64,000 nt of DNA from Acidobacteriota bacterium. GTDB lineage: Bacteria; Acidobacteriota; JAAYUB01. The DNA is taken from NCBI GenBank assembly GCA_017996395.1, contig JAGOHA010000003.1, positions 20,427-84,426 of the forward strand, read 5' to 3'. Under the pieces are notes generated by a model. It had not been told where the DNA came from. It saw nothing but the letters and a program-made list of their open reading frames with translations, and made no database searches. How positions within the stretch are numbered: the first letter of the stretch is position 1; each line of letters begins with the position of its first letter. Both the position numbers and the translations under genes were made by a program. This document shows positions 1-64,000 of the stretch, one piece after another.

Positions 1-853
1 GAATGCCGGCCCCCTCATCCTCGACCGCAAACCGGATTCCGTCCGGTTGTTGACTCATTTCCACGCAGACGCGGCCGTTTGCGGGCGACGCCTGGATTGC
101 GTTCTGCACCAGGTTGACCAACGCCTGACGGAGGCGATCCGGATCAAAACGTGCCCGCAGCTGCTCCGGCGCCGCATAGTCCAGCCGGACACCGCGCTCC
201 GCGGCTTGTGCCGCCAGCACGCCCATTGTCTCGCGAACCACCTCCGTGAGATCTGAGGAGAGTGGCGCCAGGTTGAGCGGACGGTGAAGGTCCAGGAAGT
301 CTTCCATCACGCGAGCCAGACGACGGATCTCGCGGTTGAGTATGTCGAAGAAAGGCCGCCGGGGATGATCGACCGGATAATCCTCCGCCAGGATTTCCGC
401 GGCACCCTGGATCGAGCCGAGCGGGGTCCTCACCTCATGGGCAATCCCGGCCGCCGTGCGACCGGCGGTGGCGAGCCGCTCCGCTGTCACCAATTCCTTC
501 TCCAGCGCTTCCTTGTGACGGCGCTGCCGCTCCCCCTGGGTGACGATGAATCCCATCAGCGTGCCGATGCCGAAATAAAACACGATTTCAACGACTTCCG
601 GATTTTCCCAGAGCGAACATTCCATTCCGAAGACCAGCGGGAGAACAGCCAGCGAAATGGCCGCTGCGGTCAGCACCCCACCCCACAGGCCGAACCAGAG
701 CGCGCCTAGGATCACGGGGATATAGCACAGGCGCCGGTGAATCAGATGCATGGCATGGAAAAAGCCGGCATGCGGCAGCAGATAATGGATGGAAACGGTC
801 GTGGCCAGAACGCCCAGCACGATGATCAGTCGGATTGCTTTGCCTGACATCAT
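1..853 (-). CDS. Sensor histidine kinase; the C-terminus runs off the window edge
   Basis: Minus-strand translation from the tandem ATG-ATG at 853..848 gives MMSGKAIRLI..., about 3 TM helices, an H-box 'AHEVRTPLGSIQGAAEIL', then an HATPase region (LVNLVQNAIQASP...GIRFAVEDEGAGI). The ORF is open to position 1. Confidence 0.8.
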   Translation of the reverse strand, partial: MMSGKAIRLIIVLGVLATTVSIHYLLPHAGFFHAMHLIHRRLCYIPVILGALWFGLWGGVLTAAAISLAVLPLVFGMECSLWENPEVVEIVFYFGIGTLMGFIVTQGERQRRHKEALEKELVTAERLATAGRTAAGIAHEVRTPLGSIQGAAEILAEDYPVDHPRRPFFDILNREIRRLARVMEDFLDLHRPLNLAPLSSDLTEVVRETMGVLAAQAAERGVRLDYAAPEQLRARFDPDRLRQALVNLVQNAIQASPANGRVCVEMSQQPDGIRFAVEDEGAGI

Positions 854-1041
854 GTCGCCTCACACCGAGTTGATCTCAAATACCGCAATAACGTCAGATG
901 ATGAATATTATTGATCAGATTGAAGAATAGTCTACACATTTCGTCAGGTAGCCGCACATGCAAATCAGACATGATTACCGTATTCCATTATTAATAAAAG
1001 CGTTATCGTTGTTTAAATAGCAAACTGGCCTTTTCGCTGTG

Positions 1042-1062
1042 TTTGGCACGGTGCGTGCCAAA
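1042..1062. promoter_or_regulatory. Perfect inverted repeat TTTGGCACG-GTG-CGTGCCAAA; candidate operator in the divergent HK / Cys-rich-protein intergenic region
   Basis: A 9-3-9 perfect palindrome read directly in an unusually AT-rich 290-bp intergenic region (854..1143), about 80 bp upstream of the 1144 start codon. Confidence 0.45.
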
Positions 1063-1143
1063 TGGATGATGTCTGCAGTTTGATGCCGACAGATTAGATT
1101 CGAAGAGCATGAGTCCAAGTTAAATTTATAGGAGGATATCTCA

Positions 1144-1632
1144 ATGCGTAAAAATCTCATCGTGCTCGGTCTGACCATCGCCGTAGCTGCATGGCTGACC
1201 GGTGGCCTGCTGGCTCAGGAAACAGCTACCCAAGGTGTGAGCACATCAGGCGATGCCGTCAAGACCGATGTCAAGTGCAAGTGTCCCGATTGCAAGTGCA
1301 CGGATTGCACGTGCGATAAGTGCAAGTGCGTGGAGTGCAAGTGCCACCCCTGCAAATGCGCCGACTGCAAGTGTGAGAAATGCAAAAGCGGTGACGGCAA
1401 ATGCGAACACGCCAAGACCGCCTGCTGCATGACCGCCAACGCCCAGTGCGCCCAGGACAAGGCCGCGTGCGGTAAGGCTGCCGTTGCCAAGTGTGCGATC
1501 GACAAGGCCGCCTGCTGCAAGACTGACGCTGGCAAGTGCGCGCACGACAAGGTCGCCTGCAAAGCCGGCGAGTGCAAGTGCGCCAAGGACAAAACAAAAC
1601 CAGCCGCACCTCAGGCGGAACCCCTGAAGTAG
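1144..1632 (+). CDS. Secreted Cys/Lys-rich tandem-repeat protein, metallothionein-like (signal peptide + CKC hexapeptide repeats + 15-aa DKAAC repeats)
   Basis: GGAGGA RBS 7 nt upstream. N-terminal signal peptide MRKNLIVLGLTIAVAAWLTGGLLAQE. 29 Cys in 162 aa: KCKCPDCKCTDCTCDKCKCVECKCHPCKCADCKCEKCK, then CCMTANAQCAQDKAACGK...DKAACCK...DKVACKAGECKCAK. Rho-independent terminator downstream. Confidence 0.7.
   Translation: MRKNLIVLGLTIAVAAWLTGGLLAQETATQGVSTSGDAVKTDVKCKCPDCKCTDCTCDKCKCVECKCHPCKCADCKCEKCKSGDGKCEHAKTACCMTANAQCAQDKAACGKAAVAKCAIDKAACCKTDAGKCAHDKVACKAGECKCAKDKTKPAAPQAEPLK
1271..1600 (+). repeat. Intragenic tandem DNA repeats (about 18-bp 'tgcaagtgc'-type units at 1271..1390; three 45-bp units at about 1453..1590)
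   Basis: 'tgcaagtgc' and 'tgcaaatgc' recur with 18-nt periodicity. 'gacaaggccgc(g/c)tgc' recurs with 45-nt periodicity. Confidence 0.6.
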
Positions 1633-1670
1633 CGTTTAACTGAAATCCCATCCTGTCGACGAATCCGATC

Positions 1671-1704
1671 GGGCACTCCATTGCGGAGTGCCTGATTTAT
1701 TTTG
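1671..1704 (+). terminator. Rho-independent terminator after the Cys-rich protein gene
   Basis: GGGCACTCC-attgc-GGAGTGCC hairpin followed by TGATTTATTTT. Confidence 0.6.
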
Positions 1705-1792
1705 GGGAGCCGGTGACTGTCCGGATCAAAAGGATGTGAATCGTCCACAGACTGGTGCCCCGGCTGCGTCCCCCCAGCCTGGGTAGTTGCGA

Positions 1793-2608
1793 CTATTTCT
1801 TATGCAGCGACCGGAATACACCGCTGAATGAAGGGAAATCGTAATACAAGGCTCCGCCCGATTCGATGGTGAGCCAATGGAGGGCGGTCAGGCCGAGACT
1901 GTCCAGCATCAGATCCCGGTTGATCTGGCGGTTTTGGAAGTAGCGCATGTCACCGGTGAAAAACGAGGAACCGGTTCGGTCGTCTTCGGCGAAGAGGTCC
2001 TTCTCGGTGTTTTTCCGCACGTAAAAACCATACAATCGGATCTTGTTTTCCTTCAGATATCTGGTCAGCTTGGCTAACGGTTCGTATCGCTTGGGGTCGA
2101 AATCCTGCTGGTCCATGATCACCGGTTTCTCCACCGCCGTGATGACGGACGGTTTGATGTTCACGTGTTTATCCACGTTGGAACCTTCGAGCTGCATGCT
2201 CTGAAACATGGCCAAACAGCGGCAGTTGCTGATGAAAAAGACCGGCTGATCCTGGATCCGCCAATGCGCGAGGATGGCCAGCAGATCCTTGAACGGCACC
2301 GCATTCTGGTTGGCGGCCAGGAAATCCATTCCCTTTGCCGGCCAGTCCAGTTCCCCGGCCTTCCCGTGCCGCACCGGGTAGACCGTGTTACCGAAGAATC
2401 CGAAGATGCTCACCTGGCAATCCGAAGGCAGTCGCTTGAGCAGTTCCGCAAACCCCTTGTTGAAATTCAACGAGGTCATCGCGGGATCCGCATCCTGTTG
2501 GATGACAAAAGTGAGGCGTTTGGGTGCGGTCAGATCCCCGGCCGCCGCCCACCCGGCACAAACCGCCAGAGCCAGCATGACGCAACATGTCCATCGGTGC
2601 ATAGCCAA
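1793..2608 (-). CDS. Hypothetical secreted protein (signal peptide); lower GC than surroundings
   Basis: N-terminus MAMHRWTCCVMLALAVCAGWAAAG is signal-peptide-like. Coherent 271-aa ORF with no recognisable catalytic motif. Confidence 0.5.
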   Translation of the reverse strand: MAMHRWTCCVMLALAVCAGWAAAGDLTAPKRLTFVIQQDADPAMTSLNFNKGFAELLKRLPSDCQVSIFGFFGNTVYPVRHGKAGELDWPAKGMDFLAANQNAVPFKDLLAILAHWRIQDQPVFFISNCRCLAMFQSMQLEGSNVDKHVNIKPSVITAVEKPVIMDQQDFDPKRYEPLAKLTRYLKENKIRLYGFYVRKNTEKDLFAEDDRTGSSFFTGDMRYFQNRQINRDLMLDSLGLTALHWLTIESGGALYYDFPSFSGVFRSLHKK

Positions 2609-2722
2609 ACCCCCATACAGTGTCTCTCGATATTAAACGAGATCGGACAGCCAGTTGTTTAAACCGAATGGTCGATTTTTCCCAATTCGAGCACCTACTG
2701 GGTAAATGTGATGGCGGAAAGG

Positions 2723-3616
2723 TCATGCCGGTTGGGCGGAAGCCAGGCTGCGCTGCCACACGACGCCGGCCATGATAAATACTAATCCCACCACGGTGGA
2801 GCCGAGGATGGGTTCGCCCACCACAAAATGAATCAGGGCCAGGGAGATGAACGGGCACAGGAGAATGAGATTGGATACACGGGCCGTGTTTTCGGATAGC
2901 TGCAGCGCCTTCATCCAGCATACATAGGCCACGCCCATCTCGAACAGACCCAGATAAATAGCGCCGGCCCACCCGGTCCAAGATCCGTTCACGGTTTGGG
3001 GAAACAGCAGAACGGCCGCCAGGCAATACCCGGTGCCGCAGATGAAATTCGCGGCAAGCTTGATGAGCTCGTCACGCGTATCTTTTACATTGTAGATCCA
3101 GTACAGGGCCCACACCACGGTGCTGGCCAGAGCCAGGAAGACTCCGAACGGATCAGACAACCGCACCTGGTGCCACTGCCCGTGGGTGGCGATGATCGTC
3201 ACGCCCAGGTAACTGACCAGGATCGCTCCGAGACTGGCCCAGCGCAGGCGCTGGCCCAGCAGCGGAACGGATAAAATGACGATGGCGATGGTCCAGGTCT
3301 GGTTGAGTGGCTGAGCTTCCTGGGCGGGAAGCAGTTCGTAGGATTTGAGCACCACCGCGTAGTAGAGGAACGGATTCAGGAAACCGAGGGTAGCGGCGCG
3401 CAGCCAATTTCGCCCCGAAATTCGGCCCAACTCGCCCAGGCGTCCCTGAAACGCCAGCGCAGCCAGAAGGAAAACCGTGGATGTGAGGGCGGCCCCGAGC
3501 AGCATCGGGTAGATCCCGAGGCTGCGCAAGGTCAGCTTGAATACGGTCGCCACTGTGGACCACATGAGGACGGTGGCTGAGGCGAACATATAGGCGCGCT
3601 GTTGATTGTTCATCAC
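2723..3616 (-). CDS. EamA/DMT-family transporter (10 TM, two EamA halves)
   Basis: Polytopic hydrophobic profile; paired-repeat architecture typical of DMT permeases. Confidence 0.6.
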   Translation of the reverse strand: MMNNQQRAYMFASATVLMWSTVATVFKLTLRSLGIYPMLLGAALTSTVFLLAALAFQGRLGELGRISGRNWLRAATLGFLNPFLYYAVVLKSYELLPAQEAQPLNQTWTIAIVILSVPLLGQRLRWASLGAILVSYLGVTIIATHGQWHQVRLSDPFGVFLALASTVVWALYWIYNVKDTRDELIKLAANFICGTGYCLAAVLLFPQTVNGSWTGWAGAIYLGLFEMGVAYVCWMKALQLSENTARVSNLILLCPFISLALIHFVVGEPILGSTVVGLVFIMAGVVWQRSLASAQPA

Positions 3617-3853
3617 TCTCCGGACGGCGATCCCGGCATGGCGTCCAGAACGCGTGTCCCCGGTTCATTTCGAATGAAAACCGCTGCGGGACTTTTAGCT
3701 GTCGGGCACCATGTGAATAGTATCCCCGTCAAGGCCCGCAGGTTCTTATATCACACACCGAACGTTTGAAAGCAAAACACTCGGACCTAGGATTCCACAG
3801 GGTTCAACGTGCCGTTGAGCGGATCTTGGATACAGATGGGTTTCTGGTGTACC

Positions 3854-5590
3854 ATGCAATCCGTGGCAAACAGGGTCCGAATTTCCACTATACCAATCAG
3901 ATGGAGCATCACCCTGCCCCTGGCGGCGGGCATCCTGCTGATGGTGCCCCTCCTGCAGGGCATTCCGTTGTCCCATGATCTGCATATCCACCTGGCCATG
4001 GTGGATCAATTCCAGGAGAGTCTGGCCGAAGGTAATGTGTATCCTCGCTGGCTGGCCGATTTCAACGAGGGCTATGGCGCCCCCACCATGATTTTCTATC
4101 CCCCCGGTTTGTTCTACTGCGCCAGCTTTGCGGCGGGATTATGCGGTGGTAACATCTTGGTCGGCCTCTATCTGATCCTGACACTCCTGACAATCGTCGG
4201 ATTCGCCGGGGTGTACCGGCTGCTGTCGGAACCGGCCGGGCCGTGGGCGGCGGCCGGCGTCGCATTCGCCTTGGTGGCTCCATTCCGCGTATTTGAGCTT
4301 CATGCTGCCGGTTTGTTCCCCGCTTACGCGGCCGGCTGTATGTTTCCCTGGTCCCTGGATTCTCTTCGGCGCATTGCGGCTGAACCTACCGGCGGAGGCT
4401 GGCTGAGCCGGCCCGTTCAGGGTTGGGCGGTTTCCGTAGCAGTTATGCTGCTCCTGAACCTGCCGTTCACCGTGTTGGCGATGACGCTGGTGTCTGCTTG
4501 GCTCGTTTTCGAGACCGTGAGAAGCCGCCGGTTGGACACGCTGATCCGGGTGACCGCCGGAGCCGCGGTAGCCCTGGCAATCTCGGCCGTTTATCTGTTG
4601 CCCGCGCTGGCTGAACGGCACCTCGTGACGCTGCCACAGGCCGGGCAAAACGTCTATGCGGGCAATTTTCTCTTCATGCCACCCGGCACGTGGGCGGATC
4701 CCGCACTCCAGCACCTGTTCCAACGCATGGCGCTGTTTCCTCTGGCGTTGGCAGTCGTGGGATTGGTGGTGATACTGGCGATGAAACGGGGTTTCACCGA
4801 ATCGGTCCAATCGCCGTTCAGCGGCCTCCTCCAGCTCGCCTCGTTGATCGCCGTCGGGGCGGTTTTCCTGTCCTCGCCCGCATCCGGGTGGCTGTGGGCG
4901 GGGATTCCCGCCCTGGCAACCCTCCAGCTCCCGTGGCGGTTGCTGGACCATCTCGCCGCGCCCTGCAGCATCATCACCACTATGGCGATGGCTGCGGTGT
5001 GGCGGTCCAGGGTCCGTTACGGCTGGGTGCGGTATGCTTTTGCCGGCTTATGCCTGGTTCTGACCCTGCTGATGAGCATGCTCAGTTTGTCTTGCATCCG
5101 AATGAACGGGTTTGCGCCACCTCACGATATCCTCGAGCAAGTTGCCGCATTCCGGCGGCTGCCGGGCGATTATCCACCCCAAGGTTCCGAGCTCACACCG
5201 CAGCGCGCGGATGACGCCCTGGTGACCGTGGCTCGCGGGCTGATCAGCGGGAAAGTCATCGCATGGGAAGCCGAGCGCCGACGAATCGACATCCAGGCGG
5301 AGACACCCGGCGCCATCGCGTTGCGCACCTGGTACTATCCCGGCTGGTCCGCCCGCGACGAACGGAATGTGACGCTCCCGGTGACCGCGGAGCCGGGCAC
5401 GGGGAAACTCCTCATCGCCGTCCCCGCCGGACGTCATACTTTGGAGATCCGCTTCGGTTCCACACCACTGCGCCTTGCCGCGGTGTGGTTGAGTCTGTTC
5501 GCGGCCCTGGGGTTTGCTGCTGCCTGCATCTGTCCGCATATCTTTCGAAATCAGAAAAAATCCAACTCCGCCCCGCATCCCGGCATCTGA
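3854..5590 (+). CDS. Polytopic membrane protein; YfhO-like / GT-C-superfamily putative glycosyltransferase
   Basis: N-terminal loop motif HDLHIHLAMVDQFQESLAEGNVYPRWLADFNEGYGAPTMIFYPP resembles the YfhO/GT-C first-loop signature. More than 10 TM helices and a C-terminal soluble domain. The track ORF starts at 3809; a likely internal start is M at 3854. Confidence 0.4.
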   Translation: MQSVANRVRISTIPIRWSITLPLAAGILLMVPLLQGIPLSHDLHIHLAMVDQFQESLAEGNVYPRWLADFNEGYGAPTMIFYPPGLFYCASFAAGLCGGNILVGLYLILTLLTIVGFAGVYRLLSEPAGPWAAAGVAFALVAPFRVFELHAAGLFPAYAAGCMFPWSLDSLRRIAAEPTGGGWLSRPVQGWAVSVAVMLLLNLPFTVLAMTLVSAWLVFETVRSRRLDTLIRVTAGAAVALAISAVYLLPALAERHLVTLPQAGQNVYAGNFLFMPPGTWADPALQHLFQRMALFPLALAVVGLVVILAMKRGFTESVQSPFSGLLQLASLIAVGAVFLSSPASGWLWAGIPALATLQLPWRLLDHLAAPCSIITTMAMAAVWRSRVRYGWVRYAFAGLCLVLTLLMSMLSLSCIRMNGFAPPHDILEQVAAFRRLPGDYPPQGSELTPQRADDALVTVARGLISGKVIAWEAERRRIDIQAETPGAIALRTWYYPGWSARDERNVTLPVTAEPGTGKLLIAVPAGRHTLEIRFGSTPLRLAAVWLSLFAALGFAAACICPHIFRNQKKSNSAPHPGI

Positions 5591-5665
5591 TGAGCGGAGA
5601 GTCTGAGCTCACATCCACGGCATCCTAATGAGTGCCGGCTTAGAATGGAACCAGGTGTCGGTGTC

Positions 5666-6355
5666 ATGAAAGCGTGTATGCTGCTCCGAATCGTCGCCAT
5701 CATCTCGGCAGGTTGCCTGTCGATACCTTGGCTTCCAGCGGATCCGCCTGCCGAGGGCACGGCGCCATTGGCCGTGCGCCGGACCGGAGCCTCGGAGTTG
5801 CAGATCCAGCGTGCGGACGGCACCGCGTTCACGATCCGCTTCATGGAGACGGTGATGACCGTGGTCACCAATCCGATCTACCCGCTGGCGGCGGTGTTCA
5901 CGACCGATGAGCCGCCCGGCAGTCCGCTGGTGGTGCCGCCCCAGCCGGTGGCCACTTGTTCGGCATACATCCTGCACACAGTCACCGGTGAATTCGAGCG
6001 GATACCCACAGATGAGACCATGCTGGGCAGCTGGTTTTTCCAGGTGTGGTCACCCGACGGCCACTACGCGGTCATTCTGACCAGTCAATGGGGCGGTTTC
6101 AAGTTATTCCGCGCCGCCGACTGGATCAACAGCGGCGGGCACCTTTGGATCGACTGGCGGAAACCGTGGCGGAGCATGGGCGCCCGCGACACCCCGCCCC
6201 GCGCCGGTGACCCGGCCAAGATCCACCGGTTTATCTCCTGGGAAGGCCCGGCCACGTTTTCCTTCAGCGGATCCTGCTGCGGGACCGAGTTCAGGTACCG
6301 GTTCGATATCGAGCAGGACCGGTTGACGCGCACCGGCCAGCGCGAGCTGCCTTGA
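5666..6355 (+). CDS. Hypothetical lipoprotein
   Basis: MKACMLLRIVAIISAGC has a lipobox-like SAGC. No recognisable domain. Confidence 0.4.
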   Translation: MKACMLLRIVAIISAGCLSIPWLPADPPAEGTAPLAVRRTGASELQIQRADGTAFTIRFMETVMTVVTNPIYPLAAVFTTDEPPGSPLVVPPQPVATCSAYILHTVTGEFERIPTDETMLGSWFFQVWSPDGHYAVILTSQWGGFKLFRAADWINSGGHLWIDWRKPWRSMGARDTPPRAGDPAKIHRFISWEGPATFSFSGSCCGTEFRYRFDIEQDRLTRTGQRELP

Positions 6356-6436
6356 TTTGAGGCCGGGGTGCAGTATTTCGAACGGAAGGCGAGAAACAAA
6401 GCTCCATCCCGGGAAGTATAAAGATCGATAGTCGCT

Positions 6437-7249
6437 ATGAAACCGCGGAGCATCATCCAGATCATCAGCGTCATACTCCTGGCGACACCCGCGCTTCAGG
6501 GGAGCCGTCCGCCCAGCATGATGCTGCATCTGGATGTCGCCCGGATCGAATTGGAAGTCTTCCGGCTGGTGAATTGGGCCCGGGCGGAACGCGGCCTCGA
6601 CCCCTACCGCTACGACGACGGGCTGGCCGACCTGGCCCGGCGGCACTCCGGCAATATGCGGGACTTTCGGTTCTTTTCCCACACCGATCATGAGGCGCGC
6701 ACTCCGGACCAGCGACGCCTGAAGTATTATCCAGAACTCCTGGCCGTCCGCTTCGCTGAGAACATCGCCACCGGATTCGGCACCACCGAGTCCGAAATCG
6801 CGGCCAATCTCATGGAGTCCTGGATGAATTCACCCGGCCACCGGGCGAACATCCTCAGCTCCGACTTCACCCACATCGGCGTCGGGATCGTCCACGCCGC
6901 CGCCACCAAATATTTCGGCACGCAGAATTTCGCCTTCCCCCTCGGCAAACTCACGTCGCCTCTCAAGGCTGATATCCGCTACGGCCAGCGAGTGGAACTT
7001 GAATTTGAATCCATGGGCAATCTGCCCAAGGACAAACTCCGCGTGATCGTCCTGTACCCGGACGCGAACGTAAAAATCGTCCAGGGTGACGGGTCGTACT
7101 ACCTGGGCAAATCGTTCCTGCGCCCCAAGTGGCGGGACGATGTGTTCCGGGCGAGTATCCGCTGCGTGGGCGGCCGGGGCACGTACAAAATCGCCCTGGG
7201 GTCCGACGGAGAATACTACCCGATCTTTATCGAATTCCAGGTGTATTGA
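6437..7249 (+). CDS. Secreted CAP/SCP (PR-1-like) domain protein
   Basis: Signal peptide; motifs MESWMNSPGHRANIL and FTHIGVGIV are typical of the CAP superfamily. Confidence 0.65.
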   Translation: MKPRSIIQIISVILLATPALQGSRPPSMMLHLDVARIELEVFRLVNWARAERGLDPYRYDDGLADLARRHSGNMRDFRFFSHTDHEARTPDQRRLKYYPELLAVRFAENIATGFGTTESEIAANLMESWMNSPGHRANILSSDFTHIGVGIVHAAATKYFGTQNFAFPLGKLTSPLKADIRYGQRVELEFESMGNLPKDKLRVIVLYPDANVKIVQGDGSYYLGKSFLRPKWRDDVFRASIRCVGGRGTYKIALGSDGEYYPIFIEFQVY

Positions 7250-7354
7250 TCCGATGTGATCCGCCGCACACTCCCGCTTGATCACCGTGCTACACTGCTG
7301 CGTTTCGCCGGTTCCTCAGCCGGCCTTGCCTGATTGCATCCTGCTGGAGTGACC

Positions 7355-8986
7355 ATGCTACCGCTGATTTTCCTGAGCAGCCTGCTGCTGTTCGGTCTGG
7401 CTTACCACATTTACGGACGCTGGCTGGAGCGCCGCTTCGATGTGGACAACCGGCGCCCCACCCCCGCCCACACCGACTCCGATGGTGTGGATCGCGTGCC
7501 GGCACCCAGCCCGGTTCTGCTGGGACATCATTTTTCTTCCATCGCCGGCGCCGGCCCCATCGTGGGCCCCATCATCGCCGCGACTGCGTTCGGGTGGTTA
7601 CCGGCCATCCTGTGGGTGGTGATTGGCTCCATTTTCATCGGCGGGGTCCATGATTTTTCTGCGCTCATGGCTTCGGTGCGCCACAAGGCTCGCTCCGTGG
7701 CTGAAATTGCCAGGGAGTACATGTCGCCCCTGGCCTATCGGCTCATGCTGATCTTCATCTGGCTCTGCCTGGTGTATGTGCTGGTCGTGTTCGCCGATTT
7801 GACCGCGGCCACTTTTGTGGAAAGCGGTCCCGTCGCGACCGCCTCGGTGATGTACATCCTCTTGGCCATCGGTTTTGGCCTGTGCCTTTATCGACTCAAA
7901 CTCAGAATCTGGCTGGCATCCCTGATCTTCGTCCCCGCGATTTTCGCCGGGATCTGGGTCGGCCATGAACTTCCGCTGGATGCCAGCCGCCTGGCCCAGT
8001 CCATCGGGCTGGATCAGGCGGCGTTATGGGGCATCGCCCTGCTGGTTTACTGCTTTATCGCCTCCACCACACCGGTTTGGATTCTGCTCCAACCGCGTGA
8101 TTACCTGTCGTCCTACCTGTTGTATGCCTCAGTGGCCGCCGGGGTCGTGGGAATTCTCTTCGGGGGATTGCAATCCACCTGGCCGGCCCATCTCGGCTGG
8201 TCCAGCCCCCAGCTCGGCAACCTGTTTCCCGTTCTCTTCATCACCATCGCCTGCGGTGCGTGTTCCGGATTCCACTCGCTGGTGGCCTCGGGCACTTCGT
8301 CCAAGCAGTTGAACAAGGAGTCGGATGCGCGTGTCGTGGGTTATGGCGCGATGCTCATCGAAGGGCTGGTGGCCGTCATCGCCTTGAGTACGGTGATGAT
8401 GCTGGCGCCGGGCGACGAACTGGCCGGCAAGCCGCCGCTCATCATTTACGGCAACGGGATCGCCCGCTTTCTATCCCTGTTCGGCGTCCCCCACGCCATC
8501 GGCGTAAGTGTCGGCCTCCTCGCTCTGTCCACGTTCATTCTGACGTCCCTGGATACCGGCACCCGGCTGGCCCGGTATATCGTGGAGGAGTTCTTCAATC
8601 TTTCCGGAACCATCGCTCGTTACCTGGCGACCCTGGCGTGTCTCGTACTGCCCGCCTTGTTCATCCTGATGCCGCTTCATGATGCCCAGGGGAATACCCT
8701 GCCCGCCTGGAAAGCAATCTGGCCCGTGTTCGGTGCCACGAACCAGCTCCTGGCCGGAGTGGCGCTGCTGGTGGTGGTGGTCTGGCTGAAGCGACGCGGA
8801 CGGAGCAACCTGTTCGTGTTTCTCCCCATGGTGTTCATGACGGCGATGACCGTCTGGTCGCTGTGCCTGCTCGTGGGCCAGTACGGGCTTTCGTCCATCG
8901 GACTGATCGCCTGGGCGTTGCTGGCGCTGGCCGCGGTCCTGATCTGGGAGGCCAGCCGGGTGCTCTTGGGCGGAGTGCCCGCCTGA
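7355..8986 (+). CDS. cstA: Carbon starvation protein CstA family transporter
   Basis: GHHFSSIAGAGPIVGPIIAA motif and polytopic profile. The track ORF starts at 7334; start chosen at MLPLIF. Confidence 0.75.
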   Translation: MLPLIFLSSLLLFGLAYHIYGRWLERRFDVDNRRPTPAHTDSDGVDRVPAPSPVLLGHHFSSIAGAGPIVGPIIAATAFGWLPAILWVVIGSIFIGGVHDFSALMASVRHKARSVAEIAREYMSPLAYRLMLIFIWLCLVYVLVVFADLTAATFVESGPVATASVMYILLAIGFGLCLYRLKLRIWLASLIFVPAIFAGIWVGHELPLDASRLAQSIGLDQAALWGIALLVYCFIASTTPVWILLQPRDYLSSYLLYASVAAGVVGILFGGLQSTWPAHLGWSSPQLGNLFPVLFITIACGACSGFHSLVASGTSSKQLNKESDARVVGYGAMLIEGLVAVIALSTVMMLAPGDELAGKPPLIIYGNGIARFLSLFGVPHAIGVSVGLLALSTFILTSLDTGTRLARYIVEEFFNLSGTIARYLATLACLVLPALFILMPLHDAQGNTLPAWKAIWPVFGATNQLLAGVALLVVVVWLKRRGRSNLFVFLPMVFMTAMTVWSLCLLVGQYGLSSIGLIAWALLALAAVLIWEASRVLLGGVPA

Positions 8987-8991
8987 ACGGT

Positions 8992-11109
<2,118 letters not shown>

Positions 11110-11254
11110 ATTCGGGACTCCTTGTCTCGACGGTTGCCGCAGGCAGTCCTTAGATCGATTCTCGGCGCCTGTCGATTCAGGTCGCCTGCCGGGCAGGTGA
11201 CGATGTCTTTCAGGGATGGATCAGTCGATCCGGCGGCGGGCAGACCGGGCGGAC

Positions 11255-11755
11255 TCACATCTTGTACTGACCGAGATCCTCCGGAGAGAGTCCCTCGAGC
11301 CATTTCTTCAGGTCGTCCTCCGACCATTGCTGCTTGTCGGCGATGGAGAAGCTCCTGGACTTCCGGATGACATCCTCGGCGACATACACCGGCGCCCCGA
11401 CCCGGATGGCGACGGCCAGTGCATCGCTGGGCCGGGAGTCCACGACCTGGAGCTGGTTGTTGAACCGAATGTGAAGCTCGGCATAGTAGGTGCTGTCCAC
11501 CAGGTCCGTGATCACCACCTTTTCGAGCACGGCGGAGAGCTTCGACAGAATGGAGCGGATCAGGTCGTGGGTCATGGGGCGCGGGGCTTCGATATGCTCC
11601 ATCTCCAGGGCGATGGCATTGGCTTCGAAAACGCCGATCCAGATCGGCAGCACCGTGGTTTCGGCGGTGTCCTGCAGGATCACCACCGGCGAGTTGTTCA
11701 CCGGATCCAGGATCAGCCCTTTGATGAAGAATTCGATTTGCCGGATCTTGTCCAT
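11255..11755 (-). CDS. Bifunctional nuclease (BFN/DUF151) domain protein
   Basis: ILDPVNNSPVVILQD...LPIWIGVFEANAIALEM is typical of the DUF151 family. Confidence 0.55.
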   Translation of the reverse strand: MDKIRQIEFFIKGLILDPVNNSPVVILQDTAETTVLPIWIGVFEANAIALEMEHIEAPRPMTHDLIRSILSKLSAVLEKVVITDLVDSTYYAELHIRFNNQLQVVDSRPSDALAVAIRVGAPVYVAEDVIRKSRSFSIADKQQWSEDDLKKWLEGLSPEDLGQYKM

Positions 11756-11800
11756 GGCGTCCGCCTATGACTGGTTTGATGATAGCACACCGGGGGTGAT

Positions 11801-13141
11801 TCAGCCATCCGCCGGATCCGGCACCCATTCGCCTCGCAGCGAGTGGGCGCTGGCGTCGGTGATGCGCACCCGGCAGAAAGAACCCATGAGGTTCGCGTCG
11901 CCTAAAAAATGGACGATCTTGTTTTCCGTGGTCCGAGAGGCAAGCTGCCCCGGCTCGCGGCCCCGTCCATCCACCAACACCTCCCGGATCGAGCCGATTT
12001 CGGCGCGATTGTTCTCCAGCTGAATCGCCTCCTGCGCCGCCTGCAGCCGGACAAGGCGTGTCTGCTTGACCGGCCGCGGGATTGAATCCGGCTGCTCGAA
12101 AGCGGGCGTCCCCGGGCGCGGGGAATACATGAACGAGAAGATCGAGTCGTAGCGGACGAACCGCAGCAGGGCCAGGGTCTCTTCGAAATCCCGCTCCGAC
12201 TCTCCCGGAAAGCCGACGATGAAATCGGACGACAGACTCATGTAGCGCTCCGCTTGCCGGATCTTGGCCACATGGGCGAGGTAGTCATCGGCGGTGTACT
12301 TGCGGTTCATCGCCATCAAGATACGGTTGGATCCGGATTGCGCCGGCAGATGGAGCTGGTTGCAAATGACCGGATTCGCTTCCATGACCTGGAGCAGCCG
12401 TGGGTTGAAATCCTTGGGGTGCGAGGTCGTGAACCGAAGCCGTCTCAGGCCGGGGACGGCAGCGACCGCCGCGAGGAGATCGGCGAACTCATGCACCTCC
12501 CCGGCCGGATCGCGGTAGGAGTTGACGTTCTGTCCCAGCAGCATGATTTCCACCGCCCCGTCAGCCACGAGGCGGCGGATCTCTTCGAGGATCCGACCGG
12601 ATGGCCGGCTCCGCTCCCGCCCCCGGGTATGCGGCACCACGCAGTAGGCGCAAAAATTGTCGCACCCCTCCATGATGGTCACGAACGCACGAAACGTCGT
12701 CTCGCGCAGGATCGTGTCCGTCTCGACGGGCATGGGATCGTCGTCCATGTCCACATCCACGCAACGCTCGATCCGGCCGGCGTCCAGGTCGTCCAGATGG
12801 CGGGTTAAACGGTGGATCTTGCGCGTGCCGAGGACCAGGTCCAATCCGGCGAACTGCTTCATCATCTCCCAACCCTGCTGCTGCGCCACGCAGCCCAGGA
12901 CACCCACCCGCAGCTTCGGTCGCCCCGCCTTGAGCGCCAGTGTCTGTCCGAGGTAAGAGAACACTTTCTGCACCGGCTTTTCCCGAACACAGCAGGTGTT
13001 GTAGAGGATGAGGTCGGCATCGTGCGGCCGGGCGGCTTTCCGCCACCCGGCGGAAACGAGCAGGCCGGCCGCCTTTTCCGAGTCGAGGACGTTCATCTGG
13101 CAACCGAACGTGTGGATGAAGAATGTCTTGCTAGCAGCCAT
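11801..13141 (-). CDS. miaB: tRNA-i6A37 methylthiotransferase MiaB
   Basis: N-terminal FFIHTFGCQMNVLDSE (MTTase domain), radical SAM core CDNFCAYCVVP, C-terminal TRAM. Confidence 0.85.
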   Translation of the reverse strand: MAASKTFFIHTFGCQMNVLDSEKAAGLLVSAGWRKAARPHDADLILYNTCCVREKPVQKVFSYLGQTLALKAGRPKLRVGVLGCVAQQQGWEMMKQFAGLDLVLGTRKIHRLTRHLDDLDAGRIERCVDVDMDDDPMPVETDTILRETTFRAFVTIMEGCDNFCAYCVVPHTRGRERSRPSGRILEEIRRLVADGAVEIMLLGQNVNSYRDPAGEVHEFADLLAAVAAVPGLRRLRFTTSHPKDFNPRLLQVMEANPVICNQLHLPAQSGSNRILMAMNRKYTADDYLAHVAKIRQAERYMSLSSDFIVGFPGESERDFEETLALLRFVRYDSIFSFMYSPRPGTPAFEQPDSIPRPVKQTRLVRLQAAQEAIQLENNRAEIGSIREVLVDGRGREPGQLASRTTENKIVHFLGDANLMGSFCRVRITDASAHSLRGEWVPDPADG

Positions 13142-13165
13142 CGGCGAGCCTGGTGACCGGCGGGT

Positions 13166-14869
13166 TCACGCTTTCCCCAGGAGCTGGCGGGCATGCTTTC
13201 GGGTGATCTCGGTGATCTGGACGCCGCCCAGCATCCGGGCCAGCTCGTCAACTTTTTCCGCCTGGCTGAGTCGTTGGATGGCGGTGAAGGTCCGTCCGCC
13301 GGCGACCGTCTTCTCCACTCGAAGATGATGGTCGGACTGGGCGGCGATGTGGGGCGAGTGGGTGACACAGAAGCACTGGTTGCTCGCAGCCACCCGGCTC
13401 AGCTTTCGGCCGACGACCTCGGTGGTGCCGCCGCCGATGCCGGCATCGATCTCGTCGAAGATGAGCACCGCGTCGGGCTCCGAACGCAGGATCAATTTGA
13501 TGGCCAGGGCCAGCCGCGAAAGCTCACCGCCGGACGCGATCTTGTGCAGCGGCCGCAGCTCCTCGCCGACGTTGGGGCTGGCGAGGAATTCCACATCGTC
13601 CAGTCCGGTGGCGGGCGGCGCATCCCCCGCCTCAATCGGCAGGATGCGCACCTGGAACCGGGTGCCTTTCATGTCCAGCTCGTCGAGATGCTTTTTCATT
13701 TCCCGTTCCACGCTCCGGGCGGCCTTCTGGCGTGCCTGGCTCAGGGTATCGGCGGCCTGCCGATACCGCCCGACCAGCTCGCCCACTTCCTGCTGCAGCT
13801 GGGTCGTGCGCGCGTCCGAATCGCGCAATCGGTCGCGTTCCGCCAGAACGCCCTGGTTGTATTCCAGGACTGCCTCGATGGTGGGCCCATATTTGCGTTT
13901 GAGCCGATCCAACTGCAGCAACCGGGATTCGATTTCATTCAGCCGGTTCTCGTTGTACTCGACGGTGGCCGCATGGTCCCGCGCGGCGAAGGCGGCATCC
14001 TCGAGCTGGAAGATCACGTTCTGGAGAGTTTCGGCGGTCCGGGCCAGGCGCGAATCGATGGCGGCCATCTCCTGGTGCCGGTGGAGAAGCCGCCCCAACT
14101 GGCGCAGCACCGCTCCCTCGTTCTCATAGAGCAAATCGTGGGTTTCAGTGGAGAGCTGGAACAGCTTCTCCGCGTTGACGAGAATCCGCCGCTCGTCGTT
14201 CAGCTGGTTCTCCTCGCCATGAACGGGATGAACGGCGTCGATCTCCGTCGCCTGGAAGTCCAGCAGATCCAGCCGCTGCAGCCGGGTCTGCTCGTCGTGG
14301 ACCAGCCGGTCCAGCTCGGCACGAGTCGCGGCAATCTGGCGCGCCAGCTCCTGAACCGTCCGCAGCGTGTCCCGCTGGCCGTGGTAATTGTCGAGCAGCT
14401 GGAGGTGGTAGCGAGGCTGCAGCAGCAGGCGGCAATCGTGCTGGCCGTGAATCTCCAGCAGTTCATCACCCAGACGCCGCAGGAACGCCGTGGCGACAAG
14501 CCGGCCGGCCACCTGGGCGCGCCCGCCGCTGCCGGCCGCCAGTTCCCGCCGAACCTGGAGGCCGTCTTCCAGATCGTCCCGCTCGATGCCCTCGGCTTCA
14601 AGCAACGGCCAGACTGGACTGCCTTCCGGCAGGTCAAAGATGCCTTCCACCATGGCCCGGTTCTCACCGCTGCGGATGAGATCCGATGAGCCTCGGGCGC
14701 CGGCCAGGAGCCCCACGGCATCGATCAGGATCGATTTGCCGGAACCCGTTTCCCCCGTGATCACATTGAGGCCGGGCCCGAATTCGATCTCGAGATCCTC
14801 GATCACGGCGATATTGCGGATGTGCAGATATCGGAGCACAAAAACCGTCCTTTTCTCCAGACGAATCAT
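13166..14869 (-). CDS. recN: DNA repair protein RecN
   Basis: LHIRNIAVIEDLEIEFGPGLNVITGETGSGKSILIDA (Walker A), long coiled coil, C-terminal ABC signature. The true start may be the internal GTG near 14839. Confidence 0.85.
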   Translation of the reverse strand: MIRLEKRTVFVLRYLHIRNIAVIEDLEIEFGPGLNVITGETGSGKSILIDAVGLLAGARGSSDLIRSGENRAMVEGIFDLPEGSPVWPLLEAEGIERDDLEDGLQVRRELAAGSGGRAQVAGRLVATAFLRRLGDELLEIHGQHDCRLLLQPRYHLQLLDNYHGQRDTLRTVQELARQIAATRAELDRLVHDEQTRLQRLDLLDFQATEIDAVHPVHGEENQLNDERRILVNAEKLFQLSTETHDLLYENEGAVLRQLGRLLHRHQEMAAIDSRLARTAETLQNVIFQLEDAAFAARDHAATVEYNENRLNEIESRLLQLDRLKRKYGPTIEAVLEYNQGVLAERDRLRDSDARTTQLQQEVGELVGRYRQAADTLSQARQKAARSVEREMKKHLDELDMKGTRFQVRILPIEAGDAPPATGLDDVEFLASPNVGEELRPLHKIASGGELSRLALAIKLILRSEPDAVLIFDEIDAGIGGGTTEVVGRKLSRVAASNQCFCVTHSPHIAAQSDHHLRVEKTVAGGRTFTAIQRLSQAEKVDELARMLGGVQITEITRKHARQLLGKA

Positions 14870-14961
14870 CCGTTTGGTAGGGCATTATATCAAAAGAATC
14901 GTTTGACTTGATAGTGGTTCCATGATATTCATTAACCTTATTTTTTTAAAGGAGATAGGCA

Positions 14962-15681
14962 TTGTTTTCGTTCATAGCCACCGCGGTCTCGAGCGGGTTT
15001 TCGGGTGGGATTTTCGAGCTCATCCGCAGCGCCGGTATCGTGGCCCAGGGCGTCTTTCTGCTTTTGCTGGTCTTTTCGATTTTTTCCTGGGCCATCATTT
15101 TCCAGAAGCTGGTGCTCTTCCGCAAAGTGGAACGCCAATCCCTCAATTTCCTGCAGCTTTTCCATGAGAGCAGCAAGCTTTCCGAAATCTACAAACGGAG
15201 CGGCGATTTCAAGAACAGTCCGCTGACGGGCGTATTCCTGGCCGGCTACAGCGAACTCAACGCGCAACTCACGGCCCGACATGCCCCCGACAGCGATGCC
15301 GCACCCACGCTCCACATCAAGAGCATTTCCAACGTCGAGCGGACACTGCGAAAGGCATCCGCCGTGGAACTCACCCACCTGGAGCGCTCCCTGAACTGGC
15401 TGGCGACCACCGGCTCGGTCACCCCGTTCATCGGGCTGTTCGGGACCGTGGTGGGGATCATCGACGCCTTCCACGGTCTCGGTCAGTTGGAAACCACATC
15501 CATTCAGGCCGTGGCGCCCGGCATCGCCGAGGCCCTCTACGCCACGGCCTTCGGCCTGTTCGCCGCGATCCCGGCAGTGATTTTCTTCAACCATTTCCTG
15601 TCCCGGATCAAACATATGGCGTCGCTGCTGGATGACTTCACAACCGAGCTGACCAACCTGGTGGAACGCAACTTCACGTGA
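14962..15681 (+). CDS. tolQ: Tol-Pal system protein TolQ (MotA/TolQ/ExbB family)
   Basis: 3-TM MotA/TolQ/ExbB profile; AAGGAGATAGG RBS; first gene of the tolQRAB-pal-cpoB cluster. Confidence 0.8.
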   Translation: MFSFIATAVSSGFSGGIFELIRSAGIVAQGVFLLLLVFSIFSWAIIFQKLVLFRKVERQSLNFLQLFHESSKLSEIYKRSGDFKNSPLTGVFLAGYSELNAQLTARHAPDSDAAPTLHIKSISNVERTLRKASAVELTHLERSLNWLATTGSVTPFIGLFGTVVGIIDAFHGLGQLETTSIQAVAPGIAEALYATAFGLFAAIPAVIFFNHFLSRIKHMASLLDDFTTELTNLVERNFT

Positions 15682-15685
15682 GGAG

Positions 15686-16120
15686 TTGGCCATGGCGTTC
15701 ACGAACCCCAACGGCCGGACCATGACGTCGTTGGCCGAGATCAACGTCACCCCCCTGGTGGACGTCATGCTGGTCCTGCTGGTGATTTTCATGGTCACCG
15801 CACCCATCATCCAGGCGGGCATCGAGGTCAACCTGCCCCGCACACGGCATGTCAAGAACTTCAACCCGCACCAGCAGTATGTCGTCTCCATCGATGAACG
15901 GAGCAATCTGTACTTCATGACCCGCCAGATCCACATCAACGATCTGGGACCGGCCCTGCGCCAGCGCCTCGGCCAGGACCTCAATCAACCGATCTATCTG
16001 CAGGCGGACGGCGACGTCCGGTTCGCCGTCGTCGTCAAGGTGATGGATACGCTCCGCGAACACGCCTTCACCAACATCCAGATCGTCACGCGGCCCATGA
16101 TTCAACAACGCAAGCCATGA
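15686..16120 (+). CDS. tolR: Tol-Pal system protein TolR (ExbD/TolR family)
   Basis: LAEINVTPLVDVMLVLLVIFMV is a typical ExbD/TolR N-terminus. Confidence 0.8.
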   Translation: MAMAFTNPNGRTMTSLAEINVTPLVDVMLVLLVIFMVTAPIIQAGIEVNLPRTRHVKNFNPHQQYVVSIDERSNLYFMTRQIHINDLGPALRQRLGQDLNQPIYLQADGDVRFAVVVKVMDTLREHAFTNIQIVTRPMIQQRKP

Positions 16121-16929
16121 CCGTCGATGACCGTCATTATCATTATCAGTCTCTGGTCTCCGAGGGAGACCGACGCAAATTCCTCATCTCCTCCATTGTG
16201 TCGCATTTTTTGCTGGTCACGGTCATTCTGGTCTGGCAATTTGCCGCGCCCAGGGGCCCCACGCTGACTTTAGGCGGAGGCGGCGGAGGCGGCAATCGCG
16301 CGATCGGCGTCGGCCTGGTCGAAGGGCTGCCGGCGGGTCAGGAGTATTTCAAACCACCCGTCACGCTTCCGGAACCCGTCGCCGCGCCGGCGGCAAAGCC
16401 CGCAGATTCGATCGTAGAGACTGATCGCCCGGATGACTTCCTGAAAACCACCCAGCCGGACCGGAAGTCCGCCACCGAAAAGCCCACTCCTCCTGCGCCA
16501 GCCGCAACGCCCGCCCCACCGGGCCCGGTCAGCACCGGGGAACACTCGCCGGGGGTTCGCGGCGGCACCGGCGCCGGCGGGCAGGGCGAGGGCTCCGGTC
16601 ACGGTGTTTCCATCGGCGGCGCGGGCGAAGGCTTCTACGACTCCTGGTACGCCCGCCAGGTGGAACAGCGGGTGGGCAGCAACTGGCTGGAGTCCCGCAT
16701 GGGCATCCAGTTCTCGGGAAAGCACCGGACTCTTATCCAATTTACCGTGAGTCCCGAGGGGCGGATTGAGGACATCCAGATCGTTGAATCCACGGGCCCG
16801 GAAGCCTTTGAACGTTCCGCGCTGCGGGCGGTTCGGGCATCGGACCCCTTGCCTCCCCTGCCCGTTCAATATAGAATGCAGAGGAATCGCGTTCGGTTCG
16901 TGGCCATATTCGAACATCCGACACCTTGA
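16117..16929 (+). CDS. tolA: TolA/TonB-family energy transducer (short form)
   Basis: N-terminal TM helix, Pro/Ala-rich linker, C-terminal TonB_C-like domain. ATGA overlap with tolR. Confidence 0.6.
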   Translation: MTVDDRHYHYQSLVSEGDRRKFLISSIVSHFLLVTVILVWQFAAPRGPTLTLGGGGGGGNRAIGVGLVEGLPAGQEYFKPPVTLPEPVAAPAAKPADSIVETDRPDDFLKTTQPDRKSATEKPTPPAPAATPAPPGPVSTGEHSPGVRGGTGAGGQGEGSGHGVSIGGAGEGFYDSWYARQVEQRVGSNWLESRMGIQFSGKHRTLIQFTVSPEGRIEDIQIVESTGPEAFERSALRAVRASDPLPPLPVQYRMQRNRVRFVAIFEHPTP

Positions 16930-16943
16930 TTTGAGGAGTGTGA

Positions 16944-18277
16944 TGAAGCGCTTCCGTCTACTCCCGCTGTTGGCGCTGGGCTGCATGATCTTTTCCCAAG
17001 CGCAGTCCGACGACGCATCTATCGTGATCAAGCCGCGTCCGGCCAAGACGACCGTGCTGGCGCTCCCCGAGTTCCAGCCCAAGAGCGGCAACCTGGATCC
17101 CGCCGTCGACGAGTATTTGAAAATCGTCAACGAAACGCTCTGGAACGATCTGGAATACTCGGCCTTCTTCAAGCTGCTCTCGCGCTCGTTCTACCCGGCG
17201 CAGCGGATCGACGAACCCGAAGATCTGGTATTCAAGGACTGGCAGGATCAGAACATCGGCGTGGATTTCATCGTCATCGGCAACGCCCGGATCGAGAGCA
17301 ACTACCTGGTGGTCCAGTGCCGGGTTTTCGACCTCAAGACGCAGGAACAGGTGCTGGGCAAGCAATTCCGGACCATTCCCCGCTACACCCGGGCCATCGC
17401 CCACCGGATCGCCGACCATATCGTGAGCCTGCTGTCCGCCAACGCCTCCCAGGGCATCGCGTCCACGCAGATCGTATTCGAGCGCAAGACCCGTACCGGC
17501 AAGGAGATCTATCTGGCGGATTACGACGGCGCCAACCTGCAGCCCATCACGTCGAACGGATCCATCAACGTCACTCCGGCCTGGAATCCATCGAACGAGT
17601 GGATCGCGTTCACTTCTTACTACGAAAGCACGCCGCGGCTCTATCTGGTCTCGCTTTCCAGCGGCCAGCTCCAGGCGTTTCCTCCGAGCGGCGGCCTGCT
17701 CACCACGCCGGCCTTTTCGCCCGACGGCAAGCAACTGGCCTTCTCCGCCCGGCTCAACGACGCGTCGGACACGGATATCTACATCGCCGATATAGACGGC
17801 GGCAACCTGCGCAATATCACCCAGCATCCCGGCATCGACATCAGCCCCTGCTGGAACCCCACGGGCCGGCAACTGGCTTTTGTTTCCAGCCGTGGCGGGG
17901 TGCCGCAGATCCACATCTGCGACACATTCGGCGCCGATCTGACCTGCATCACTCTGGAAAGCGGATACGCCTCGTCACCGGACTGGTCGCCGGACGGCCG
18001 TTACATCGTCTTTTCCTGGAAGCCTTCCCGCATGGCGCATTTCGACCTCTTCATCGCCGAGGTGGCGACCAAACGGATACTTCAGCTCACCCAGGGCCAA
18101 GGCGATAACGAGAACCCGTCATGGGCGCCCGACGGCCGCCATATCGTTTTCCAATCCAACCGTTCGGGTTCGTCGGAGATTTACACGGTATTCGCCGACG
18201 GCAGCGAGCTGCGACAAATCACTAATTTGCAAGGGTGTTCCAATCCGGACTGGTCGTCGTACGCACAGAAAAACTGA
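16944..18277 (+). CDS. tolB: Tol-Pal system beta-propeller protein TolB
   Basis: Signal peptide MKRFRLLPLLALGCMIFS, TolB N-domain, repeated beta-propeller blades (SPDG/APDG). The track ORF begins at 16766, but an RBS plus ATG at 16944 fit better. Confidence 0.85.
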
Positions 18278-18335
18278 ATTTTTTTCGGACACTTCACGAC
18301 TGGATCGTTTATATGAATGAGGATTGGAGGGAGCA

Positions 18336-19103
18336 ATGAAATTGAACAACCGGCTTCTTGTCATCGGCGCGGCCGCGATCCTGCTGTTTCTCGGCGGGGG
18401 TTGTAAAAAGCGTACGCCCGTGGCGGCGCCGCCGTCCACCCAGCCACAGCTGGTGGCGCCGACCATCACGTTGACCGCTCAGCCGTCGATAATCGCCGAG
18501 GGGGCATCCACCACTCTGAACTGGACGACGACCAACGCCACGGGGGTGACGATCGAAACCGTGGGCCAGTTCCCGCCCCAGGGTTCGACGGTGGTTTCAC
18601 CCAGAGCCTCGACGACCTACGTGGCGGTGGCAACGGGCACCGGCGGCACCGTGAGCACCCAGGCGCGCGTAACGGTCACGCCTGCCCCGGTCAGCACCAC
18701 CACCACTGAAACCCCGCAGGTAGATGAGACCGACCAGGGGCTCAACGTCGAGCAGATTTTTAAAAACGAGATCCAGGATATCTTCTTTGATTTCGATCGC
18801 GCCGAAGTCACCGCCGAGTACCGGGATATCCTGCGCCAGAACGCGGAAGTGCTCCTCCGCCGGCTGCCCCGGGTCAGCATGATGATCGAAGGGCACTGCG
18901 ACGAGCGCGGCACCGAGGAGTACAACATCGGGCTCGGCGACAAGCGCGCGAACGCGGCTCGCGATTACCTCGTGTCGCTCGGGGTGAGCGCCACCCGGAT
19001 CAAGACGATCTCTTATGGCGAGGAACGTCCATTCGATCCCGCGCACAATGAGGAAGCCTGGGCCAAGAACCGCCGGGCGCACTTCGTTCTGATCAAACCT
19101 TGA
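18336..19103 (+). CDS. pal: Peptidoglycan-associated lipoprotein Pal (OmpA-like C-domain) with an extra Thr-rich N-terminal beta domain
   Basis: Lipobox LFLGGGC. C-terminal OmpA-like domain FDFDRAEVTAEYRDIL...GHCDERGTEEYNIGLGDKRANAARDYL. GGAGGGAGCA RBS before the ATG at 18336. Confidence 0.85.
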   Translation: MKLNNRLLVIGAAAILLFLGGGCKKRTPVAAPPSTQPQLVAPTITLTAQPSIIAEGASTTLNWTTTNATGVTIETVGQFPPQGSTVVSPRASTTYVAVATGTGGTVSTQARVTVTPAPVSTTTTETPQVDETDQGLNVEQIFKNEIQDIFFDFDRAEVTAEYRDILRQNAEVLLRRLPRVSMMIEGHCDERGTEEYNIGLGDKRANAARDYLVSLGVSATRIKTISYGEERPFDPAHNEEAWAKNRRAHFVLIKP

Positions 19104-19113
19104 GGAGGCCCAA

Positions 19114-19953
19114 ATGAAGCGATGCCTGTCGGTGGGAGTGCTGCTGTTCCTGACGGCCGGCCTGGCCGCGGCCGGAGCGAAGGAGGAGTACATCCGACTG
19201 CAAAACGACATCATGACCGTCCAGAATCAGATTCGCATGCTTCAAAAAAGCGTGGACGAGAGCGGCGCCGTATCCAAAACCCTGATGGAGCAGCTCATCA
19301 ACCAGATGAGTGCGATCACCCGCATCGTCGATCAGCTCAACAGCCGTCAGGAAGAACAGTCCCGCGCCGGCGACGAGAACATCGAGGACCTGATCAATTC
19401 CATCCGGGCACTTGCCTCGAAGATAGACGACCAGAGCGTCAAGATCGCCAACCTGACCCGCAGCCTGGAGGCAACCCAGACATCGCTCGAGGAGATGAAA
19501 TCCCGCCGACCCAAGGCGGAAACCACCCCCGACGGCAAGCCGCTCCCGCTGCCGGCCGACCAGCTGTATTCACTGGCGTACAACGACTACATCCAGGGCA
19601 ATTTCGAACTGGCCGTTCAAGGATTTTTGGATTTTCTTGCGAATTACAAGGAGTCCGAACTCGCCGACAACGCCCAGTATTACATCGGCGACTGTTATTT
19701 CAACCAGGGACGCCACACGGACGCGGTGGAGGCGTTCAATCAGGTGATCAGCCTGTTTCCCAAGGGGGACAAGGCCCCCGCCGCCGTGTTGAAAAGCGGG
19801 CTGGCCCACCTGTCCTTGAACAACAATCCGGCCGCTGTGGATGCTTTTAAAAACGTGATCCTGAAATACCCCGATTCCCCGGAGGCCAACATCGCGATTC
19901 AGCAACTGCAGATTCTCGGCGTGGACCCTCCTGCCCGACCGAAAAAACGCTGA
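19114..19953 (+). CDS. cpoB: Tol-Pal-associated cell-division coordinator CpoB/YbgF (coiled coil + TPR)
   Basis: Signal peptide, coiled coil, C-terminal TPR-like [16 protein letters not shown]...[11 protein letters not shown]. Confidence 0.75.
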
Positions 19954-19967
19954 CAGGAGGCATCGTC

Positions 19968-20408
19968 ATGAAAGGACTGAACAAAGTCATGTTGATCGGC
20001 CGCTTGGGACGTGATCCCGAGTTGCGTTACACCCAGAACGGGCAGACTGTCGCCAAGTTTTCTGTCGCCACCGACGAGGTCTGGGTGGATAAGAGCGGAA
20101 CCAAACAGACCCGGGTCGAGTGGCATAACATCGTCGTCTGGGGCAAGCTGGCGGAAATCTGCAACCAGTATCTCAAGAAGGGCCGCCTGGTTTATGTCGA
20201 GGGCCGCATTCAGACCCGTCAGTGGGAGGACCAGAGCGGCGGCAAGCGGTCCACTACGGAGATTGTCATCTCCGACATGAACATCTTGGAGAGCCGCACC
20301 GCTGCCGCAGCCGAACCGGCGGCGGCCGAATACGGCGATTCCACCGTCTCCCGTGATGAGCCGCCGGTCGTGGACGAGCCCATCACCGATGACGACGTTC
20401 CGTTTTAA
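19968..20408 (+). CDS. ssb: Single-stranded DNA-binding protein SSB
   Basis: OB-fold N-terminus [22 protein letters not shown] and acidic tail ending DDDVPF. Confidence 0.9.
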
Positions 20409-20412
20409 ACAA

Positions 20413-20445
20413 CCCGGAGGCCGCACGGCCTCCGGGTTTTCTTTC
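20413..20445 (+). terminator. Rho-independent terminator after ssb
   Basis: CCCGGAGGCCG-cac-GGCCTCCGGG followed by TTTTCTTTC. Confidence 0.7.
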
Positions 20446-20585
20446 AAACTCCCACCCTGCTCTGCGACCAGCTATGCTGTCGCCATACCCATTCGACCTC
20501 ACCCTTGCAAGAACCGATTCGCCCAGAGACGTGCCAACGTGCGATCTAGGGTGTCGGTTGGCCATCCTGTACGTCTGGAGGTGCC

Positions 20586-22304
20586 ATGTCCGTTTACCTG
20601 TATGTGATCCTGGGATACCTGATTGTGCTGCTGGCGTTCAACTTCTATCGTTCCCGAAAAATCAAGAGCCACGAAGACTTCATGGTCGCCGGACGGTCCT
20701 TGAGTCTCAAGGTGATGGTGTTTACTCTCATCTGCACGTGGATCGGCTCCGGCACATTCATCGCCGGCGCCGAATACGCGGCCAAAGCCGGCTGGAGCAG
20801 CCTGTGGCTGCCGGCCGGGGCCTGGGTGGGCATCGCGGTGATCTTCTTTCTGGCCGGCAAAATCCGAACGTTCGGGCAATACACCATCGGGGACATCCTG
20901 GAGGTGCGCTACGGCAAATTCGCCCGGTTGTTCGGCGCCGTTGCCCTGATCATCGCATTTGTCACCATCGTCAGCTATCAGTTCCGCGCCGGGGGTTACA
21001 TCCTCAACGTGCTGAGCGCCGGGGGCATCAGCGTAGAGACAGGACAAACCCTGACCGCCGCATTCGTCATCCTGTTTACCGCCCTGGGCGGCATGATGGC
21101 CGTGGCCCACACCGACCTGCCCAACGGCATCATCATCGTGCTGGCCTGTCTGGTCGCAGTGCCGCTGGTGATTCTGTTCGCCGGCGGGTGGAACGCCGCG
21201 CCGGCATCGCTGCCAGCCACCCATTTTCAGACCTTCAGCGCCGATTTCGGGGAGCATCCGTGGTTGAAGGGCGGCGCCTATTTTCTGGCCACCATGATGC
21301 TGCTCATGGGTGTGCAGAGCATGTATCAGAAGTTCTACAGCGCCAAAACCCCCCGGGAAGCCAAGACCGCCGTCGGTCTCTGGATCATCGGCACGATCGT
21401 CGTTGAGACGGTGGTGGTGGTCATCGCCATCTACGGTGCATCGGCGAACTGGGTCCAGCTTAAGACGTTCGATATCAGCCGCCAGCTCCAAACCGAGGTG
21501 AGCGCCTCGACAGTGCCGGTGGACCTTGCGGCCCGGGTGGATGCGCTCGTCAGCGAAGGTGAAGCGGCCGGCCAGATCAAACCATCGCAGGCCGTGGAAC
21601 TGCGTGAAACGTTCCAGGCCGAGCTGTATCCGCTGCACGGAGATCGTGAGGCCGTGTTGGCCAAACTCAACCGGATGGGAGACGACCCGGCGTCGATCGT
21701 TCTGGTAGCCGCCCGCAATCTGACCGGCACCGGGTGGCTGGGATTGGTCGCCGGCATGCTCCTGCTGGCCGCCGCCTGCGTGGTGGTGCTCTCCACCGGG
21801 ATGAACTACCTGTTGTCGCCCAGCACGAACATCATGCGCGATATCTACCAGCGCTTTATCCGCCCGGACGCGCCGTCCGAGCGGATGGTGGCGCTGCAGA
21901 AAGTGTTCATCGTGGTGCTGGGAGTCTGCGCCTTCCTGATGATCTTCATCCCCACCGTCCTCAAGCTGAAAATCTCCGTGTTGTCCTACAGCTACTTCGC
22001 CTACACGATGTACGGCGTATCCATCACCCCGGCCTTGTTAGCCGCCTTGAGCTGGAAGCGGGCGACCAAGCTCGGCGGGACGGTGTCCATCATCAGCGGC
22101 GCGTTCGTCGCGTTGCTGCTGGAGATCGTCGTGCCCAATTTTTTCCCTGAAGTGATGCGCGGACCCGTTGGATCCCAGGATCCGTGGGGAATTCCGAGTA
22201 TCTATCCCGCCCTGCTGATCTCGGTGCTCGCCCTGGTGGTGGTCTCTTACCTGACCCCGCCTCCGGATCCGGAGAAGCTGAAAGCCCTTTTTCCCGAGCA
22301 CTGA
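20586..22304 (+). CDS. Sodium:solute symporter (SSF) family transporter
   Basis: SSF-type polytopic profile (FMVAGRSL...WIGSGTFIAGAE); contains an internal hydrophilic insertion of about 90 aa. Confidence 0.65.
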   Translation: MSVYLYVILGYLIVLLAFNFYRSRKIKSHEDFMVAGRSLSLKVMVFTLICTWIGSGTFIAGAEYAAKAGWSSLWLPAGAWVGIAVIFFLAGKIRTFGQYTIGDILEVRYGKFARLFGAVALIIAFVTIVSYQFRAGGYILNVLSAGGISVETGQTLTAAFVILFTALGGMMAVAHTDLPNGIIIVLACLVAVPLVILFAGGWNAAPASLPATHFQTFSADFGEHPWLKGGAYFLATMMLLMGVQSMYQKFYSAKTPREAKTAVGLWIIGTIVVETVVVVIAIYGASANWVQLKTFDISRQLQTEVSASTVPVDLAARVDALVSEGEAAGQIKPSQAVELRETFQAELYPLHGDREAVLAKLNRMGDDPASIVLVAARNLTGTGWLGLVAGMLLLAAACVVVLSTGMNYLLSPSTNIMRDIYQRFIRPDAPSERMVALQKVFIVVLGVCAFLMIFIPTVLKLKISVLSYSYFAYTMYGVSITPALLAALSWKRATKLGGTVSIISGAFVALLLEIVVPNFFPEVMRGPVGSQDPWGIPSIYPALLISVLALVVVSYLTPPPDPEKLKALFPEH

Positions 22305-22343
22305 TTGGGGCAGTCTGGTTGAGGATCTGGCCGGCGATCGGGC

Positions 22344-23465
22344 CTAGATGCCGAATGTGTCGGCCATCTCGGTGAAGTAATTGTCGGTGAAACCGGCGAT
22401 GTAGTACACGATCACGCGATGCATCGGCATCCGTCCGTCGCGGATCATCTCCCGGTAGCGGCTGGGAAGCCGCTCGGGTTGCGCGGCATAAAATTCAAAC
22501 AAACGCCGAATTTTTTCCGTCTCGACCTGCCGACGATCCTGGATCTCCGGGTGCTGGTAGTAATGGACGCGTAGAAACTGCTTCAGTCGGAGCACCCAGC
22601 CGCCCATGTCCGGAGAGTAGCCCACCAGCCGGCGGTCGCACCGGCGAACGTCCGCGACGGTCACTACTCCCGCTTCCGCCAGTTCCCGCTCGATCGTTGC
22701 CGTCATGTCGCGCACCGTCAGGTTCATCATGCGGCGCAGCGTCTCGTTGAAAATCAGGCGGGCATCGGTTCCGGGGTAGCGTTGGTTCAGCTGGGTGTAC
22801 AACTCACGGAAATCGTCCAGTTCCCGCAGGATGACATCCAGGACGACGAATCCCGCTTCCAGCGCGTCATCCAGGTCCGAATAGGAGTAGCAGATCTCGT
22901 CGCAGAAATCCACGATCTGGGACTCGAGCGGCGGCTGACAGGCGAAATCGAACTCAGCCAGGGTGGGATCGTTGCGGTAATGGTCGTTCGTGGAATGCTT
23001 GATGATGCCTTCCCGAACCTCGTAGCTCAAGTTCAAGCCCGGACAGAACGCATATTTCTGTTCGAATTCGTCCACGATGGTGAGCGTGTGCCGGTTATGC
23101 TCGAATGAATCGCTGAAGTGCTGGCAGATCTCGTTCAGGATCTCCTCACCGCAGTGCCCCAGCGGCGGGTGTCCCAGATCGTGGCAGAATCCCAGGCAGG
23201 CGGCCAGATGCGTGTTCAATCCCAGTTTGTCCGCGACGGATCGGCAGAGGGTCGCCACCTCGATGCTGTGGGTCAGACGGGTTCGGTGATGATCGGACCG
23301 CCGGCCCGTGATCACCTGTGTTTTTCCGGCCAACCGCTTGAACGCCCGGGAATGAATGATCCGGTCGGTGTCACGCTCGAAGATCCCGCGGACCTGGTCC
23401 GCGAGTTCTTCTGGAAACCGGCGCCCCCGGGAATCGCATTCGCGCATGGCGTAACTTGACATCAT
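22344..23465 (-). CDS. dgt: dGTPase-like HD-domain triphosphohydrolase
   Basis: HSRAFKRLAGKTQV...RTRLTHSIEVA...HDLGHPPLGH is the HD-domain dGTP triphosphohydrolase signature. Confidence 0.75.
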   Translation of the reverse strand: MMSSYAMRECDSRGRRFPEELADQVRGIFERDTDRIIHSRAFKRLAGKTQVITGRRSDHHRTRLTHSIEVATLCRSVADKLGLNTHLAACLGFCHDLGHPPLGHCGEEILNEICQHFSDSFEHNRHTLTIVDEFEQKYAFCPGLNLSYEVREGIIKHSTNDHYRNDPTLAEFDFACQPPLESQIVDFCDEICYSYSDLDDALEAGFVVLDVILRELDDFRELYTQLNQRYPGTDARLIFNETLRRMMNLTVRDMTATIERELAEAGVVTVADVRRCDRRLVGYSPDMGGWVLRLKQFLRVHYYQHPEIQDRRQVETEKIRRLFEFYAAQPERLPSRYREMIRDGRMPMHRVIVYYIAGFTDNYFTEMADTFGI

Positions 23466-23581
23466 GCCGCTGGTTCTCCCTGCAGACCGCCTGGGTCAGG
23501 GGGCATTGTAGGCCCATCGGGTGCCGTTGGCAAGCCGCTGCACGCTTGATTTTGGATCGGCAAAAAGGTACAATCCGCTCA

Positions 23582-23908
23582 ATGCGAAAACTGATCAGGC
23601 CCACCCGCGAAGAACTCGACCGGCTGAAGAAGCTGTCCAGCCACTCGTCGGTCGTCACCCGCCGCCGTTCGCCGTCGGAGGATACGGGCAGCGAAACACA
23701 CTATCTGCAGCAGCACAGCCAGCATCAGACGCCCATGATCGTCCGGCTGACCTCCGGAGAGGAGATCCGTGGCTGGATCGAGTACTATGATCTGCACTTC
23801 ATCCGGATCACGGTGGAACGGGGACCCAACCGGTTCGTCTTCAAGCGGGACATCCTGTTCATGCACGAGGATCTGGCGGCTCTCAAGCGCCGCCGGCTCA
23901 CCCGTTGA
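23582..23908 (+). CDS. Hfq-like Sm-fold RNA-binding protein with a basic N-terminal extension
   Basis: TPMIVRLTSGEEIRGWIEYYDLHFIRIT...NRFVFKRDILFM aligns by eye to Hfq Sm1/Sm2 ([28 protein letters not shown]...QMVYKHAIST). The track ORF begins at 23456; start chosen at MRKLIRP. Confidence 0.45.
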   Translation: MRKLIRPTREELDRLKKLSSHSSVVTRRRSPSEDTGSETHYLQQHSQHQTPMIVRLTSGEEIRGWIEYYDLHFIRITVERGPNRFVFKRDILFMHEDLAALKRRRLTR

Positions 23909-23923
23909 CCCCCCGCATCGCCA

Positions 23924-24346
23924 TCACCACCAGTGGAAGACGTCGTATCCGAGTTTGAACACCCAGTTCAGCGTCATGGCGGCGATCAGCACGATGCCCC
24001 CGACGATCCGCTCGGTGCGGCTCATTTCCAGCCGGAAGCCCGGCCAGCGCAGCAGCCACTGCCCCGCCACCTGAGTGATCAGGCCGACCAGCACCGCGAA
24101 AACCACCACGCCCAGGGGCGACATGACGACCGCCTCGCTCCACCGACCGTGGGTGAGCAGAACGAACGCGGTGGTCATCCCGCACGTCGGGCACGGCAGG
24201 CCGGTGAATGCGCGGAAGCTGCATAACGGCACCGGGATTCGATCGAACGGGAAGAAGCGGGCGATCAGCAGCGCAATGACGCCGAGAATGCTGATCGCCC
24301 GCGTGTAGTACGAAATCGGGCGGGAGGGGAGAACGATCCACTGCAT
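23924..24346 (-). CDS. DUF2752-family membrane protein
   Basis: CPTCGMTTAF motif and 4-TM profile typical of DUF2752. Confidence 0.5.
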   Translation of the reverse strand: MQWIVLPSRPISYYTRAISILGVIALLIARFFPFDRIPVPLCSFRAFTGLPCPTCGMTTAFVLLTHGRWSEAVVMSPLGVVVFAVLVGLITQVAGQWLLRWPGFRLEMSRTERIVGGIVLIAAMTLNWVFKLGYDVFHWW

Positions 24347-25701
24347 CAGAAAACCTTGAACTGGATCCGCAGGTAGTCCTTTGGATTCTGCCGGACGTCG
24401 TAGATCAGTTTGGCCAGTTCGGCCAGTGCCTGGTTCAGGTTTTCATACAGCTGCCTGTCTTTGAGCAGCTGGCCCATGGTGCCTTCACCCCGGTCGATCT
24501 GTTCCAGAATCTGGCGAATTTTACGAAGCGAATCCCGCGCCTCCTCGAACAGCGTCGGGTCGGTGGACATCCGGCCCAGCGTGCCTTCCCCCTGCTCGAT
24601 CCGCAGGAGCAGGCGATCCACCTTGGCCGACACTTCCCGCAGGTTGTTGTACAGCGCAGGATCATCGACCAGCTTGTTGAGCGTTCCTTGTGACGTGTTG
24701 AGCCGGTTGATGAACTGGTTGAGCTCTTTGGCGGTGGCGGTCAGCTCGTCGTACAGGGCACGGTTATGAACCAGCTGGCCGAAGGTACCCTCGCTGCTGC
24801 GCAGGTCGTCCATGAGCCCGCCCGCCCGCTGAACGGTCACATCCAGGTTCTGGATTGTGGATACCAGCGACCGGTGAAGACTGGTTTCGTTGATGAGCTG
24901 GCCGATGGTGCCTTCGCCGGCGTCCAGCTTGGCCACGATGTTCTTCACGCGGTCCGAGATGTCGCCGAAGTTGGCCATCAGGTCGTTGGCGTTGACCATC
25001 AGCTGCCGGATGGTGGCCTCGTTGACCGCTTCGATGAAGATGTGTCCCTCGGCGGTCCGGCGCGGCTCCTCCGGCAGCCTTCCGATGCTGATATCCACAT
25101 ACTTGTCGCCCAGCAGGCCGATGGAACCGATGCTCACCTCCGAATCGCGCTTGATCCAACCGACGAATTCGTCCTCGATCTGCAGGACCAGTCGGATGCT
25201 CTGGAGATTGCTCCGGGTGGTTTTGAGGTCCTGCCGCGCCGCCGCCTGGTTCTTGCGGAGTCTGGCAAGCCGCTCTTCCTGGAGCAGGATCCCCTCCCGG
25301 ACCTTGTCGGCGTCCGCAGCCTTGGCGGCGGCAAGCGACGCCCGTTCGCGCTCCACCGCCCCTTCCACGTCCCGGACCAGACCGTCGTATCGCTGGACGT
25401 CGGCGATGAGCTGTTGGATCTTTTCGTTCGTGTCCCGGTTGGCTTGCGTGTCCGGCGGGGTCTTCTCCAGTTTAATGTCGTCCACATTGCCGATCTCGAT
25501 GCCGTTGAGCCACACCGGCGCGCCGGCCTTCAAACCGGAGATCTCCGGCAGATAGGTGACCGCATACGATTTGGGGGTGAAGAATCCACGTCCCCCGCTG
25601 ACCCGGACGATCATGAAAATCAGGATGGCGAAGCTGCCGATGACGAAAATGCCGACGCGAAACTCGTGCCAGTTGAATCTCTTCTTGCGCCTTTCCATCA
25701 C
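24346..25701 (-). CDS. mlaD: MCE/MlaD-family protein with five C-terminal helical repeats of about 33 aa
   Basis: N-terminal TM plus MCE domain. Repeating units GEGTIGQL / SEGTFGQL / SQGTLNKL / GEGTLGRM / GEGTMGQL, each followed by xxxLYxxL. Confidence 0.7.
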   Translation of the reverse strand: MMERRKKRFNWHEFRVGIFVIGSFAILIFMIVRVSGGRGFFTPKSYAVTYLPEISGLKAGAPVWLNGIEIGNVDDIKLEKTPPDTQANRDTNEKIQQLIADVQRYDGLVRDVEGAVERERASLAAAKAADADKVREGILLQEERLARLRKNQAAARQDLKTTRSNLQSIRLVLQIEDEFVGWIKRDSEVSIGSIGLLGDKYVDISIGRLPEEPRRTAEGHIFIEAVNEATIRQLMVNANDLMANFGDISDRVKNIVAKLDAGEGTIGQLINETSLHRSLVSTIQNLDVTVQRAGGLMDDLRSSEGTFGQLVHNRALYDELTATAKELNQFINRLNTSQGTLNKLVDDPALYNNLREVSAKVDRLLLRIEQGEGTLGRMSTDPTLFEEARDSLRKIRQILEQIDRGEGTMGQLLKDRQLYENLNQALAELAKLIYDVRQNPKDYLRIQFKVF

Positions 25702-25725
25702 GGTGCCTCTCCTCGATGCGTTCGA

Positions 25726-26517
25726 TTAGGAAATGAACTCCTGGATGTACGAATCGCCGCTGCTGACCAGCTCGTCCATGTTGCCTGAAAACACGATCCG
25801 CCCGTCCCGCAGCACGCTGAACGAGGTGTGGATGAAACACTGGTCGGCAGGCTCCCGCTCCACCCGGATGTCGCCGGGCGACACGACCCGAGCCGTATGT
25901 TCCGCCAGGAAGTACGCGGCATTCAGATCGTGCGTCACCACGACCGAGGACATCCCCTCCATGTCGCGAAGTTTGACCAGCAGGTCGCAGATCGACCGCG
26001 ACGTCACGGGATCGAGCCCCGCGGTCGGCTCGTCGTACAGCATGTACCGTGGCTGTCCCGCCAGAGCACGGGCGATGGCGACCCGGCGGCGCATGCCCCC
26101 CGACAGCTCGGCCGGTTTCATGTCGATGGTGTGGGCCAATTCGACGAAACCGAGCAGCCGGGTCACAATCTCGTCGATCTCGTGCTCTTCCCAGCCGCCT
26201 TCGTCGTAGAGGCGATAACCCACATTCTGACGGATGGTCAGCGAGTCGAACAATGCGCCCTCCTGAAAGACGATCCCCATCTGGTCGCGGATCGCGATCA
26301 GCTCATCCTCTTTCAACCGGGAGATATCCACGTCGCTGATCATCACCTGCCCCGCATCGCATCGCTCGAGGCCGATGAAGAGCCGCAGCAGGGTTGATTT
26401 GCCGGATCCGCTACCCCCCAGAACGATCAGACTTTCCGCCGGCCCCACCCTCAGGCTGATATCCTGCAGCACCGGGGTGCCGGCGTAGGATTTGTCGACG
26501 TGCAGCATCTCCAACAT
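25726..26517 (-). CDS. mlaF: ABC transporter ATP-binding protein MlaF
   Basis: Walker A GGSGSGKST, signature LSGGMRRRVAIARAL, Walker B MLYDEPTAGLD. Confidence 0.85.
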   Translation of the reverse strand: MLEMLHVDKSYAGTPVLQDISLRVGPAESLIVLGGSGSGKSTLLRLFIGLERCDAGQVMISDVDISRLKEDELIAIRDQMGIVFQEGALFDSLTIRQNVGYRLYDEGGWEEHEIDEIVTRLLGFVELAHTIDMKPAELSGGMRRRVAIARALAGQPRYMLYDEPTAGLDPVTSRSICDLLVKLRDMEGMSSVVVTHDLNAAYFLAEHTARVVSPGDIRVEREPADQCFIHTSFSVLRDGRIVFSGNMDELVSSGDSYIQEFIS

Positions 26518-26524
26518 GGCGCGC

Positions 26525-27289
26525 TCAGTGAAAAAATTCGATGATGAGTTTGTTCAGGATGAAATCCGAGATGATCACCAGAATGGATGCGGCGACCACC
26601 GACTTCGTGGTGGCCCGGCCCACCCCCTGGGTGCCGCCCCAGGTCCGCAGTCCGTGATGGCAGCCGATCATCGCCACGATGAAACCGAACACGAGCGGCT
26701 TGCCCAGCCCGCCGATCAGGTCTTCATAGGTCAGCGAGTCGAACGCCACCGACCAGAACAGCGACGTCCGGAGCTTCAGTTCATACAGCGAAACCAGCCA
26801 GCCGCCGATCAAACCGAAAAAGTCACAAACGGCCGTCAACAGCGGCAGCATGGAGACCGTGGCCATCATCCGGGGGGTCACCAGCTTCTTGATAGGATCG
26901 GTGCCTAAAGCCCGCATGGCGTTGATCTGGTCGGTGACAACCATCGAACCTAATTCGGAGGCGATCCCCGATCCGATGCGTCCGGCGATCATGAGCGCCG
27001 ACAAAACCGGCCCCAACTCGCGCACCAGGCTCATCGAAACCAGCTGACCGGTCAGGCCCACGGCTCCGAACGAGCGAAGGGTGCTGGCGGTCTGGAGCGC
27101 TAGAACGCCACCCGTGAAAAATCCGGTCAGGATGATGATGGTCAGCGAGCCGACGCCGATCAGGTCCATCTGCTCGAAGGTTTCGCGGATGTAGCGCGGC
27201 CGGCGGAACAGGTTCAGGATCGCCTTGAACGCCAACAGGCTGAAATCCTGGATTTCCACCAAAGCGCTGATGATCAGGTTCAACAACAT
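26525..27289 (-). CDS. mlaE: ABC transporter permease MlaE
   Basis: MlaE-type permease profile (TDQINAMRALGTDPIKKLV). Confidence 0.8.
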   Translation of the reverse strand: MLLNLIISALVEIQDFSLLAFKAILNLFRRPRYIRETFEQMDLIGVGSLTIIILTGFFTGGVLALQTASTLRSFGAVGLTGQLVSMSLVRELGPVLSALMIAGRIGSGIASELGSMVVTDQINAMRALGTDPIKKLVTPRMMATVSMLPLLTAVCDFFGLIGGWLVSLYELKLRTSLFWSVAFDSLTYEDLIGGLGKPLVFGFIVAMIGCHHGLRTWGGTQGVGRATTKSVVAASILVIISDFILNKLIIEFFH

Positions 27290-27366
27290 GGTACTCGTTC
27301 AGGCACGCGTCGGATTTTCTTTTTATACCATACAACCATGCGGAGGCCAACCGCCGAGGCGGCCTG

Positions 27367-28251
27367 TCAGGAACGCGGATGGTATTTCTTATAGATCTCC
27401 TTCAGGCGCGATTGCGTCACAAAGGTGTAGATCTGGGTGGTGGCGATATCCGCATGCCCCAGCATCAGCTGCAGCGATCGGAGATCGGCCCCGTTCTCCA
27501 GCAGGTGGGTGGCGAACGAATGCCGGAGCAGGTGCGGGGTGATGTTTTTCATGATCCCCGCGTCACGACCGTAGCGTTTGATGTTCTTCCAGAATCCCTG
27601 CCGGGACATCCGCCGGCCGAACCGATTGACGAAGAGGTAGGGCTCCGGCTGCTTCATCAGCAGATTGCGGGCTTCGCGGATGTACCGCTGCACCCAATCC
27701 CGGGCCTGGTCGCCCACCGGGACGATTCGCTCCTTGCTCCCCTTGCCGAGGCAGATGATGTACCCGATCTCCAGGTTGACATCGGGCACCTTGACGTTGA
27801 CCAGTTCCGTCACCCGCAGCCCGGTGGCGTAGAGGAGCTCCAGCATCGCCTTGTCCCGCAGTCCTTCCGGAGACACCGGATCAGGCTGTGACAACAGCGC
27901 ATCCACCTCGGCCGGGCTCAGGTACTTCGGGAGCGTGTGCCACCGCCGCGGCGCCTCCAGCAATTCGGCGGGATCGCCGGCCATGTGCCCGTCCCCGACC
28001 AGGAATCGGAACAATCCCCGCAGACTGGCCACGGCCCGGGCCACCGAAGACGGCTTGTACCCTGCGGTGTACAACTCTTTCAGATACGCAAGGAGGTCCA
28101 CCCGCTCGGTCTGGATCAGCTCCCGGCCGCGCGCCTCCAGGAAGTGCCTGAATCGCCGAAGGTCCGTGCGGTATGCCGCGACTGAGTTCGGCGCCAACCC
28201 TTTTTCAACGGTCAGGTGCTGCAGAAACTCGGCGAAAAGATCCCGGCTCAT
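27367..28251 (-). CDS. xerD: Tyrosine recombinase XerD/XerC
   Basis: SAM-like N-domain plus catalytic HLLRHSFATHLLENGADLRSLQLMLGHADIATTQIYT. Confidence 0.8.
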   Translation of the reverse strand: MSRDLFAEFLQHLTVEKGLAPNSVAAYRTDLRRFRHFLEARGRELIQTERVDLLAYLKELYTAGYKPSSVARAVASLRGLFRFLVGDGHMAGDPAELLEAPRRWHTLPKYLSPAEVDALLSQPDPVSPEGLRDKAMLELLYATGLRVTELVNVKVPDVNLEIGYIICLGKGSKERIVPVGDQARDWVQRYIREARNLLMKQPEPYLFVNRFGRRMSRQGFWKNIKRYGRDAGIMKNITPHLLRHSFATHLLENGADLRSLQLMLGHADIATTQIYTFVTQSRLKEIYKKYHPRS

Positions 28252-28253
28252 GC

Positions 28254-28889
28254 TCAGAGCACAATGTAGGGATTGAAGTGAATTTCGTCTTCCACGGTGC
28301 TTTCCGGACCGTGCCCCGGCAGCAGTCGCGTGGCCGGCGGAAGCGGGAGGATCCGGTCCCGGATGGAACGGAGCAACGCGGCCTCGTCGCCGCCCGGCAG
28401 GTCGGTCCGGCCGATGCCGCCGGCGAACAGCGTGTCACCCGTGAAGCAGGTCGTGTCCAGCAGCAGGCAGCACCCGCCCGGCGTGTGTCCCGGAGTGTGC
28501 AGCACTCGAAAGACCATGCAACCCACCGCCAGGTGCTGGCCGTCCTCCAGCCACGCGCGTGGTTCCGGGCACGGGCGCGCCTGCAGCAGGGGGACCAGAC
28601 CGAAGATGTCCGGCGCGGTGAGGAGATACTCGTCATGGCGATGCAGATGCCCGACCGAGGGAAAGGCGTCCGCCACATCGGCCGCCGCGGCCCAGTGGTC
28701 CAGATGGCCATGCGTGTGGATCATCATGACCGGGCGCCATCCCAGCGCCCGCAGACGGTCCACGATGCGGCCGCCGTCCGCCCCCGGATCGATCACCGCG
28801 GCTTGCCGGGTCTCCATGCAACCGACGAGATAACAGTTCACCTCGAGCGGGCCCACGACGACGGTTTCGATCTGGAAGCGGGCCATCAT
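28254..28889 (-). CDS. MBL-fold metallo-hydrolase (glyoxalase II-like)
   Basis: HTHGHLDH zinc motif; HTPGHTPG. Confidence 0.75.
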   Translation of the reverse strand: MMARFQIETVVVGPLEVNCYLVGCMETRQAAVIDPGADGGRIVDRLRALGWRPVMMIHTHGHLDHWAAAADVADAFPSVGHLHRHDEYLLTAPDIFGLVPLLQARPCPEPRAWLEDGQHLAVGCMVFRVLHTPGHTPGGCCLLLDTTCFTGDTLFAGGIGRTDLPGGDEAALLRSIRDRILPLPPATRLLPGHGPESTVEDEIHFNPYIVL

Positions 28890-30796
28890 TTGTCCTTTGC
28901 CGATGATAGGCCCTCGGGAAAGACGATGCGCAGCAGAAATCCGCCTGCATCCGTCAGTTCGAAATCCAACTGGCCACGCTGCCGGGCGATCAACCGGTTC
29001 AGCAGGACAAAATGGAAATCCCGAGCCACGTCGAAGGCGACGAGTTTGTCCTTGTTGCCCCGGGCGCCCGTCGGAGGATTGAAGCGAATCATGAGTTCCG
29101 GTGCCGCGTTTTCGCGGACGAGGCAGACCGCCTGCAGCTTGCCGCCGGAGACAAAATCCAGCAACCGATCGAGGAACAGTCGAAGTCCCAGCAATGTGAG
29201 TTCCTCATCGAGCATCACCTGCCCCAACCGGGCGTCGAACCGGGCGTCGATCTCGACACTCTTGGCCACGGTTTTAGAACGGATCGCGACGAATACGCTG
29301 TCCAAGGCAGGCATCAAGGCCATCGGCTGGATCTTGAGGGGATAATCCCGATCGGTGATCACCCGGGTGAGTTCCAGTTTCTGCAGGCTGCGTTCGACCT
29401 TTTCGATTTCGACGACGCAGTTGCGGAACAGGAGCGGATCATAGGCGTCGCGTAGGCTCCGCTTCACCCCGTCCTCGAGCATCTGGACAAAACCGCGCAG
29501 GCTGGCCAGGTGCACGCGGATGGACTGTCCCACCGCGTACACCGTGTTGAATTCCGTGGCTTCGCGCAGCGCCATCTCCAGCTCGGACACCTGGATCGCC
29601 TGCCGGCTGCCGGCCTGGTTCAAGCGGTTGATCTCCGCGGTCAGTTTGTCCAACTCACCCTGGTAATACAGGGTTTTCCTCAGCACGAACGATCCCATCT
29701 CCACCAGGCGCAAGAGCGTGCTCAGCGAAGCGGCGTGAAATAACTGCGGTTGGGTGGATTCCAGCACCACATACCCGTAGATATGCTTGAACGTCACCAG
29801 CGGAATCACCAGCACGGACTGCAATTTCTTCGGTGGCGACGGCAGTGGATACTTCTTCATGAGGGCGAAGGCGTCGGGGGCGTACAGCAGCTGCTTGCCT
29901 TTCTCGAGCTCCTGCCGGGCGCTGGGCAGCAATGAGAGAATGAGGGGTTGCTCCAACATGTCACCGTGGCGGACCTCGATTCCACCATCGGGTGTTTCCA
30001 GAAGCAGGGTGACATCAGCGCCTGGGTAGGTCTCCTGAAGATAGCGGTGGAATGCCTCCATCACCTTGTCCAGTGCGGCGAACACTGCAATCTCACTGAG
30101 GAAGGCCGAGACCGTATCGGCTTCTTCCGACCGCCGGGCCAGTTCGTTCTGCAGGGCGCGGTAGGTGAAGAGCGCTTCAACGATTTTCCCGATTCGGGCC
30201 AGGTCCTTCTCCCGGCGATCGGTGTCTTCCGATGGAATAGCCAGCAACACCCCGCCGACCGTCTCGCCGGCATGGACGATGGGACAGAGTGTCACGGACT
30301 GAAGCACGTCTTTCCCCTCTTCGACCGTCATGCCGTTTTCCCAACCGGCTGGCAAGCGCACAGGTTCCGGGGCGGCCTCCGGCGCCGGTCCCGCCTGGCT
30401 CAGGATACGCTCCGCCAGCCGGTCGGGATCCAACCGGGTCGACGGATACTGATGGTTCAGTACCTGTCCGGTCGCCGAATCCCTCAATACGAATGCGGCA
30501 TATGGCAGTCTGAGGATCCGGCCCATCTCATCGAACGCTTCCGGCAGCCGCCGGGAAGCCCGGTCCACGTCGCTGATGATGGCACAGGCCTGATCATAAA
30601 GAGCTTCTCGAAAGCTCAACTCCACCGTCAACTCACTGATCTGCTTTTCCGCCGCCAGTTGCCGCCGTTCGGTTTCGCGACGCTTCCGCTCGAGCCAGCC
30701 GGCGAGGATGGCCAGCGCCACGACGAAGAAAGCGAGGATCCACGGGATCATCCCGGACATGGCCAATATCACCGGGACATTGTGCAGTTCAAGCAT
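28886..30796 (-). CDS. Membrane-anchored GAF-domain sensor with a degenerate histidine-kinase-like C-terminus
   Basis: One N-terminal TM, two GAF-like regions, a DHp-like segment SIRVHLASLRGFVQML. The C-terminal region lacks clear N/G1/G2 ATP-lid boxes. ATGA overlap with the downstream MBL hydrolase gene. Start chosen at MLELHN (30796) rather than the track start at 31090. Confidence 0.5.
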   Translation of the reverse strand: MLELHNVPVILAMSGMIPWILAFFVVALAILAGWLERKRRETERRQLAAEKQISELTVELSFREALYDQACAIISDVDRASRRLPEAFDEMGRILRLPYAAFVLRDSATGQVLNHQYPSTRLDPDRLAERILSQAGPAPEAAPEPVRLPAGWENGMTVEEGKDVLQSVTLCPIVHAGETVGGVLLAIPSEDTDRREKDLARIGKIVEALFTYRALQNELARRSEEADTVSAFLSEIAVFAALDKVMEAFHRYLQETYPGADVTLLLETPDGGIEVRHGDMLEQPLILSLLPSARQELEKGKQLLYAPDAFALMKKYPLPSPPKKLQSVLVIPLVTFKHIYGYVVLESTQPQLFHAASLSTLLRLVEMGSFVLRKTLYYQGELDKLTAEINRLNQAGSRQAIQVSELEMALREATEFNTVYAVGQSIRVHLASLRGFVQMLEDGVKRSLRDAYDPLLFRNCVVEIEKVERSLQKLELTRVITDRDYPLKIQPMALMPALDSVFVAIRSKTVAKSVEIDARFDARLGQVMLDEELTLLGLRLFLDRLLDFVSGGKLQAVCLVRENAAPELMIRFNPPTGARGNKDKLVAFDVARDFHFVLLNRLIARQRGQLDFELTDAGGFLLRIVFPEGLSSAKDK

Positions 30797-30968
30797 GCCG
30801 ACTCCGCATGTTAGCATGTTGATATTCAATAGTTTCTGCATTATCCCATTGTCTGGTGGACCTGTCAAACCCAAAAGACCCTTTATAGACCTGCCCCACC
30901 CGGTCGGCGAACTTTCATGTTGCAATCCATCTGTAATTCCAGTATGTTGGCCACTTGTCGAGGACATC

Positions 30969-31628
30969 ATGCTTTCATTCACGCGAACCATCGGCGCCGG
31001 CGGGCAATTCCTGCTGACCAAACTGACATCCGCTCTCGGGCGAATCAAGGTCAATCCCAACCTGATCACTTTGTTGGGTTTTGTCATCAATATCGTAGCC
31101 GCTTTTTACCTTTCCAAGGGCCAATTCGGCATCGCCGGCACCATCATCTTCATCGCCGGCGCCATGGACATGCTGGACGGCGCGGTGGCCCGTTTGACGG
31201 GGACGGCAACGAAATTCGGCGCATTCTTTGACAGCGTCATCGACCGTTACTCCGATATCGTGCTCTACCTGGGCCTGATCATTTACTTCGGCAAGATGCC
31301 GCGAATGACCTACGTGGTTCTGGTGGGGATCTGCATCATGGGCTCCATGATGACCAGCTACACCCGAGCCCGCGCCGAAAGCCTGATCGATAAGTGCAAG
31401 GTGGGATTTCTGGAACGCCCGGAGCGCGTGGTGCTACTGATCCTGGGCACCTGGTTCTACCGCGTGGAACACGTGCTGTGGGTGATTGCCGTTCTGTCCA
31501 ACTGGACAGTCATCAGTCGCATCATCTTCACCTGGATGGAGCTGTCCAAGGTGAACATCCTGATGCCCATCACTCCGTCATTCCAAACCGAGAACCCCGT
31601 CGAGCAGAAGCATCCCATCGAGTGCTGA
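30969..31628 (+). CDS. CDP-alcohol phosphatidyltransferase family protein
   Basis: DMLDGAVARLTGTATKFGAFFDSVIDRYSD matches D-G-x2-A-R-x8-G-x3-D-x3-D. Confidence 0.7.
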   Translation: MLSFTRTIGAGGQFLLTKLTSALGRIKVNPNLITLLGFVINIVAAFYLSKGQFGIAGTIIFIAGAMDMLDGAVARLTGTATKFGAFFDSVIDRYSDIVLYLGLIIYFGKMPRMTYVVLVGICIMGSMMTSYTRARAESLIDKCKVGFLERPERVVLLILGTWFYRVEHVLWVIAVLSNWTVISRIIFTWMELSKVNILMPITPSFQTENPVEQKHPIEC

Positions 31629-31692
31629 TCGAGCTGGACGCCGGCCCCCTGCCCGCCGACGCACCGACCCCTGAACGGTTGCGTCAGACAGC

Positions 31693-32727
31693 TTACCGCT
31701 GATATCTTCGGACCGCCTGGTTGTGCTTGCGCAAGTTGTCGGAGAAGATGTGTCGCCCATTGTTCATCGACACGAAATAGAGGTATCGACTTTGGGCGGG
31801 CTCAACCGCCGCCAGGATGGCACCCCGCCCCGGATTAGCGATGGGGCCTGGGGGAAGTCCGCTGTACAGGTATGTGTTATACGGCGACGGGCGGGACAGA
31901 TCGCTCCTATTGATCTCGCCGTCCCACTCGCCTTTGGCCAGCCATTCGGCATAGATCAGGGTGGGGTCGCACTGGAGGCGCATTCCCAGGTCCAGCCGGT
32001 TGGCAAAAACCGACGCCACGAGCGGCCGCTCGTCGGGCGCGCCGGCTTCCTTCTCGACCAGTGAAGCCAGCGTCACTAGTTGGTGAACGGTCCGGCGGGT
32101 CCGGGCGCCGCCTTCCTGGATCAGCGGCAGCGCGACGCGTCGAAAGCGCTCCACCATGATCCCTGTCATCGCATCCTCCGACACGCCTTCGGGCACTTCG
32201 TACGTATCGGGAAAAAGATAGCCTTCAAGCGTTGCCGCTTCGGGCGCGATATCGGCCACCCGCCGGGGATCCGTCCACAGTTGCCGATAGACATCGTAGC
32301 GGCCGATTCCGGCCGCTTCCAGCTCCCGGAACATGCGCGATGCGGTCCATCCCTCAGGCAGGGTCACCATCGCTCGCGACACCTCACCCCGCACCACCTT
32401 TCGGGCCACTTCGGGCAGCGTCATCGGATGCTGAAACCGGTAGGTTCCCGCCTGCACTCGATGCGTCCATTCCTGCCATTTCAAGTATCGGACAAAGATC
32501 CGGGCGCTGGCGATGACTCCGGCTGCTTCCAGGCGGTTGGCCGCAGACTCGGCGCTGATGCCGGGATCCAGCCGGACCGTCGCCGCCGGCTCCAGATACC
32601 CCTGATACGTAGTCTGGAACAGAATGGCGTACGCTGCACGCGCCTCGGTGTAAAGCCACAGAGCAGCGGTGAAGCCAATGGCCAGGGCAGCCAACACCAT
32701 CAGTCTTTTACCACCGCGCCAAGACAA
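31693..32727 (-). CDS. mltG: Endolytic murein transglycosylase MltG (YceG)
   Basis: N-terminal TM, YceG-like domain (YLYFVS...NLRKHNQAV). Confidence 0.75.
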   Translation of the reverse strand: MSWRGGKRLMVLAALAIGFTAALWLYTEARAAYAILFQTTYQGYLEPAATVRLDPGISAESAANRLEAAGVIASARIFVRYLKWQEWTHRVQAGTYRFQHPMTLPEVARKVVRGEVSRAMVTLPEGWTASRMFRELEAAGIGRYDVYRQLWTDPRRVADIAPEAATLEGYLFPDTYEVPEGVSEDAMTGIMVERFRRVALPLIQEGGARTRRTVHQLVTLASLVEKEAGAPDERPLVASVFANRLDLGMRLQCDPTLIYAEWLAKGEWDGEINRSDLSRPSPYNTYLYSGLPPGPIANPGRGAILAAVEPAQSRYLYFVSMNNGRHIFSDNLRKHNQAVRRYQR

Positions 32728-33145
32728 CAGTCTCCCCCTCCTCGAGGAATCGTCGCAGGATCATCGCCGCAGCCAGGGCGTGCTCGTCGAACCGCGGTTT
32801 TCGGGATGTCCGGCCGGCGAGCCATTCGGCGGCTTCGAGCGATGAGTAGCGCTCGTCGACTCCCAGCACCGGCAGGGCCAGCCGGCCGCTGAGGCGCCGG
32901 GCGAACCGGTCCATCCGACGGCTGGCTTCCCCGGCTTGCCCGTCGTTTCGGACGGGATAGCCGATCACAATGGTTTCAGCTTCCAGATCGTCGACTGTGC
33001 GCCGGAGTGCGGCGAAATCCGAATCCACATCCGTCCGCTTCAGGGTGCCGACGGGCCGGGCCAGGCACCCGGTGGGGTCTGAAGCCGCCAGGCCGATGGT
33101 TTTTTCACCCACGTCCAGAGCCAGGTATCGCACACCGCCCTCCAA
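32708..33145 (-). CDS. ruvX: Holliday-junction resolvase-like RuvX/YqgF
   Basis: YLALDVGEKTIGLAASDP and overall YqgF architecture. Confidence 0.75.
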   Translation of the reverse strand: MEGGVRYLALDVGEKTIGLAASDPTGCLARPVGTLKRTDVDSDFAALRRTVDDLEAETIVIGYPVRNDGQAGEASRRMDRFARRLSGRLALPVLGVDERYSSLEAAEWLAGRTSRKPRFDEHALAAAMILRRFLEEGETVVLARW

Positions 33146-33248
33146 TTCATCGGCAAGCCATTATACATGGCCCTGTGCGTTTGACAAATTCCCTTTTATC
33201 CATCAACAGCTTCTAGTATAATTCCTGCGCCGGAACTCGGGAGGTTTC

Positions 33249-34502
33249 ATGATCGAACGTGGCAAATTGATGGTGCTGATCCTGTCCGCCGCGGTGGTCA
33301 TCTATGTCGTGGTCGGCGGTTTCCTCGGCCGCGTGGTGGCGAAGGATGAGACGTACCAGAACATCTCCCTGTTCAACGACGTCTTGAAGAAGATTCAGGA
33401 CGAATACGTCGAGAAACCACAGATGAAACCGCTGACGGAGAATGCCTTGAAAGGCCTGGCTGGGGGCGTGGATTCATTCTCGACCTACCTCAATCCCGAC
33501 GAGTTGAGCTTTGTGCGCGCCAGCCAAGACAAGAAAGGCGGACTGGGAATCGTGCTATCCGCCCGGGTCGGGTACTATCGCATTCTTCAGGTGTTGCCCG
33601 GTTCGCCTGCCGAAAAAGCCGGCCTGTTCCCCGGTGACGTCATTGAGGAAATCAATGGCCAGGGAGTCAGCGAGAAGAGTTACCCGGTCACGCAGGCGAT
33701 GCTTCGGGGCGACGCTGGCCAGACGGTCAAACTGGGCGTCGCGCGCGGCCGCGAGGAAGAACTTCACGATGTGGTCGTCCGGCTGGATACGATCCAGCCG
33801 CCCCAGCCCGAAACGCGCATCCTGGAAGCCGGAGTGGGCTACATCCGCCTGGTGGATTTGCATCCGGCGGCCGCGGACGATTTCCAGCGGGCGCTAAACA
33901 CGCTGATCAGCAGCGACGTCAAGCAACTGGTATTGGATGTGCGCGATTGTTGCGGCGGCGACTACGAACCCGCCCTGCGCATCGCCGACATGCTGATGGA
34001 TGAAGGCGTGATCACCCGGCGCCGCGGCAGTTCGGTCGAGGAGACGCAAGTCACCGCGACGAAGGACGACACCCTCTTCCGCGGTTCTCTGGTGGTGATG
34101 GCCAACGGCTTTACCAGCGGACCGGCCGAGGTGCTCGCCGCTGCGATCCAGGACAACGCGCGCGGCACCCTCGTGGGACAGAAAACCAACGGCACCGCGT
34201 CCGAACAGAAATTCATCGATCTGGCCGACGGCTCGGCGCTTTACATCACCCACGTCCGGTACCACACGCCCGCCGGCCGGCCCATCATGAACACGAAGGC
34301 CAATCTGGCGGGTGTCAAGCCCGATATCAAATCGCCTCCCTCGGATTTCGCGGTGTCGCTTTACATCGACTACGAGATGGCCACGGGACAGGAAGCCTAC
34401 CCTCTCTACCGAAAGTACATCGACACCGTGTACGCCAAACAATTGGAAAAAGCGCTCGAGGTCCTCAAGCAGGGAGAAACGGCCGAGCCGGTGGCGGCCT
34501 GA
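33249..34502 (+). CDS. ctpA: S41-family C-terminal processing peptidase
   Basis: N-terminal TM, PDZ (GDVIEEINGQ), S41 catalytic region. Confidence 0.7.
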   Translation: MIERGKLMVLILSAAVVIYVVVGGFLGRVVAKDETYQNISLFNDVLKKIQDEYVEKPQMKPLTENALKGLAGGVDSFSTYLNPDELSFVRASQDKKGGLGIVLSARVGYYRILQVLPGSPAEKAGLFPGDVIEEINGQGVSEKSYPVTQAMLRGDAGQTVKLGVARGREEELHDVVVRLDTIQPPQPETRILEAGVGYIRLVDLHPAAADDFQRALNTLISSDVKQLVLDVRDCCGGDYEPALRIADMLMDEGVITRRRGSSVEETQVTATKDDTLFRGSLVVMANGFTSGPAEVLAAAIQDNARGTLVGQKTNGTASEQKFIDLADGSALYITHVRYHTPAGRPIMNTKANLAGVKPDIKSPPSDFAVSLYIDYEMATGQEAYPLYRKYIDTVYAKQLEKALEVLKQGETAEPVAA

Positions 34503-34537
34503 CCTCCGGCCCTCCCGGCCCACCAATCGGATACAGC

Positions 34538-35329
34538 ATGATCTGGAAATCATTCGAAGGCGTCATGGAACCGGATTCCGCCGAAGCGCGGCTGTTGCAG
34601 TGCATCGACGCAAACTGTCTGCCGGTCCATGTCGCCATCATCATGGACGGCAACGGCCGCTGGGCCAACGCCCGCAACCTGCCCCGCATCGAAGGCCACA
34701 AGGCCGGCACGGACTCCGTCAAGCAGGTTATCGAGACCGCCGCCCGACTGGGCATCCGCTATCTTACTCTCTACGCTTTTTCCGTGGAGAACTGGAAGCG
34801 CCCCAAGACGGAAGTGCAGCAGCTCATGCGCCTGCTCAAGCATTACCTGAGAACCGAGTTGGGCACGCTCCTGAAACACGATATCCGCCTGCGGGCCATC
34901 GGACGGTTGGACGAGATGGAAGGCCCGGTCCGGCATCTGCTCCGTGAGACGGCCGCCCGGACGGCGAACAATCGCGGGCTGCAGCTCAGCCTGGCCCTGA
35001 ACTACGGCGGTCGAACCGAATTGGTGGACGCGGTCCGTGCCATCGCCCGGCAGGTCCAGGCCGGCACAGTGTCTCCCGAGGCCATCGACGTCGAGCACAT
35101 CGCCCGAAGCCTATACACCGATGGACTTCCGGATCCGGACCTGCTGATCCGGACCAGCGGCGAATACCGGCTGAGCAACTTCCTCCTCTGGCAAATCGCC
35201 TACACCGAGTTTTACATCACCCCCACCCTCTGGCCGGATTTCCGCCAGCGCCATTTCCTGGAGGCGGTGCTGGACTTCCAAAAGCGCGAGCGCCGGTTCG
35301 GCGGGCTTGCCGGCGAAACATCGTCCTAG
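34538..35329 (+). CDS. uppS: Isoprenyl transferase / undecaprenyl-diphosphate synthase UppS
   Basis: HVAIIMDGNGRWA...YLTLYAFSVENWKRP. Confidence 0.85.
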   Translation: MIWKSFEGVMEPDSAEARLLQCIDANCLPVHVAIIMDGNGRWANARNLPRIEGHKAGTDSVKQVIETAARLGIRYLTLYAFSVENWKRPKTEVQQLMRLLKHYLRTELGTLLKHDIRLRAIGRLDEMEGPVRHLLRETAARTANNRGLQLSLALNYGGRTELVDAVRAIARQVQAGTVSPEAIDVEHIARSLYTDGLPDPDLLIRTSGEYRLSNFLLWQIAYTEFYITPTLWPDFRQRHFLEAVLDFQKRERRFGGLAGETSS

Positions 35330-35333
35330 TTTC

Positions 35334-36150
35334 ATGATAACGCGCATCCTCTCCGCACTCGTCCTGATTCCCCTGGTCATCGCCGTCGTGTTCTTTGCGC
35401 CGCCCATCGTCTTCAGCGCGGCCGTCACGCTCCTCTGCCTCGTCGCCTTCGGCGAATTCCTGCTATTGCGGGATGGTCGGATGGATCGATCGCCTGGCTT
35501 CTGGCCCACGATGGCCGCCGCCAGTCTCTGCGGATTCGCGGTGGTTCATCCGATGTTCACAGATCATCGCGTGGCCGGTATCGTGGCCTTTTTCATGATT
35601 GCAGGCGTCCTCACCGTCTGGTTCAGCAAACGGAACGAAGAGATCGTCAGCCGGCTGGTTTGGCCGACCGCGGGATTCCTGTACCTGTTCGTGCTTTTCT
35701 CCTTCGTCGTCGACATTCGGTTCGACGTTGATCCCGCCTGCGGCGCCGGCTTGCTCATGGCGTTCCTGCTGATTCAATGGGTGGGCGACACCTTCGCCTA
35801 TTTCACCGGAACCTGGCTGGGCCGCCACCCGCTGGCGCCGCGGATCAGCCCGAAAAAGACCGTCGAAGGCACCATCGGCGGGGTGCTCGGTAGCGCGGGG
35901 GTTGGTTTGGCTGCCTGGTGGTGGCTGCCGCCGTCCCAGCCGCTCTGGCCGCTGCTGCTGCTGGGTGGCGCCGCCGGAGCGTTGGGTCAGGTGGGTGATC
36001 TGCTCGAATCCCAGTTCAAACGCGCGGCGGGAGTCAAGGATTCCTCGCACATTATTCCGGGGCACGGCGGCGTGCTGGACCGGCTGGATTCGTTGATTTT
36101 CACGGCACCGCCCTTTTACTACGCTTTGCAATGGTGCGTCACATCCGGTT

Positions 36151-36167
<17 letters not shown>
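35334..36167 (+). CDS. cdsA: Phosphatidate cytidylyltransferase CdsA
   Basis: C-terminal KRAAGVKDSSHIIPGHGGVLDRLDSL signature. Confidence 0.8.
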
Positions 36168-37344
<1,177 letters not shown>

Positions 37345-37355
37345 GTTGGATATTC

Positions 37356-38675
37356 ATGGATTACTTGATCAACGCCGTCTCCTTCGTCCTGATCCTGGGG
37401 CTCATGATCTTCTTGCACGAGTTGGGTCACTTTGTCGTGGCCCGGCTGTTGGGCATCCGGGTCGAAGTGTTCTCACTCGGTTTCGGCAAGCGGCTCTGTG
37501 GATTCAGCCGCGGCGGCGTGGATTACCGCATCAGCATGATTCCCCTGGGCGGATACGTGAAGATGGCCGGTGAGTATTTCGGCGAGGAATTGTCGGGCGA
37601 CCCGAACGAATTCCTCGCCCGGCCGCGCTACCAGCGGATCATGGTCATGCTGGCCGGTCCCGCGATGAACATCATCCTGGCGGTCGCTCTGGTGGCCGTC
37701 AATTACCAGGTGGGCATTGAGATGCCGACCTTCTATCACGACGATGCGGTGGCGGGTTATATCGTGGACGGTTCACCCGCCCAGTCGGCCGGACTGGTCG
37801 TGGGTGATCGGATCATCTCCCTGGGCGAACACCCGGTAAAAGATTGGGCCGATTTCCAGTTGCTGGCCATCAGTTTCTCCAAGCAGACCGTTCCGCTGCG
37901 TTACCAGCGTGACGGACAGACTCGGAGCACCTCGATCGTCCTGGCGGAAACGCTTCAGGATCCGTCGGAAATCACGGGCATAATGCCCATGATACCCACC
38001 CGGATCGCCACGGTGGCCGATGGATTTCCCGCCCACCGAATCGGCCTGCGGCCGGGTGACGAGATTCTCGAGGCCACCGACGGACAGTACACCGCCAGAG
38101 GGTACATGGACATTTCCCGCCTCATCCAGCGAAGCCTGAACCGCGAGGTGTCTCTGTCGGTGAAGCGCGGTCAGGACCTGCTCACGCTGGCCGGCCAGCC
38201 GGCGTTGTCCAAGGACGAGCCCCGTCGCGGTGTGTTGGGCTTCACCATCGCCATCGACCGCCTGGAGGAGCGCTACGGCCTGATCGAGTCGCTCCGCCGA
38301 TCGCTGCAGGACAACTACAATTTCGTGGTGATGACCTACCGTGTTTTGGGCAAGGTGGTCAGCGGGCGGCTCTCCATGCGCCAGTTGTCCGGCCCCCTGG
38401 GCATCGCCGAAGCCTCCGGCGAGGCGGTGAAGACCCTGAAGCTCACGGTTGTGTTCAGTTTCATCGCGCTGATCAGCGTCAACCTGGCGGTGGTCAACCT
38501 CCTGCCCATCCCGCTCCTGGACGGCGGCATGATTTTCATCCTGCTGATCGAGATGATCCTGCGCCGCGACCTGCCTCTCCGGCTGAAGGAACGAGCTGTC
38601 CAGATCGGATTCCTCCTGCTGGCTGCGCTGATGGGCGTGGTCATCATCCTGGATATCCTGAAAGCGGTGGAATGA
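37356..38675 (+). CDS. rseP: RIP zinc metalloprotease RseP (site-2 protease)
   Basis: HELGHFVVAR zinc motif, PDZ domain, C-terminal LDGG. Confidence 0.85.
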   Translation: MDYLINAVSFVLILGLMIFLHELGHFVVARLLGIRVEVFSLGFGKRLCGFSRGGVDYRISMIPLGGYVKMAGEYFGEELSGDPNEFLARPRYQRIMVMLAGPAMNIILAVALVAVNYQVGIEMPTFYHDDAVAGYIVDGSPAQSAGLVVGDRIISLGEHPVKDWADFQLLAISFSKQTVPLRYQRDGQTRSTSIVLAETLQDPSEITGIMPMIPTRIATVADGFPAHRIGLRPGDEILEATDGQYTARGYMDISRLIQRSLNREVSLSVKRGQDLLTLAGQPALSKDEPRRGVLGFTIAIDRLEERYGLIESLRRSLQDNYNFVVMTYRVLGKVVSGRLSMRQLSGPLGIAEASGEAVKTLKLTVVFSFIALISVNLAVVNLLPIPLLDGGMIFILLIEMILRRDLPLRLKERAVQIGFLLLAALMGVVIILDILKAVE

Positions 38676-38684
38676 GGCGTCACC

Positions 38685-39761
38685 GTGCGTATCCCGCGGC
38701 GACCTTCACGTCCCGTTCGGATCGGCACCGTCGGCGTCGGCGGCGACGCTCCGGTTTCGGTGCAGTCGATGACCAACACCGACACGCGGGATGTCGCCGC
38801 GACGGTGGCCCAGATTCATCGTCTGGAGGCGCGCGGGTGTGACCTGGCCCGCTGCGCGGTGGTCGACGCGCAGGCGGCGGCAGCGCTCGGTGAGATCATC
38901 CGCCAAATCCATATACCCCTGGTGGCGGATATCCACTTCGACCACACCCTGGCCCTGGCGGCGCTCGCCGCCGGCGTCCATAAAATCCGCATTAATCCGG
39001 GGAACATCGGCAGCCGCGAGAAAGCCCGTCGGGTGGTCGAGGAGGCCAAGGCCCGACAGGTGCCCATCCGGATCGGCGTCAATGCCGGTTCCCTGGAACG
39101 GGACATCCTGAAACAGCACGGCCATCCCACGGCGGCAGCGCTGGTGGAAAGCGCCATGCGACACGTGACCTTGCTCGAAGAGTTGGATTTTCACGACATC
39201 GTGATTTCTCTCAAGGCGTCCGATGTCCCGACCACCGTTGCGGCCTACCGGGATATCGCCCGGCGCGTTCCCTACCCCCTTCACCTGGGAGTGACCGAGG
39301 CGGGCACCCAGGCGGCGGGAACGGTGGTTTCAGCCATTGGCATCGGCGCACTGCTGCTGGACGGGATCGGCGACACGCTGCGGGTGTCGCTCACCGCTCC
39401 CCCCGAGAAGGAAATCGATGCCGGCTTTGAGATCCTGAAGGCGCTGGGCATCCGGCAGCGCGGTCCCCGGTTCATCTCGTGCCCCTCGTGCGGCCGAACC
39501 TCCGTTGACCTGATCGCCATCACCGAAGCGGTGGAACGGGAGCTGGCCGATGTGCAAGCGCCCGTCCAGATCGCCGTCATGGGCTGTGAGGTCAACGGGC
39601 CCGGCGAGGCGGCCGAAGCCGACATCGGGCTCGCCTGCGGCCGGGCAGCATCGCTGGTCCTGGAAAAGGGCCGCGTGGTGAAGAAGATTCCCAACGACAA
39701 CCTGGTGACGGCGTTTGTGGCCGAGGTCCGGCGCTTCCTCGCCGAACGCCGGCCGGAATAA
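38685..39761 (+). CDS. ispG: 4-hydroxy-3-methylbut-2-enyl diphosphate synthase IspG
   Basis: VRIGTVGVGGDAPVSVQSMTNTDTRD...CPSCGRT. Confidence 0.9.
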   Translation: MRIPRRPSRPVRIGTVGVGGDAPVSVQSMTNTDTRDVAATVAQIHRLEARGCDLARCAVVDAQAAAALGEIIRQIHIPLVADIHFDHTLALAALAAGVHKIRINPGNIGSREKARRVVEEAKARQVPIRIGVNAGSLERDILKQHGHPTAAALVESAMRHVTLLEELDFHDIVISLKASDVPTTVAAYRDIARRVPYPLHLGVTEAGTQAAGTVVSAIGIGALLLDGIGDTLRVSLTAPPEKEIDAGFEILKALGIRQRGPRFISCPSCGRTSVDLIAITEAVERELADVQAPVQIAVMGCEVNGPGEAAEADIGLACGRAASLVLEKGRVVKKIPNDNLVTAFVAEVRRFLAERRPE

Positions 39762-39786
39762 TATCGACAGAACTGGAGGTATCGTC

Positions 39787-40236
39787 GTGCGTGCGGTGGT
39801 TCAGCGCGTGTCGCGAGCCGCGGTGACCGTGGATGGCCGCTGTGTGGGCCAGATCGGCCGCGGGATTCTCCTCTTAGTTGGCATCGGACAAGGCGACACG
39901 AGGGACGACGCCGAGTACATCCTTAACAAAACACTTGAACTTAGAATCTTCAATGATCCTTCAGATAAGATGAATTTATCCATTCAGGAAACCGGCGGCT
40001 CCTTGTTGATCGTGTCGCAGTTCACCCTTTGGGGCGATTGCCGCAAGGGGCGCCGTCCGTCCTACTCGGATGCCATGGAGCCACGGGCGGCCGCTCAATT
40101 GTACGATGAGCTGATCCGTCTGGCCCGCCAGAGTCCTGTCCCGGTGGCCACGGGCGAGTTCCAGGCCATGATGGACGTGGAACTGGTCAACGACGGCCCC
40201 GTCACCCTGCTGCTGGACAGCCGCAAGCAGTTCTGA
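39787..40236 (+). CDS. dtd: D-aminoacyl-tRNA deacylase Dtd
   Basis: GTG start after a GGAGG RBS; VRAVVQRVSRAAVTVDG...SQFTLWGD is typical of Dtd. Confidence 0.75.
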   Translation: MRAVVQRVSRAAVTVDGRCVGQIGRGILLLVGIGQGDTRDDAEYILNKTLELRIFNDPSDKMNLSIQETGGSLLIVSQFTLWGDCRKGRRPSYSDAMEPRAAAQLYDELIRLARQSPVPVATGEFQAMMDVELVNDGPVTLLLDSRKQF

Positions 40237-40493
40237 AGCATCTTCGAGCCTGTACGCCGGATACTCCACTCGAACGAGATGAAGCATGAATCAGCTCTTA
40301 AAGGCAATCAATCCAATCCTTCCGCATGGCAACCCCCCTTGCTCTCAGGAGCCGGCGACGATCCCGGTGTCCGACTTGAATCTGCTCTGTTTTACCTTGC
40401 TTCTCCATGCCATCCCGGCTATCTTCCTGATAAGTTGACCGTTTTTAGTTGGATAGCCTGTCTACTTGCCGGAAGAACTGCGAAGAGAGTCTC

Positions 40494-42005
40494 ATGCCGT
40501 TCACGCTCCTCCTGGCGATGGTATTAAGCATGTCCGGTCTGTCGGCAGTGAATTCATTCTCCACGGTTTCGCTCTCTGCCATCATTTTCACACAACAGGA
40601 TGCCGGCTGCCTGAGCGGCACGCCGGAGAACATCCCACCCCCCCTCGACAATGGCACCATCCCAGCGGCATGCACGGACAAGCTCGTCCGTCCGAACACA
40701 ACCGGCCATCCGGCAGCCAGAGCTGTTTCGACGCCGGCACCATCTGAAGAGTCGCCAACCCGACCCCAGCCGGACCAGAAGGGCGCCTCCGGACCGGAAA
40801 CCAAGGTTGACGAGAACGACAAGCCTCCCACCATTCCGTTCGATTATTCCGGCGACTTCACCCACCGGCCCGTACTGACCGGTGATTGGGATGGAATCCG
40901 CACGAAACTCCTGCAGCATGGCATCCGCATCGATGTGTTGTTTATGCCGATATTACAGGGCAACCTGTCGGGAGGTCTGGTCCAGAAGCCCATGTTCTAC
41001 GGGTCGCTCCGCTACGGCATCGACGTGGACACAGCCACCGCCGGCCTGTGGCGCGGCGGTTCCTGCAGCTTCAAGATCCAGACGGGCTGTGGCCGAAGCG
41101 CCAACGACCAGACCGGCCAGGGGGTGATTAATCAGGTGGACTGGGCCGCCGTCGATGCCGGTGACGGGGATCCACCCACCACGGTGACCGACGCAATTCT
41201 CTTTCAGAAACTGAACGGGTTGTTTTCCGTCGCCGGGGGACGGATCACTTCACGCGATTCCAACGTCTTCGCATCCGACGAAACAACCCAGTTCCTCAAC
41301 GCCGCGTTCAACAACAATCCAGCGTACAACACCACTTTCCCCCGCCAGACGCTGTTCGCTTCGTTGCTGGCTAATCCCGCCCCGTGGTTCACGCTGATCA
41401 CCGCCGTGCTCGATGCCGGTCCGCCGGCCGCCGAGGACAGGCCCGGCACGGATTTCAACCGGGGGATCACCCTGTTCACCTTAACTTCCTTTTCCGTGAA
41501 GACCGCTGAATTACCCGGACACCACCGCCTCGGCGGAACCTGGAGCAACAAGGTCAAGCCCACGCTGGAGGGACTCATCTCTCCGGATCTATACCCGGAT
41601 ACGGTATCCAGCGACTGGGGGCTCAATTACGACTTCGACCAGTTTCTCATGCAAGACCGGAGTTCGCCCAATCGGGGGTTCGGAGTCTTCGGGCGATTCG
41701 GCCTCGGAAATCCGGTCACGAACAAAACGAGCGCGTTCTACAGTTTCGGGCTGGGAGGACGCGGCATGTGGCCCGGCCGTCCGGCAGATTCTTTCGGCGT
41801 CGGGTATTTTTATGATACGACCAGCAAGCGGGTCCCGCCGGAAATCAGGACCTTGCTGCGCAACGAACGGGGGTTCGAGGCTTACTACAATCTGGGCCTG
41901 AAACCCTGGCTCGAGCTCACCCTGGACCTGCAGGTCGTCACGCCGCCCTTGAAGGAGGATGCGCAGGCGGTGGTGGGAGGGGTCAGACTGCTGATCCGGC
42001 TTTGA
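40494..42005 (+). CDS. OprB-family carbohydrate-selective porin with a long low-complexity N-terminal extension
   Basis: Signal peptide MPFTLLLAMVLSMSGLSA; C-terminal beta-barrel ending in the OprB-like GVGYFYD...FEAYYNLGLKPWLELTLDLQVV. Confidence 0.6.
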   Translation: MPFTLLLAMVLSMSGLSAVNSFSTVSLSAIIFTQQDAGCLSGTPENIPPPLDNGTIPAACTDKLVRPNTTGHPAARAVSTPAPSEESPTRPQPDQKGASGPETKVDENDKPPTIPFDYSGDFTHRPVLTGDWDGIRTKLLQHGIRIDVLFMPILQGNLSGGLVQKPMFYGSLRYGIDVDTATAGLWRGGSCSFKIQTGCGRSANDQTGQGVINQVDWAAVDAGDGDPPTTVTDAILFQKLNGLFSVAGGRITSRDSNVFASDETTQFLNAAFNNNPAYNTTFPRQTLFASLLANPAPWFTLITAVLDAGPPAAEDRPGTDFNRGITLFTLTSFSVKTAELPGHHRLGGTWSNKVKPTLEGLISPDLYPDTVSSDWGLNYDFDQFLMQDRSSPNRGFGVFGRFGLGNPVTNKTSAFYSFGLGGRGMWPGRPADSFGVGYFYDTTSKRVPPEIRTLLRNERGFEAYYNLGLKPWLELTLDLQVVTPPLKEDAQAVVGGVRLLIRL

Positions 42006-42041
42006 GAGCCGCCCGAACGACACACGGCGAGGTGAAAAACA

Positions 42042-43985
42042 ATGTTCGACAGACTGTTTAGCCCGGTGCGCATCGCCGGACTGGAGATCCGGAACCGCGT
42101 GGCGATGACCCCCATGGGCGTGGGCCTCGCCGCGGTGGGCGGCGGGGTCAGCGACGACATCATCGCCTTCTACGAGGCGCGGGCCCGGGGCGGCATCGGG
42201 CTCATCGTCAGCGAGATCTGCCGGGTCATGGACGGCGCCGGCGCGGGCGAGCCCTGCCAGCTTGCGGCGAGAAACGGGGCCGACATCCAAGGGCTCGGCC
42301 GGATGGTGGATGCGGTGCGCAAGTACGGCGCCCGAATGTTCATCCAGTTGCACCATCCCGGCCGACAGGGCCACCACGAGGTTGGCGGCGAGCAGCCCGT
42401 CTCCGCCTCGGCGGTGGCCAATCCCGTCACGGGGGAAGTTCCCCGCGCCCTGACGGTCCCGGAGATCGGGAAAATCCAGCAGGCTTTCGTGGGCGGGGCC
42501 CGCATCGCCCAAATGGCCGGGGCCGATGGCGTCGAGCTGCACGGCGCGCATGGTTATCTGATCAACGGCTTCCTGTCACCCTATCTCAACCGGCGCGACG
42601 ACCAGTACGGCGGCAGTCTCGAGAACCGCCTGCGGTTTCTGCTGGAGATCGTCGCGGGCATCCGAACGGTCTGCGGAAGAGGGTTCCCGCTTGGCGTCCG
42701 CCTCTCGGCCGAGGAGTTTCTGGGCGACCAGGGGAACGACCTCGCCGCAACGTGCCAAATCGCGGCGGAATTGGAGAAGGCCGGCGTCGACTTCCTCGAC
42801 ATCAGCTGCACCATCCCTGACAGCCCGAAGTTCACCGCTTGCATCGAGCCGGGCACGATCGAACAGGGTTGGAAGAGGTACATGGCCGCGGAGATCAAGA
42901 AACATGTGAAGATCCCGGTCATCGCCGTGGCCAACATCAAGGAGCCGGAAGTCGCGGAGGCGATCCTGGCGGAAGGGTGCTGCGACCTGGTGGGCGTGGC
43001 GCGCGGGCACCTCGCCGACCCCGACTGGTGCCACAAGGCCAAGGCCGGCAAACCGGAAACCATCCGCAAGTGCATCGGCTGCCTCGTCTGCTTCGACGAG
43101 ATCGAACATGCCCGCCACGTCAAGTGCTCCGTCAATCCGACCACGGGCCGCGAACGGGAGTTCGCCCGCCCGGCCCGCGACGGAGCGGGGCGGACAGTGG
43201 CTGTTGTGGGCGGAGGGCCCGCAGGGGTCACGGCCGCCCTGGTACTGCAGGAGCGAGGATTCCGCACTGTGCTGTTCGACCCGTCACCGCGTCTCGGCGG
43301 CACGCTGAACGTAGCCGACAAGGGCGTCGACAAGGAGAAGATCACGCGACTGGTCGACTCCCTGATCGCCCAGGTGCTGGACAGCGGCGTGGAGCTGCGC
43401 CTCGGCGAGGAGGCGACGGTGGAGAAGGTCCAGGCCCTATCCCCCTGTGGCGTGTTCGTCGCCTGTGGTGCCCGGCCGATCGTCCCGCCCATCCCGGGGA
43501 TAGACGGCGAGAATGTCGTCCTCGCCGAAGACGTCCTGACGGGAAGGGCCACGGTCGACGGAGACTGCATAGTGATCGGGTCGGGGATGACCGGCCTTGA
43601 GACGGCGGAGGTGGTCCTCCGCGCCGGGCACAAGACGACGGTGGTGGACATGCTGCCGCAGATCGGCGCCGGCGCGGAGATCATCGTGATCCTCGACGCC
43701 AAGCAGCGGATGGCGCCCTACAACCCGGTCTACCTGCCCGGACACAAGTTGTTGAAAATCAATGAGACCGGTGTCGAACTCGAATGCGTGGAAAGCGGCC
43801 GGACCATCTCCGTCCCTGCGCGCACCGTGATTCTGGCCATGGGCGTCCGTCCCAACCGGGAAGTCGTGGACCGCTTCCGGACCGCCTTCCCTGACGCTCG
43901 GGTCGTCGGCGACGCGGCCCGCGGCGGACGGATCCTGGAAGCGACGCAGGACGCCTATGGCCAGGCGTTCGTGTTTGAACCCTAA
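42042..43985 (+). CDS. Old-Yellow-Enzyme-like FMN oxidoreductase fused to an FAD/NAD(P)-binding domain (2,4-dienoyl-CoA-reductase-like)
   Basis: OYE N-domain (HGAHGYLINGFLSP), 4Fe-4S Cys cluster CIGCLVCFDE, C-terminal Rossmann VAVVGGGPAG. Confidence 0.7.
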   Translation: MFDRLFSPVRIAGLEIRNRVAMTPMGVGLAAVGGGVSDDIIAFYEARARGGIGLIVSEICRVMDGAGAGEPCQLAARNGADIQGLGRMVDAVRKYGARMFIQLHHPGRQGHHEVGGEQPVSASAVANPVTGEVPRALTVPEIGKIQQAFVGGARIAQMAGADGVELHGAHGYLINGFLSPYLNRRDDQYGGSLENRLRFLLEIVAGIRTVCGRGFPLGVRLSAEEFLGDQGNDLAATCQIAAELEKAGVDFLDISCTIPDSPKFTACIEPGTIEQGWKRYMAAEIKKHVKIPVIAVANIKEPEVAEAILAEGCCDLVGVARGHLADPDWCHKAKAGKPETIRKCIGCLVCFDEIEHARHVKCSVNPTTGREREFARPARDGAGRTVAVVGGGPAGVTAALVLQERGFRTVLFDPSPRLGGTLNVADKGVDKEKITRLVDSLIAQVLDSGVELRLGEEATVEKVQALSPCGVFVACGARPIVPPIPGIDGENVVLAEDVLTGRATVDGDCIVIGSGMTGLETAEVVLRAGHKTTVVDMLPQIGAGAEIIVILDAKQRMAPYNPVYLPGHKLLKINETGVELECVESGRTISVPARTVILAMGVRPNREVVDRFRTAFPDARVVGDAARGGRILEATQDAYGQAFVFEP

Positions 43986-44011
43986 TTCAATTGACAGGGA
44001 GTACAACAACC

Positions 44012-44830
44012 ATGAGTGAAACGAAAGACTATTATCGCAACAAGGTCGCCGTCGTGACCGGCGGTGCCTCGGGCGTCGGGCTGGCCCTTGCGGAGACAAT
44101 GCTCGGCTACGAAGCGAGGGGAGTCATCCTCGCGGACGTCAACGATGCCAACCTGGCCCGGGAGACCGCACGCCTGAACACGGCCTATCCCGGACGGGCG
44201 TTGGGGGTCCACTGCGACGTGACTCTGGAGGCCGAAGTTCAGGGGATGATCGCCCAGGCGGCGGAGTTCGGCGGCGGGAGAATCGACCTGCTGTTCAACA
44301 ACGCCGGCGCCGGTTTCGCCGGATATTTCGACCAGTTGTCGAACGCCCACTGGGAGAAGGCGTTCGCGCTGAATTTCTACGGGGCGCTGTACGGCATCCG
44401 CGCCGTGCTGCCGGTGATGCGGGCGCAGGGCGGCGGCCACATCGTGGACGTCATCTCCGGGATCGCGTTCAGCCCGATGGCCCTGCAGTCCATGTACGCC
44501 GCCACGAAGGCCGCCCTGAACGCGCTGACCCTCGCCCTGCGCTACGAGTTCTGGGACGAAAACATCCGCCTGACTTCGACCACGCCGGGCACCACGGCTA
44601 CCGCGATCTGGTCCGCCGGCGGCCAAGAGCCGCCCGCGGGAGCGCAGACGCCCGAGCATTCCGCGCAGACGATCCTCGCCGGCGTGGCGAAGAACCAGCG
44701 GCTGGTTTTCGGCGACGCGGACGATGAGAGGGGCGCCCGTAACTGCTTCAATCCCGATATCGCCGACGGGGTGGACGATTACCTGCTGAACGTGGCCCGA
44801 AAGCGCCGCAGCGGTGAATGGGTCGTTTAG
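44012..44830 (+). CDS. SDR-family oxidoreductase
   Basis: VAVVTGGASGVG...NNAG...YAATKAAL. Confidence 0.75.
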   Translation: MSETKDYYRNKVAVVTGGASGVGLALAETMLGYEARGVILADVNDANLARETARLNTAYPGRALGVHCDVTLEAEVQGMIAQAAEFGGGRIDLLFNNAGAGFAGYFDQLSNAHWEKAFALNFYGALYGIRAVLPVMRAQGGGHIVDVISGIAFSPMALQSMYAATKAALNALTLALRYEFWDENIRLTSTTPGTTATAIWSAGGQEPPAGAQTPEHSAQTILAGVAKNQRLVFGDADDERGARNCFNPDIADGVDDYLLNVARKRRSGEWVV

Positions 44831-44866
44831 CTTCCCCCCGAAAAACCGAATGGAGGTCATGATCCC

Positions 44867-45736
44867 ATGAAAAACGGCAGTTATTTCATCCCGCGGGAAC
44901 AGCTTCACGCTTTCATGAACCCCGGCGCCATGAACAACGAGGAGGGCCTGTACATCTTCTGGGAGACCGATCCCGCCGTGGCGAGACGCGTGCTGCCTCC
45001 GATGTTGGAGCTGCTGGATCCCGCCCACCCCATCGCCATGGTCTACGTCGTGAACATCCGCGAACCCACCTTCGCGCCCTGGTACATGGAAGGCGGCCTC
45101 AGCCTGCTCTGCCGGTACGGCGAAACCGTCGGCGCCTACTTCCTGAACCTCCAGCTCAGCGGTCCGGGCGCGCACATGGGCCTGTGCAGCGGGCGCGAGA
45201 CCTCCGGGCTACCGAAGAAGATGTGCGAGCGCATCGTGGTCGAGCGCAAAGGCGACTGGGCGCGCGCCTTCATCGAGCGGCACGGCCGGCGAATATTCTC
45301 GACCGAGGTGGAGTTGGGAGACTACAACGACCCCCTTCTGGGAATCATGCGCCAGGACTACAAGCCGGGGTACCAGGAACGGGGCGCCTGCCTGCTGTTC
45401 CAGTACGAATGCGGCCCGGCTCCGGCTGGCCACATGATCATTCCGCAGGCGCGCCTGCTCCATTACGACAGCGTCATCGATTACACGACCTGGGAACCGG
45501 CGCGCATCCAATCGATTCAAATGGAACACTCACTCGACGACCCGTGGGCGGAATTGTTGGTGGTGAAGCTGCTGGGCGCCGGGTACAGCATCAACTCCAA
45601 TTGGGTCGCGGGTCTTTCGACTCTCGCACAATACGACGGGGCGGAGGCCGACAGCCTCTTCTCGTACCTGTTCTCGGGACGCTGGGACCGATCCACGCTC
45701 GTCACCGGCCGTCACCAGATCTACGGGCAGTTCTGA
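44867..45736 (+). CDS. Acetoacetate-decarboxylase (ADC)-family protein
   Basis: Size, and the pattern around ...GLPKKMCERIV..., resemble the ADC superfamily. A lower-confidence family call. Confidence 0.45.
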   Translation: MKNGSYFIPREQLHAFMNPGAMNNEEGLYIFWETDPAVARRVLPPMLELLDPAHPIAMVYVVNIREPTFAPWYMEGGLSLLCRYGETVGAYFLNLQLSGPGAHMGLCSGRETSGLPKKMCERIVVERKGDWARAFIERHGRRIFSTEVELGDYNDPLLGIMRQDYKPGYQERGACLLFQYECGPAPAGHMIIPQARLLHYDSVIDYTTWEPARIQSIQMEHSLDDPWAELLVVKLLGAGYSINSNWVAGLSTLAQYDGAEADSLFSYLFSGRWDRSTLVTGRHQIYGQF

Positions 45737-45756
45737 ACGCTTCCGGAGGACGCATC

Positions 45757-46671
45757 ATGACCATCGACGACATCCGCAAGATCCTGGTGGTGGGCACGGG
45801 AACCATGGGCCAGAAGATCGCCCTGCAGTGCGCCCGCTACGGCTACGAAGTGGTCGCCTACGACGCCGTCCCGAAGTCCCTGGAGAATGCCAAGGCAAGA
45901 ATTCCCGCCTTCGCTGCCGACCTGGTGGCGCGGGGGACAATGAAACCCGAGGAATCCGAAGCCGCCATCGCCCGGATCCGCTACTCCTCCGATCCCCGGG
46001 ACGGGGCGGATGCGGACCTCGTGAGCGAGTCGATCTTCGAGGATCCCGACCTCAAGGCGAAGGTCTTCGCCCAACTCAACGCGGTCTGCAAACCCCAAAC
46101 GGTCTTCACAACCAACACATCCACGCTGTTGCCGTCCATGTACGCCGAAGCTACCGGCCGGCCGGACCGGTTCGCCGCGTTGCATTTCCTGGGCGTGATC
46201 GACCATCGACTCGTGGACATCATGCCCCATCCGGGGACCGCGCCCGAGATCGTGGAACTGCTGACGGCCTTCGCCCGGCGGATCCGGCAGGTCCCGCTGG
46301 TCCTCAAGAAGGAGAATCCCGGCTACGTGTCCAACGCCATCTGGGGTGCCATGAACTCCGCGGCCATCCGGATCTCGCTGGTGGACAAGGTCGCCTCGGT
46401 TGAGGACGTCGACCGGGCGGTCATGATCCACCTCGGCATGCCCTGCGGCCCGTTCGGCCTGAACGACCAGATCGGGCTGGACACCATCTGGCACGTGATG
46501 CAGAGCAATGCCAAGCTGTCGGGTGACCCAGGCGCCCAGGCCTTCGCCGACGAGTTCAAGCGGGACTACATCGACAAGGGCTGGCTGGGGGCCAAGTCCG
46601 GTCGGGGATTCTACACCTACCCCGACCCGGCCTATCTCCACCCCGGTTTTTTAAGCGGCGATCCCGAGTGA
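45757..46671 (+). CDS. 3-hydroxyacyl-CoA dehydrogenase (NAD-binding)
   Basis: ILVVGTGTMGQKIA (Rossmann), NTSTL, C-terminal dimerisation domain. The track ORF starts at 45184; ATG at 45757. Confidence 0.75.
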   Translation: MTIDDIRKILVVGTGTMGQKIALQCARYGYEVVAYDAVPKSLENAKARIPAFAADLVARGTMKPEESEAAIARIRYSSDPRDGADADLVSESIFEDPDLKAKVFAQLNAVCKPQTVFTTNTSTLLPSMYAEATGRPDRFAALHFLGVIDHRLVDIMPHPGTAPEIVELLTAFARRIRQVPLVLKKENPGYVSNAIWGAMNSAAIRISLVDKVASVEDVDRAVMIHLGMPCGPFGLNDQIGLDTIWHVMQSNAKLSGDPGAQAFADEFKRDYIDKGWLGAKSGRGFYTYPDPAYLHPGFLSGDPE

Positions 46672-46698
46672 TCGTTCCCGCAAGAGGGTCCCTAGCCG

Positions 46699-47985
46699 AT
46701 GATGCCCACCACTCGTCCTCAATTCCCGCTCATGCGAAAGCTGCTGGAGGAGGCCGACCTTTCCCTGGAAGTCGTCGTCCTGCTCATCTTCGGAGCGTTC
46801 TTGCTCCTGTTCGGCATCCTCCTGGCGCCGATACATACGGGGATCGTGCCATATAGCCCGGACGGCACCTACGGGCTTTTCCTGGTGCTCGTCTCCTTTC
46901 AGATGATCGCGATGGGTAAGACGCCTTTCGGCGACCTGCGCCGCTCCTGGGCCGCGGTTGCCGGCGGCATGGCCGTTGCGGTCCTGGGCATGTCCCTCTG
47001 TTTCATCCCGGGTTTCCTTACGGGCTTCGCCCGATGGCTGGTCGGATTCGTGCTAACAGCAGGCGGGTTATCCCTCTTTCTGCAGCTGTTGATGGCCCGC
47101 GAGAAGGGGCGGCGGTGGATGGCCGGGCCCGGGATCCTGAAATCGCTCGCTGTCTGTAGTGGCGCGGTATACCTGCTGTTGGCTGCCCTGGGGCTGATCA
47201 CCTTGTGTCCCGGGGCCGTCTCGGACTACGTGACCGCCGGGACCCTCGTCGCCACCGGACTCGGCCTCCTGTCCCTGGCCGGGATTATTCAGCAGATCAT
47301 CCGACGGTGGCCGGAAGCGGATCAGCATCCGACGTTGAAAGGAGTGGCCGTTGCAGAAGATGCGAGGAAAACCCGGAGAGGGCTGTTCGGGGAAGCCAAC
47401 CTCTCTCTCTCGCTGGCGACACTTCTTCTGATGGGAGTCCTGCTGACTCTCCTTGGATTGGTCCTGATACCCGTCAATCTGGGATGGATCCCCTTCTCGC
47501 CCGATGGCTTGCAGGGTCTCCTGCTCACTCTCTTCGCCATCCAGATGATGTCGCTGGGAGACTCTCCGATCGGCCATTACCGGCGGTCGTGGCTGATGGT
47601 CTCCTACGGCATCGCCTTCGTCGGCCTGGGTGCATTCTCCTGCATCGCGCCGGGGGTGCTCACTAGCGTCCTCCGGGCCCTCCTCGCCGTATTGAACCTC
47701 ACGGCCGGGGGCCTTTACTTCGCCAGGCGGCTCCGCCAGAGGATCAAGGAGAGGAAGACCCCGCCGGCAGATCCTCTCCCGCCCATCGTCACCCGGTTGT
47801 TCCGCACGCAGGCGGCGCTGAACATCGCCGTCATCGCGTTCGGAGTCAACATGCTCGTGCCAGGGCTCCTGCCGGGCTTCGTGAATGCTGTGATTATCGT
47901 CGCCAACGGGTTGCTGCTCTTTCAACTGGCCTTCCTCCTGATGATACTGGAGCAAGAGGCGACGCCACGCGATTGCGGATCATGA
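46699..47985 (+). CDS. Polytopic membrane protein of unknown function with an internal tandem duplication (2 x about 5 TM)
   Basis: Repeat 1 ...LLAPIHTGIVPYSPDGTYGLFLVLVSFQMIAMGKTPFGDLRRSW... versus repeat 2 ...LVLIPVNLGWIPFSPDGLQGLLLTLFAIQMMSLGDSPIGHYRRSW... Confidence 0.5.
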   Translation: MMPTTRPQFPLMRKLLEEADLSLEVVVLLIFGAFLLLFGILLAPIHTGIVPYSPDGTYGLFLVLVSFQMIAMGKTPFGDLRRSWAAVAGGMAVAVLGMSLCFIPGFLTGFARWLVGFVLTAGGLSLFLQLLMAREKGRRWMAGPGILKSLAVCSGAVYLLLAALGLITLCPGAVSDYVTAGTLVATGLGLLSLAGIIQQIIRRWPEADQHPTLKGVAVAEDARKTRRGLFGEANLSLSLATLLLMGVLLTLLGLVLIPVNLGWIPFSPDGLQGLLLTLFAIQMMSLGDSPIGHYRRSWLMVSYGIAFVGLGAFSCIAPGVLTSVLRALLAVLNLTAGGLYFARRLRQRIKERKTPPADPLPPIVTRLFRTQAALNIAVIAFGVNMLVPGLLPGFVNAVIIVANGLLLFQLAFLLMILEQEATPRDCGS

Positions 47986-48149
47986 CGTATTAATTCGTGC
48001 CCGACGGCATTTGATGCCCTTGCCAGAGGTTTTCATCGCCTCTGTCTATGTGCAACTTCTCGCCCCGGACGACCATTTCCGTAGGGTCCTGGACCTGAAG
48101 CTGATCGGAGTAAGCCCGCCACCGCCCTGGACCCAGTCCGACTTCCCGG

Positions 48150-48178
48150 TTGAAAATCCGACCGGCATCCACTATAGT
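48150..48178 (+). promoter_or_regulatory. Near-consensus sigma70-type promoter (TTGAAA-N17-TATAGT) upstream of the radical SAM gene
   Basis: Hexamers read directly with a 17-bp spacer. An AAGGAAG RBS follows before the ATG at 48211. Confidence 0.5.
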
Positions 48179-48210
48179 GACATTTTGTTCGTCAACTGAA
48201 AGGAAGTGTC

Positions 48211-49209
48211 ATGCCCCATATCCCTATGAAATACGCGCCGCAGCTGATCTGGCACGGGACGCGGAACTTTTTTTCGGGCCGCCCGGTGGTCATCTCCTTT
48301 GAGACCACCCTCTCCTGCAACGCCAACTGCCGGCATTGCGACATCGAGGGCCACCGCCCTGACGAGGAACGCATGAAACCGGAGGGCTTCCGGAAATTCA
48401 TCGACCAGTTCCACCCGCCGGTGGTCCAGTTGTCCGGCGGCGAGCCGCTCCTCCGGGACGACCTGCTCGATGTGGTTCGGGCCGTCAAGATCAATCCCTT
48501 CTTTCCCTACACTATCCTGGTTTCCAACGGCTCGCTCATGACGCTGGAGCGCTATCGGGCGTTCCGCGAAGCGGGGGTGAACCAGTTCTCCGTTTCGCTG
48601 GATTTTCCCGATTCCCGCCATGATGACTTCCGCCTGATTCCCGGCTTGTACAACATCTTGAACGAGGTGATCCCGCAACTGGCCGCTGAAGGCCACGGCG
48701 ATGTGGTGCTCAACACCGCCATCACCTCGGCGAATGTCGGCGAGCTTGAACCCATCATCCGGACGGCCGACCGCTGGGGTGTTTGCCTGAGCTTCAGCAT
48801 CTACACGCCGCTCCGCACCCAGAATCCCGAGTACGTCGTGAGCAAAGCCGAAGACCTCGACGCCGTGGAGCAGCTGTTTGCGCGTTGCAAGCGGCGCCAG
48901 GGCGTCTATCGCCGGGTGGTGAACTCCCATTACAACCTGGATGGCATCATGCGATTCATGCGCGAGGGCAACATCCCCAACTGCAGCGCCGGCATCCGGT
49001 TCATGGTGGTCCGACCCGAGGGCAAGCTGAACCCCTGTTCACTCCAGCGGATCAATTTCGATACCCAGGATCAATTGGCCCGGGAATTTTCCGCCCACAA
49101 CACCTGCGGCGGCTGCTATGTGTCGATCCGATCATACGTCGAGATCTCGTTCGCTCAACTGTTGTGGGAAAACATCTCGATGCGGGTTTTTAACAGGAAT
49201 ACTATGTGA
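48211..49209 (+). CDS. Radical SAM enzyme with a C-terminal SPASM/twitch-like Cys cluster
   Basis: CNANCRHC (CxxxCxxC), the GGEPLL motif, C-terminal Cys residues (CSAGI...C...CGGCY). Confidence 0.65.
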   Translation: MPHIPMKYAPQLIWHGTRNFFSGRPVVISFETTLSCNANCRHCDIEGHRPDEERMKPEGFRKFIDQFHPPVVQLSGGEPLLRDDLLDVVRAVKINPFFPYTILVSNGSLMTLERYRAFREAGVNQFSVSLDFPDSRHDDFRLIPGLYNILNEVIPQLAAEGHGDVVLNTAITSANVGELEPIIRTADRWGVCLSFSIYTPLRTQNPEYVVSKAEDLDAVEQLFARCKRRQGVYRRVVNSHYNLDGIMRFMREGNIPNCSAGIRFMVVRPEGKLNPCSLQRINFDTQDQLAREFSAHNTCGGCYVSIRSYVEISFAQLLWENISMRVFNRNTM

Positions 49210-49219
49210 GAGGCCGGCA

Positions 49220-49630
49220 GTGCGCATAACTACAACCTGGGACGGCGGCATGGCATTTGTGGCTACGCAGGACGGCCACACCGTCCGTCTGGACGCGTCC
49301 TCCGAGCATGGCGGCCGCAACTCGGGTCCGAGGCCCAAGGGGCTGGTGTTGACCGGACTGGCGGGTTGCACCGGCATGGACGTGGTGAGCATTCTGAACA
49401 AGATGCGGGTGGCATTCACCCGGTTCTCGGTGGAGGTGTCCGGCGAACTGACCGCCGATCACCCAAAGGTCTTCTCCCGGATCCATATTCGGTACGTCCT
49501 GCATGGCCCGAATATCGCGCGCGACAAGGTCGAGAAGGCCGTCGACTTGTCTCAGGAGAAGTACTGCGGGGTCGCGGCGATGTTGCGCAAGGTGTGTCCC
49601 ATCACCCACGAAATCATCATCCAGGACTGA
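49220..49630 (+). CDS. OsmC/Ohr-family protein
   Basis: GTG start. GPRPKGLVLTGLAGCTGMDV and ...EKYCGVAAML are the two conserved Cys motifs of OsmC/Ohr. Confidence 0.7.
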   Translation: MRITTTWDGGMAFVATQDGHTVRLDASSEHGGRNSGPRPKGLVLTGLAGCTGMDVVSILNKMRVAFTRFSVEVSGELTADHPKVFSRIHIRYVLHGPNIARDKVEKAVDLSQEKYCGVAAMLRKVCPITHEIIIQD

Positions 49631-49740
49631 CTCTCCGGGCATTCTGATCATATCCCTTCCAGAAAAAAATTGGTATCGAAGCTGGAAACTTTAAGCTAAA
49701 ATAACCGTCTTTTTTATCGAACTTGATTCTTCGAGGAGAC

Positions 49741-50202
49741 ATGATGAAGAAACTGATCGCCACCGCCCTGATGCTCGTACTGGCCCTATCCATCGCCCCT
49801 CTGGCAGTTATCGGGAAGACAACTATCGCCTTCACGGAATCCGAGTACGCCAAATCACTGAACTTGAAACTGAACCTGCAGAAACCCGATTTGAACGCCT
49901 ACGTTGGCACCGGTAAGGAAATGATCGTGATCAAGACGAAGAAGGAAATCGTGTACTACGAGCGGTTCACCTGGCTGAGCTCGGCCATGCCGGCCGATGA
50001 GGCCATCCGCCATGCCGCCTATCTCAATTTCCTGTCCCAGGCGGCCGATATTCCCAGCGGCACCCCGGAGTATGATCAATTAGCCGCCGCCGTGAAGTCG
50101 AACACCGCTGAATTCATCCTGCGGGGCCTGTTCCAGGTTCGCGTCCGCGCCGAGAACGGCGACAAAGGCGCCAAGCACTTTGTAGAAATCTACGTCAAGT
50201 AA
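49741..50202 (+). CDS. Small secreted hypothetical protein (low-GC gene)
   Basis: Signal peptide MMKKLIATALMLVLALSIAPLAV; AT-rich upstream region; terminator downstream. Confidence 0.5.
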   Translation: MMKKLIATALMLVLALSIAPLAVIGKTTIAFTESEYAKSLNLKLNLQKPDLNAYVGTGKEMIVIKTKKEIVYYERFTWLSSAMPADEAIRHAAYLNFLSQAADIPSGTPEYDQLAAAVKSNTAEFILRGLFQVRVRAENGDKGAKHFVEIYVK

Positions 50203-50204
50203 GA

Positions 50205-51599
50205 TTAGTCATCTTCACGGAGCCGTTCCTTCGGGACGGCTCTTTTTTTTTGCCAGTCAAGTGTCCACGCTCCGAACACCCCGCCGCCGACACAGCCGAA
50301 CCAGACCGCCAGCAGCCAGTTGACTCCGGTGAGGACCGCCCCGAATCCAACCAGAGCACCAGCCAGGCTCAACCCGGCAGCCAATCGGTTACCGATCCGC
50401 ATACTCTGACCGGCCACTGCCAGCAGGAGCAGCGGACTGACAGCCGCGGCATAAATCTGGTAACCCGCCAGAAGCGCCCCGATGATCGACGGATAGATGA
50501 GCGCGGTGGCCAGCGAAATGAGCAACACCAGGGGAACCGCGACGCGCATCCGTCGTCGAAAAGCGTCCCGATCCGGGTGGGCCGGCTCCGGCTTCAGCTC
50601 CATGACCAGGATCGAGGATGCCGTCAGCAGGCAGGTGTCGGCCGACGAAATGACGGCGGCCAGCAAGCCCGCAAGCACCAGGCCTTGTCCCCACTCGGGC
50701 AGCACGGCGACGGTCAGGGACGGCAACAAGGCGTCCCCTGTGGTCAAGGGCAAGACCGCCGCACCGATCACGCCGATGACGGAGATCCAGATGCTGAACG
50801 GGATCAGCAGCGTGCCGCAGGCGATCGCCGCTCGACGGAATGTCACCGCGGTTCGCGCGCAGAGAAATCTGGAAAAAATGTCCGGTCCCGTGGCGAACAG
50901 GATAAAGGTCACCAGAGCCATGGACAGATAATCGCCACTCCTGACAGGGAGGTCGGCGATGAACTCCGTCCAGCGTGCCTGCAACAGCGCGGCTGGCTCT
51001 CCCGCTGCAAGTGCCCGCCAGGCCGCCACCCCCAGCATGGTGATGCCGATGGTCAGCGCACCCAACTGCAGCAGGTCCGTCCGCAACACCGATTTCTGCC
51101 CGCCGGCCGTCACATAAACGCCGAGGAGAAGGGCGGCAATCGCCATCGCCAACCACGCCGGGCAACCCGCCACAGGCCCGACAATCCAGCCGATGGCCAG
51201 CAGTTGGGCGGCGATCACGCCGATCCAGCCCGTCACGATGAGCAGCCCGGACAAGCGCCGGACCAGCGGCCCGTACTGGCACCCCAGATACTCCGGCACC
51301 GTGTAGACCGTCTCGGTCTGTCGAAGTCGTCGCGCGGCCCAACCGGCGGCGATCAGGCCCAGCGCTCCGCCCCACAGCCACGCCGACGCGCCGAAACCGC
51401 TCGTCGCCGCCAGGCCGCAGATTCCCAGTGTTGCCGAGGCGCCGACGATCGTCGCCCCCAGGCTGCCGAAAACCTGCCAGAATGCACCCCGTCGGCCGGC
51501 CACGAAATAATCGTCCGGTCGACGGGAGGCCCGGGCGTGCCAAAGTCCGGCGCCAGCGACCGCCGCCAGGTAAGCGATGATGATGACTGCGCGGACCAA
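50205..51599 (-). CDS. Sodium:solute symporter-like polytopic transporter
   Basis: About 13 predicted TM segments; the N-terminus resembles SSF (FVAGRRGAFWQVFGSLGATIVGASATLG). Confidence 0.55.
   Translation of the reverse strand: MVRAVIIIAYLAAVAGAGLWHARASRRPDDYFVAGRRGAFWQVFGSLGATIVGASATLGICGLAATSGFGASAWLWGGALGLIAAGWAARRLRQTETVYTVPEYLGCQYGPLVRRLSGLLIVTGWIGVIAAQLLAIGWIVGPVAGCPAWLAMAIAALLLGVYVTAGGQKSVLRTDLLQLGALTIGITMLGVAAWRALAAGEPAALLQARWTEFIADLPVRSGDYLSMALVTFILFATGPDIFSRFLCARTAVTFRRAAIACGTLLIPFSIWISVIGVIGAAVLPLTTGDALLPSLTVAVLPEWGQGLVLAGLLAAVISSADTCLLTASSILVMELKPEPAHPDRDAFRRRMRVAVPLVLLISLATALIYPSIIGALLAGYQIYAAAVSPLLLLAVAGQSMRIGNRLAAGLSLAGALVGFGAVLTGVNWLLAVWFGCVGGGVFGAWTLDWQKKRAVPKERLREDD
50219..50251 (+). 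terminator. Rho-independent terminator for the 49741 gene, embedded in the last codons of the convergent minus-strand gene
   Basis: GGAGCCGTTCC-ttc-GGGACGGCTC followed by TTTTTTTTT. Confidence 0.65.
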
Positions 51600-51606
51600 T
51601 CCGGCC

Positions 51607-52965
51607 TCAGGCGTCGGGTTTGTCGCCGGAGGGAGCGCCCACGCCCCCCTTCCGAAGCAGGATGAACAGCCAGTACCCCAAACCGATCACCAACGCCAGA
51701 ATCACAGCGATGAGCACCGTCCGTTCCACCTGTTCCCGGCGGGAGGCGCCCGCCTGGGGGTCGTAGTCAGGATTGCCGGAGACCGCTCCCATGGTAACCT
51801 GGGTACGGGCCTGATCGGCCCAGGCATCGCTGCCGCCAAAACGATCAATGTCGTAATTGGGGGCGCGGACCGAACGGGCGCCCACCATCAGCCGGTACGG
51901 TTGCCGATCGTTGTCAGCCACGAAGAAAATCTCCCGGGTCGGGCTTTCAAATGACAGGGAACGGATTTCCAGTGGCGGGCTGTCGCCATTTTCTATGGCG
52001 ATCCGGTACTGCGCGATACCGGTACCCGGCAGATCCAGATGCAACCGTCGCTCCGGCCGACCGCCCAGCGGGAATGCGCAGATGGTGCCGCTGGCGAAGG
52101 GTTGCCAGCTCCCATCACGGCCGTTCGGGCTGCTTTCAACGGCCACCGTGCGGTAGAAAACCGGCGTGGTCACGTCGAACTGAATCCGACCGGCGGGAAG
52201 GCGCACGGGAATATCGATCACCGTCTGCCGGCTGGCATTCTGAACGGCCGGCACGGGCCGCAGCGGCCAGCGGTCGATGCGGGGGCCTCCGGGTTCCTCC
52301 TGCACCGATCGTCCATGGACGGCGTCGATTCTAAGCTGCTTCGCCCAGCTTCGACTGAAGATGATCTCCAGCCCCGTGGCGGTCACCTGTACGGTGTCAC
52401 GGTTCTCCGGCGCCGCTTCAGAATCCGTGATCCGCAGAACCAGCGCTCGCGCATCGGTGGCGGGAAAATCCACCCGAGTTCGCCGCAGGTCTACGTGAGA
52501 TGAAAAGTCATAAATTGTGTCCTGGCCGATAACGGGGCCGGCTGGATCGTTCGCGATCACCGTGACCTGTTTCCGGAAGTCTCGTTCCGGGATCGTGAAA
52601 TCGATCCCGCTCACGGCGCCTATCGCCTCAGGCACCGTGACGGTCAGCTGAACACTCCCCCTGCTATTTTCGTAGCTGGTGATTGTGAGGGGGGCTTCGG
52701 TTATCTTGGGCTGCAGACGGCTGAAACGGACGACGAATGGAATTTCGCGCCCGTCGGCGTCATACAGACGCATGTCCGCCAGATTGGATTCGCTGCGGGT
52801 CAACAGCTCCAGCGGGAGCGGGATTCGGCAGATGGCGTGCCGCCGGATTGCGCCCCGGATTTCCGCCTGGTATTTGAACTGCTCCACAGTGGGGCTGTCA
52901 ACCTGGGCCATCGTCGCTCCGGCGGCGATCGCCAGCCACACCCCCAACAGCTGATGCCGGCTCAT
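51607..52965 (-). CDS. DUF3999-like protein (signal peptide, C-terminal TM)
   Basis: Starts MSRHQLLGVWLAIAAGATMA. The 940-aa track ORF extends upstream in an artefactual frame. The start overlaps the DUF2339 stop by ATGA. Confidence 0.5.
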   Translation of the reverse strand: MSRHQLLGVWLAIAAGATMAQVDSPTVEQFKYQAEIRGAIRRHAICRIPLPLELLTRSESNLADMRLYDADGREIPFVVRFSRLQPKITEAPLTITSYENSRGSVQLTVTVPEAIGAVSGIDFTIPERDFRKQVTVIANDPAGPVIGQDTIYDFSSHVDLRRTRVDFPATDARALVLRITDSEAAPENRDTVQVTATGLEIIFSRSWAKQLRIDAVHGRSVQEEPGGPRIDRWPLRPVPAVQNASRQTVIDIPVRLPAGRIQFDVTTPVFYRTVAVESSPNGRDGSWQPFASGTICAFPLGGRPERRLHLDLPGTGIAQYRIAIENGDSPPLEIRSLSFESPTREIFFVADNDRQPYRLMVGARSVRAPNYDIDRFGGSDAWADQARTQVTMGAVSGNPDYDPQAGASRREQVERTVLIAVILALVIGLGYWLFILLRKGGVGAPSGDKPDA

Positions 52966-54935
52966 GGTTGTCCCTCCGGTTTGTCCGCATCCGGCCGAGG
53001 CCCCAGGAGCACTTCCTTGTAGCGGTGGTAAAGGTACGACACGCCGACAAGCAACAACCCCAGGACAAAGCATGAAATGATGCGGTAGGGGGTTTTCACT
53101 TCGGCCATGTCCCAGATGAGCACCTTGAGGATCGTCAGGCTGAACAACGCCAGCGACAGCCGACGCAGCGACGGCCGGTTCCACCGGAAACCCAGCAGCA
53201 TGAGCATCACCGAGTACAAGCTCCAGAGCACCGACACCGCAGCAAACCGCCCGGTGGGCAGATAGTCGTAGAAAAACGCGTTGACTTCCAGGTTCAGCAC
53301 GCCGAACAGCAGCACGCTCCAGCCGATTGCGGCCAGGACGGCCAGCGTGTTGCGCAGCGCCTGATGCTCCGGGCGTGGCAGGTAGTACTTGACCAGCCGG
53401 TAAAACAGGATCGTCAGCCCGATGACCACCGCGGCGGACAGCCAGCGGTCCACGGCGCAGCTCATGTAACCGGCCGGGAAACAGAGGCTGTCCAGATCCA
53501 GATCGAAATTGTCGAGATAATCCCAGAGCAGCAGCTTGCCGCCGGCCAGAGTCAGCACACCCGCGCCGGCGAGCTGCAAGGTGGGGCGTCCCAGCCGCAG
53601 TCCCATCCACAGAAGCGCAACCGCCTGGGCCGCCCAGAACACGGTGATCCAATGTTCCGAGAAAATGATGGGCACGGTGATGAACAGAAACAGCATCGCC
53701 TTGGCCAGCAGCACGACGAACGCGCCCACACTCCGCTGGCCCCGCCGCTCCAGAAAGGCGGCCAGTGCGAGGAAGATGAACGCGTACGTCACCGATACAA
53801 CGCTGGCCCAGATACCGTCCGAACGGTCGGCGATGAGCCCATAGCTCACGCTGAAGGCCAGCAAGGAGTTCGGCGTGATGATCAGGAAGCCCCACAGTCG
53901 ATCGATCCGGCCTCGGAAGCACTGGTAAGCGAAGGGCATCAGGGTGTAGATGAGGTAGAAGATGTTTAGGAAAATGATTGCGGGCCAGAACTTCGACGCA
54001 TTGTAGTGGGTGACACCCCAGGCGAAGTAGGTGATGTACGTGAAGATGAAGCCCAGGGCGTTCAGCAAGGCCCACTGCTTGCGGAAGGCGATGACCAGGA
54101 GGCCCAGGTTCAGGACCGTAAGGTAGGTCATCAGGGCGATCTGGTTGTCCTGGCCGGTGCTGAGCAAGAGTGGGGTCAGAAAACCGCCGATCATCGCCAG
54201 GGCCGCCAGCCACTTGTTGTCGTAGACCACTGCCAGGGCACAGCCCAGCGCCGTGATCAGGACCATCACGCCAAAGGCAAGGGCCTGTCCGAACAGCTGG
54301 TAGATCTGGAAACCGGCGAACGTCGCGAAATAGAGGACCGCCACGCCGCCGCCCGCCAGACAGAGCCCGAAAACCCGGTAGCCCCGACGGCGGAAGAGCT
54401 CTCCCGCTCCGAGCAACCCGATCCCCCACAGAAACGCCAGTGCGACCCGGCCGGCCGGACCGATCCAGGCCCGGTCAAAGGAGTATTTCAGAAAGTACCC
54501 CACCGCCAGCACGATGATGATCACTCCGATGGCCAGGATCCACTTCTGACCCAGGCGAACCTCCATCTCCGGCGCCCGGGCGACGGTGCGCGGCGCCTGT
54601 TGCGGGGGGACGGTTGGCGCCGGAGCCGGCTCTGTTTTCGGCTGCTGCTCCGCTGCGGCGGATCGGACTGCGGCGAGCGTCCCGGCTGCCTGAGATTCGG
54701 GCTGAGGTTCGACCGGCGTGGCCACCAGATGCTCGCTCAAAGCCGTGACGCGACCATCGAGCTGGTCCAGATTCTCCCACAACCCGCGGACCTGCTTTCG
54801 GACGACCTGCAGCTGTTGCCGCAGTTCCTGAAAAGCCCGAGCCCGCTCCAGTTCGTCATCCGAAAACCTGTGGCCGCACTGCATGCAGTGCCGGGCCAAT
54901 TCGGCGATGCTCGCATGACATTGGGGGCACTTCAC
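52962..54935 (-). CDS. DUF2339-like polytopic membrane protein with an N-terminal zinc ribbon
   Basis: MKCPQCHASIAELARHCMQCGHRF (CxxC...CxxC), coiled coil, Pro/Ala linker, then about 20 TM helices. Confidence 0.55.
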   Translation of the reverse strand: MKCPQCHASIAELARHCMQCGHRFSDDELERARAFQELRQQLQVVRKQVRGLWENLDQLDGRVTALSEHLVATPVEPQPESQAAGTLAAVRSAAAEQQPKTEPAPAPTVPPQQAPRTVARAPEMEVRLGQKWILAIGVIIIVLAVGYFLKYSFDRAWIGPAGRVALAFLWGIGLLGAGELFRRRGYRVFGLCLAGGGVAVLYFATFAGFQIYQLFGQALAFGVMVLITALGCALAVVYDNKWLAALAMIGGFLTPLLLSTGQDNQIALMTYLTVLNLGLLVIAFRKQWALLNALGFIFTYITYFAWGVTHYNASKFWPAIIFLNIFYLIYTLMPFAYQCFRGRIDRLWGFLIITPNSLLAFSVSYGLIADRSDGIWASVVSVTYAFIFLALAAFLERRGQRSVGAFVVLLAKAMLFLFITVPIIFSEHWITVFWAAQAVALLWMGLRLGRPTLQLAGAGVLTLAGGKLLLWDYLDNFDLDLDSLCFPAGYMSCAVDRWLSAAVVIGLTILFYRLVKYYLPRPEHQALRNTLAVLAAIGWSVLLFGVLNLEVNAFFYDYLPTGRFAAVSVLWSLYSVMLMLLGFRWNRPSLRRLSLALFSLTILKVLIWDMAEVKTPYRIISCFVLGLLLVGVSYLYHRYKEVLLGPRPDADKPEGQP

Positions 54936-55061
54936 GACGACCTCCTCGGACCGATTCGAATGGTGCGGTGCACGTTGGGGACATTGTCAGCGATACCCCC
55001 ACCGAAGTCAATCGCATCAGGGCCACACCGCGACACTTCCCCGCGGCGGTTTGCATAAAAC

Positions 55062-55100
55062 AAAAAAAGGGCAGCCTGGATTCAGGCATGCCCTGTAAAA
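55062..55100 (-). terminator. Rho-independent terminator downstream of tRNA-Phe (minus strand)
   Basis: Minus-strand read AGGGCA-loop-TGCCCT followed by TTTTTTTG. Confidence 0.55.
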
Positions 55101-55103
55101 GGA

Positions 55104-55179
55104 TGGTGCCGAGGGACGGAATTGAACCGCCGACACAGGGATTTTCAGTCCCCTGCTCTACCGGCTGAGCTACCTCGGC
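55104..55179 (-). tRNA. tRNA-Phe (anticodon GAA), CCA encoded
   Basis: Reverse complement GCCGAGGTAGCTCAGCCGGTAGAGCAGGGGACTGAAAATCCCTGTGTCGGCGGTTCAATTCCGTCCCTCGGCACCA: 7-bp acceptor stem, anticodon loop CTGAAAA, T-loop GGTTCAATTCC. Confidence 0.9.
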
Positions 55180-55398
55180 CACCGCTTCGAAGCGATATCG
55201 CCAAACCCAAAGAACCGAGCGAAGGGCTGGATTATAAAGACGCCTCCGGGCCCTGTCAACTGCTTTTTATCCCGCCGTCATGTTCGGGCGCACATGCAGA
55301 TCACGGCAGGGACGGGATTTACCATCTTCGCCGTCGGCAAAACGGATTGCAATTCGACACCCCATCTGCTAGATTGAACTGCTTGACAGGAAGCGCAC

Positions 55399-56073
55399 AT
55401 GTACAAGGGCAACCGGATCACGGTGGTCATCCCGTGCCTCAATGAAGAGGAAGGGATTCCGCTCGTCCTGAAACAGATTCCCAACTTCGTGGACGAGGTC
55501 CTCGTCGTCGACAACGGTTCCACCGACCGGACCGCCGACATCGCCACCTCCTTTGGCGCCACGGTCATCCAGGAAAGCATCCGCGGGTATGGCCGGGCTT
55601 ACAAGACCGGTCTGGCCAACGCCCAAGGGGATATTATCATCACCCTGGACGGCGACCATTCCTACCCTGTGGACGCCATTTCGTATCTCATCGAGGCCCT
55701 GCTCCACTCCGGCGTCCGCTTCGTCTCGGCCTCACGGTTTCCGGTACAAAATCCCGAAGCCATGTCCTTCAAGCACAAATTCGGCAACATCGTGCTCAGC
55801 CTGTGCCTGTCGCTGCTCTACTTCCGCTGGGTGCGCGATTCGCAGTCGGGCATGTGGATCTTCTACCGGGAAATCCTGAAGCAGTTCCGGCTCCGCAGCG
55901 ACCTGATGGCGTTCTCGGAAGAGATCAAGATCGAGGCCATTCGCAACCGGGAAGTCGGATTTCGGGAGATCCCCATCAACTTCTCGAACCGGATGGGCGA
56001 AATCAAACTCCAACCGTGGCGAGACGGTTTCCGCAACCTGCTGTTCCTGTTCCAGAAGCGGTTCCGGCCGTGA
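55399..56073 (+). CDS. GT2-family glycosyltransferase (polyprenyl-phosphate sugar synthase-like)
   Basis: ITVVIPCLNEEEGI...VLVVDNGSTDRT...TLDGDHSY (GT-A DxD region). Confidence 0.75.
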   Translation: MYKGNRITVVIPCLNEEEGIPLVLKQIPNFVDEVLVVDNGSTDRTADIATSFGATVIQESIRGYGRAYKTGLANAQGDIIITLDGDHSYPVDAISYLIEALLHSGVRFVSASRFPVQNPEAMSFKHKFGNIVLSLCLSLLYFRWVRDSQSGMWIFYREILKQFRLRSDLMAFSEEIKIEAIRNREVGFREIPINFSNRMGEIKLQPWRDGFRNLLFLFQKRFRP

Positions 56074-57044
56074 ACACACCGCCGCCAGCATGCCCGATCT
56101 GCGGGGCCGCGGACTCCTGCCGCTGGCTGGAGAACTCCGATTTCCTGTTTCACACGTCGCCCGTCGTCCACACCCTGCACCGCTGTCTGTCCTGCCGATG
56201 CGCATTTCTGCACCCCATGCCGGAACCCCGGGCGCTCGCGGATGCCTATCCGCGCCCCTACTGGTGGATCGCCCAGGACCGGCCCCGGGGCCTGTCGCAC
56301 AAGCTGGAGACGGTCTACCGGGAGGCGGTGTTGCGCCATCACGTCCACGTGGCTCGACGGCATCTGGCGGGGTCCGCGCCGAAAGTCCTCGATGTGGGCT
56401 GCGGCAGCGGCACCTTTCTCCATGTGCTGCGCCGGGTGACCGGCGTCGCGGGCGAAGGGCTCGACGCCTCGCCCGATGCCGCCCAGGCGGCCCAGGCTGC
56501 TTACGGGCTCCGGGTGCACGTCGGCGACATCGACACCGCCGATCTGCCCGAGCAGGGCTACGACCTTATCACGCTGTTCCATGTGCTGGAGCACCTGCCG
56601 CAACCCGGTGACGCGCTGAGCCGCGTCGGCCGGTGGCTGGCGCCCGGCGGCACCCTGCTGCTGCAGGTCCCCAACCTGGACAGCTGGCAATGCCGCTGGT
56701 TCGGCCGGCGCTGGAGCGGCCTGGACATCCCCCGCCACGTGGTGGGCTTCCAGCCGCACGCCATGGCCGACCTGCTTCGCCGGATCGGTTTCGAGCCCGG
56801 GCCGCCCCGGTTTTTCTCGCTGCGCGACAATGCGGCGGCGATCGCCACGTCGCTGGCCCCCGCCCTGGACCCCGTAGCTATGGCCGTCCGCGGCGACAAC
56901 CGCTTGGCGATTGCACGAAAAGTGTTATACTTCGCCCTGTTGGCGGCCGCGCAGCCACTGGCCCTGCTGGAGGCGATGGCCGCACGCGGCGGCACATTCT
57001 TCCTGCCGGCCCGCCGGATCATGACCCCACGGAGTCACGCATGA
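56070..57044 (+). CDS. Class I SAM-dependent methyltransferase with N-terminal Cys4 zinc-ribbon-like motifs
   Basis: GTG start overlapping the upstream stop. CPICG...C...CLSCRC, then VLDVGCGSGTFL (motif I) and ...LLLQVPN... Confidence 0.65.
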   Translation: MNTPPPACPICGAADSCRWLENSDFLFHTSPVVHTLHRCLSCRCAFLHPMPEPRALADAYPRPYWWIAQDRPRGLSHKLETVYREAVLRHHVHVARRHLAGSAPKVLDVGCGSGTFLHVLRRVTGVAGEGLDASPDAAQAAQAAYGLRVHVGDIDTADLPEQGYDLITLFHVLEHLPQPGDALSRVGRWLAPGGTLLLQVPNLDSWQCRWFGRRWSGLDIPRHVVGFQPHAMADLLRRIGFEPGPPRFFSLRDNAAAIATSLAPALDPVAMAVRGDNRLAIARKVLYFALLAAAQPLALLEAMAARGGTFFLPARRIMTPRSHA

Positions 57045-57568
57045 GCCAGATGCATCACATCAATATCGTTTTCACGGGTGGAACCATCGAAAAAATCTAC
57101 GACGAAGTTCAGGGCGGCATCGACAACATCGAAAGCTGGATCGACCGTGAATTCCCGCCGCTGCGTCTCCCCTATGTCCGGCTGCATTCGCTGCGGCTCA
57201 TGAACATCGACAGCCTCCAGATGACCGACGAGCACCGCCAAGTAATCGCCCAGACCATCCAGCGCCTCCAGGAAGACGGTCGTCCCATCGTCCTCACCCA
57301 TGGCACGGACACCATGGTGGACACCGGACGCTACATCAAGTCGCATCTGTCGCAGATCAAGGTCCCCATCGTCCTGACCGGCGCCATGCTGCCGCTGGTG
57401 GTGCAAAACAGCGACGGCATCCAGAATCTCACCGAAGCGCTCTTCGCCACGAAATTCCTCCCCCCCGGCGTCCACATCGTCTTCCACAATGAGGTCTACG
57501 ACGTGGACCGGGTCCGCAAAAATCGCCAGGCCAAAACCTTCGAACGGATTGAAAACGGCGGGAAGTGA
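57041..57568 (+). CDS. Standalone L-asparaginase N-terminal-domain-like protein (about 175 aa)
   Basis: IVFTGGTIEK (asparaginase GGTI nucleophile motif) and LTHGTDTMVDTG (HGTDTM motif). No asparaginase C-domain follows. Confidence 0.55.
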   Translation: MSQMHHINIVFTGGTIEKIYDEVQGGIDNIESWIDREFPPLRLPYVRLHSLRLMNIDSLQMTDEHRQVIAQTIQRLQEDGRPIVLTHGTDTMVDTGRYIKSHLSQIKVPIVLTGAMLPLVVQNSDGIQNLTEALFATKFLPPGVHIVFHNEVYDVDRVRKNRQAKTFERIENGGK

Positions 57569-57943
57569 TCAGTCCTTGGCCGGCGGCTCCTCGCCTCCTA
57601 AAGGCGATCGGTATTCCAGTCGGGCTTCCAGCAAGGCCAGCCTCTGGGCCAGCACCTGGTTCTGACGGGTCAGCTTGGACATCGCCAGTCCCTGGTGCAG
57701 CATGATCGCGAACAGGAACAGGATCGCCAGATAGAACACGAGCGATGGCGGATAGTAGATGCCCACCAACTGAGCCAGCCGGTTCAGCCAGCCTTCCGAA
57801 AGGATGAGCACCTGGATGCAGACGATGGCCGCCAGCCACAGGAGGGAGTACTTCTCCTTCAGTTTTTCCCGCCGGAGGAAGTGGATGATGGCCAGCAGGA
57901 GCAGGCCGTTGATCACTGTGGTGAAGATCTGGACGAACGTCAT
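57569..57943 (-). CDS. DUF2304-like small membrane protein (partner of GT2 polyprenyl-phosphate sugar synthases)
   Basis: 3 TM and a C-terminal coiled coil; sits immediately downstream of a GT2 gene, as in the known GT2/DUF2304 pairs. Confidence 0.45.
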   Translation of the reverse strand: MTFVQIFTTVINGLLLLAIIHFLRREKLKEKYSLLWLAAIVCIQVLILSEGWLNRLAQLVGIYYPPSLVFYLAILFLFAIMLHQGLAMSKLTRQNQVLAQRLALLEARLEYRSPLGGEEPPAKD

Positions 57944-57957
57944 GCGGCACCTCCGGC

Positions 57958-58668
57958 TCAGTAGCGGATCATATCGATCAAGATGGCCAGCGTTACCTTG
58001 ATCATGTAATACCCGGATCGCAGAAACGTGATCGACGACATGCCGGCGGATCGCTCGCGCATGGTCACCGGCACCTCGTCGACGCACATCTGCCATTTAT
58101 ACAGCATGATGATGACTTCGGGCTCCGGATAGTCGTCGGGGTAAAAGCGGCAGAGGCGCTGCATGGCCCGGCGGCTGTACAGGTGGAACCCTGACGTGGC
58201 GTCGGTCACCCGGAATCCCGTCAGCGCCCGGATCAGGCGGCAGAGGAAACCGATGGCCAGCCGCCGCAGCCAGGAGGATTGGAAACCGGCGCGGGAGAGA
58301 AAGCGGGAACCGACCAATAGGTCCACCGGCTGCCGGCGGATATGATCGAAGAAGCGGTGGATGTCGCTCGGATCATGCTGGCCATCACCGTCCAGGCGGA
58401 GCACCCAGTGGAATCCTTCGGCCAGCGCGTAAGCGATTCCGGTCTGGATGGCGGCGCCGATTCCCATGTTGAACGGCAATGTGACGACGACCGCCTCGTG
58501 GGCACGCGCCACCGCGGCGGTCCGGTCGGCGGATCCGTCGTCGATCACCAGCAGAGTCGCGGCGGGAAACTCGCGGTGGAGTTCGTCCAGGACAGCGCCG
58601 AGATTGCCCTCCTCGTTGTATGCGGGGATCAGAAAGAGCACTTCCCGGAGATCGAACGGCCGGTTCAT
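57958..58668 (-). CDS. GT2-family glycosyltransferase (DPM-synthase-like)
   Basis: VLFLIPAYNEEGNL...LLVIDDGSADRT...LDGDGQHDP. Start chosen at MNRPF (58668) rather than the track start at 58887. Confidence 0.7.
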   Translation of the reverse strand: MNRPFDLREVLFLIPAYNEEGNLGAVLDELHREFPAATLLVIDDGSADRTAAVARAHEAVVVTLPFNMGIGAAIQTGIAYALAEGFHWVLRLDGDGQHDPSDIHRFFDHIRRQPVDLLVGSRFLSRAGFQSSWLRRLAIGFLCRLIRALTGFRVTDATSGFHLYSRRAMQRLCRFYPDDYPEPEVIIMLYKWQMCVDEVPVTMRERSAGMSSITFLRSGYYMIKVTLAILIDMIRY

Positions 58669-59669
58669 CGCCGCATCCTCCCGCGGCTCCCCTGCCCGCC
58701 CCGGAGGCTTGGCGTCAGGAAGCCGAGCACCCACCCTGACATTCGCGCAAACGCCCGGAGCGTGAACACGGTCAGGCCGAGAGGCCACAAACCGAATTCC
58801 CGCGCCTCGCGGGCGACGCCCGTCGCGGCCCACCCTTCGAGCAGCAGGAGGGCGCCGGTGGCGCCACCCGCCGCCCAGCCGGCCCACGGCACGCCGGCCG
58901 CGGCCGACAGGGCGGCTCCGGGGATCACCAGCGCCAGCGCGACGTCCAGCATGTCTCGCGGCCGGGTGTAGTCATCGCCGGACACGAAGGCTGGATGCTT
59001 GCGGTACAGCCGGCTCCGCCAGAAGCCGTGGATGTATTGCGTGCGGAGATACCCCCCGATCCGTTCCGGATGGTGATGAGCCACCCGGCAGCCGGGACGG
59101 AAGGCGATCCGGTAACCGGCGTGACGGATGCGGTACGACAGGTCGTTGTCCTCGGCGCTGGCGGTTGGGAATGACTCGTCGAAGCCGCCTACCTGTTCCA
59201 GCACGGTGCGCCGCACCGCCAGGTTGTAAGTGCCGCCGGCCCTCACGAACGCGGGCATCCGCCGGTGGCGGAAGGCAATCTCGGCCTGGATGAGCCGGGC
59301 CAACGGTCGCTCACCGTTGGCGGCCGCGTAACTGCCGGCCACCGCCCCCACGTCAGCGGCTTCCAGGCCGTCGACCATGCCGGCAACCCATCCGGGCGGC
59401 GGGATGCAGTCGGCATCGGTGAAACAGATCACTTCACCACCAGCCCGGCGCCAGCCGGTGTTCCGGGCGGCGGCGGGGCCGCGGTTCGGCTGCCGGATCA
59501 GCGTGACGCCTCGCCGGCTGATGCGCTCCGCCGTATCGTCGGTGGACCCGTCGTCCACCAGCACGAGCTCCAGTTCGTGCCCGCCCGATTCCAGCCGCTG
59601 GAGTGCATCGAGCGTTCGCTCGATATAGCGGGCGCTGTTGAAACATGGCACCACGACCGAAACGTTCAT
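58665..59669 (-). CDS. GT2-family glycosyltransferase with a C-terminal membrane anchor
   Basis: VSVVVPCFNSARYI...LVDDGSTDDT...FTDADC. Start chosen at MNVSVV, about 59669. The longer 634-aa track ORF overlaps the upstream gene in another frame. Confidence 0.65.
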   Translation of the reverse strand: MNVSVVVPCFNSARYIERTLDALQRLESGGHELELVLVDDGSTDDTAERISRRGVTLIRQPNRGPAAARNTGWRRAGGEVICFTDADCIPPPGWVAGMVDGLEAADVGAVAGSYAAANGERPLARLIQAEIAFRHRRMPAFVRAGGTYNLAVRRTVLEQVGGFDESFPTASAEDNDLSYRIRHAGYRIAFRPGCRVAHHHPERIGGYLRTQYIHGFWRSRLYRKHPAFVSGDDYTRPRDMLDVALALVIPGAALSAAAGVPWAGWAAGGATGALLLLEGWAATGVAREAREFGLWPLGLTVFTLRAFARMSGWVLGFLTPSLRGGQGSRGRMRR

Positions 59670-61105
59670 GGCCGGCGCCTCCCCCGCAGGCGCTCCAGGT
59701 TGTAGCGCAGGTAGCTCCACGCACCGTAGGCCTTGCGCCGGACGTCCCCCCAGGAACGCACCGCCGTGAGCATCCGGAGCAGCTGGCGTGGCCGCAGGTA
59801 GAATTCGCGCAGGCCGCGGTCGATCAACTCGTCGATCTCCGACTTCGACAACTGCGGATAGCTCAGCAGAGTGACCTGTTCGCCGTCGGCGCTGATCCAC
59901 TCCGTCCAATCCTGCGGCACCAGGAAGCCGTTCTCGACAGCCCAACGGTACATCTCGGTGCCCGGATAGACGCAGATTCCCGAAATCTGGATCGTGTCCA
60001 GCGGCAGCCGTTTGGCGAACGCGATGGTCTGGAGGGCAGACTCCCGGGTTTCGCCAGGCGCACCCACCATGAAACAGCCGTGGACGATGAAGCCCAGCTC
60101 GTGCGCCCGGCGCGCGAACGCCTCGCTCTGTTCCAGCGTCACGCCCTTGCGAACGGCGTCCAAAGCGGCCTGGGTGCCGAATTCGAATCCCGTCATGAGC
60201 ATCCGGCAACCGGCGCGCCGCATCAGCGGAAGCAGTTCCAGGTCCATGTCTACCCGGGCATTGCAGCTCCAGGCGATCCGGATGCCGCGACGCAGGATCT
60301 CCTCGCACACGCCGGCGACGTGGGGGCGAGAGGCCACGAAGGTGTCGGTTTCGAACATGATCTCGCGCAGTCCGGGAAACAGCGACAGATCGTGCGCGAT
60401 CTCGTCCACCACCAGTTCCGGCCGGCGCATGCGCAGACGGTGCCCCACCATGAGCTGGGGATCCTGGCAGAAGGTACATCGCGCGAAGCAGCCCCGCCCT
60501 GACAGGAGCGTGAGAAAGGGATACAACTTGCCGGCGTCGCGGTACCACTCCGGTCGCACGTGACGCCACGCCGGAAACGGCAATTCGTCCACGTCCAGCG
60601 GCGGCGGCAGCGGGTTGTGCACCACCCCGCCGTCGCCGGTGAAGGAAATTCCGGCTATGCTCATATCATCCGGCCGGTCGGCCAGTTCGCGCAGGATGAA
60701 ATCGTATTCGCCCCGCACGATTCGGTCCACCGCCCCGGCCGCGATCCGGAAGCTGTCGTCCGGCTCGGCCGAGACGTGGTTGCCCACCAGCACTGTGAAC
60801 GCCCCGGAGCGTTCCTTGATCGACCGGGCCAGGCTGATGTCGCTGTATATGGATGGCGTCGTGGTGTGCAGCACGGCCATATCCGGCCGGAATGCGTCCG
60901 CCGCTTCCCGGATGTCCGCCGGTTTCAGATTGAGGGCAGCTCCGTCTATGAATCTCAGATCGTGTCCCGCCGCCTCCAGGACGGCCGTGGCGACGAGCAG
61001 GTAATCGGGATGGCGCTGGACGCGTCCGCGGGAACGCGCCGCCCAGCGGGCCGAGCGGACGAAATCGTCCATGAACGGAGGATTCAGGATCAGGATTCTG
61101 GCCAT
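59666..61105 (-). CDS. Cobalamin (B12)-binding-domain radical SAM enzyme (class B)
   Basis: N-terminal B12-binding-like Rossmann region (ARILILNPPF...), radical SAM motif GCFARCTFC (CxxxCxxC). Confidence 0.65.
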   Translation of the reverse strand: MARILILNPPFMDDFVRSARWAARSRGRVQRHPDYLLVATAVLEAAGHDLRFIDGAALNLKPADIREAADAFRPDMAVLHTTTPSIYSDISLARSIKERSGAFTVLVGNHVSAEPDDSFRIAAGAVDRIVRGEYDFILRELADRPDDMSIAGISFTGDGGVVHNPLPPPLDVDELPFPAWRHVRPEWYRDAGKLYPFLTLLSGRGCFARCTFCQDPQLMVGHRLRMRRPELVVDEIAHDLSLFPGLREIMFETDTFVASRPHVAGVCEEILRRGIRIAWSCNARVDMDLELLPLMRRAGCRMLMTGFEFGTQAALDAVRKGVTLEQSEAFARRAHELGFIVHGCFMVGAPGETRESALQTIAFAKRLPLDTIQISGICVYPGTEMYRWAVENGFLVPQDWTEWISADGEQVTLLSYPQLSKSEIDELIDRGLREFYLRPRQLLRMLTAVRSWGDVRRKAYGAWSYLRYNLERLRGRRRP

Positions 61106-61176
61106 GCGGTGCCATTATAAACCGGCGCGCCCGCGTCACCCAAGGCCATTCGTCTGCGGCGGCCTGCATTCCGGAC

Positions 61177-61205
61177 TTGACAGGACGACGTCATTTGTAT
61201 ATAAA
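61177..61205 (+). promoter_or_regulatory. Consensus sigma70-type promoter TTGACA-N17-TATAAA upstream of rpmH
   Basis: Read directly; predicts a leader of about 125 nt before the rpmH ATG. Confidence 0.55.
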
Positions 61206-61337
61206 TGAGCCCGTTGCGCTGCCGGCCGGCACTCGGAAACCGCCATTCGCGCGGCTACGCATGCGGACAACCTGCTGATCTGCAGAGAGTAACGATCAAC
61301 TACCGAACACTAACGCGAGCAGAGGAGCCATACATCG

Positions 61338-61475
61338 ATGAAACGGACATTTCAACCCAACAATAGACGCCGCGCCAAAACCCACGGTTTCAGGGCCCGG
61401 ATGGCCACCAAGGGCGGACGGAAGGTGCTGGCCCGACGCCGGGCGAAGGGCCGCCAGCGGCTGGTGTGCAGCTGA
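61338..61475 (+). CDS. rpmH: 50S ribosomal protein L34
   Basis: [45 protein letters not shown]; absent from the ORF track because it is under 60 aa. Confidence 0.9.
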
Positions 61476-61846
61476 CCGTGATTTTCGATCCGGATCACAC
61501 GTTCACCCGATATCATCGGATCCGCAAGCAAACAGAGTTCTTGGCGATATACGAACAGGGTTGCAAACTCGATTCGGCCCTGTTCGTTTTGTATTACACG
61601 ACCAACCCGTTTGCGTACCACCGCCTGGGCACCACGGTATCCCGCAAGATCGGAGGGGCTGTGGTGCGCAACCGGGTGAAGCGACTGTACCGGGAGATGT
61701 TCCGGAAGAACAAACCGTTGGGGGAACCCCACTTCGATCTGGTGCTCAACGCGCGCAAGGCTTCGGCGACGGCCACCTACGCCGCACTGGAGCGTGAGTA
61801 CCGGTTGAAACTGGAGCGGCTGCCCCTGCAGGATGTGCCCAAGTGA
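61466..61846 (+). CDS. rnpA: Ribonuclease P protein component RnpA
   Basis: Follows and overlaps rpm[14 protein letters not shown]...[25 protein letters not shown] is typical of RnpA. GTG start. Confidence 0.8.
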
Positions 61847-62097
61847 TCCGAACCGCGCTCGTCGCCGTGCTGACCGCCTACCAACGGATCGTGTCCCCGC
61901 TGCTGCCGCCCGCTTGCCGGTTTCATCCCACCTGCTCCGAATACTTCCGGCAGGCCGTGCTGGCGCACGGCGCCCTGCGCGGCAGCTGGCTGGGCGTGCG
62001 CCGGCTGGCCAAGTGCCACCCATTCCACCCCGGCGGATTTGATCCCGTGGATCCGGGCGAATTCCGCTCCATGGAGTCCCGATGGAAAAACGTCTGA
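61843..62097 (+). CDS. yidD: Membrane protein insertion efficiency factor YidD
   Basis: [31 protein letters not shown] is the YidD signature. Confidence 0.8.
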
Positions 62098-63815
62098 TTC
62101 TGGCCATCATTCTGTCCGTCGTCATCCTGGTCGCCTATCAGATGATCTTCGTTAAAACGCCGCCGCCGACTCCGGCGATGCCTCCGGCCCAGACAGGCCA
62201 GGCGGGACCATCGAAGCCGGACACACCGCCTCCCGCCGCGGCGTCAGCCCCCCAGCCCGAGGCGCCCGTGATGGACACCGCCCCGGCGGCACCGGCGATT
62301 CCTGAAACTCAGGCGGAACCGCGCACGGTCACCATCGACTCCGACCACTTCACTGCCCGACTGGACAACCGCGGCGCGGTGCTCCGCAGTTTGGTCCTCA
62401 AGAAGTATCACGAGGACGGCGAAGGCGGTGTGGAGCTCATCCCCTCCGTCCTGCCGCCCGATTTCGGCTCCTTTCTCTCGCTGTACCTGCCGTCCCAGCC
62501 AGACCTGGAAACGGAGCTCGCCCGCCTGGTCTACCAAGTCGATGAGGAGACCGTCACGGAGGACCGGCGCAGCATCCGCCAGGTTCGCTTCACCTACCGC
62601 CGGACCAACCTGGAGGTGGAAAAACGCGTCAGTTTCCCCTCGGATTCACCGTATGTCATCGGCGTGCAGTGCCGGGTGGTTTACCGCGGCCAGGCAATAG
62701 CGCCGCTGGTGCAGATCGGTCCCGGGCTGACCGAGCACGACCTGGTGCCCGCCGAACAGTACCAGACGCCGCCGCAGATCATTTATTTCGATGGCGGCAG
62801 CACGTCGACCCTGGACGGGCCGAAGGTCAGCGACGAGAAGGACGGCGAGCAAATGATCCGGGGCAGCCTCAAGTGGGCCGGCGTGCAAACCAAGTTCTTC
62901 GCCGCCCTGGCCATGGGCGCCTTCCCCGAGATCCGAACGACCAACCGCGTGTGGTCCCACACCGCGAAGGACGGCGCAGCCAAGACGGCCCACGTCGTCT
63001 CCGTCTTCTTTCCCGCCGGATCCAACGCAGCCACGATCCCCGTCTACTTCGGCCCCAAGTCATATGACATCATGTCGGGCATCTCGAACGACCTGGCCCA
63101 GGCCATCGATTTCGGCTGGTTCGGCATCATCGTCAAGCCGCTCTACTATGCCCTGCGCTGGCTCAACCAGTACGTGAGCAACTGGGGCTGGTGCATCGTG
63201 ATCCTGACCTTCTTCATCACCCTGGCCCTGTTTCCCATCCGCTTCTTCCAGATGAAGAGCATGAAGCAGATGCAGAGGATCCAGCCGCAGATGAAGGCTA
63301 TCCAGGCCAAGTACAAGGGCTCCAAGTCGGCCGAGGACCGCCAGAAGATGAACATGGAGATGATGCAGCTTTACAAGGAGCACGGCGTCAACCCCATGAG
63401 CGGCTGCCTGCCCATGGTGGTCCAGATCCCCTTCCTCATCGCCTTCTACAACCTGATCGACAAGTCCATCGAGTTCTGGCGGCAACCCTTCGTGTTCTGG
63501 CTCAAGGACCTGTCCGCGCCCGACCCCTACTGGATCACGCCCGTCGTCATGGGCCTGACCATGATCATCCAAATCAAGCAGACTTCGGCCACATCCCCCG
63601 CGCCGGACAGCAAAGTGCAGCAGGCCATGATGACCTACATGATGCCGGCCATGATGACCTTCTTCTTCCTCAACATGTCCAGCGGCCTCGTGGTCTATTT
63701 CCTGTTCAGCAACGTGTTCGCCTGGCTCATGCAGAAGGCCGTGGAGCAATTCCTCCCGTCCGGCGAACCGGTCAAAGGGAAAAAGGCGAAAACCAAAAAA
63801 GCCGTCACGCGGTGA
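62082..63815 (+). CDS. yidC: Membrane protein insertase YidC
   Basis: N-terminal TM, periplasmic domain, conserved C-terminal core (GWFGII...[11 protein letters not shown]...[17 protein letters not shown]). Confidence 0.9.
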
Positions 63816-63824
63816 TCGGGTCAC

Positions 63825-64000
63825 ATGCACCCGCTTCGGCACGATGACACCATCGCCGCAGCGGCCACGCCACCCGGGCGGGGCGCCATCGCCGTCGTCC
63901 GCATCAGCGGCCCGGCGGCCGGCCCCCTGATTCGCAAGCTCTTCCGTCCGGAGGGACGACGGCGCCTCGTTCCCAACCGGGCCGTCTTCGGCCGTCTCAT
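63825..64000 (+). CDS. mnmE: tRNA modification GTPase MnmE (N-terminal fragment; continues beyond the window)
   Basis: DTIAAAATPPGRGAIAVVRISGP. Confidence 0.8.
   Translation, partial: MHPLRHDDTIAAAATPPGRGAIAVVRISGPAAGPLIRKLFRPEGRRRLVPNRAVFGRL

What the first reader, a model, noticed from the sequence alone, without database searches (positions are those of the whole stretch)
51607..54935. Translationally coupled DUF2339 (zinc-ribbon polytopic)/DUF3999 pair of unknown function
The upstream protein starts with a Cys4 zinc-ribbon (CPQC...CMQC), then has a coiled coil, a Pro/Ala linker and about 20 TM helices. The downstream protein is secreted and has a C-terminal anchor. The two are joined by an ATGA overlap. 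This gene pair recurs across phyla but has no assigned function. The topology is a cytosolic Zn-ribbon, a large membrane domain and an exported partner. That suggests a signalling or envelope-assembly role.
Basis: partly seen in the sequence, partly recalled or inferred. Interest (0 to 1): 0.5.

Follow-up and report, generated by a model that had tools for sequence, protein, structure and literature searches.

The report
Arc3-type membrane defence gene pair
This gene pair is real and widely conserved, but it has a published function: it belongs to the Arc3A/Arc3B system, which in Pseudomonas protects the membrane against injected phospholipase toxins, so this is a new acidobacterial member with an unreported zinc-ribbon N-terminus.

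Summary
ORF A (52962..54935, minus strand, 657 aa) matches DUF2339 (311 bits). ORF B (51607..52965, minus strand, 452 aa) matches DUF3999 (54 bits). They are joined by an ATGA overlap.

A has a conserved Cys4 zinc ribbon, a conserved heptad coiled coil, a disordered Pro/Ala linker and 18 TM helices (not about 20). B has a type-I signal peptide, two discoidin/CBM32-like beta-sandwiches and a C-terminal TM helix.

In 80 related loci from more than 10 phyla, 52 of the 74 with enough downstream sequence carry the DUF3999 gene directly downstream. In 27 of those the overlap is 4 nt.

The claim of "no assigned function" is outdated. DUF2339/DUF3999 is Arc3A/Arc3B (PA5114/PA5113; eLife 2022, PMC8926400). 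Arc3A prevents lysophospholipid accumulation caused by T6SS phospholipase toxins. A 2025 preprint confirms the protection with other lipases. The molecular mechanism is still unknown.

This pair is a new member of that family. It belongs to a short subfamily with three differences: a cytosolic zinc ribbon, fewer TM helices, and a B protein that is not a lipoprotein. Neither protein has a solved structural relative. I found no support for a signalling or envelope-assembly role.

The parts
52962..54935 (-). ORF A: Arc3A-like DUF2339 polytopic membrane protein, 657 aa, GTG start
   Evidence: Pfam PF10101 scores 311 bits. It has 469 homologues at E<1e-5, the best at 92% identity in Acidobacteriota MAGs. 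The exact protein is HPB28498.1/MBP7294637.1. It shares 30% identity (E 5e-38) with the Enterobacter DUF2339 protein.
54864..54935 (-). Cytosolic Cys4 zinc ribbon (aa 1-24, CPQC-x10-CMQC)
   Evidence: C3, C6, C17 and C20 are at least 90% conserved in A2. A Cys4 motif is present in 77 of 80 loci; the other three are cut at the 5' end. Pfam UPF0547 and Zn_ribbon_3 score only 21.5 and 17 bits, below their cut-offs.
54723..54860 (-). Coiled-coil helix (aa 26-71)
   Evidence: AF2 predicts a single helix at 26-71 with pLDDT about 75-83. Heptad a/d positions 38, 42, 45, 52, 56, 59, 63, 66 and 70 are 96-100% hydrophobic in 55 homologues.
54579..54722 (-). Disordered Pro/Ala/Gln-rich linker (aa 72-119)
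   Evidence: It holds 10 P, 12 A and 6 Q in 48 aa. pLDDT is below 50 over 72-107 and 111-117.
53022..54578 (-). 18-helix transmembrane domain (aa 120-638), N-in/C-in
   Evidence: AF2 gives 18 helices. Loop charges fit an N-in topology: K+R 8 inside and 3 outside, D+E 2 inside and 9 outside. Conservation is higher on the outer side: loops 0.66 against 0.45, and 27 of 40 conserved polar residues lie there.
53502..53660 (-). TM-hairpin repeat copy 1 (aa 426-478)
   Evidence: hhalign of 401-520 against 521-645 gives probability 87.6%, E 3.5e-6. The repeat HMM scores 71 bits here. The roughly 800-aa long forms have three copies at about 135-aa spacing.
53097..53252 (-). TM-hairpin repeat copy 2 (aa 562-613)
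   Evidence: The repeat HMM scores 70 bits here.
52962..52965 (-). ATGA stop/start overlap of A and B, with GGAGG at 52973-52977
   Evidence: Read directly from the sequence. A 4-nt overlap occurs in 27 of 52 related loci and a TAATG overlap in 2 more. The Enterobacter pair has the same overlap.
51607..52965 (-). ORF B: Arc3B-like DUF3999 protein, 452 aa
   Evidence: Pfam PF13163 scores 54.2 bits. The B profile against Enterobacter DUF3999 gives hhalign 97.5%. The family has 8288 representative clusters at E<=1e-3.
52906..52965 (-). Type-I signal peptide (aa 1-20, cleavage ATMA|QV predicted by eye); no lipobox Cys
   Evidence: Read from the sequence. An N-terminal hydrophobic signal is present in nearly all of the 52 partner proteins, and only 5 of 52 match a lipobox-like pattern.
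52426..52878 (-). Beta-sandwich domain 1 (aa ~30-180), discoidin/CBM32-like
51871..52323 (-). Beta-sandwich domain 2 (aa ~215-365), carrying the NGDSPP motif (aa 326-331), invariant in the close-plus-long-form set A1
   Evidence: Strands are from AF2. The invariant N325-P330 columns are in alignment A1.
51646..51747 (-). C-terminal TM anchor helix (aa 407-440) with conserved Trp432 and Leu436
   Evidence: A hydropathy peak lies at 417-435 and AF2 predicts a helix. W432 is at least 90% conserved and L436 is invariant in 47 sequences. 44 of 48 complete partners have a C-terminal TM helix.
54983..55011 (-). Weak sigma-70-like promoter candidate (TTGACT-17-GACAAT) about 48 nt upstream of the A start
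   Evidence: Consensus scan, 9 of 12 matches. This is a pattern match only.

Best explanation
The two genes are an Arc3A/Arc3B-type membrane-protection module from an uncultured Acidobacteriota bacterium. A is an 18-helix inner-membrane protein. Its conserved surface faces the outer leaflet and periplasm. Its cytosolic N-terminus carries a zinc ribbon and a coiled coil, which probably oligomerises it. B is made in step with A through stop/start coupling and is exported. It stays attached to the inner membrane by a conserved C-terminal helix. Its two discoidin-like beta-sandwiches sit over the outer face of A. By analogy with Pseudomonas Arc3, the complex most likely limits damage from phospholipase A activity (T6SS lipase toxins or other sources). 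It would keep detergent-like lysophospholipids from accumulating in the cytoplasmic membrane. The molecular step is not known for any member: it could be lysolipid sequestration or hand-off, or blocking of the lipase at the membrane surface.

Shown here: the anatomy, topology, family membership, coupling and co-conservation. Shown in the literature for homologues: the phenotype, the lipidomics and the A-B association. Inferred: that this function holds in this organism, that the coiled coil oligomerises, and that B docks on A.
For: Family membership: Pfam PF10101 at 311 bits and PF13163 at 54 bits. These are the criteria Ting et al. used to define Arc3A and Arc3B homologues (methods text). A aligns with a gammaproteobacterial DUF2339 at 30% identity over aa 39-476, E 5e-38. 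The B profile matches that protein's DUF3999 partner at hhalign 97.5%.

Pairing: 52 of 74 informative loci from more than 10 phyla have DUF3999 directly downstream, and 29 of 52 have overlapping stop and start codons. Pairwise identities of A and of B correlate at r=0.91. No other neighbour is conserved.

Function of homologues: Arc3A is needed against Tle3 and prevents LPE and MLCL accumulation. Distant Arc3A homologues complement. Arc3A and Arc3B co-immunoprecipitate. The pathway is independent of Aas/LplT (PMC8926400). Protection against TseL and Tle1 was confirmed independently.

Outer-face bias: the conserved polar and charged residues of A lie mainly on the outer side. B is exported, and its TM helix carries a conserved Trp.
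Against: There are no experimental data for the zinc-ribbon short subfamily or for any Acidobacteriota member. Similarity to proteobacterial Arc3A covers only the N-terminal two thirds of the TM domain. PA5114 and PA5113 themselves could not be fetched for direct comparison. P. aeruginosa Arc3A has 35 predicted TM helices against 18 here. Arc3B there is a predicted outer-membrane lipoprotein, whereas B here has no lipobox. 22 of 74 loci lack B. The Gac/Rsm control seen in Pseudomonas does not exist outside Gammaproteobacteria. The role of the zinc ribbon is unexplained. Even in Pseudomonas the mechanism is unknown, and Arc3B contributes little in pairwise assays.
Confidence: 0.6

Rival explanations
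1. The pair is a housekeeping membrane-lipid homeostasis device rather than an antagonism defence. It would buffer or redistribute lysophospholipids, cardiolipin or PE made by the cell's own lipid turnover or by envelope stress. Toxin protection would then be a side effect.
For: The family is spread across most bacterial phyla, including monoderms. There is no linkage to T6SS, immunity genes or other defence genes in 80 loci and no PADLOC match. A phospholipid-synthesis gene sits beside the pair in Peptoclostridium. Ting et al. themselves note that endogenous and environmental lysolipids are a constant threat.
Against: In P. aeruginosa, Arc3A loss gave no change in LPE stability and no defect in PE regeneration without antagonism. 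Expression there is induced by the danger-sensing Gac/Rsm pathway.
Confidence: 0.2
2. The pair is an envelope glycan or lipid transport or assembly machine. B's CBM32/discoidin-like domains would bind a cell-envelope glycan and A would act as the membrane conduit.
Against: The glycosyltransferase neighbours are on the other strand, beyond a tRNA gene, and are not conserved in related loci. A shows no fold similarity to GT-C enzymes, flippases or any solved transporter. It has no ATPase or energy-coupling partner. Discoidin folds also bind phospholipid membranes (established knowledge for factor V/VIII C2 domains).
Confidence: 0.1
3. The pair is a transmembrane sensor. B and the outer face of A would detect an envelope signal, and the cytosolic zinc ribbon and coiled coil would pass it to a cytoplasmic partner.
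For: The zinc ribbon and coiled coil are conserved and cytosolic, joined by a flexible linker. Zinc ribbons often mediate protein or nucleic-acid contacts (general knowledge).
Against: There is no kinase, cyclase, anti-sigma (HxxxCxxC) or DNA-binding domain. No regulator gene is conserved nearby. Proteobacterial members lack the zinc ribbon, and proteobacterial homologues of that kind are the ones shown to protect. An 18-35 helix array is far larger than any known sensor needs.
Confidence: 0.1

Closest known systems
Arc3A (PA5114) / Arc3B (PA5113) of Pseudomonas aeruginosa, antagonism resistance cluster 3 (Ting et al., eLife 2022, PMC8926400)
   Same: Both share the same two Pfam families (PF10101 and PF13163) and the same gene order and strand with tight coupling. 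A is a dense polytopic membrane protein without catalytic motifs. B is an exported protein with a C-terminal inner-membrane helix. Both pairs are widely co-conserved.
   Different: A here has 18 TM helices against 35 predicted in PA5114. It carries an N-terminal Cys4 zinc ribbon that the paper does not mention and that is absent from the enterobacterial homologue, which starts with a TM helix instead. B here has a type-I signal peptide, not the predicted lipoprotein signal, so it is unlikely to bridge to the outer membrane. There is no estA-like gene and no Gac/Rsm control. No functional data exist for this subfamily.
Enterobacter hormaechei plasmid pair HV295_RS21690 / RS21695 (DUF2339 869 aa, DUF3999 459 aa)
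   Same: It has the same 4-nt overlap. A is 30% identical over the coil, linker and first 13 TM helices, including the LSTG motif. B has the same size and layout: signal peptide, sandwiches and C-terminal TM helix.
   Different: A starts with a TM helix in place of the zinc ribbon and has a longer C-terminal TM array. Its B matches the Pfam model end to end at 302 bits, against 54 bits here.
LplT/Aas lysophospholipid transport and re-acylation system
   Same: It handles the same threat, phospholipase-generated lysophospholipids in the inner membrane. aas genes neighbour arc3 genes in many bacteria according to Ting et al..
   Different: There is no sequence or fold relationship: LplT is an MFS transporter and Aas an acyltransferase. 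Arc3A acts independently and does not contribute to PE regeneration. No aas-like gene family recurs among the neighbours of the pair in the 80 related loci, and none of the ORFs scanned next to the pair in the window is one.
Discoidin / F5/8 type C / CBM32 galactose-binding-domain-like beta-sandwiches
   Different: The window's own B does not reach significance for PF00754. Sequence identity is 6-17%. The ligand is unknown. These domains are binding modules, not a system.

Membership tests
Arc3A / DUF2339 (PF10101) | Match to PF10101 above the gathering score (the criterion used by Ting et al.) | tested here: met
   311 bits against a cut-off of 33.6.
Arc3A / DUF2339 (PF10101) | Large, unusually dense polytopic membrane protein without catalytic motifs | tested here: met
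   AF2 gives 18 TM helices with very short loops. Pfam and NCBIfam find no enzymatic domain. This is fewer than the 35 helices in PA5114.
Arc3A / DUF2339 (PF10101) | Direct sequence similarity to a proteobacterial member | tested here: met
   30% identity, E 5e-38, to the Enterobacter DUF2339 protein. PA5114 itself was not available to compare.
Arc3A / DUF2339 (PF10101) | Protects against phospholipase A toxins and prevents LPE/MLCL accumulation | not testable with these tools
   This needs competition assays and lipidomics. It is known only for Pseudomonas, plus four complementing homologues from other Pseudomonas species, Burkholderia and Citrobacter.
Arc3B / DUF3999 (PF13163) | Match to PF13163 above the gathering score, encoded next to the DUF2339 gene | tested here: met
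   54.2 bits against a cut-off of 30, covering aa 158-427. The gene is directly downstream with an ATGA overlap.
Arc3B / DUF3999 (PF13163) | C-terminal inner-membrane TM helix | tested here: met
   Hydropathy peak at 417-435 and AF2 helix at 407-440. Present in 44 of 48 partners.
Arc3B / DUF3999 (PF13163) | N-terminal lipoprotein signal (outer-membrane anchoring, periplasm-spanning), as predicted for PA5113 | tested here: not met
   The signal peptide MSRHQLLGVWLAIAAGATMA|QV has no Cys. Only 5 of 52 partners match a lipobox-like pattern. A DUF3999 partner also exists in a monoderm.
Arc3B / DUF3999 (PF13163) | Physical association with Arc3A | not testable with these tools
   There is only indirect support: stop/start coupling, correlated divergence at r=0.91 and conserved Trp/Leu in the TM helix.
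Zinc ribbon (PF13248 / UPF0547 PF10571) | Two CxxC knuckles, and a profile match above the cut-off | tested here: inconclusive
   The Cys4 pattern is at least 90% conserved and AF2 pLDDT is about 81-83. Pfam scores of 21.5 and 17 bits are below the cut-offs of 29 and 27. Some homologues do pass in the precomputed Pfam data.
Discoidin / F5/8 type C / CBM32 | Beta-sandwich jelly-roll fold with a profile match | tested here: inconclusive
Two-component or anti-sigma signalling proteins | Kinase, anti-sigma (ZAS) or other output domain, with a linked regulator gene | tested here: not met
   Pfam and NCBIfam find no such domain. No regulator gene is conserved nearby.
GT-C glycosyltransferases / lipid flippases / transporters | Fold similarity of the TM domain to a solved member | tested here: not met

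The most novel reading that the evidence does not exclude
The short zinc-ribbon form may show the minimal Arc3 machine, and that machine may work differently from the published sketch. A would be a new kind of membrane fold: nine helical hairpins, partly built from duplicated modules of about 135 aa. They could be arranged like an alpha/alpha toroid, with conserved charged residues at the outer-leaflet level able to corral lysolipids. A discoidin-like B would cap this array while anchored only in the cytoplasmic membrane. B partners exist without lipoprotein signals and even in a monoderm, so the periplasm-spanning model would not be general. The cytosolic zinc ribbon and coiled coil would add oligomerisation or a damage signal.
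Probability: 0.15. Interest if true: 0.7.

Novelty: new member of a known kind. Interest (0 to 1): 0.3.

Why it matters
Arc3 is one of the few known non-immunity defences against interbacterial phospholipase toxins, and its mechanism is unsolved. A compact 18-helix version is common in Acidobacteriota, Nitrospirota, Elusimicrobiota, Spirochaetota, Planctomycetota and Desulfobacterota. It comes with a simple, non-lipidated partner, which makes it a more tractable target for cryo-EM and reconstitution than the 35-helix Pseudomonas protein.

Three observations constrain mechanistic models. Conservation is concentrated on the outer-leaflet side. B is discoidin-like. B also occurs in a monoderm. 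For genome annotation, DUF2339/DUF3999 pairs can now be labelled Arc3A/Arc3B-like rather than "function unknown".

Tried and rejected
- NCBIfam gave no match for either protein, and PADLOC gave none.
- The third word-indexed homologue search, using a 47-sequence B profile, returned only 13 proteins. B's structure therefore had to be predicted from a shallow 16-sequence alignment.
- The afdb50 fold library was not available.
- PDB sequence searches with both profiles found nothing below E 0.3.
- The SSF transporter 7 nt downstream of B looked like a third operon member. It is conserved only in the closest relative, L001, so I rejected it as part of the system.
- Clustering of neighbours in 80 loci found no third conserved gene; the largest cluster covers 8 of 80 loci and consists of generic families.
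- In the 22 loci without B, the downstream genes are unrelated: kinase, CheW, succinyl-CoA ligase, polyprenyl synthase and Peptidase_C92.
- Other papers mentioning DUF2339 (S. maltophilia evolution, P. syringae Tn mutant, Leptospira transcriptomes) give only incidental listings.
- PA5114 and PA5113 sequences could not be obtained with the available tools.
Full report
**1. What is in the sequence**

The minus strand of 51607..54935 holds two ORFs.

- ORF A is 52962..54935 (657 aa). It starts at a GTG that lies 5 nt after a GGAGG.
- ORF B is 51607..52965 (452 aa). It starts at an ATG whose last two bases are the first two of A's TGA stop, giving ATGA at 52962-52965. A GGAGG lies 7 nt upstream, inside the end of A.
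- Upstream lies a tRNA-Phe(GAA) gene at 55104..55179 (-). It has its own perfect sigma-70 consensus promoter and a terminator-like hairpin. A weak promoter-like site follows, about 48 nt before the start of A.
- Gene callers used on other assemblies of the same organism give the same 657-aa gene. On three of the four contigs shown they also give the 452-aa gene and the 4-nt overlap.
- The exact proteins are already in NCBI as "DUF2339 domain-containing protein" and "DUF3999 family protein" from Acidobacteriota MAGs.

**2. Family assignments**

Pfam gives DUF2339 (PF10101) at 311 bits (cut-off 33.6) for A. It gives DUF3999 (PF13163) at 54.2 bits (cut-off 30) for B. NCBIfam has no model for either protein.

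**3. Anatomy of A**

- Zinc ribbon. CPQC-x10-CMQC occupies residues 3-20. All four Cys are at least 90% conserved in a 55-sequence alignment (A2). A Cys4 motif is present in 77 of 80 related loci, and the three exceptions are cut at a contig end. The Pfam zinc-ribbon models stay below their cut-offs.
- Coiled coil. AF2 (mean pLDDT 76.5, pTM 0.47) predicts one long helix at 26-71. Its a/d heptad positions from 38 to 70 are 96-100% hydrophobic across homologues.
- Linker. Residues 72-119 are Pro/Ala/Gln-rich, and most of the segment has pLDDT below 50.
- Membrane domain. There are 18 TM helices between 120 and 638, not about 20.
- Topology. With the N-terminus inside, loop charges follow the positive-inside rule: K+R is 8 inside and 3 outside, and D+E is 2 inside and 9 outside.
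- Conservation. Outer loops are more conserved than inner loops (0.66 against 0.45). Outer helix halves are more conserved than inner halves (0.76 against 0.65). 27 of the 40 conserved polar residues lie on the outer side. Examples are K150, R163, T260, D263, N264, K467, D472, R497, E550, K604, D609 and R618.
- Internal repeat. The C-terminal part contains a 53-aa TM-hairpin motif twice, at 426-478 and 562-613. hhalign gives 87.6% probability, E 3.5e-6. The roughly 800-aa relatives have three copies at about 135-aa spacing. Module duplication may therefore contribute to the variable helix number in the family.

**4. Anatomy of B**

- Signal peptide. The N-terminus (MSRHQLLGVWLAIAAGATMA|QV) looks like a type-I signal peptide and has no Cys.
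- Fold. AF2 (pLDDT 78, pTM 0.69) gives two beta-sandwiches at about 30-180 and 215-365, plus a helix at 407-440.
- TM helix. It carries a conserved Trp (W432) and an invariant Leu (L436). This suggests specific packing rather than a plain anchor.
- Partners in related loci. The 52 partner proteins have a median length of 448 aa. They have signal-like N-termini, a lipobox-like pattern in only 5 of 52, and a C-terminal TM helix in 44 of 48.

**5. Co-conservation**

- Survey. A scan of one genome per species found 403 relatives of A. The best 80 loci come from Acidobacteriota, Nitrospirota, Elusimicrobiota, Spirochaetota, Planctomycetota, Desulfobacterota, KSB1, Verrucomicrobiota and others.
- Adjacency. 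A profile built from B's homologues finds a DUF3999-like ORF directly downstream on the same strand in 52 loci. Six loci end too soon to tell. 22 loci have unrelated genes there instead.
- Junctions. Of the 52 junctions, 27 are 4-nt overlaps, 2 are TAATG, and most of the rest are small gaps or short overlaps.
- Divergence. A is more conserved than B, with mean pairwise identity 44% against 29%. The two identity matrices track each other at r=0.91.
- No third partner. No third gene is conserved. The SSF transporter 7 nt downstream of B in the window recurs only in the closest relative.
- Annotated examples. In an Enterobacter hormaechei replicon, PGAP annotates DUF2339 (869 aa) and DUF3999 (459 aa) with the same 4-nt overlap. 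The window's A aligns to that A at 30% identity (E 5e-38), and the B profile matches that B at 97.5% hhalign probability.
- Family size. The DUF3999 family has 8288 representative clusters at E<=1e-3.

**6. What is known**

A full-text search for the two DUF names led to Ting et al., eLife 2022 (PMC8926400).

- In P. aeruginosa, PA5114 (DUF2339) is Arc3A and PA5113 (DUF3999) is Arc3B, forming "antagonism resistance cluster 3".
- Arc3A is the most important cellular factor for surviving the T6SS phospholipase Tle3 of B. thailandensis.
- Without it, cells accumulate lysophosphatidylethanolamine and monolysocardiolipin.
- Distant Arc3A homologues complement the defect.
- Arc3A and Arc3B co-immunoprecipitate, and some organisms fuse them.
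- Arc3B has only an auxiliary effect.
- The pathway is independent of the LplT/Aas re-acylation route.
- The authors defined homologues by exactly these two Pfam families.
- A 2025 preprint (10.1101/2024.10.26.620397) recovered arc3A in a CRISPRi screen. It showed protection against V. cholerae TseL and A. baylyi Tle1.
- The mechanism is still open. The authors suggest lysolipid sequestration and turnover, or interference with the lipase.
- The eLife text swaps the names Arc3A and Arc3B in a few sentences. The assignment used here follows its gene numbers and Pfam statements.

**7. Comparison and membership**

The window's pair meets the family criteria that can be tested here: both Pfam matches, adjacency and coupling, a dense polytopic A, and a B with a C-terminal helix. 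It differs in four ways.

- A is short: 18 helices against 35.
- A has a zinc-ribbon N-terminus. The paper does not mention one, and the enterobacterial protein replaces it with a TM helix.
- B lacks the lipoprotein signal predicted for PA5113.
- There is no Gac/Rsm control and no estA-like gene.

**8. Most likely mechanism**

I take the pair to be an Arc3-type module that works at the outer face of the cytoplasmic membrane. A supplies a large, conserved, charge-studded outer-leaflet surface. B supplies a discoidin-like cap, held by its TM helix. The cytosolic coiled coil probably oligomerises A.

The expected outcome is that lysophospholipids produced by phospholipase A do not build up. The anatomy, the topology and the pairing are shown here. 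The phenotype is shown only for proteobacterial homologues. The transfer to this organism and the A-B docking geometry are inferred.

The rivals, with my estimates, are:

- housekeeping lipid homeostasis (0.2);
- glycan or lipid transport or assembly (0.1);
- signalling (0.1).

Their tests are listed in the Rival explanations section.

**9. Verdict**

This is a new member of a known kind, with modest additions: the zinc-ribbon and coiled-coil subfamily, the outer-side conservation bias, the hairpin module repeat, the discoidin-like fold of B, and a DUF3999 partner in a monoderm. The interest score is 0.3.

Noticed in passing
L087:5523-6803 (Peptoclostridium acidaminophilum plasmid NZ_CP007453): In this monoderm (Bacillota), the gene overlapping the end of the DUF2339 gene by 29 nt is annotated "hypothetical protein". 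It is a clear DUF3999 homologue: Pfam 55 bits, F5_F8_type_C 34 bits, and hhalign 99.8% to the B profile including the C-terminal TM helix. [quoted passage not shown] A CDP-alcohol phosphatidyltransferase gene lies just upstream.
   Followed up: partly
window 55104-55259 (-): The tRNA-Phe(GAA) gene is preceded by a perfect sigma-70 consensus promoter (TTGACA-17-TATAAT, 55231-55259). A terminator-like hairpin at 55074-55087 follows it, directly upstream of the Arc3-like operon.
   Followed up: partly
window 50205-51599 (-): A sodium:solute symporter family gene (Pfam SSF, 81 bits) starts 7 nt after the stop of B on the same strand, so it is probably co-transcribed. The arrangement recurs only in the closest relative (L001) and not in the other 79 loci.
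   Followed up: yes
L048:10393-11433: In a Thermodesulfovibrionales MAG, the gene overlapping the end of the DUF2339 gene is a Peptidase_C92 (YaeF/YiiX permuted papain, NlpC/P60-like) protein instead of DUF3999. This is a single case. It may be relevant because some NlpC/P60-superfamily members act on lipids.
   Followed up: no
P0128-P0132, and P0133 onward: Most DUF3999 representatives are about 660 aa and contain the two-sandwich module twice, with a second DLRL...VPY and NGDNP motif. The 450-aa form paired with zinc-ribbon DUF2339 is the single-module version.
   Followed up: partly
window 51607-52965 (-); NCBI records HPB28499.1, HQO25896.1, HNU00049.1: Public annotations give B four different starts (398, 434, 444 and 452 aa). 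The shorter ones remove the signal peptide. The ATGA overlap, the GGAGG 7 nt upstream and the signal peptides conserved in homologues all favour the 452-aa start.
   Followed up: yes
window 55399-61100: Upstream of the tRNA lies a cluster of GT2 glycosyltransferases, a class I methyltransferase, an asparaginase-like gene, DUF2304 and a B12-binding radical SAM gene. It looks like a glycan or lipid modification locus. It is not conserved next to Arc3-like pairs elsewhere.
   Followed up: no
window 49723-50202 (+): This 159-aa ORF has a signal-peptide-like N-terminus and no Pfam match. It lies between the SSF gene and an OsmC gene, with a strong hairpin plus T-run terminator at 50219-50243.
   Followed up: no

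Follow-up and report, generated by a model that had tools for sequence, protein, structure and literature searches.

A seven-gene acidobacterial block joining glycosyltransferases to a radical SAM protein related to HpnJ

Described systems closest to the locus

The polyprenyl-phosphate-HexNAc synthases of Streptococcus pyogenes (GacI/GacJ) and Mycobacterium tuberculosis (PpgS/Rv3632) pair a GT2 glycosyltransferase with a DUF2304 protein, GacJ or Rv3632, that stimulates its partner, and the GT-C transferases GacL and Rv3779 stand alongside them. In the hopanoid system the membrane GT2 HpnI adjoins HpnJ, a protein of about 475 aa with B12-binding and radical SAM domains. HpnJ is a non-methylating ring-contraction enzyme (PMC9204698) for which a lipid-linked sugar has been proposed as substrate (PMC9204698, PMC13459092), and its reaction was deduced from a knockout and never reconstituted (PMC13459092). 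Published similarity networks place HpnJ with the methylases Fom3 and MoeK5 (PMC9204698). Methylases make up the majority of characterised class B radical SAM enzymes. MoeK5 is a cobalamin radical SAM enzyme of this class which, in moenomycin biosynthesis, C-methylates the first sugar on the lipid carrier. For the radical SAM enzyme calditol synthase (Cds) of Sulfolobus acidocaldarius, the proposed reaction contracts a lipid-linked hexose and leaves a five-membered carbocycle. AprD4, the apramycin 1,2-diol dehydratase, is a non-methylating radical SAM enzyme that acts on an aminosugar; its substrate is a soluble pseudodisaccharide, and it is not known to bind cobalamin in its N-terminal domain.

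Here we compare these systems with a seven-gene block at positions 55,399-61,105 of a 64,000-nucleotide stretch of DNA (the window) from an uncultured acidobacterium. The most likely function of the block is to make modified lipid-linked sugars for the cell envelope. Its radical SAM protein (rSAM) represents a family that is very widespread but uncharacterised; the nearest relative to have been studied contracts a sugar ring and adds no methyl group. The interpretation given with the initial annotation of this DNA was partly supported.

Composition and conservation of the block

All seven open reading frames of the initial annotation were confirmed, with the domains it had named, by Pfam and NCBIfam profiles (Table 1). 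That annotation had described the plus-strand genes as joined throughout by ATGA and the minus-strand genes as all overlapping. ATGA overlaps do join MT to AsnN, rSAM to GT2b and GT2b to GT2c, but the GT2a/MT overlap is GTGA, with GTG as the MT start codon, and a 14-nt spacer containing GGAGG separates the GT2c stop from DUF2304; the genes are thus tightly coupled through four overlaps, three of them ATGA and one GTGA. AsnN and DUF2304 converge, and their stop codons directly adjoin each other (TGATCA, 57,566-57,571). In an NCBIfam profile search none of the seven genes scored high enough for a family whose product is defined, and a literature search found no description of the seven-gene combination.

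Table 1. Genes of the block and extent of the shared segment (window coordinates).
Feature	Position	Strand	Description
GT2a	55399-56073	+	224 aa; Pfam PF00535, E=1e-24
MT	56070-57044	+	324 aa; Methyltransf_23, E=8e-27
AsnN	57041-57568	+	175 aa; PF00710 N-domain only, E=5e-31
DUF2304	57569-57943	-	124 aa; PF10066, E=3e-22, 79 bits
GT2c	57958-58668	-	236 aa; PF00535, E=2e-25
GT2b	58665-59669	-	334 aa; PF00535, PF13641, PF13506 (GT21-like); C-terminal hydrophobic segment
rSAM	59666-61105	-	479 aa; PF02310 + PF04055; CxxxCxxC at 206-213
Shared-block extent	55395-61119	.	Common to distant Acidobacteriota with otherwise unrelated flanks

All seven genes occur in the same order in six related Acidobacteriota contigs, three of which are syntenic with the window over about 48-64 kb. 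When window 45-64 kb was compared by tblastx with the other three, similarity spanned the seven-gene block in each, at window positions 55,395-61,119 for L001, 55,375-61,136 for L008 and 55,100-61,106 for L007, where it extended up to a tRNA-Phe gene; apart from the block there were just short scattered matches of 60-540 nt. Retention of gene order and of the convergent stop-to-stop layout in three genomes with unrelated flanks, at protein identities down to 55%, favours selection on linkage or transfer as a unit. Conservation of all seven genes together is confined to a single acidobacterial lineage, and elsewhere the modules are found apart: the GT2a-MT-AsnN trio without the minus-strand operon in two loci, and an adjacent or overlapping rSAM-GT2b pair without other block genes in four. 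Pairs of this kind extend to other phyla and to DPANN archaea. The block is thus a composite of separable modules, namely rSAM-GT2b, GT2c-DUF2304 and GT2a-MT, here with AsnN. Because the two convergent operons separate in other genomes, we infer rather than observe that they share a pathway.

The presence of a methyltransferase and a B12-radical SAM enzyme had been regarded as unusual beside GT2 and DUF2304 proteins. This did not hold, as sets of rSAM, GT2, DUF2304, class I methyltransferase and GT-C genes recur in Elusimicrobiota, Nitrospirota, Planctomycetota, Lawsonia and Brachyspira. Wider clusters add GT-C enzymes (PMT_2, YfhO, DUF2142), GT4, class I methyltransferases, LPG_synthase_TM and nucleotide-sugar genes; an LPG_synthase_TM protein is found both in hpn operons and in one of these related clusters.

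Glycosyltransferase modules and the asparaginase

GT2c carries a DGD motif at residue 93 and has PpgS as its best NCBIfam match (107.8 bits, cutoff 370). As in GacI/GacJ and PpgS/Rv3632, a Dpm1/PpgS-type GT2 is followed by a DUF2304 protein with three hydrophobic segments, predicted transmembrane helices, and this putative partner and GT2c most likely form a polyprenyl-phosphate-sugar synthase pair of the same type. This agrees with the original view of a glycoconjugate locus built around such GT2s. In contrast to the two described systems, the PpgS score is far under its cutoff, the block has no GT-C gene, although loci related to it have one alongside, as with GacL and Rv3779, and rSAM, a second membrane GT2, a third GT2, a methyltransferase and an asparaginase are attached.

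GT2a is soluble, with DGD at residue 84. Its best NCBIfam matches, to AglJ at 114 bits and to dolichyl-phosphate hexose transferase at 110 bits, fall short of the respective cutoffs and suggest a polyprenyl-phosphate-hexose synthase of the Dpm1/AglJ type. No other protein of the block is as strongly conserved as GT2a (83% identity in L001), which has more than 530 metagenome relatives, the best 80 of them 67-98% identical. In 19 of 48 loci with a GT2a relative, the gene immediately downstream of it is a homologue of MT, and pairing of the two is common in polysaccharide clusters. By its sequence MT is a class I SAM methyltransferase that carries a Cys4 zinc ribbon at its N terminus; 41 homologues all retain the four cysteines (C8, C11, C39 and C42). 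The best whole-architecture matches of its AF2 model (pLDDT 93) are KijD1, TcaB9 and MtmC at TMq 0.56-0.58, scores that generic methyltransferases also attain.

The third plus-strand product, initially called asparaginase-N-like, does have the N-domain, and it can be assigned more precisely to the short-chain L-asparaginase family of Rhodospirillum rubrum RrA. It aligns end to end with the PDB 8UOO family (E=1.6e-21), like RrA consists of the N-domain only, and the catalytic and binding residues of RrA have counterparts in its T15, K18, Y20, D57/S58, T89, D90 and K160, every catalytic residue being kept. Most members of the family lie outside glycosylation loci. Translational coupling to a GT2-MT operon, as seen here, is not described for RrA and is absent in most relatives.

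GT2b has DAD at residue 85 and a C-terminal hydrophobic region, and its residues 3-282 align with PDB 6YV7, deposited as 'Glycosyl transferase, family 2', which we take to be a membrane GT2. Outside Omnitrophota-like genomes, 21 of 38 rSAM loci, the window's own included, have a GT2b orthologue (39-86% identity) no more than 10 kb away, and the order in two DPANN archaeal loci is small GT2, GT2b, rSAM. GT2b thus appears to be a membrane-anchored GT2 and the conserved partner of rSAM. This adjacency parallels that of hpnI and hpnJ. Orthology with HpnI itself was considered and rejected, at 36 bits and 29% identity over 118 aa.

The radical SAM protein and the reaction it may catalyse

By profile and pairwise comparison, rSAM is a radical SAM enzyme with a cobalamin-binding domain (PF02310, 35.7 bits against a cutoff of 32.1; radical SAM cysteines C206, C210 and C213) that is closest, among characterised proteins, to the hopanoid glucosamine ring-contraction enzyme HpnJ. 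The HpnJ model TIGR03471 matches it over its full length at 347 bits, ahead of BchE (113 bits) and of all other NCBIfam models (at most 94), and an annotated HpnJ aligns end to end at 32% identity (256 bits, E=2e-84; pairwise range 249-256 bits). It is not HpnJ itself, as 347 bits is below the model cutoff of 577.6 and neither HpnI nor HpnK accompanies it. A Lawsonia plasmid rSAM scores 316 bits, and about 50 uncharacterised 50%-identity clusters outscore HpnJ. We place the protein in a very widespread sister clade of HpnJ, its members at least 54% identical (54-91%) over more than 10 phyla. This clade is mostly bacterial and known mainly from anoxic sediment, groundwater and bioreactor MAGs; hosts include Acidobacteriota, Nitrospirota, Elusimicrobiota, Planctomycetota, Omnitrophota, Brachyspira and DPANN and Asgard archaea. 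In contrast, matches to the HpnJ model are reported only in SHC+/HpnH+ genomes, and profiling of parts of the window turned up no hopanoid genes. Cds, likened to rSAM by description, has a proposed reaction of the class considered here, and its homologues are reported mainly from acidophiles. Distant homologues of rSAM (28-31% identity) also sit in sugar clusters. The closest solved structure to rSAM is AprD4 (PDB 6FD2; sequence E=8e-16; TM 0.70/0.74 with an AF2 model of pLDDT 89.6), at just 20-21% identity.

The explanation that we consider best, tentatively and with slightly less than even confidence, is a lineage-specific assembly of three separable sugar modules, all at the cytoplasmic face of the membrane, with an HpnJ-like rearrangement by rSAM. 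GT2c and DUF2304 would make a polyprenyl-phosphate-sugar, as GacI/GacJ and PpgS/Rv3632 do; GT2a would make a second polyprenyl-phosphate-hexose, MT would probably methylate a sugar, and AsnN would be co-translated with this pair. Membrane-anchored GT2b would glycosylate a membrane-bound acceptor, and rSAM would then transform its lipid-linked sugar by radical chemistry, preferably through a carbon-skeleton rearrangement contracting a pyranose ring to a cyclitol-type unit rather than through C-methylation. The products would be flipped, and transferred to their final acceptor, by GT-C enzymes encoded elsewhere. In favour of an HpnJ-like reaction we counted the first rank of AprD4 among structures and of HpnJ among NCBIfam models, and the rSAM-GT2b pairing. 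Against it we counted the lack of HpnI orthology, the absence of HpnK, YdjC or PIG-L deacetylase genes from the block, and 46 Omnitrophota-like loci in which an orthologous rSAM lies between aconitase and ferredoxin with no GT2b within 10 kb, together with the unreconstituted HpnJ reaction, its network position and the closer uncharacterised clusters. A further weakness of the proposed pathway is that profile searches over parts of the window revealed neither a GT-C transferase nor a flippase.

Rather unlikely, in our estimate, is that the same lipid-linked-sugar pathway operates with rSAM as a cobalamin-dependent C-methyltransferase on an unactivated sugar carbon, like MoeK5. C-methylation had been suggested from class B membership, an inference that is weak here because the nearest characterised relative is a ring-contraction enzyme. 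The prevalence of methylases in this class, the network co-localisation of HpnJ with Fom3 and MoeK5, a B12-binding domain above the Pfam threshold, the structural neighbours TsrM, MgmA, CysS and TokK, and the abundance of methyltransferases in related clusters, which suggests heavily methylated products, are all consistent with methylation. However, a putative MoeK5 from the moe-like cluster of S. clavuligerus pSCL4, so called by gene order only, reaches just 136 bits (29% identity) against the pairwise scores for HpnJ, annotated methylase models score at most 80 bits against 347, and AprD4, the top structural match, is no methylase.

It is also unlikely that there is no single pathway, two or three independent modules having become neighbours in one acidobacterial lineage, with AsnN an ordinary nitrogen-metabolism L-asparaginase carried into the GT2a-MT operon. 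The plus-strand trio and the rSAM-GT2b pair do occur alone, loci of GT2a relatives contain rSAM in only 3 of 41 cases and AsnN in only 4 of 41, and AsnN has all the L-Asn-binding and catalytic residues of RrA, and relatives at 51-54% identity in unrelated contexts. Independent modules are harder to reconcile with the conserved order and convergence in three genomes with unrelated flanks, with the ATGA coupling of AsnN to MT, and with its presence in every copy of the block.

That rSAM acts on a lipid hydrocarbon chain, in the manner of the archaeal GMGT methylase Gmm, or on another membrane substrate that is not a sugar, with GT2b its neighbour only through a shared membrane-lipid theme, seems improbable. 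Gmm is a B12-radical SAM enzyme 31% identical to MoeK5 with lipid tails as substrate, the Omnitrophota-like orthologues lack a neighbouring glycosyltransferase, and the rSAM clade spans Bacteria and Archaea. However, bacteria account for just 15 of 990 Gmm sequences, the enzyme being overwhelmingly archaeal, and the rSAM clade is mostly bacterial; GT2b accompanies rSAM in over half of the remaining loci, and tes, mss or plsA-like lipid-synthesis genes are absent from the annotated neighbourhoods. Glycosylation and methylation of a small redox cofactor or natural product, as by MftF and MftM on mycofactocin, is highly improbable: MftF is the best NCBIfam match of GT2b (167 bits, E=5e-49) and MftM a weak match of MT (22 bits), but both scores are under the cutoffs (280 and 200), a precursor peptide and mftB/C/D/E-type genes are absent from the block and its relatives, and the recurrent partners are GT-C and DUF2304 proteins, typical of envelope glycosylation.

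Organisation and conservation of the seven-gene block

Two convergent operons make up the block: a plus-strand operon encoding a GT2 glycosyltransferase (GT2a), a SAM methyltransferase (MT) and an asparaginase-N-domain protein (AsnN), and a minus-strand operon encoding a B12-binding-domain radical SAM enzyme (rSAM), a membrane GT2 (GT2b), a further GT2 (GT2c) and a DUF2304 protein. All seven ORFs of the initial annotation were found where it places them, and Pfam searches confirmed each domain named there. Its description of the plus-strand genes as joined by ATGA overlaps and of the minus-strand genes as all overlapping holds for MT/AsnN, rSAM/GT2b and GT2b/GT2c; the GT2a/MT overlap is instead GTGA, because the MT start codon is GTG, and GT2c and DUF2304 do not overlap, being separated by a gap of 14 nt that includes a GGAGG ribosome-binding site. 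The genes of the block are translationally coupled. The stop codons of AsnN and DUF2304 abut within the palindrome TGATCA at 57566-57571, leaving zero intergenic space for terminators, and the transcripts of the two operons therefore probably overlap.

Genes of the block, with window positions written in the direction of translation
Gene	Position	Strand	Product length
GT2a	55399-56073	+	224 aa
MT	56070-57044	+	324 aa
AsnN	57041-57568	+	175 aa
rSAM	61105-59666	-	479 aa
GT2b	59669-58665	-	334 aa
GT2c	58668-57958	-	236 aa
DUF2304	57943-57569	-	124 aa

The nearest genome record is the Acidobacteriota MAG AnMBR.bin219 (L006; L numbers designate other contigs or loci carrying homologues), in which all seven proteins are 81-95% identical to those of the window, and L006, L097 and L098 are syntenic with the window over about 48-64 kb. 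In three more distant Acidobacteriota loci, L001, L007 and L008, the rSAM is 76-78% identical and the MT and GT2b 54-59% identical. By tblastx, these loci have the block in common with the window in the same order and orientation (window 55,395-61,119, 55,100-61,106 and 55,375-61,136), and outside it give only short scattered matches. Since they keep the seven genes in order, the block is a conserved unit in one acidobacterial lineage. Elsewhere, GT2a-MT-AsnN occurs without the rSAM operon (L094, L101), rSAM-GT2b stands by itself in L016 (Acidobacteriota), in L045, in L048 (Sumerlaeota) and in L065 (Nitrospirota), and the DPANN archaea L031 and L033 have the gene order small GT2, GT2b, rSAM. 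These comparisons show three separable modules as well as conservation of the block, which is a lineage-specific fusion of such modules. The GT2a family is very abundant, with more than 530 metagenome relatives, the best 80 of which are 67-98% identical. Among loci of GT2a relatives with enough downstream sequence, an MT lies directly downstream in 19 of 48, while AsnN is found in 4/41 and the rSAM in 3/41. The genes typically next to GT2a elsewhere, judged by eye from ORF translations without Pfam, look like those for a GT4, a GT2 of rhamnosyltransferase-like type, an ABC ATPase resembling Wzt and a GT-C-type membrane protein with TPRs.

The block is flanked by tRNA-Phe (55104-55179, minus strand) on one side and by the rpmH-rnpA-yidD-yidC operon on the other (61338-63815, plus strand, divergent from the rSAM). 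In L006 and L007, too, tRNA-Phe adjoins the block on its GT2a side; in L001 and L008 it does not. tRNA-Phe is the only RNA element detected in a search of the block for cobalamin or SAM riboswitches and other structured RNAs. Directly upstream of it (gene read 55179-55104) is a perfect sigma-70 consensus at 55231-55259 on the minus strand (TTGACA, 17 nt, TATAAT), the single perfect promoter match; counts of consensus promoters and terminators showed no clear excess over shuffled sequence. The rSAM ATG is preceded at 8 nt by a TATAAT lacking a -35 element, a position that suggests a leaderless rSAM transcript. Two overlapping genes just upstream of tRNA-Phe (51607-54935, minus strand) encode a DUF3999 protein and a membrane protein that combines DUF2339 with a zinc ribbon at its N-terminus. 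An rpmH-rnpA-yidD-yidC operon is usually close to the replication origin; within the window, cumulative GC skew declines monotonically throughout, with no switch.

Kinship of the radical SAM enzyme

The rSAM matches the NCBIfam HpnJ model TIGR03471 with 347.4 bits (E=1e-103; residues 3-472 against model positions 2-470 of 472), a score below the curated equivalog cutoff of 577.6 bits. Other NCBIfam models give 113 bits (BchE), 94 bits (lipid-biosynthesis B12 rSAM) and at most 80 bits (methylase-annotated models). The protein has the class B architecture (PF02310, 35.7 bits, cutoff 32.1; PF04055, 70.7 bits) and shares with HpnJ an N-terminal B12-binding domain, a radical SAM core with CxxxCxxC and a length of about 470 aa; C206, C210 and C213 are invariant across 41 sequences. 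In pairwise comparisons, annotated HpnJ sequences align end to end at 249-256 bits, the rSAM of a Lawsonia plasmid scores 316 bits and a putative MoeK5, assigned by gene order in a moe-like cluster of Streptomyces clavuligerus pSCL4, scores 136 bits. The gene order of this last locus (L177) resembles that of moenomycin moeE5-F5-GT1-H5-K5, and its rSAM was used as the putative MoeK5 on that basis; the stretch 1416-9290 of L177 is unannotated and encodes an epimerase, an Asn-synthase-like protein, an unknown gene, a second Asn-synthase-like protein and a B12-rSAM. Sequence comparison thus places the rSAM nearer to HpnJ than to any methylase-annotated model or sequence obtained. Of the 3,945 clusters that a search of 1.84 billion cluster representatives returned at E≤1e-30, about 50 outscore the HpnJ level, so HpnJ is the closest characterised relative and not the closest relative.

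Homologues 54-91% identical to the rSAM were found in Acidobacteriota, Latescibacterota, Nitrospirota, Nitrospinota, Elusimicrobiota, Planctomycetota, Omnitrophota, Sumerlaeota, Bacteroidota and Brachyspira catarrhinii, and among archaea in Undinarchaeales, Nanoarchaeota and one Asgard MAG. In a neighbour-joining tree the homologues form a single tight clade, nearest to which, among the sequences obtained, are annotated HpnJ and the Lawsonia plasmid rSAM; tandem rSAM paralogues encoded beside clade members share just 21-30% identity with the window protein. Database labels for the clade read 'radical SAM protein' only, or mislabel its members as BchE or YgiQ.

The rSAM is not a true hopanoid HpnJ: it falls below the model cutoff, its partner glycosyltransferase is not HpnI, HpnK is absent, and its clade occurs in phyla presumed not to produce hopanoids. 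GT2b matches HpnI with 36 bits (29% identity over 118 aa), no YdjC/HpnK is present in the block, and profiling of ORFs at 40-64 kb and of ten large ORFs from other parts of the window found no hpnI, hpnK, shc or hpnH. Matches to the HpnJ model above cutoff have been reported solely from SHC+/HpnH+ genomes; to judge from its taxonomic spread, the rSAM clade is not confined to such genomes, and it occurs in phyla missing from the published list of those in which hopanoid production is common. Identity with the archaeal GMGT methylase Gmm or with a brGDGT methylase is likewise disfavoured, by taxonomic distribution and gene context.

The main rival explanation is that the rSAM is a C-methylase, as the initial annotation had proposed. 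Its gene-set reading, of a glycoconjugate type, is supported by our data; its methylase reading is not, a rearranging enzyme being more likely from the relatedness to HpnJ. Sequence gives no separation between cobalamin rSAM methylases and the non-methylating HpnJ, BchE and OxsB. The AF2 model of the rSAM (pLDDT 89.6) has as its best fold match AprD4, a sugar-acting, non-methylating rSAM, followed by TsrM, MgmA, OxsB, CysS and TokK, and these structural matches do not point to one reaction type. Since HpnJ is clearly the closer relative, ring contraction is preferred, and an HpnJ-type ring contraction would be the single most likely reaction. The proposed substrate of HpnJ, the best-studied relative, is a lipid-linked sugar (PMC9204698, PMC13459092); the proposed reaction of HpnJ itself, a ring contraction on lipid-linked glucosamine, is yet to be reconstituted (PMC13459092). 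Few non-methylating cobalamin rSAMs are known (HpnJ, BchE, OxsB, PbsB and ladderane synthase). According to a preprint on BchE, OxsB was the sole non-methylating member isolated and mechanistically characterised before the preprint's own in vitro work on BchE. MoeK5, too, acts on a lipid-linked sugar, as HpnJ is proposed to do.

Gene context of the radical SAM clade

Two kinds of genomic setting were found for the clade. At the 38 loci that are not Omnitrophota-like, the window's own included, a GT2b orthologue lies within 10 kb in 21, a DUF2304 gene is also present in 14, and 15 have one to four extra rSAM paralogues. An Elusimicrobiota cluster encodes PMT_2 (GT-C), GT2, DUF2304, rSAM, rSAM, GT1, GT2b and MT; a Pirellulales cluster rSAM, GT4, epimerase, NTP-transferase, SPASM rSAM, PMT_2, GT2b, GT2, DUF2304 and PMT_2; and a Nitrospirota cluster YfhO, GT2, GT2, DUF2142, rSAM, rSAM, LPG_synthase_TM, MT, Alg14, Alg13, GT2b, GT2 and DUF2304. 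Up to five tandem B12-type rSAM paralogues occur in one glycosyltransferase cluster (Elusimicrobiota locus L014, 4102-12110; also L017, L020, L024 and L034). Polyprenyl-phosphate-sugar synthase pairs, GT-C transferases and nucleotide-sugar genes are thus shown to be recurrent company of the rSAM. The canonical hpnI-hpnJ(-hpnK) operons include an LPG_synthase_TM gene (L090, 8177-9238; L091, 1726-2748), and a lysylphosphatidylglycerol-synthase-TM domain is also encoded in the Nitrospirota rSAM/GT2 cluster L087 (8782-9759); it may be a flippase-like component common to both.

Plasmid 1 of Lawsonia intracellularis (NC_008012, L089) carries DUF2142, GT2, GalE, GT2, DUF2304 (two copies), SIS, rSAM, MT and rSAM genes, the remainder of the cluster being GT2, HAD-IIIA and GHMP kinase, with five annotated MTs in total; its SIS, HAD-IIIA and GHMP genes look like a heptose pathway. 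In Brachyspira catarrhinii (L056), whose rSAM orthologue is 57% identical, rSAM and GT2 are followed by four to five class I MT ORFs, of which two short ones may be halves of a single split gene. Lawsonia and Brachyspira are both gut-associated, and a pig source is on record for the Lawsonia. Their clusters, each with an HpnJ-like rSAM and a GT2, suggest heavily methylated sugars, possibly with horizontal transfer. The initial annotation had considered the pairing of the rSAM with an MT unusual; it is instead recurrent, being found in the Lawsonia, Brachyspira, Nitrospirota and Elusimicrobiota clusters.

The second setting is that of loci from Omnitrophota and 'uncultured Planctomycetales' (L010, L029, L035-L085), where the rSAM orthologue is 54-64% identical, lies around position 10001 of each locus and has a neighbouring glycosyltransferase in 0/46. 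It is divergent from a 900-aa aconitase in 35 of the 46, and a 93-aa CxxC-rich protein is encoded about 200 nt downstream in 26. By eye, this small protein looks like a 2x[4Fe-4S] ferredoxin, and may be the reductant of the rSAM at these loci.

Partner enzymes and a candidate pathway

None of the seven proteins reaches an NCBIfam equivalog cutoff, and the block was therefore rejected as one of the known capsule or O-antigen systems whose products are defined. The best models for GT2a, archaeal AglJ (114.3 bits, cutoff 325) and dolichyl-phosphate hexose transferase (109.6 bits, cutoff 375), place it at superfamily level only. GT2c is a homologue, not an equivalog, of PpgS (NF058614, 107.8 bits, cutoff 370). 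The DUF2304 protein beside it (PF10066, 79 bits) is co-directional, has three hydrophobic segments and belongs to the GacJ/Rv3632 family, in which an adjacent co-directional DUF2304 small membrane protein has three TM helices; proteins of that family bind and stimulate polyprenyl-phosphate-HexNAc synthase partners. GT2b matches MftF (167 bits) and EpsD (121 bits), which, like its HpnI match, are under curated cutoffs. It carries a hydrophobic region at its C-terminus, and residues 3-282 align with PDB 6YV7, which was deposited as 'Glycosyl transferase, family 2' and which we take to be a membrane GT2.

In the MT, an invariant Cys4 zinc ribbon (C8, C11, C39, C42) precedes a class I fold with a VLDVGCGSG motif at residue 106, and the protein has the layout of TcaB9 and KijD1, an N-terminal Cys4 zinc domain and then a class I MT domain; neither Pfam Methyltransf_13 nor Methyltransf_14 matched it. 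Similarity to TcaB9 (E=2e-4) is limited to the SAM-binding domain. In structure searches with its model (pLDDT 93), the best whole-architecture matches are the sugar C3-methyltransferases KijD1 and TcaB9 (Foldseek TMq 0.56-0.58), generic MTs equal them as fold matches, TleD and MitM are ahead by E-value, and the fold thus points to no one substrate class. AsnN aligns to PDB 8UOO residues 22-182 (E=1.6e-21), with PF00710 over residues 7-164, and fits the size of the RrA-type short-chain L-asparaginases, whose protomers of 160-185 aa consist of the class 1 N-domain only (PMC10949315). The RrA catalytic set (Thr16/Lys19/Tyr21, Thr87/Asp88 and Lys158 in RrA numbering) has a full counterpart in AsnN (T15, K18, Y20, T89, D90, K160), and D57/S58 are also present; AsnN is a member of this family and a putative L-asparaginase. 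A role as an HpnK- or ArnD-like deacylase of a lipid-linked N-acyl sugar is disfavoured because the L-Asn site residues are all kept, which argues against deacetylation, and because the RrA family is mostly found outside glycosylation loci.

The block resembles a GacI/GacJ-type donor synthase combined with an HpnI/HpnJ-type lipid-sugar tailoring pair, neither at equivalog level. In the pathway that we infer, GT2c/DUF2304 and GT2a would make polyprenyl-phosphate-sugars, GT2b would glycosylate a membrane-bound acceptor, the rSAM would act next, on GT2b's lipid-linked sugar, and a sugar would be O- or C-methylated by the MT. The profiled parts of the window yielded neither a GT-C transferase nor a flippase, so the genes for the step onto the final acceptor must lie elsewhere. 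The rSAM-GT2b pair, uncharacterised and spanning both domains of life, is of more interest than the seven-gene block, and a literature search returned no publication on the rSAM clade or on the seven-gene set. A speculative and rather unlikely proposal is that the pair does widely, and independently of hopanoids, what HpnI/HpnJ and archaeal Cds do, converting a lipid-linked hexose carried on polyprenyl or a membrane lipid to a carbocycle of cyclitol type. If so, uncultured anaerobic phyla (Acidobacteriota, Nitrospirota, Elusimicrobiota, Planctomycetota, Omnitrophota and DPANN archaea) and the cultured spirochaete B. catarrhinii would be expected to make head groups or donors that are carbasugars or cyclitols; building blocks of this class would be new to the literature on envelope lipids and glycans. 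Should the product prove to be an acid-stable and distinctive glycan unit or lipid head group, abundant uncultured phyla of sediment and groundwater could be traced by it as a biomarker. As a compact module of two genes in non-hopanoid hosts, rSAM-GT2 would also be a simpler test of HpnJ-type sugar rearrangement. The clade is highly conserved across bacteria and archaea and lacks a specific annotation. If the rSAM is a methylase, the locus would still be a recurrent pathway to C-methylated lipid-linked sugars.

We note that the window also encodes an orphan 332-aa radical SAM protein (48211-49209, plus strand; PF04055 only), with no recognisable partner genes. Pfam searches gave no match at E≤1e-5 for large ORFs at 3809-5590 (plus strand, 593 aa) and 28886-31090 (minus strand, 734 aa), and none at E≤1e-3 for one at 46699-47985 (plus strand, 428 aa); from their N-termini, at least two of the three look membrane-associated.

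Follow-up and report, generated by a model that had tools for sequence, protein, structure and literature searches.

What does a cobalamin-type radical SAM enzyme do at the head of an operon of glycosyltransferases? The question is raised by a locus in a 64,000-nucleotide stretch of DNA from an Acidobacteriota bacterium (contig JAGOHA010000003.1), which we refer to as the window. The radical SAM gene (rSAM) opens an operon with two family 2 glycosyltransferases (GT2a and GT2b) and a DUF2304 gene, and a second operon runs toward it from the other side. The features of the locus are as follows.

59666..61105, minus strand: rSAM, class B (B12-domain) radical SAM enzyme; ATG ORF of 479 aa with Pfam B12-binding and Radical_SAM domains
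60692..60997, minus strand: B12-binding Rossmann-like domain of rSAM, aa 37-138; PF02310, 35.7 bits, E 8.9e-9
60017..60502, minus strand: radical SAM core, aa 202-363; PF04055, 70.7 bits, E 2.1e-19
60467..60490, minus strand: CxxxCxxC motif, C206-F-A-R-C210-T-F-C213, the [4Fe-4S] cluster ligands, read from the sequence
58665..59669, minus strand: GT2a, family 2 glycosyltransferase of 334 aa with a hydrophobic C-terminal region; Glycos_transf_2 90 bits, Glyco_transf_21 40.8 bits
57958..58668, minus strand: GT2b, GT2 protein of 236 aa, GacI/PpgS polyprenyl-phosphate sugar synthase type; best NCBIfam model PpgS (NF058614)
57569..57943, minus strand: DUF2304 small membrane protein of 124 aa with three TM segments, GacJ/Rv3632 family; PF10066, 79.2 bits
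55399..56073, plus strand: GT2c, 224 aa, AglJ/dolichyl-phosphate hexose transferase type; Pfam GT2 87 bits
56217..57044, plus strand: class I SAM-dependent methyltransferase, 275 aa (gene call); Methyltransf_23, 93.7 bits
57041..57568, plus strand: stand-alone asparaginase N-terminal-domain protein, 175 aa (gene call); PF00710, 108 bits
61106..61337, no strand: divergent intergenic region between rSAM and rpmH, from the sequence and gene calls

A protein identical to rSAM is present in 54 blocks of public assemblies, and 1799 proteins match it at E<=1e-10, so the ORF is a genuine gene and not a chance reading frame. Two plus-strand ORFs, 59645-60502 and 60560-61120, overlap it; similar antisense ORFs recur within every rSAM orthologue, and they are artefacts of a high-GC gene. 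Both Pfam domains score above their cutoffs, which are 32.1 bits for PF02310 and 29.5 bits for PF04055. A preliminary description of this DNA had noted an N-terminal B12-binding domain together with CFARCTFC and had assigned the protein to class B. Indeed, Pfam finds both domains, the motif supplies C206, C210, and C213, and the combination of a Rossmann B12-type domain with a CxxxCxxC core is borne out by the family alignment and by the folds that match the model. We conclude that rSAM is a real cobalamin-type radical SAM enzyme of a highly conserved, uncharacterised family. It is predicted to be soluble, with zero TM segments.

The AlphaFold2 model of rSAM has a pLDDT of 84.9, and its B12-binding domain shows alternating strands and helices. 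The best PDB folds are AprD4, MgmA, TsrM, OxsB, CysS, and TokK, and the model superposes over its full length on the last five of these. AprD4 is the top solved structure, at 61 bits by sequence and a TM score of 0.70-0.75 by fold; MgmA/QCMT reaches 41 bits by sequence. Since these sequence matches are remote, function cannot be transferred from the solved structures. The domains and the model point to a class B architecture and make rSAM a putative cobalamin binder, a wording chosen with AprD4 in mind, which has the same fold and domain yet does not bind cobalamin (PMC12931638).

The operon runs rSAM-GT2a-GT2b-DUF2304. The rSAM stop and the ATG of GT2a overlap by 4 nt (59666-59669), as do the GT2a stop and the GT2b start (58665-58668), and a gap of 14 nt separates GT2b from the start of DUF2304. 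With Pfam identifying the partners as GT2, GT2, and DUF2304, the earlier view that rSAM heads such an operon stands: this is a translationally coupled operon. Facing it is the convergent operon, GT2c-methyltransferase-asparaginase-like. GT2c opens this operon and scores 114 bits on AglJ and 110 bits on the Dol-P-hexose transferase model of NCBIfam, both below cutoff. The asparaginase-like gene closes it, overlaps the methyltransferase gene by 4 nt, and may encode an amidohydrolase. GT2c is retained in the Acidobacteriota loci L005-L007, the only loci in which the asparaginase-like gene stays with the module. On its upstream side, rSAM adjoins rpmH-rnpA-yidD-yidC-mnmE. A TATAAT (61113-61118) is located 8 nt upstream of the ATG of rSAM, and reading the sequence of 61106..61337 revealed no obvious Shine-Dalgarno before the gene. 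Rfam gave a single match in the window, a tRNA-Phe; around the operon it detected neither a cobalamin riboswitch nor another RNA element. According to the gene calls, the 10 kb on either side of the operon in the window encode neither a GT-C transferase nor a flippase.

The glycosyltransferases hint at the kind of pathway that rSAM accompanies. The best NCBIfam models for GT2a, MftF (152 bits) and EpsD (108 bits), are each below cutoff; the protein aligns over aa 3-282 with the membrane GT2 of PDB 6yv7 and has a predicted TM segment at aa 239-263. GT2b has no TM segment, and the DUF2304 protein has three hydrophobic segments. The best NCBIfam score of GT2b is 107.8 bits on PpgS; next come AglJ, Dol-P-hexose transferase, and ArnC-type models. 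Because this score is far under the PpgS cutoff of 370, GT2b is not a PpgS orthologue, and GalNAc cannot be assigned as its sugar. Against PDB sequences, GT2b has six matches, and five are polyprenyl-phosphate glycosyltransferases (ArnC 9hwj, GtrB sll0501, DPMS 5mlz), the only type among the informative matches. GacJ, a DUF2304 protein, associates with GacI in a complex and stimulates it, and Rv3632 stimulates PpgS (bioRxiv 10.1101/180810). By sequence, GT2b and its DUF2304 partner match this GacI/GacJ (PpgS/Rv3632) type, with a predicted activity as a polyprenyl-phosphate HexNAc synthase.

The rSAM family spans at least 10 bacterial phyla and DPANN archaea at 54-91% identity, and one protein from an Asgard-labelled MAG is 62% identical to rSAM. 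Across phyla and both prokaryotic domains, the mean column identity is 70%. In an NJ tree, the family forms its own clade inside a large HpnJ-like radical SAM group. C206, C210, and C213 are invariant in 22 family members, and these cysteines are equally invariant in HpnJ and in every paralogue examined. The invariant residues of the family are overwhelmingly polar or charged, and R26, R31, H32, D190, K193, and E409 are replaced in HpnJ by E, W, Y, I, L, and V. The first three of these belong to an invariant loop that also contains R20 and R28. The family-specific residues sit in two regions, aa 17-32 and 190-193, which overlap low-confidence loops of the model (aa 18-25 and 191-194); only R20 and K193 fall within the loops. 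The family also retains further cysteines: of the 81 members examined, C267 and C344 are present in 81/81, C281 in 80/81, and C300 in 78/81. We considered them as ligands of an auxiliary Fe-S cluster. The four positions are A, C, L, and T in genuine HpnJ and vary in other clades, so a shared second cluster is not supported. We found no characterised orthologue of the family, and a literature search returned no paper describing it or its module. The paralogous radical SAM proteins of an expanded Elusimicrobiota cluster all score below every NCBIfam cutoff, and none can be named.

The preliminary description regarded the position at the head of a GT2-GT2-DUF2304 operon as atypical. It is rather the rule outside Omnitrophota. 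Among the 22 non-Omnitrophota loci whose flanks reach 3 kb or more each way, 20 place a GT2 gene within 8 kb of rSAM, and 25 of all 35 non-Omnitrophota loci do so irrespective of flank; in 14 of the 35, it is directly adjacent on the same strand, and overlapping start and stop codons are frequent between the rSAM and GT genes. The linkage recurs across numerous bacterial phyla and in two lineages of DPANN archaea. The commonest partner is GT2a, with GT2a-like genes adjoining orthologues in many phyla. An Undinarchaeales archaeon carries GT2b-DUF2304-GT2a-rSAM with a methyltransferase, an Elusimicrobiota locus and an unclassified MAG carry GT2b-DUF2304-rSAM...GT2a, and the culturable Brachyspira catarrhinii has rSAM-GT2-methyltransferases. 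Given the 20 of 22 loci, the adjacent pairs, and the Undinarchaeales set, we take the glycosyltransferase context to be typical of the family. Class I methyltransferases accompany rSAM in Brachyspira, Undinarchaeales, and Elusimicrobiota, and the Elusimicrobiota locus also carries PMT_2 GT-C enzymes. A related radical SAM gene on a Lawsonia plasmid (36% identity) is found with a GT2, two DUF2304 genes, class I methyltransferases, and sugar-activation genes. The extended neighbourhoods contain RmlA, a 4,6-dehydratase-like SDR, an RmlD-like protein, a DegT aminotransferase, and UDP-GlcNAc 2-epimerase. In the 45 Omnitrophota-type loci, no GT lies within 8 kb; a 2x[4Fe-4S] ferredoxin is encoded directly downstream in 26 of them, and other neighbours include aconitase, leuD, and aroC. 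On the Asgard-labelled contig, the rSAM gene is solitary.

The nearest named family is HpnJ, and we asked whether rSAM might be a true HpnJ with bacteriohopanetetrol cyclitol ether as its product. HpnJ is its top NCBIfam match, with an end-to-end alignment and a wide margin over BchE (347 versus 113 bits), an NCBI MAG record gives one family member (P0048) the name HpnJ, and some Acidobacteriota make hopanoids (PMC5462960). However, rSAM reaches 347.4 bits on TIGR03471, whose cutoff is 577.6, and a positive control, Mycetohabitans HpnJ, scores 843.9. Seven other proteins fall at 291-376 bits: four family members at 321.6-351.9, with P0048 at only 321.6; the near-family proteins P0123 (348.9) and P0125 (290.8); and the Lawsonia relative (375.8). 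rSAM is 32-33% identical to PGAP-annotated HpnJ, which the NJ tree places apart from the query family, itself a distinct, long-stemmed clade; about 50 representatives of 50%-identity clusters outscore HpnJ against the rSAM query. A tblastn search of the 64-kb window for HpnI and HpnK returned nothing, and no shc or hpn genes are among the gene calls, which cover about 48 kb from about 16.5 kb to the 3′ end. HpnJ domains above cutoff occur only in genomes that also carry SHC and HpnH (bioRxiv 10.1101/2025.07.29.667474), whereas members of the rSAM family come from Omnitrophota, Brachyspira, and DPANN. Cutoff, identity, tree, and context together rule out orthology, and this explanation is effectively refuted. 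The score on the BchE model TIGR02026, 112.7 bits against a cutoff of 481, is lower still. The preliminary description had named clear orthology to a characterised enzyme, such as a hopanoid methylase with hpn neighbours, as the finding that would overturn it; the searches turned up no such orthology.

If rSAM is not HpnJ, it might catalyse a housekeeping reaction, such as modification of a cofactor, RNA, or protein, with its GT neighbours a lineage-specific coincidence or a secondary recruitment. A mean column identity of 70% is unusual for a tailoring enzyme, and the GT-free Omnitrophota-type loci, the solitary Asgard-labelled gene, and the rpmH neighbourhood in the window all fit such a role. 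The adjacency to rpmH is, however, divergent and absent in other phyla, a ferredoxin neighbour would suit any radical SAM enzyme, and coincidence sits poorly with GT2 linkage and codon overlaps across many phyla and DPANN. We therefore regard a housekeeping role as improbable. Slightly less probable again is that rSAM tailors a lipid chain by methylation, cyclisation, or cross-linking of membrane-spanning, branched, or polyprenyl lipids, in the manner of HpnP/HpnR, ladderane, or GDGT enzymes, with the glycosyltransferases making the head group of the same lipid. Class B enzymes do modify hopanoid and GDGT lipids (PMC13459092), rSAM has a weak match (93.5 bits) to the ladderane-type lipid radical SAM model TIGR04072, the host is an Acidobacteriota bacterium, and uppS, cdsA, dxr, and ispG are present in the window. 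Yet these isoprenoid genes are ordinary housekeeping genes more than 20 kb from the operon, the HpnR score is only 75 bits, and the conserved partners are glycosyltransferases and sugar-nucleotide enzymes rather than lipid synthases. The predominance of polar or charged residues among the invariant ones also speaks against a lipid chain, as does the occurrence of the family in DPANN archaea, which to our knowledge largely lack lipid biosynthesis.

We therefore return to sugar. The linkage of rSAM to enzymes that charge a membrane lipid carrier with sugars makes tailoring of a cell-surface sugar its probable role. More specifically, and with moderate confidence, we propose radical tailoring of a lipid-carrier-linked or nucleotide-activated sugar destined for a surface glycoconjugate, the chemistry being inferred. 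The preliminary description had left the choice between a lipid and a sugar moiety: the conserved neighbours favour the sugar, and the lipid-chain option of hopanoid or tetraether type is disfavoured. rSAM is not a hopanoid enzyme, and probably not a lipid-chain enzyme either.

By analogy with GacI/GacJ and PpgS/Rv3632, GT2b with its 3-TM DUF2304 subunit would make a polyprenyl-monophosphate sugar, probably a HexNAc, and the membrane-anchored GT2a would add or transfer another sugar at the membrane. The [4Fe-4S] cluster of rSAM would be reduced and SAM cleaved, and the resulting 5′-deoxyadenosyl radical would take a hydrogen atom from an unactivated carbon of the lipid-linked sugar or of its nucleotide precursor. 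The substrate radical might then be quenched by a methyl group from methylcobalamin, a C-methylation as in GenK or MoeK5, or it might rearrange in the kind of pyranose-to-cyclitol ring contraction that has been suggested for HpnJ and Cds. If the substrate is a sugar, C-methylation is a serious candidate, if somewhat short of probable; ring contraction is rather unlikely, and dehydration or another outcome is on a par with it. Class I methyltransferases may afterwards add O- or N-methyl groups, and in relatives that have GT-C (PMT_2) enzymes, these could pass the completed sugar on to an acceptor outside the cytoplasm. The boldest version of this scheme is a widespread, unrecognised pathway in many mostly uncultured bacterial lineages and DPANN, possibly also Asgard, in which the partner GT2 enzymes make a lipid-anchored hexose or hexosamine that is ring contracted to a carbocyclic, cyclitol-type head group or glycan unit. 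Taken as a whole, we consider that version unlikely.

More than 220,000 cobalamin-type radical SAM enzymes are known, and only a few dozen have known reactions (PMC12931638). The rSAM family is distinctive among them for its strong conservation, its own clade beside HpnJ, and its recurrent linkage to a GacI/GacJ-type synthase, a membrane GT2, and a methyltransferase. If our proposal is right, the surfaces of many uncultured lineages carry a sugar modified by radical chemistry (C-methylated or carbocyclic), and the family would offer a tractable route to HpnJ/Cds-type chemistry. Should the reaction be a ring contraction, it would give BHT cyclitol ether and calditol a counterpart outside hopanoids and Sulfolobus, with a soluble, highly conserved model enzyme; a literature search found no report of a reconstituted ring contraction for HpnJ or Cds. 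Separately, some public records label members of the family HpnJ or BchE. Estimates from genomes of the capacity for hopanoid side chains or bacteriochlorophyll could be too high as a result.

How does this module compare with known systems? A close likeness for the partner genes is GacI/GacJ of Streptococcus pyogenes, which shares the short TM-free GT2 followed by a 3-TM DUF2304 protein, in the order gacI-gacJ; PpgS/Rv3632 of Mycobacterium tuberculosis resembles it through the best NCBIfam match of GT2b. Neither has a radical SAM partner described in bioRxiv 10.1101/180810, and a literature search for one with GacJ returned nothing relevant. The window operon also differs from the Gac system in having no GacL-like GT-C within 10 kb. 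In the ArnC/ArnT logic, a GT2 makes Und-P-sugar and a GT-C transfers it outside the membrane. GT2b fits the first half of this scheme by matching the ArnC, GtrB, and DPMS structures, and related loci carry PMT_2/ArnT-like GT-C enzymes. Unlike our module, however, Arn and Gtr lack a radical SAM step, and the window lacks a GT-C or flippase near the operon.

Among sugar-acting enzymes, GenK and MoeK5 are precedents for C-methylation on sugars, and MoeK5 methylates a lipid-linked sugar. AprD4, a 1,2-diol dehydratase, is a sugar-acting radical SAM enzyme and the best structural match of rSAM, but it is only about 20% identical and, as noted, does not bind cobalamin. All three are actinomycete antibiotic-pathway enzymes from outside polyprenyl-phosphate glycan modules. 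In a published similarity network drawn at a stringent threshold, MoeK5 and Fom3 fall together with HpnJ (PMC9204698). HpnJ itself has the same length and domain order as rSAM, whose aa 3-472 align with positions 2-470 of the 472-position profile. The arrangement hpnI-hpnJ-hpnK, moreover, places HpnJ beside the GT2 HpnI, the maker of its lipid-linked sugar substrate. That substrate is lipid-linked glucosamine (PMC13459092, PMC9204698), and the HpnJ reaction is supported by genetics only (PMC13459092). Many unnamed clades are nevertheless closer to rSAM than HpnJ is, and the family ranges into lineages not known for hopanoids. Calditol synthase (Cds, Saci_1489) of Sulfolobus, likewise a radical SAM enzyme, is proposed to turn a lipid-linked hexose into a five-membered carbocycle, and its homologues are reported mainly from acidophiles (PMC13459092), whereas the rSAM family comes mostly from MAGs of many phyla. 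Compared by description only, Cds follows an archaeal version of the HpnJ logic, and it is this logic that the rSAM module resembles.

A radical SAM protein with an N-terminal B12-binding domain and the motif CFARCTFC, as the preliminary description had read it, is indeed encoded by an ORF of 479 aa that starts with ATG and lies exactly at 59666..61105 on the minus strand. Pfam places a B12-binding domain (PF02310) at aa 37-138 (35.7 bits versus a cutoff of 32.1) and a Radical_SAM core (PF04055) at aa 202-363 (70.7 bits), and the motif C206-FAR-C210-TF-C213 is found in the sequence. The start codon is supported since homologues align from residue 1-3. The plus-strand ORFs that overlap the gene, here called rSAM, are antisense artefacts; ORFs of the same sort recur within every orthologue. 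The identical protein is recorded in 54 blocks of public assemblies, and among the candidates scored, 1799 proteins match it at E<=1e-10. Using gene calls on identical contigs and our own translations, we read the locus as follows.

61105-59666, minus strand: rSAM (gene calls and translation)
59669-58665, minus strand: GT2a, family-2 glycosyltransferase; its ATG overlaps the rSAM stop by 4 nt
58668-57958, minus strand: GT2b, family-2 glycosyltransferase; 4-nt overlap with GT2a
57943-57569, minus strand: DUF2304, small membrane protein; 14-nt gap after GT2b
55399-56073, plus strand: GT2c, family-2 glycosyltransferase; converges on the rSAM operon
56217-57044, plus strand: class I methyltransferase; converges on the rSAM operon
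57041-57568, plus strand: stand-alone asparaginase N-domain protein, 175 aa; 4-nt overlap with the methyltransferase gene

We refer to these seven genes as the module. The stop of the asparaginase N-domain gene, whose product begins with MSQMHHINIVFTGGTIEK, abuts that of DUF2304. Transmembrane segments are predicted in DUF2304 (three) and not in rSAM, GT2b or GT2c; the C-terminal region of GT2a is hydrophobic. Upstream of rSAM, rpmH-rnpA-yidD-yidC-mnmE are transcribed divergently. The 232-bp rSAM/rpmH intergenic region contains no Rfam element; in it, a TATAAT ends 8 nt ahead of the start codon of rSAM, and the gene has no Shine-Dalgarno sequence (61106-61120, minus strand). The mRNA from which rSAM is translated may be leaderless or nearly so.

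On its other side, the module is followed by tRNA-Phe (GAA; 55104-55179, minus strand), upstream of which is a perfect sigma-70 consensus, TTGACA-17-TATAAT, with 12/12 positions (55231-55259, minus strand). Beyond the tRNA lie genes for DUF2339 (657 aa) and DUF3999 (452 aa) proteins, overlapping by 4 nt (51607-54935, minus strand); at the N-terminus of the DUF2339 protein is a zinc-ribbon-like CxxC pair, and the protein has many transmembrane segments. Outside the closest relatives (loci L001-L005), neither gene adjoins the module, so both are probably unrelated to it. A second, small radical SAM protein (48211-49209, plus strand; 332 aa, PF04055 only) is flanked by a 428-aa protein without a Pfam match and an OsmC-family gene. 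The housekeeping isoprenoid/phospholipid run uppS, cdsA, dxr, rseP, ispG (34538-39761, plus strand) would supply the polyprenyl-phosphate carrier; it is not linked to the module.

An AlphaFold2 model of rSAM was built from an alignment of 22 family members (mean pLDDT 84.9, pTM 0.85). In a Foldseek search of the PDB, its top match was AprD4, a sugar 1,2-diol dehydratase (TM 0.70-0.75), followed by MgmA/QCMT, TsrM, OxsB, CysS and TokK, which confirms the class B architecture. Cobalamin use by rSAM is putative, because AprD4 has a Rossmann-like domain yet does not bind cobalamin (PMC12931638). Residues R17, R20, R26, R28, R31 and H32, in the loop that follows the first Rossmann strand, are invariant and family specific, as are D190, K193 and E409; HpnJ, the hopanoid radical SAM enzyme, has hydrophobic or acidic residues at several of these positions. 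The model has low confidence in two loops of these regions (aa 18-25 and 191-194), which contain R20 and K193. Binding of a substrate with a phosphate group, or of the lower corrin face, by the family-specific residues is speculation.

HpnJ is also the only strong NCBIfam match of rSAM. The alignment to TIGR03471 runs end to end, with a score of 347.4 bits versus an equivalog cutoff of 577.6; BchE is second at 112.7 bits. As a control, the PGAP-annotated HpnJ of Mycetohabitans, from hpnI-hpnJ-hpnK, scores 843.9 bits. Seven further proteins (four members of the query family, two near-family representatives and a Lawsonia relative) score 291-376 bits, and the query is 32-33% identical to annotated HpnJ proteins. 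By tblastn, HpnI and HpnK have no match in the window. Gene calls over ~48 kb of the window, from ~16.5 kb to its 3' end, include no shc or hpn gene, and this part holds ordinary housekeeping genes (dxr, rseP, ispG, uppS, cdsA, Mla, Tol-Pal). In a published survey, HpnJ domains above threshold were confined to genomes in which SHC and HpnH occur as well (bioRxiv 10.1101/2025.07.29.667474). Score, identity and context, taken with this survey, therefore did not give the orthology to a characterised enzyme that the preliminary description had named as contrary to its reading. We rejected membership in HpnJ, and that rSAM is a genuine HpnJ is hardly credible. One family member, P0048 from a Deferrisomatales MAG, is labelled HpnJ in its NCBI MAG record; at 321.6 bits versus the cutoff of 577.6, this label is an over-annotation. 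JGI names on family members are "anaerobic Mg-protoporphyrin IX monomethyl ester cyclase" or "YgiQ."

The NCBIfam search found no curated model that covers the rSAM family, and in the non-subscription literature we found no description of it or of its link to GacI/GacJ-type pairs. The closest genome, an Acidobacteriota MAG, has a protein with 91% identity. Relatives with 54-78% identity come from Acidobacteriota, Latescibacterota, Nitrospirota, Nitrospinota, Elusimicrobiota, Planctomycetota, Omnitrophota, Sumerlaeota, Bacteroidota and Deltaproteobacteria, from the cultured spirochaete Brachyspira catarrhinii, and from the archaeal Undinarchaeales and Nanoarchaeota; an Asgard-labelled MAG has one member, 62% identical to the query (locus L087). 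Mean column identity is 70% in the alignment of 22 members from these groups. In a library reduced to single representatives of 50%-identity clusters, P0121 (669 bits) stands for virtually the whole family. The next scores are 532-460 bits (51-45% identity); beneath them, relatives at 30-40% grade into one another, and 3945 representatives reach E<=1e-30. The cluster representatives also include giants of 1800-2300 aa in which HpnJ-like radical SAM units are repeated in tandem, up to four per protein (P0168, P0169, P0183, P0212, P0253). A neighbour-joining tree on BLOSUM distances, which is coarse and was relied upon for gross separation of clades alone, placed every orthologue in one long-stemmed clade and HpnJ in a different one, with several unnamed clades nearer the query. 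Since taxa are mixed within the rSAM clade, lateral transfer is suggested. MAG labels may be unreliable: many Omnitrophota-type bins are labelled "Planctomycetales" yet group with Omnitrophota in the tree.

We then considered the neighbours of rSAM in 80 genome loci (+/-10 kb), in which ORFs were called and searched with the window proteins and iterated profiles. The loci form two sets that match the tree. In the 45 Omnitrophota-type loci (L028, L035-L084), there is no glycosyltransferase within 8 kb of the orthologue; a 93-aa 2x[4Fe-4S] ferredoxin is directly downstream in 26, and the remaining neighbours are housekeeping genes, e.g., aconitase, leuD and aroC. Among the 35 others, a GT2 gene lies within 8 kb in 25, and in 20 of the 22 flanked by 3 kb or more on each side; it is directly adjacent on the same strand in 14, and DUF2304 is within 8 kb in 10. 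All seven window genes are kept in Acidobacteriota loci L005-L007, the only ones where the asparaginase N-domain gene stays with the module. Gene orders of other examples, read with precomputed Pfam, are as follows.

L085, Elusimicrobiota MAG (1-15532): MTase, PMT_2, GT2b, DUF2304, rSAM, three HpnJ/BchE-like rSAMs, GT2a, rSAM, PMT, rSAM, PMT_2
L086, unclassified MAG: GT2b, DUF2304, rSAM, rSAM, GT4, rSAM, GT2a
L030, Undinarchaeales: GT2b, DUF2304, GT2a, rSAM; methyltransferase convergent; UDP-GlcNAc 2-epimerase near
L055, Brachyspira: rSAM, overlapping GT2, then class I methyltransferases
L089, Lawsonia intracellularis plasmid 1 (NC_008012.1 8160-25521): DUF2142, GT2, galE, GT2, two DUF2304, SIS-domain gene, rSAM, methyltransferases, second rSAM, GT2, HAD/GHMP genes

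L085 is an expanded module: its HpnJ/BchE-like radical SAM genes number six, all below every NCBIfam cutoff, and interspersed among them are GT2b-DUF2304, GT2a, a methyltransferase and three PMT_2-type GT-C enzymes. The Lawsonia relative, from the plasmid of a pathogen, is 36% identical to the query, and five class I methyltransferase genes are annotated in its cluster. Other recurrent neighbours are RmlA, a 4,6-dehydratase-like SDR, an RmlD-like reductase, DegT aminotransferase, GT4 and PMT_2. From the GT2 counts and gene orders, genes of the family outside Omnitrophota thus normally have glycosyltransferase neighbours, in the wider setting of surface-glycan biosynthesis. A place next to glycosyltransferase genes, previously called atypical, is instead the rule outside Omnitrophota.

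DUF2304 is the family of GacJ (113 aa, 3 TM), which forms a complex with the GT2 enzyme GacI, lowering its Km for undecaprenyl phosphate and raising its Vmax in making GlcNAc-P-undecaprenol; the GT-C enzyme GacL next moves the sugar outside the membrane, and a GacJ homologue of M. tuberculosis, Rv3632, stimulates PpgS (bioRxiv 10.1101/180810). The best NCBIfam match of GT2b is PpgS (107.8 bits, below cutoff), and of the six PDB entries that it matches by sequence, five are polyprenyl-phosphate glycosyltransferases (ArnC, GtrB, DPMS). These matches suggest that GT2b and DUF2304 work like a GacI/GacJ pair, with a sugar not assignable from sequence. GT2a, the most frequent partner of the family, matches MftF and EpsD on NCBIfam, both below cutoff, and the Pfam family Glyco_transf_21. 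PDB 6yv7 aligns over most of GT2a; its entry names just a family-2 glycosyltransferase, which we take to be the crenarchaeal membrane mannosyltransferase PcManGT. GT2c is similar to AglJ and Dol-P-hexose synthases (NCBIfam). That the asparaginase-like protein might be an amidohydrolase, acting as the deacetylase that HpnK is in hopanoid synthesis, is pure speculation by analogy.

The architecture of rSAM, its operon coupling and its conserved linkage to the module lead us to lean towards an enzyme that tailors a sugar. It would abstract a hydrogen atom from a carbon of the sugar that the partner GT2 enzymes put on a membrane carrier, or of its nucleotide precursor, and the sugar radical would then either receive a methyl group from methylcobalamin or undergo skeletal rearrangement. 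A lipid moiety had been proposed alongside a sugar; tailoring of a lipid chain is quite improbable, given that the neighbours are sugar-centred, the invariant residues are polar and there are DPANN carriers. We regard a housekeeping function unrelated to glycans as unlikely; in its favour are the gene contexts in Omnitrophota and in the Asgard-labelled MAG, and the family's extreme conservation.

If rSAM does tailor a sugar, C-methylation has somewhat less than an even chance, ring contraction is doubtful, and so, to a similar degree, are other outcomes. Methylation is argued by the fact that most class B enzymes are methylases and that expanded clusters contain up to six paralogous rSAMs. MoeK5, a methylase, acts on a lipid-linked sugar. 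In a similarity network drawn at a stringent threshold (PMC9204698), MoeK5 and the methylase Fom3 fall together with HpnJ, which also argues for methylation. Rearrangement is argued because HpnJ is the only named close relative of rSAM; for HpnJ, and by analogy Cds, ring contraction of lipid-linked hexoses has been proposed from genetics only (PMC13459092, PMC9204698).

B12 radical SAM enzymes of uncharacterised kind are common in glycan clusters; the rSAM family is set somewhat apart by its conservation, its breadth and its possible role as a model for HpnJ/Cds chemistry. Like hpnI-hpnJ, the module pairs an HpnJ-like class B radical SAM enzyme with GT2 enzymes. Unlike hpnI-hpnJ, its rSAM belongs to a separate family, in a polyprenyl-phosphate glycan module outside hopanoid producers.
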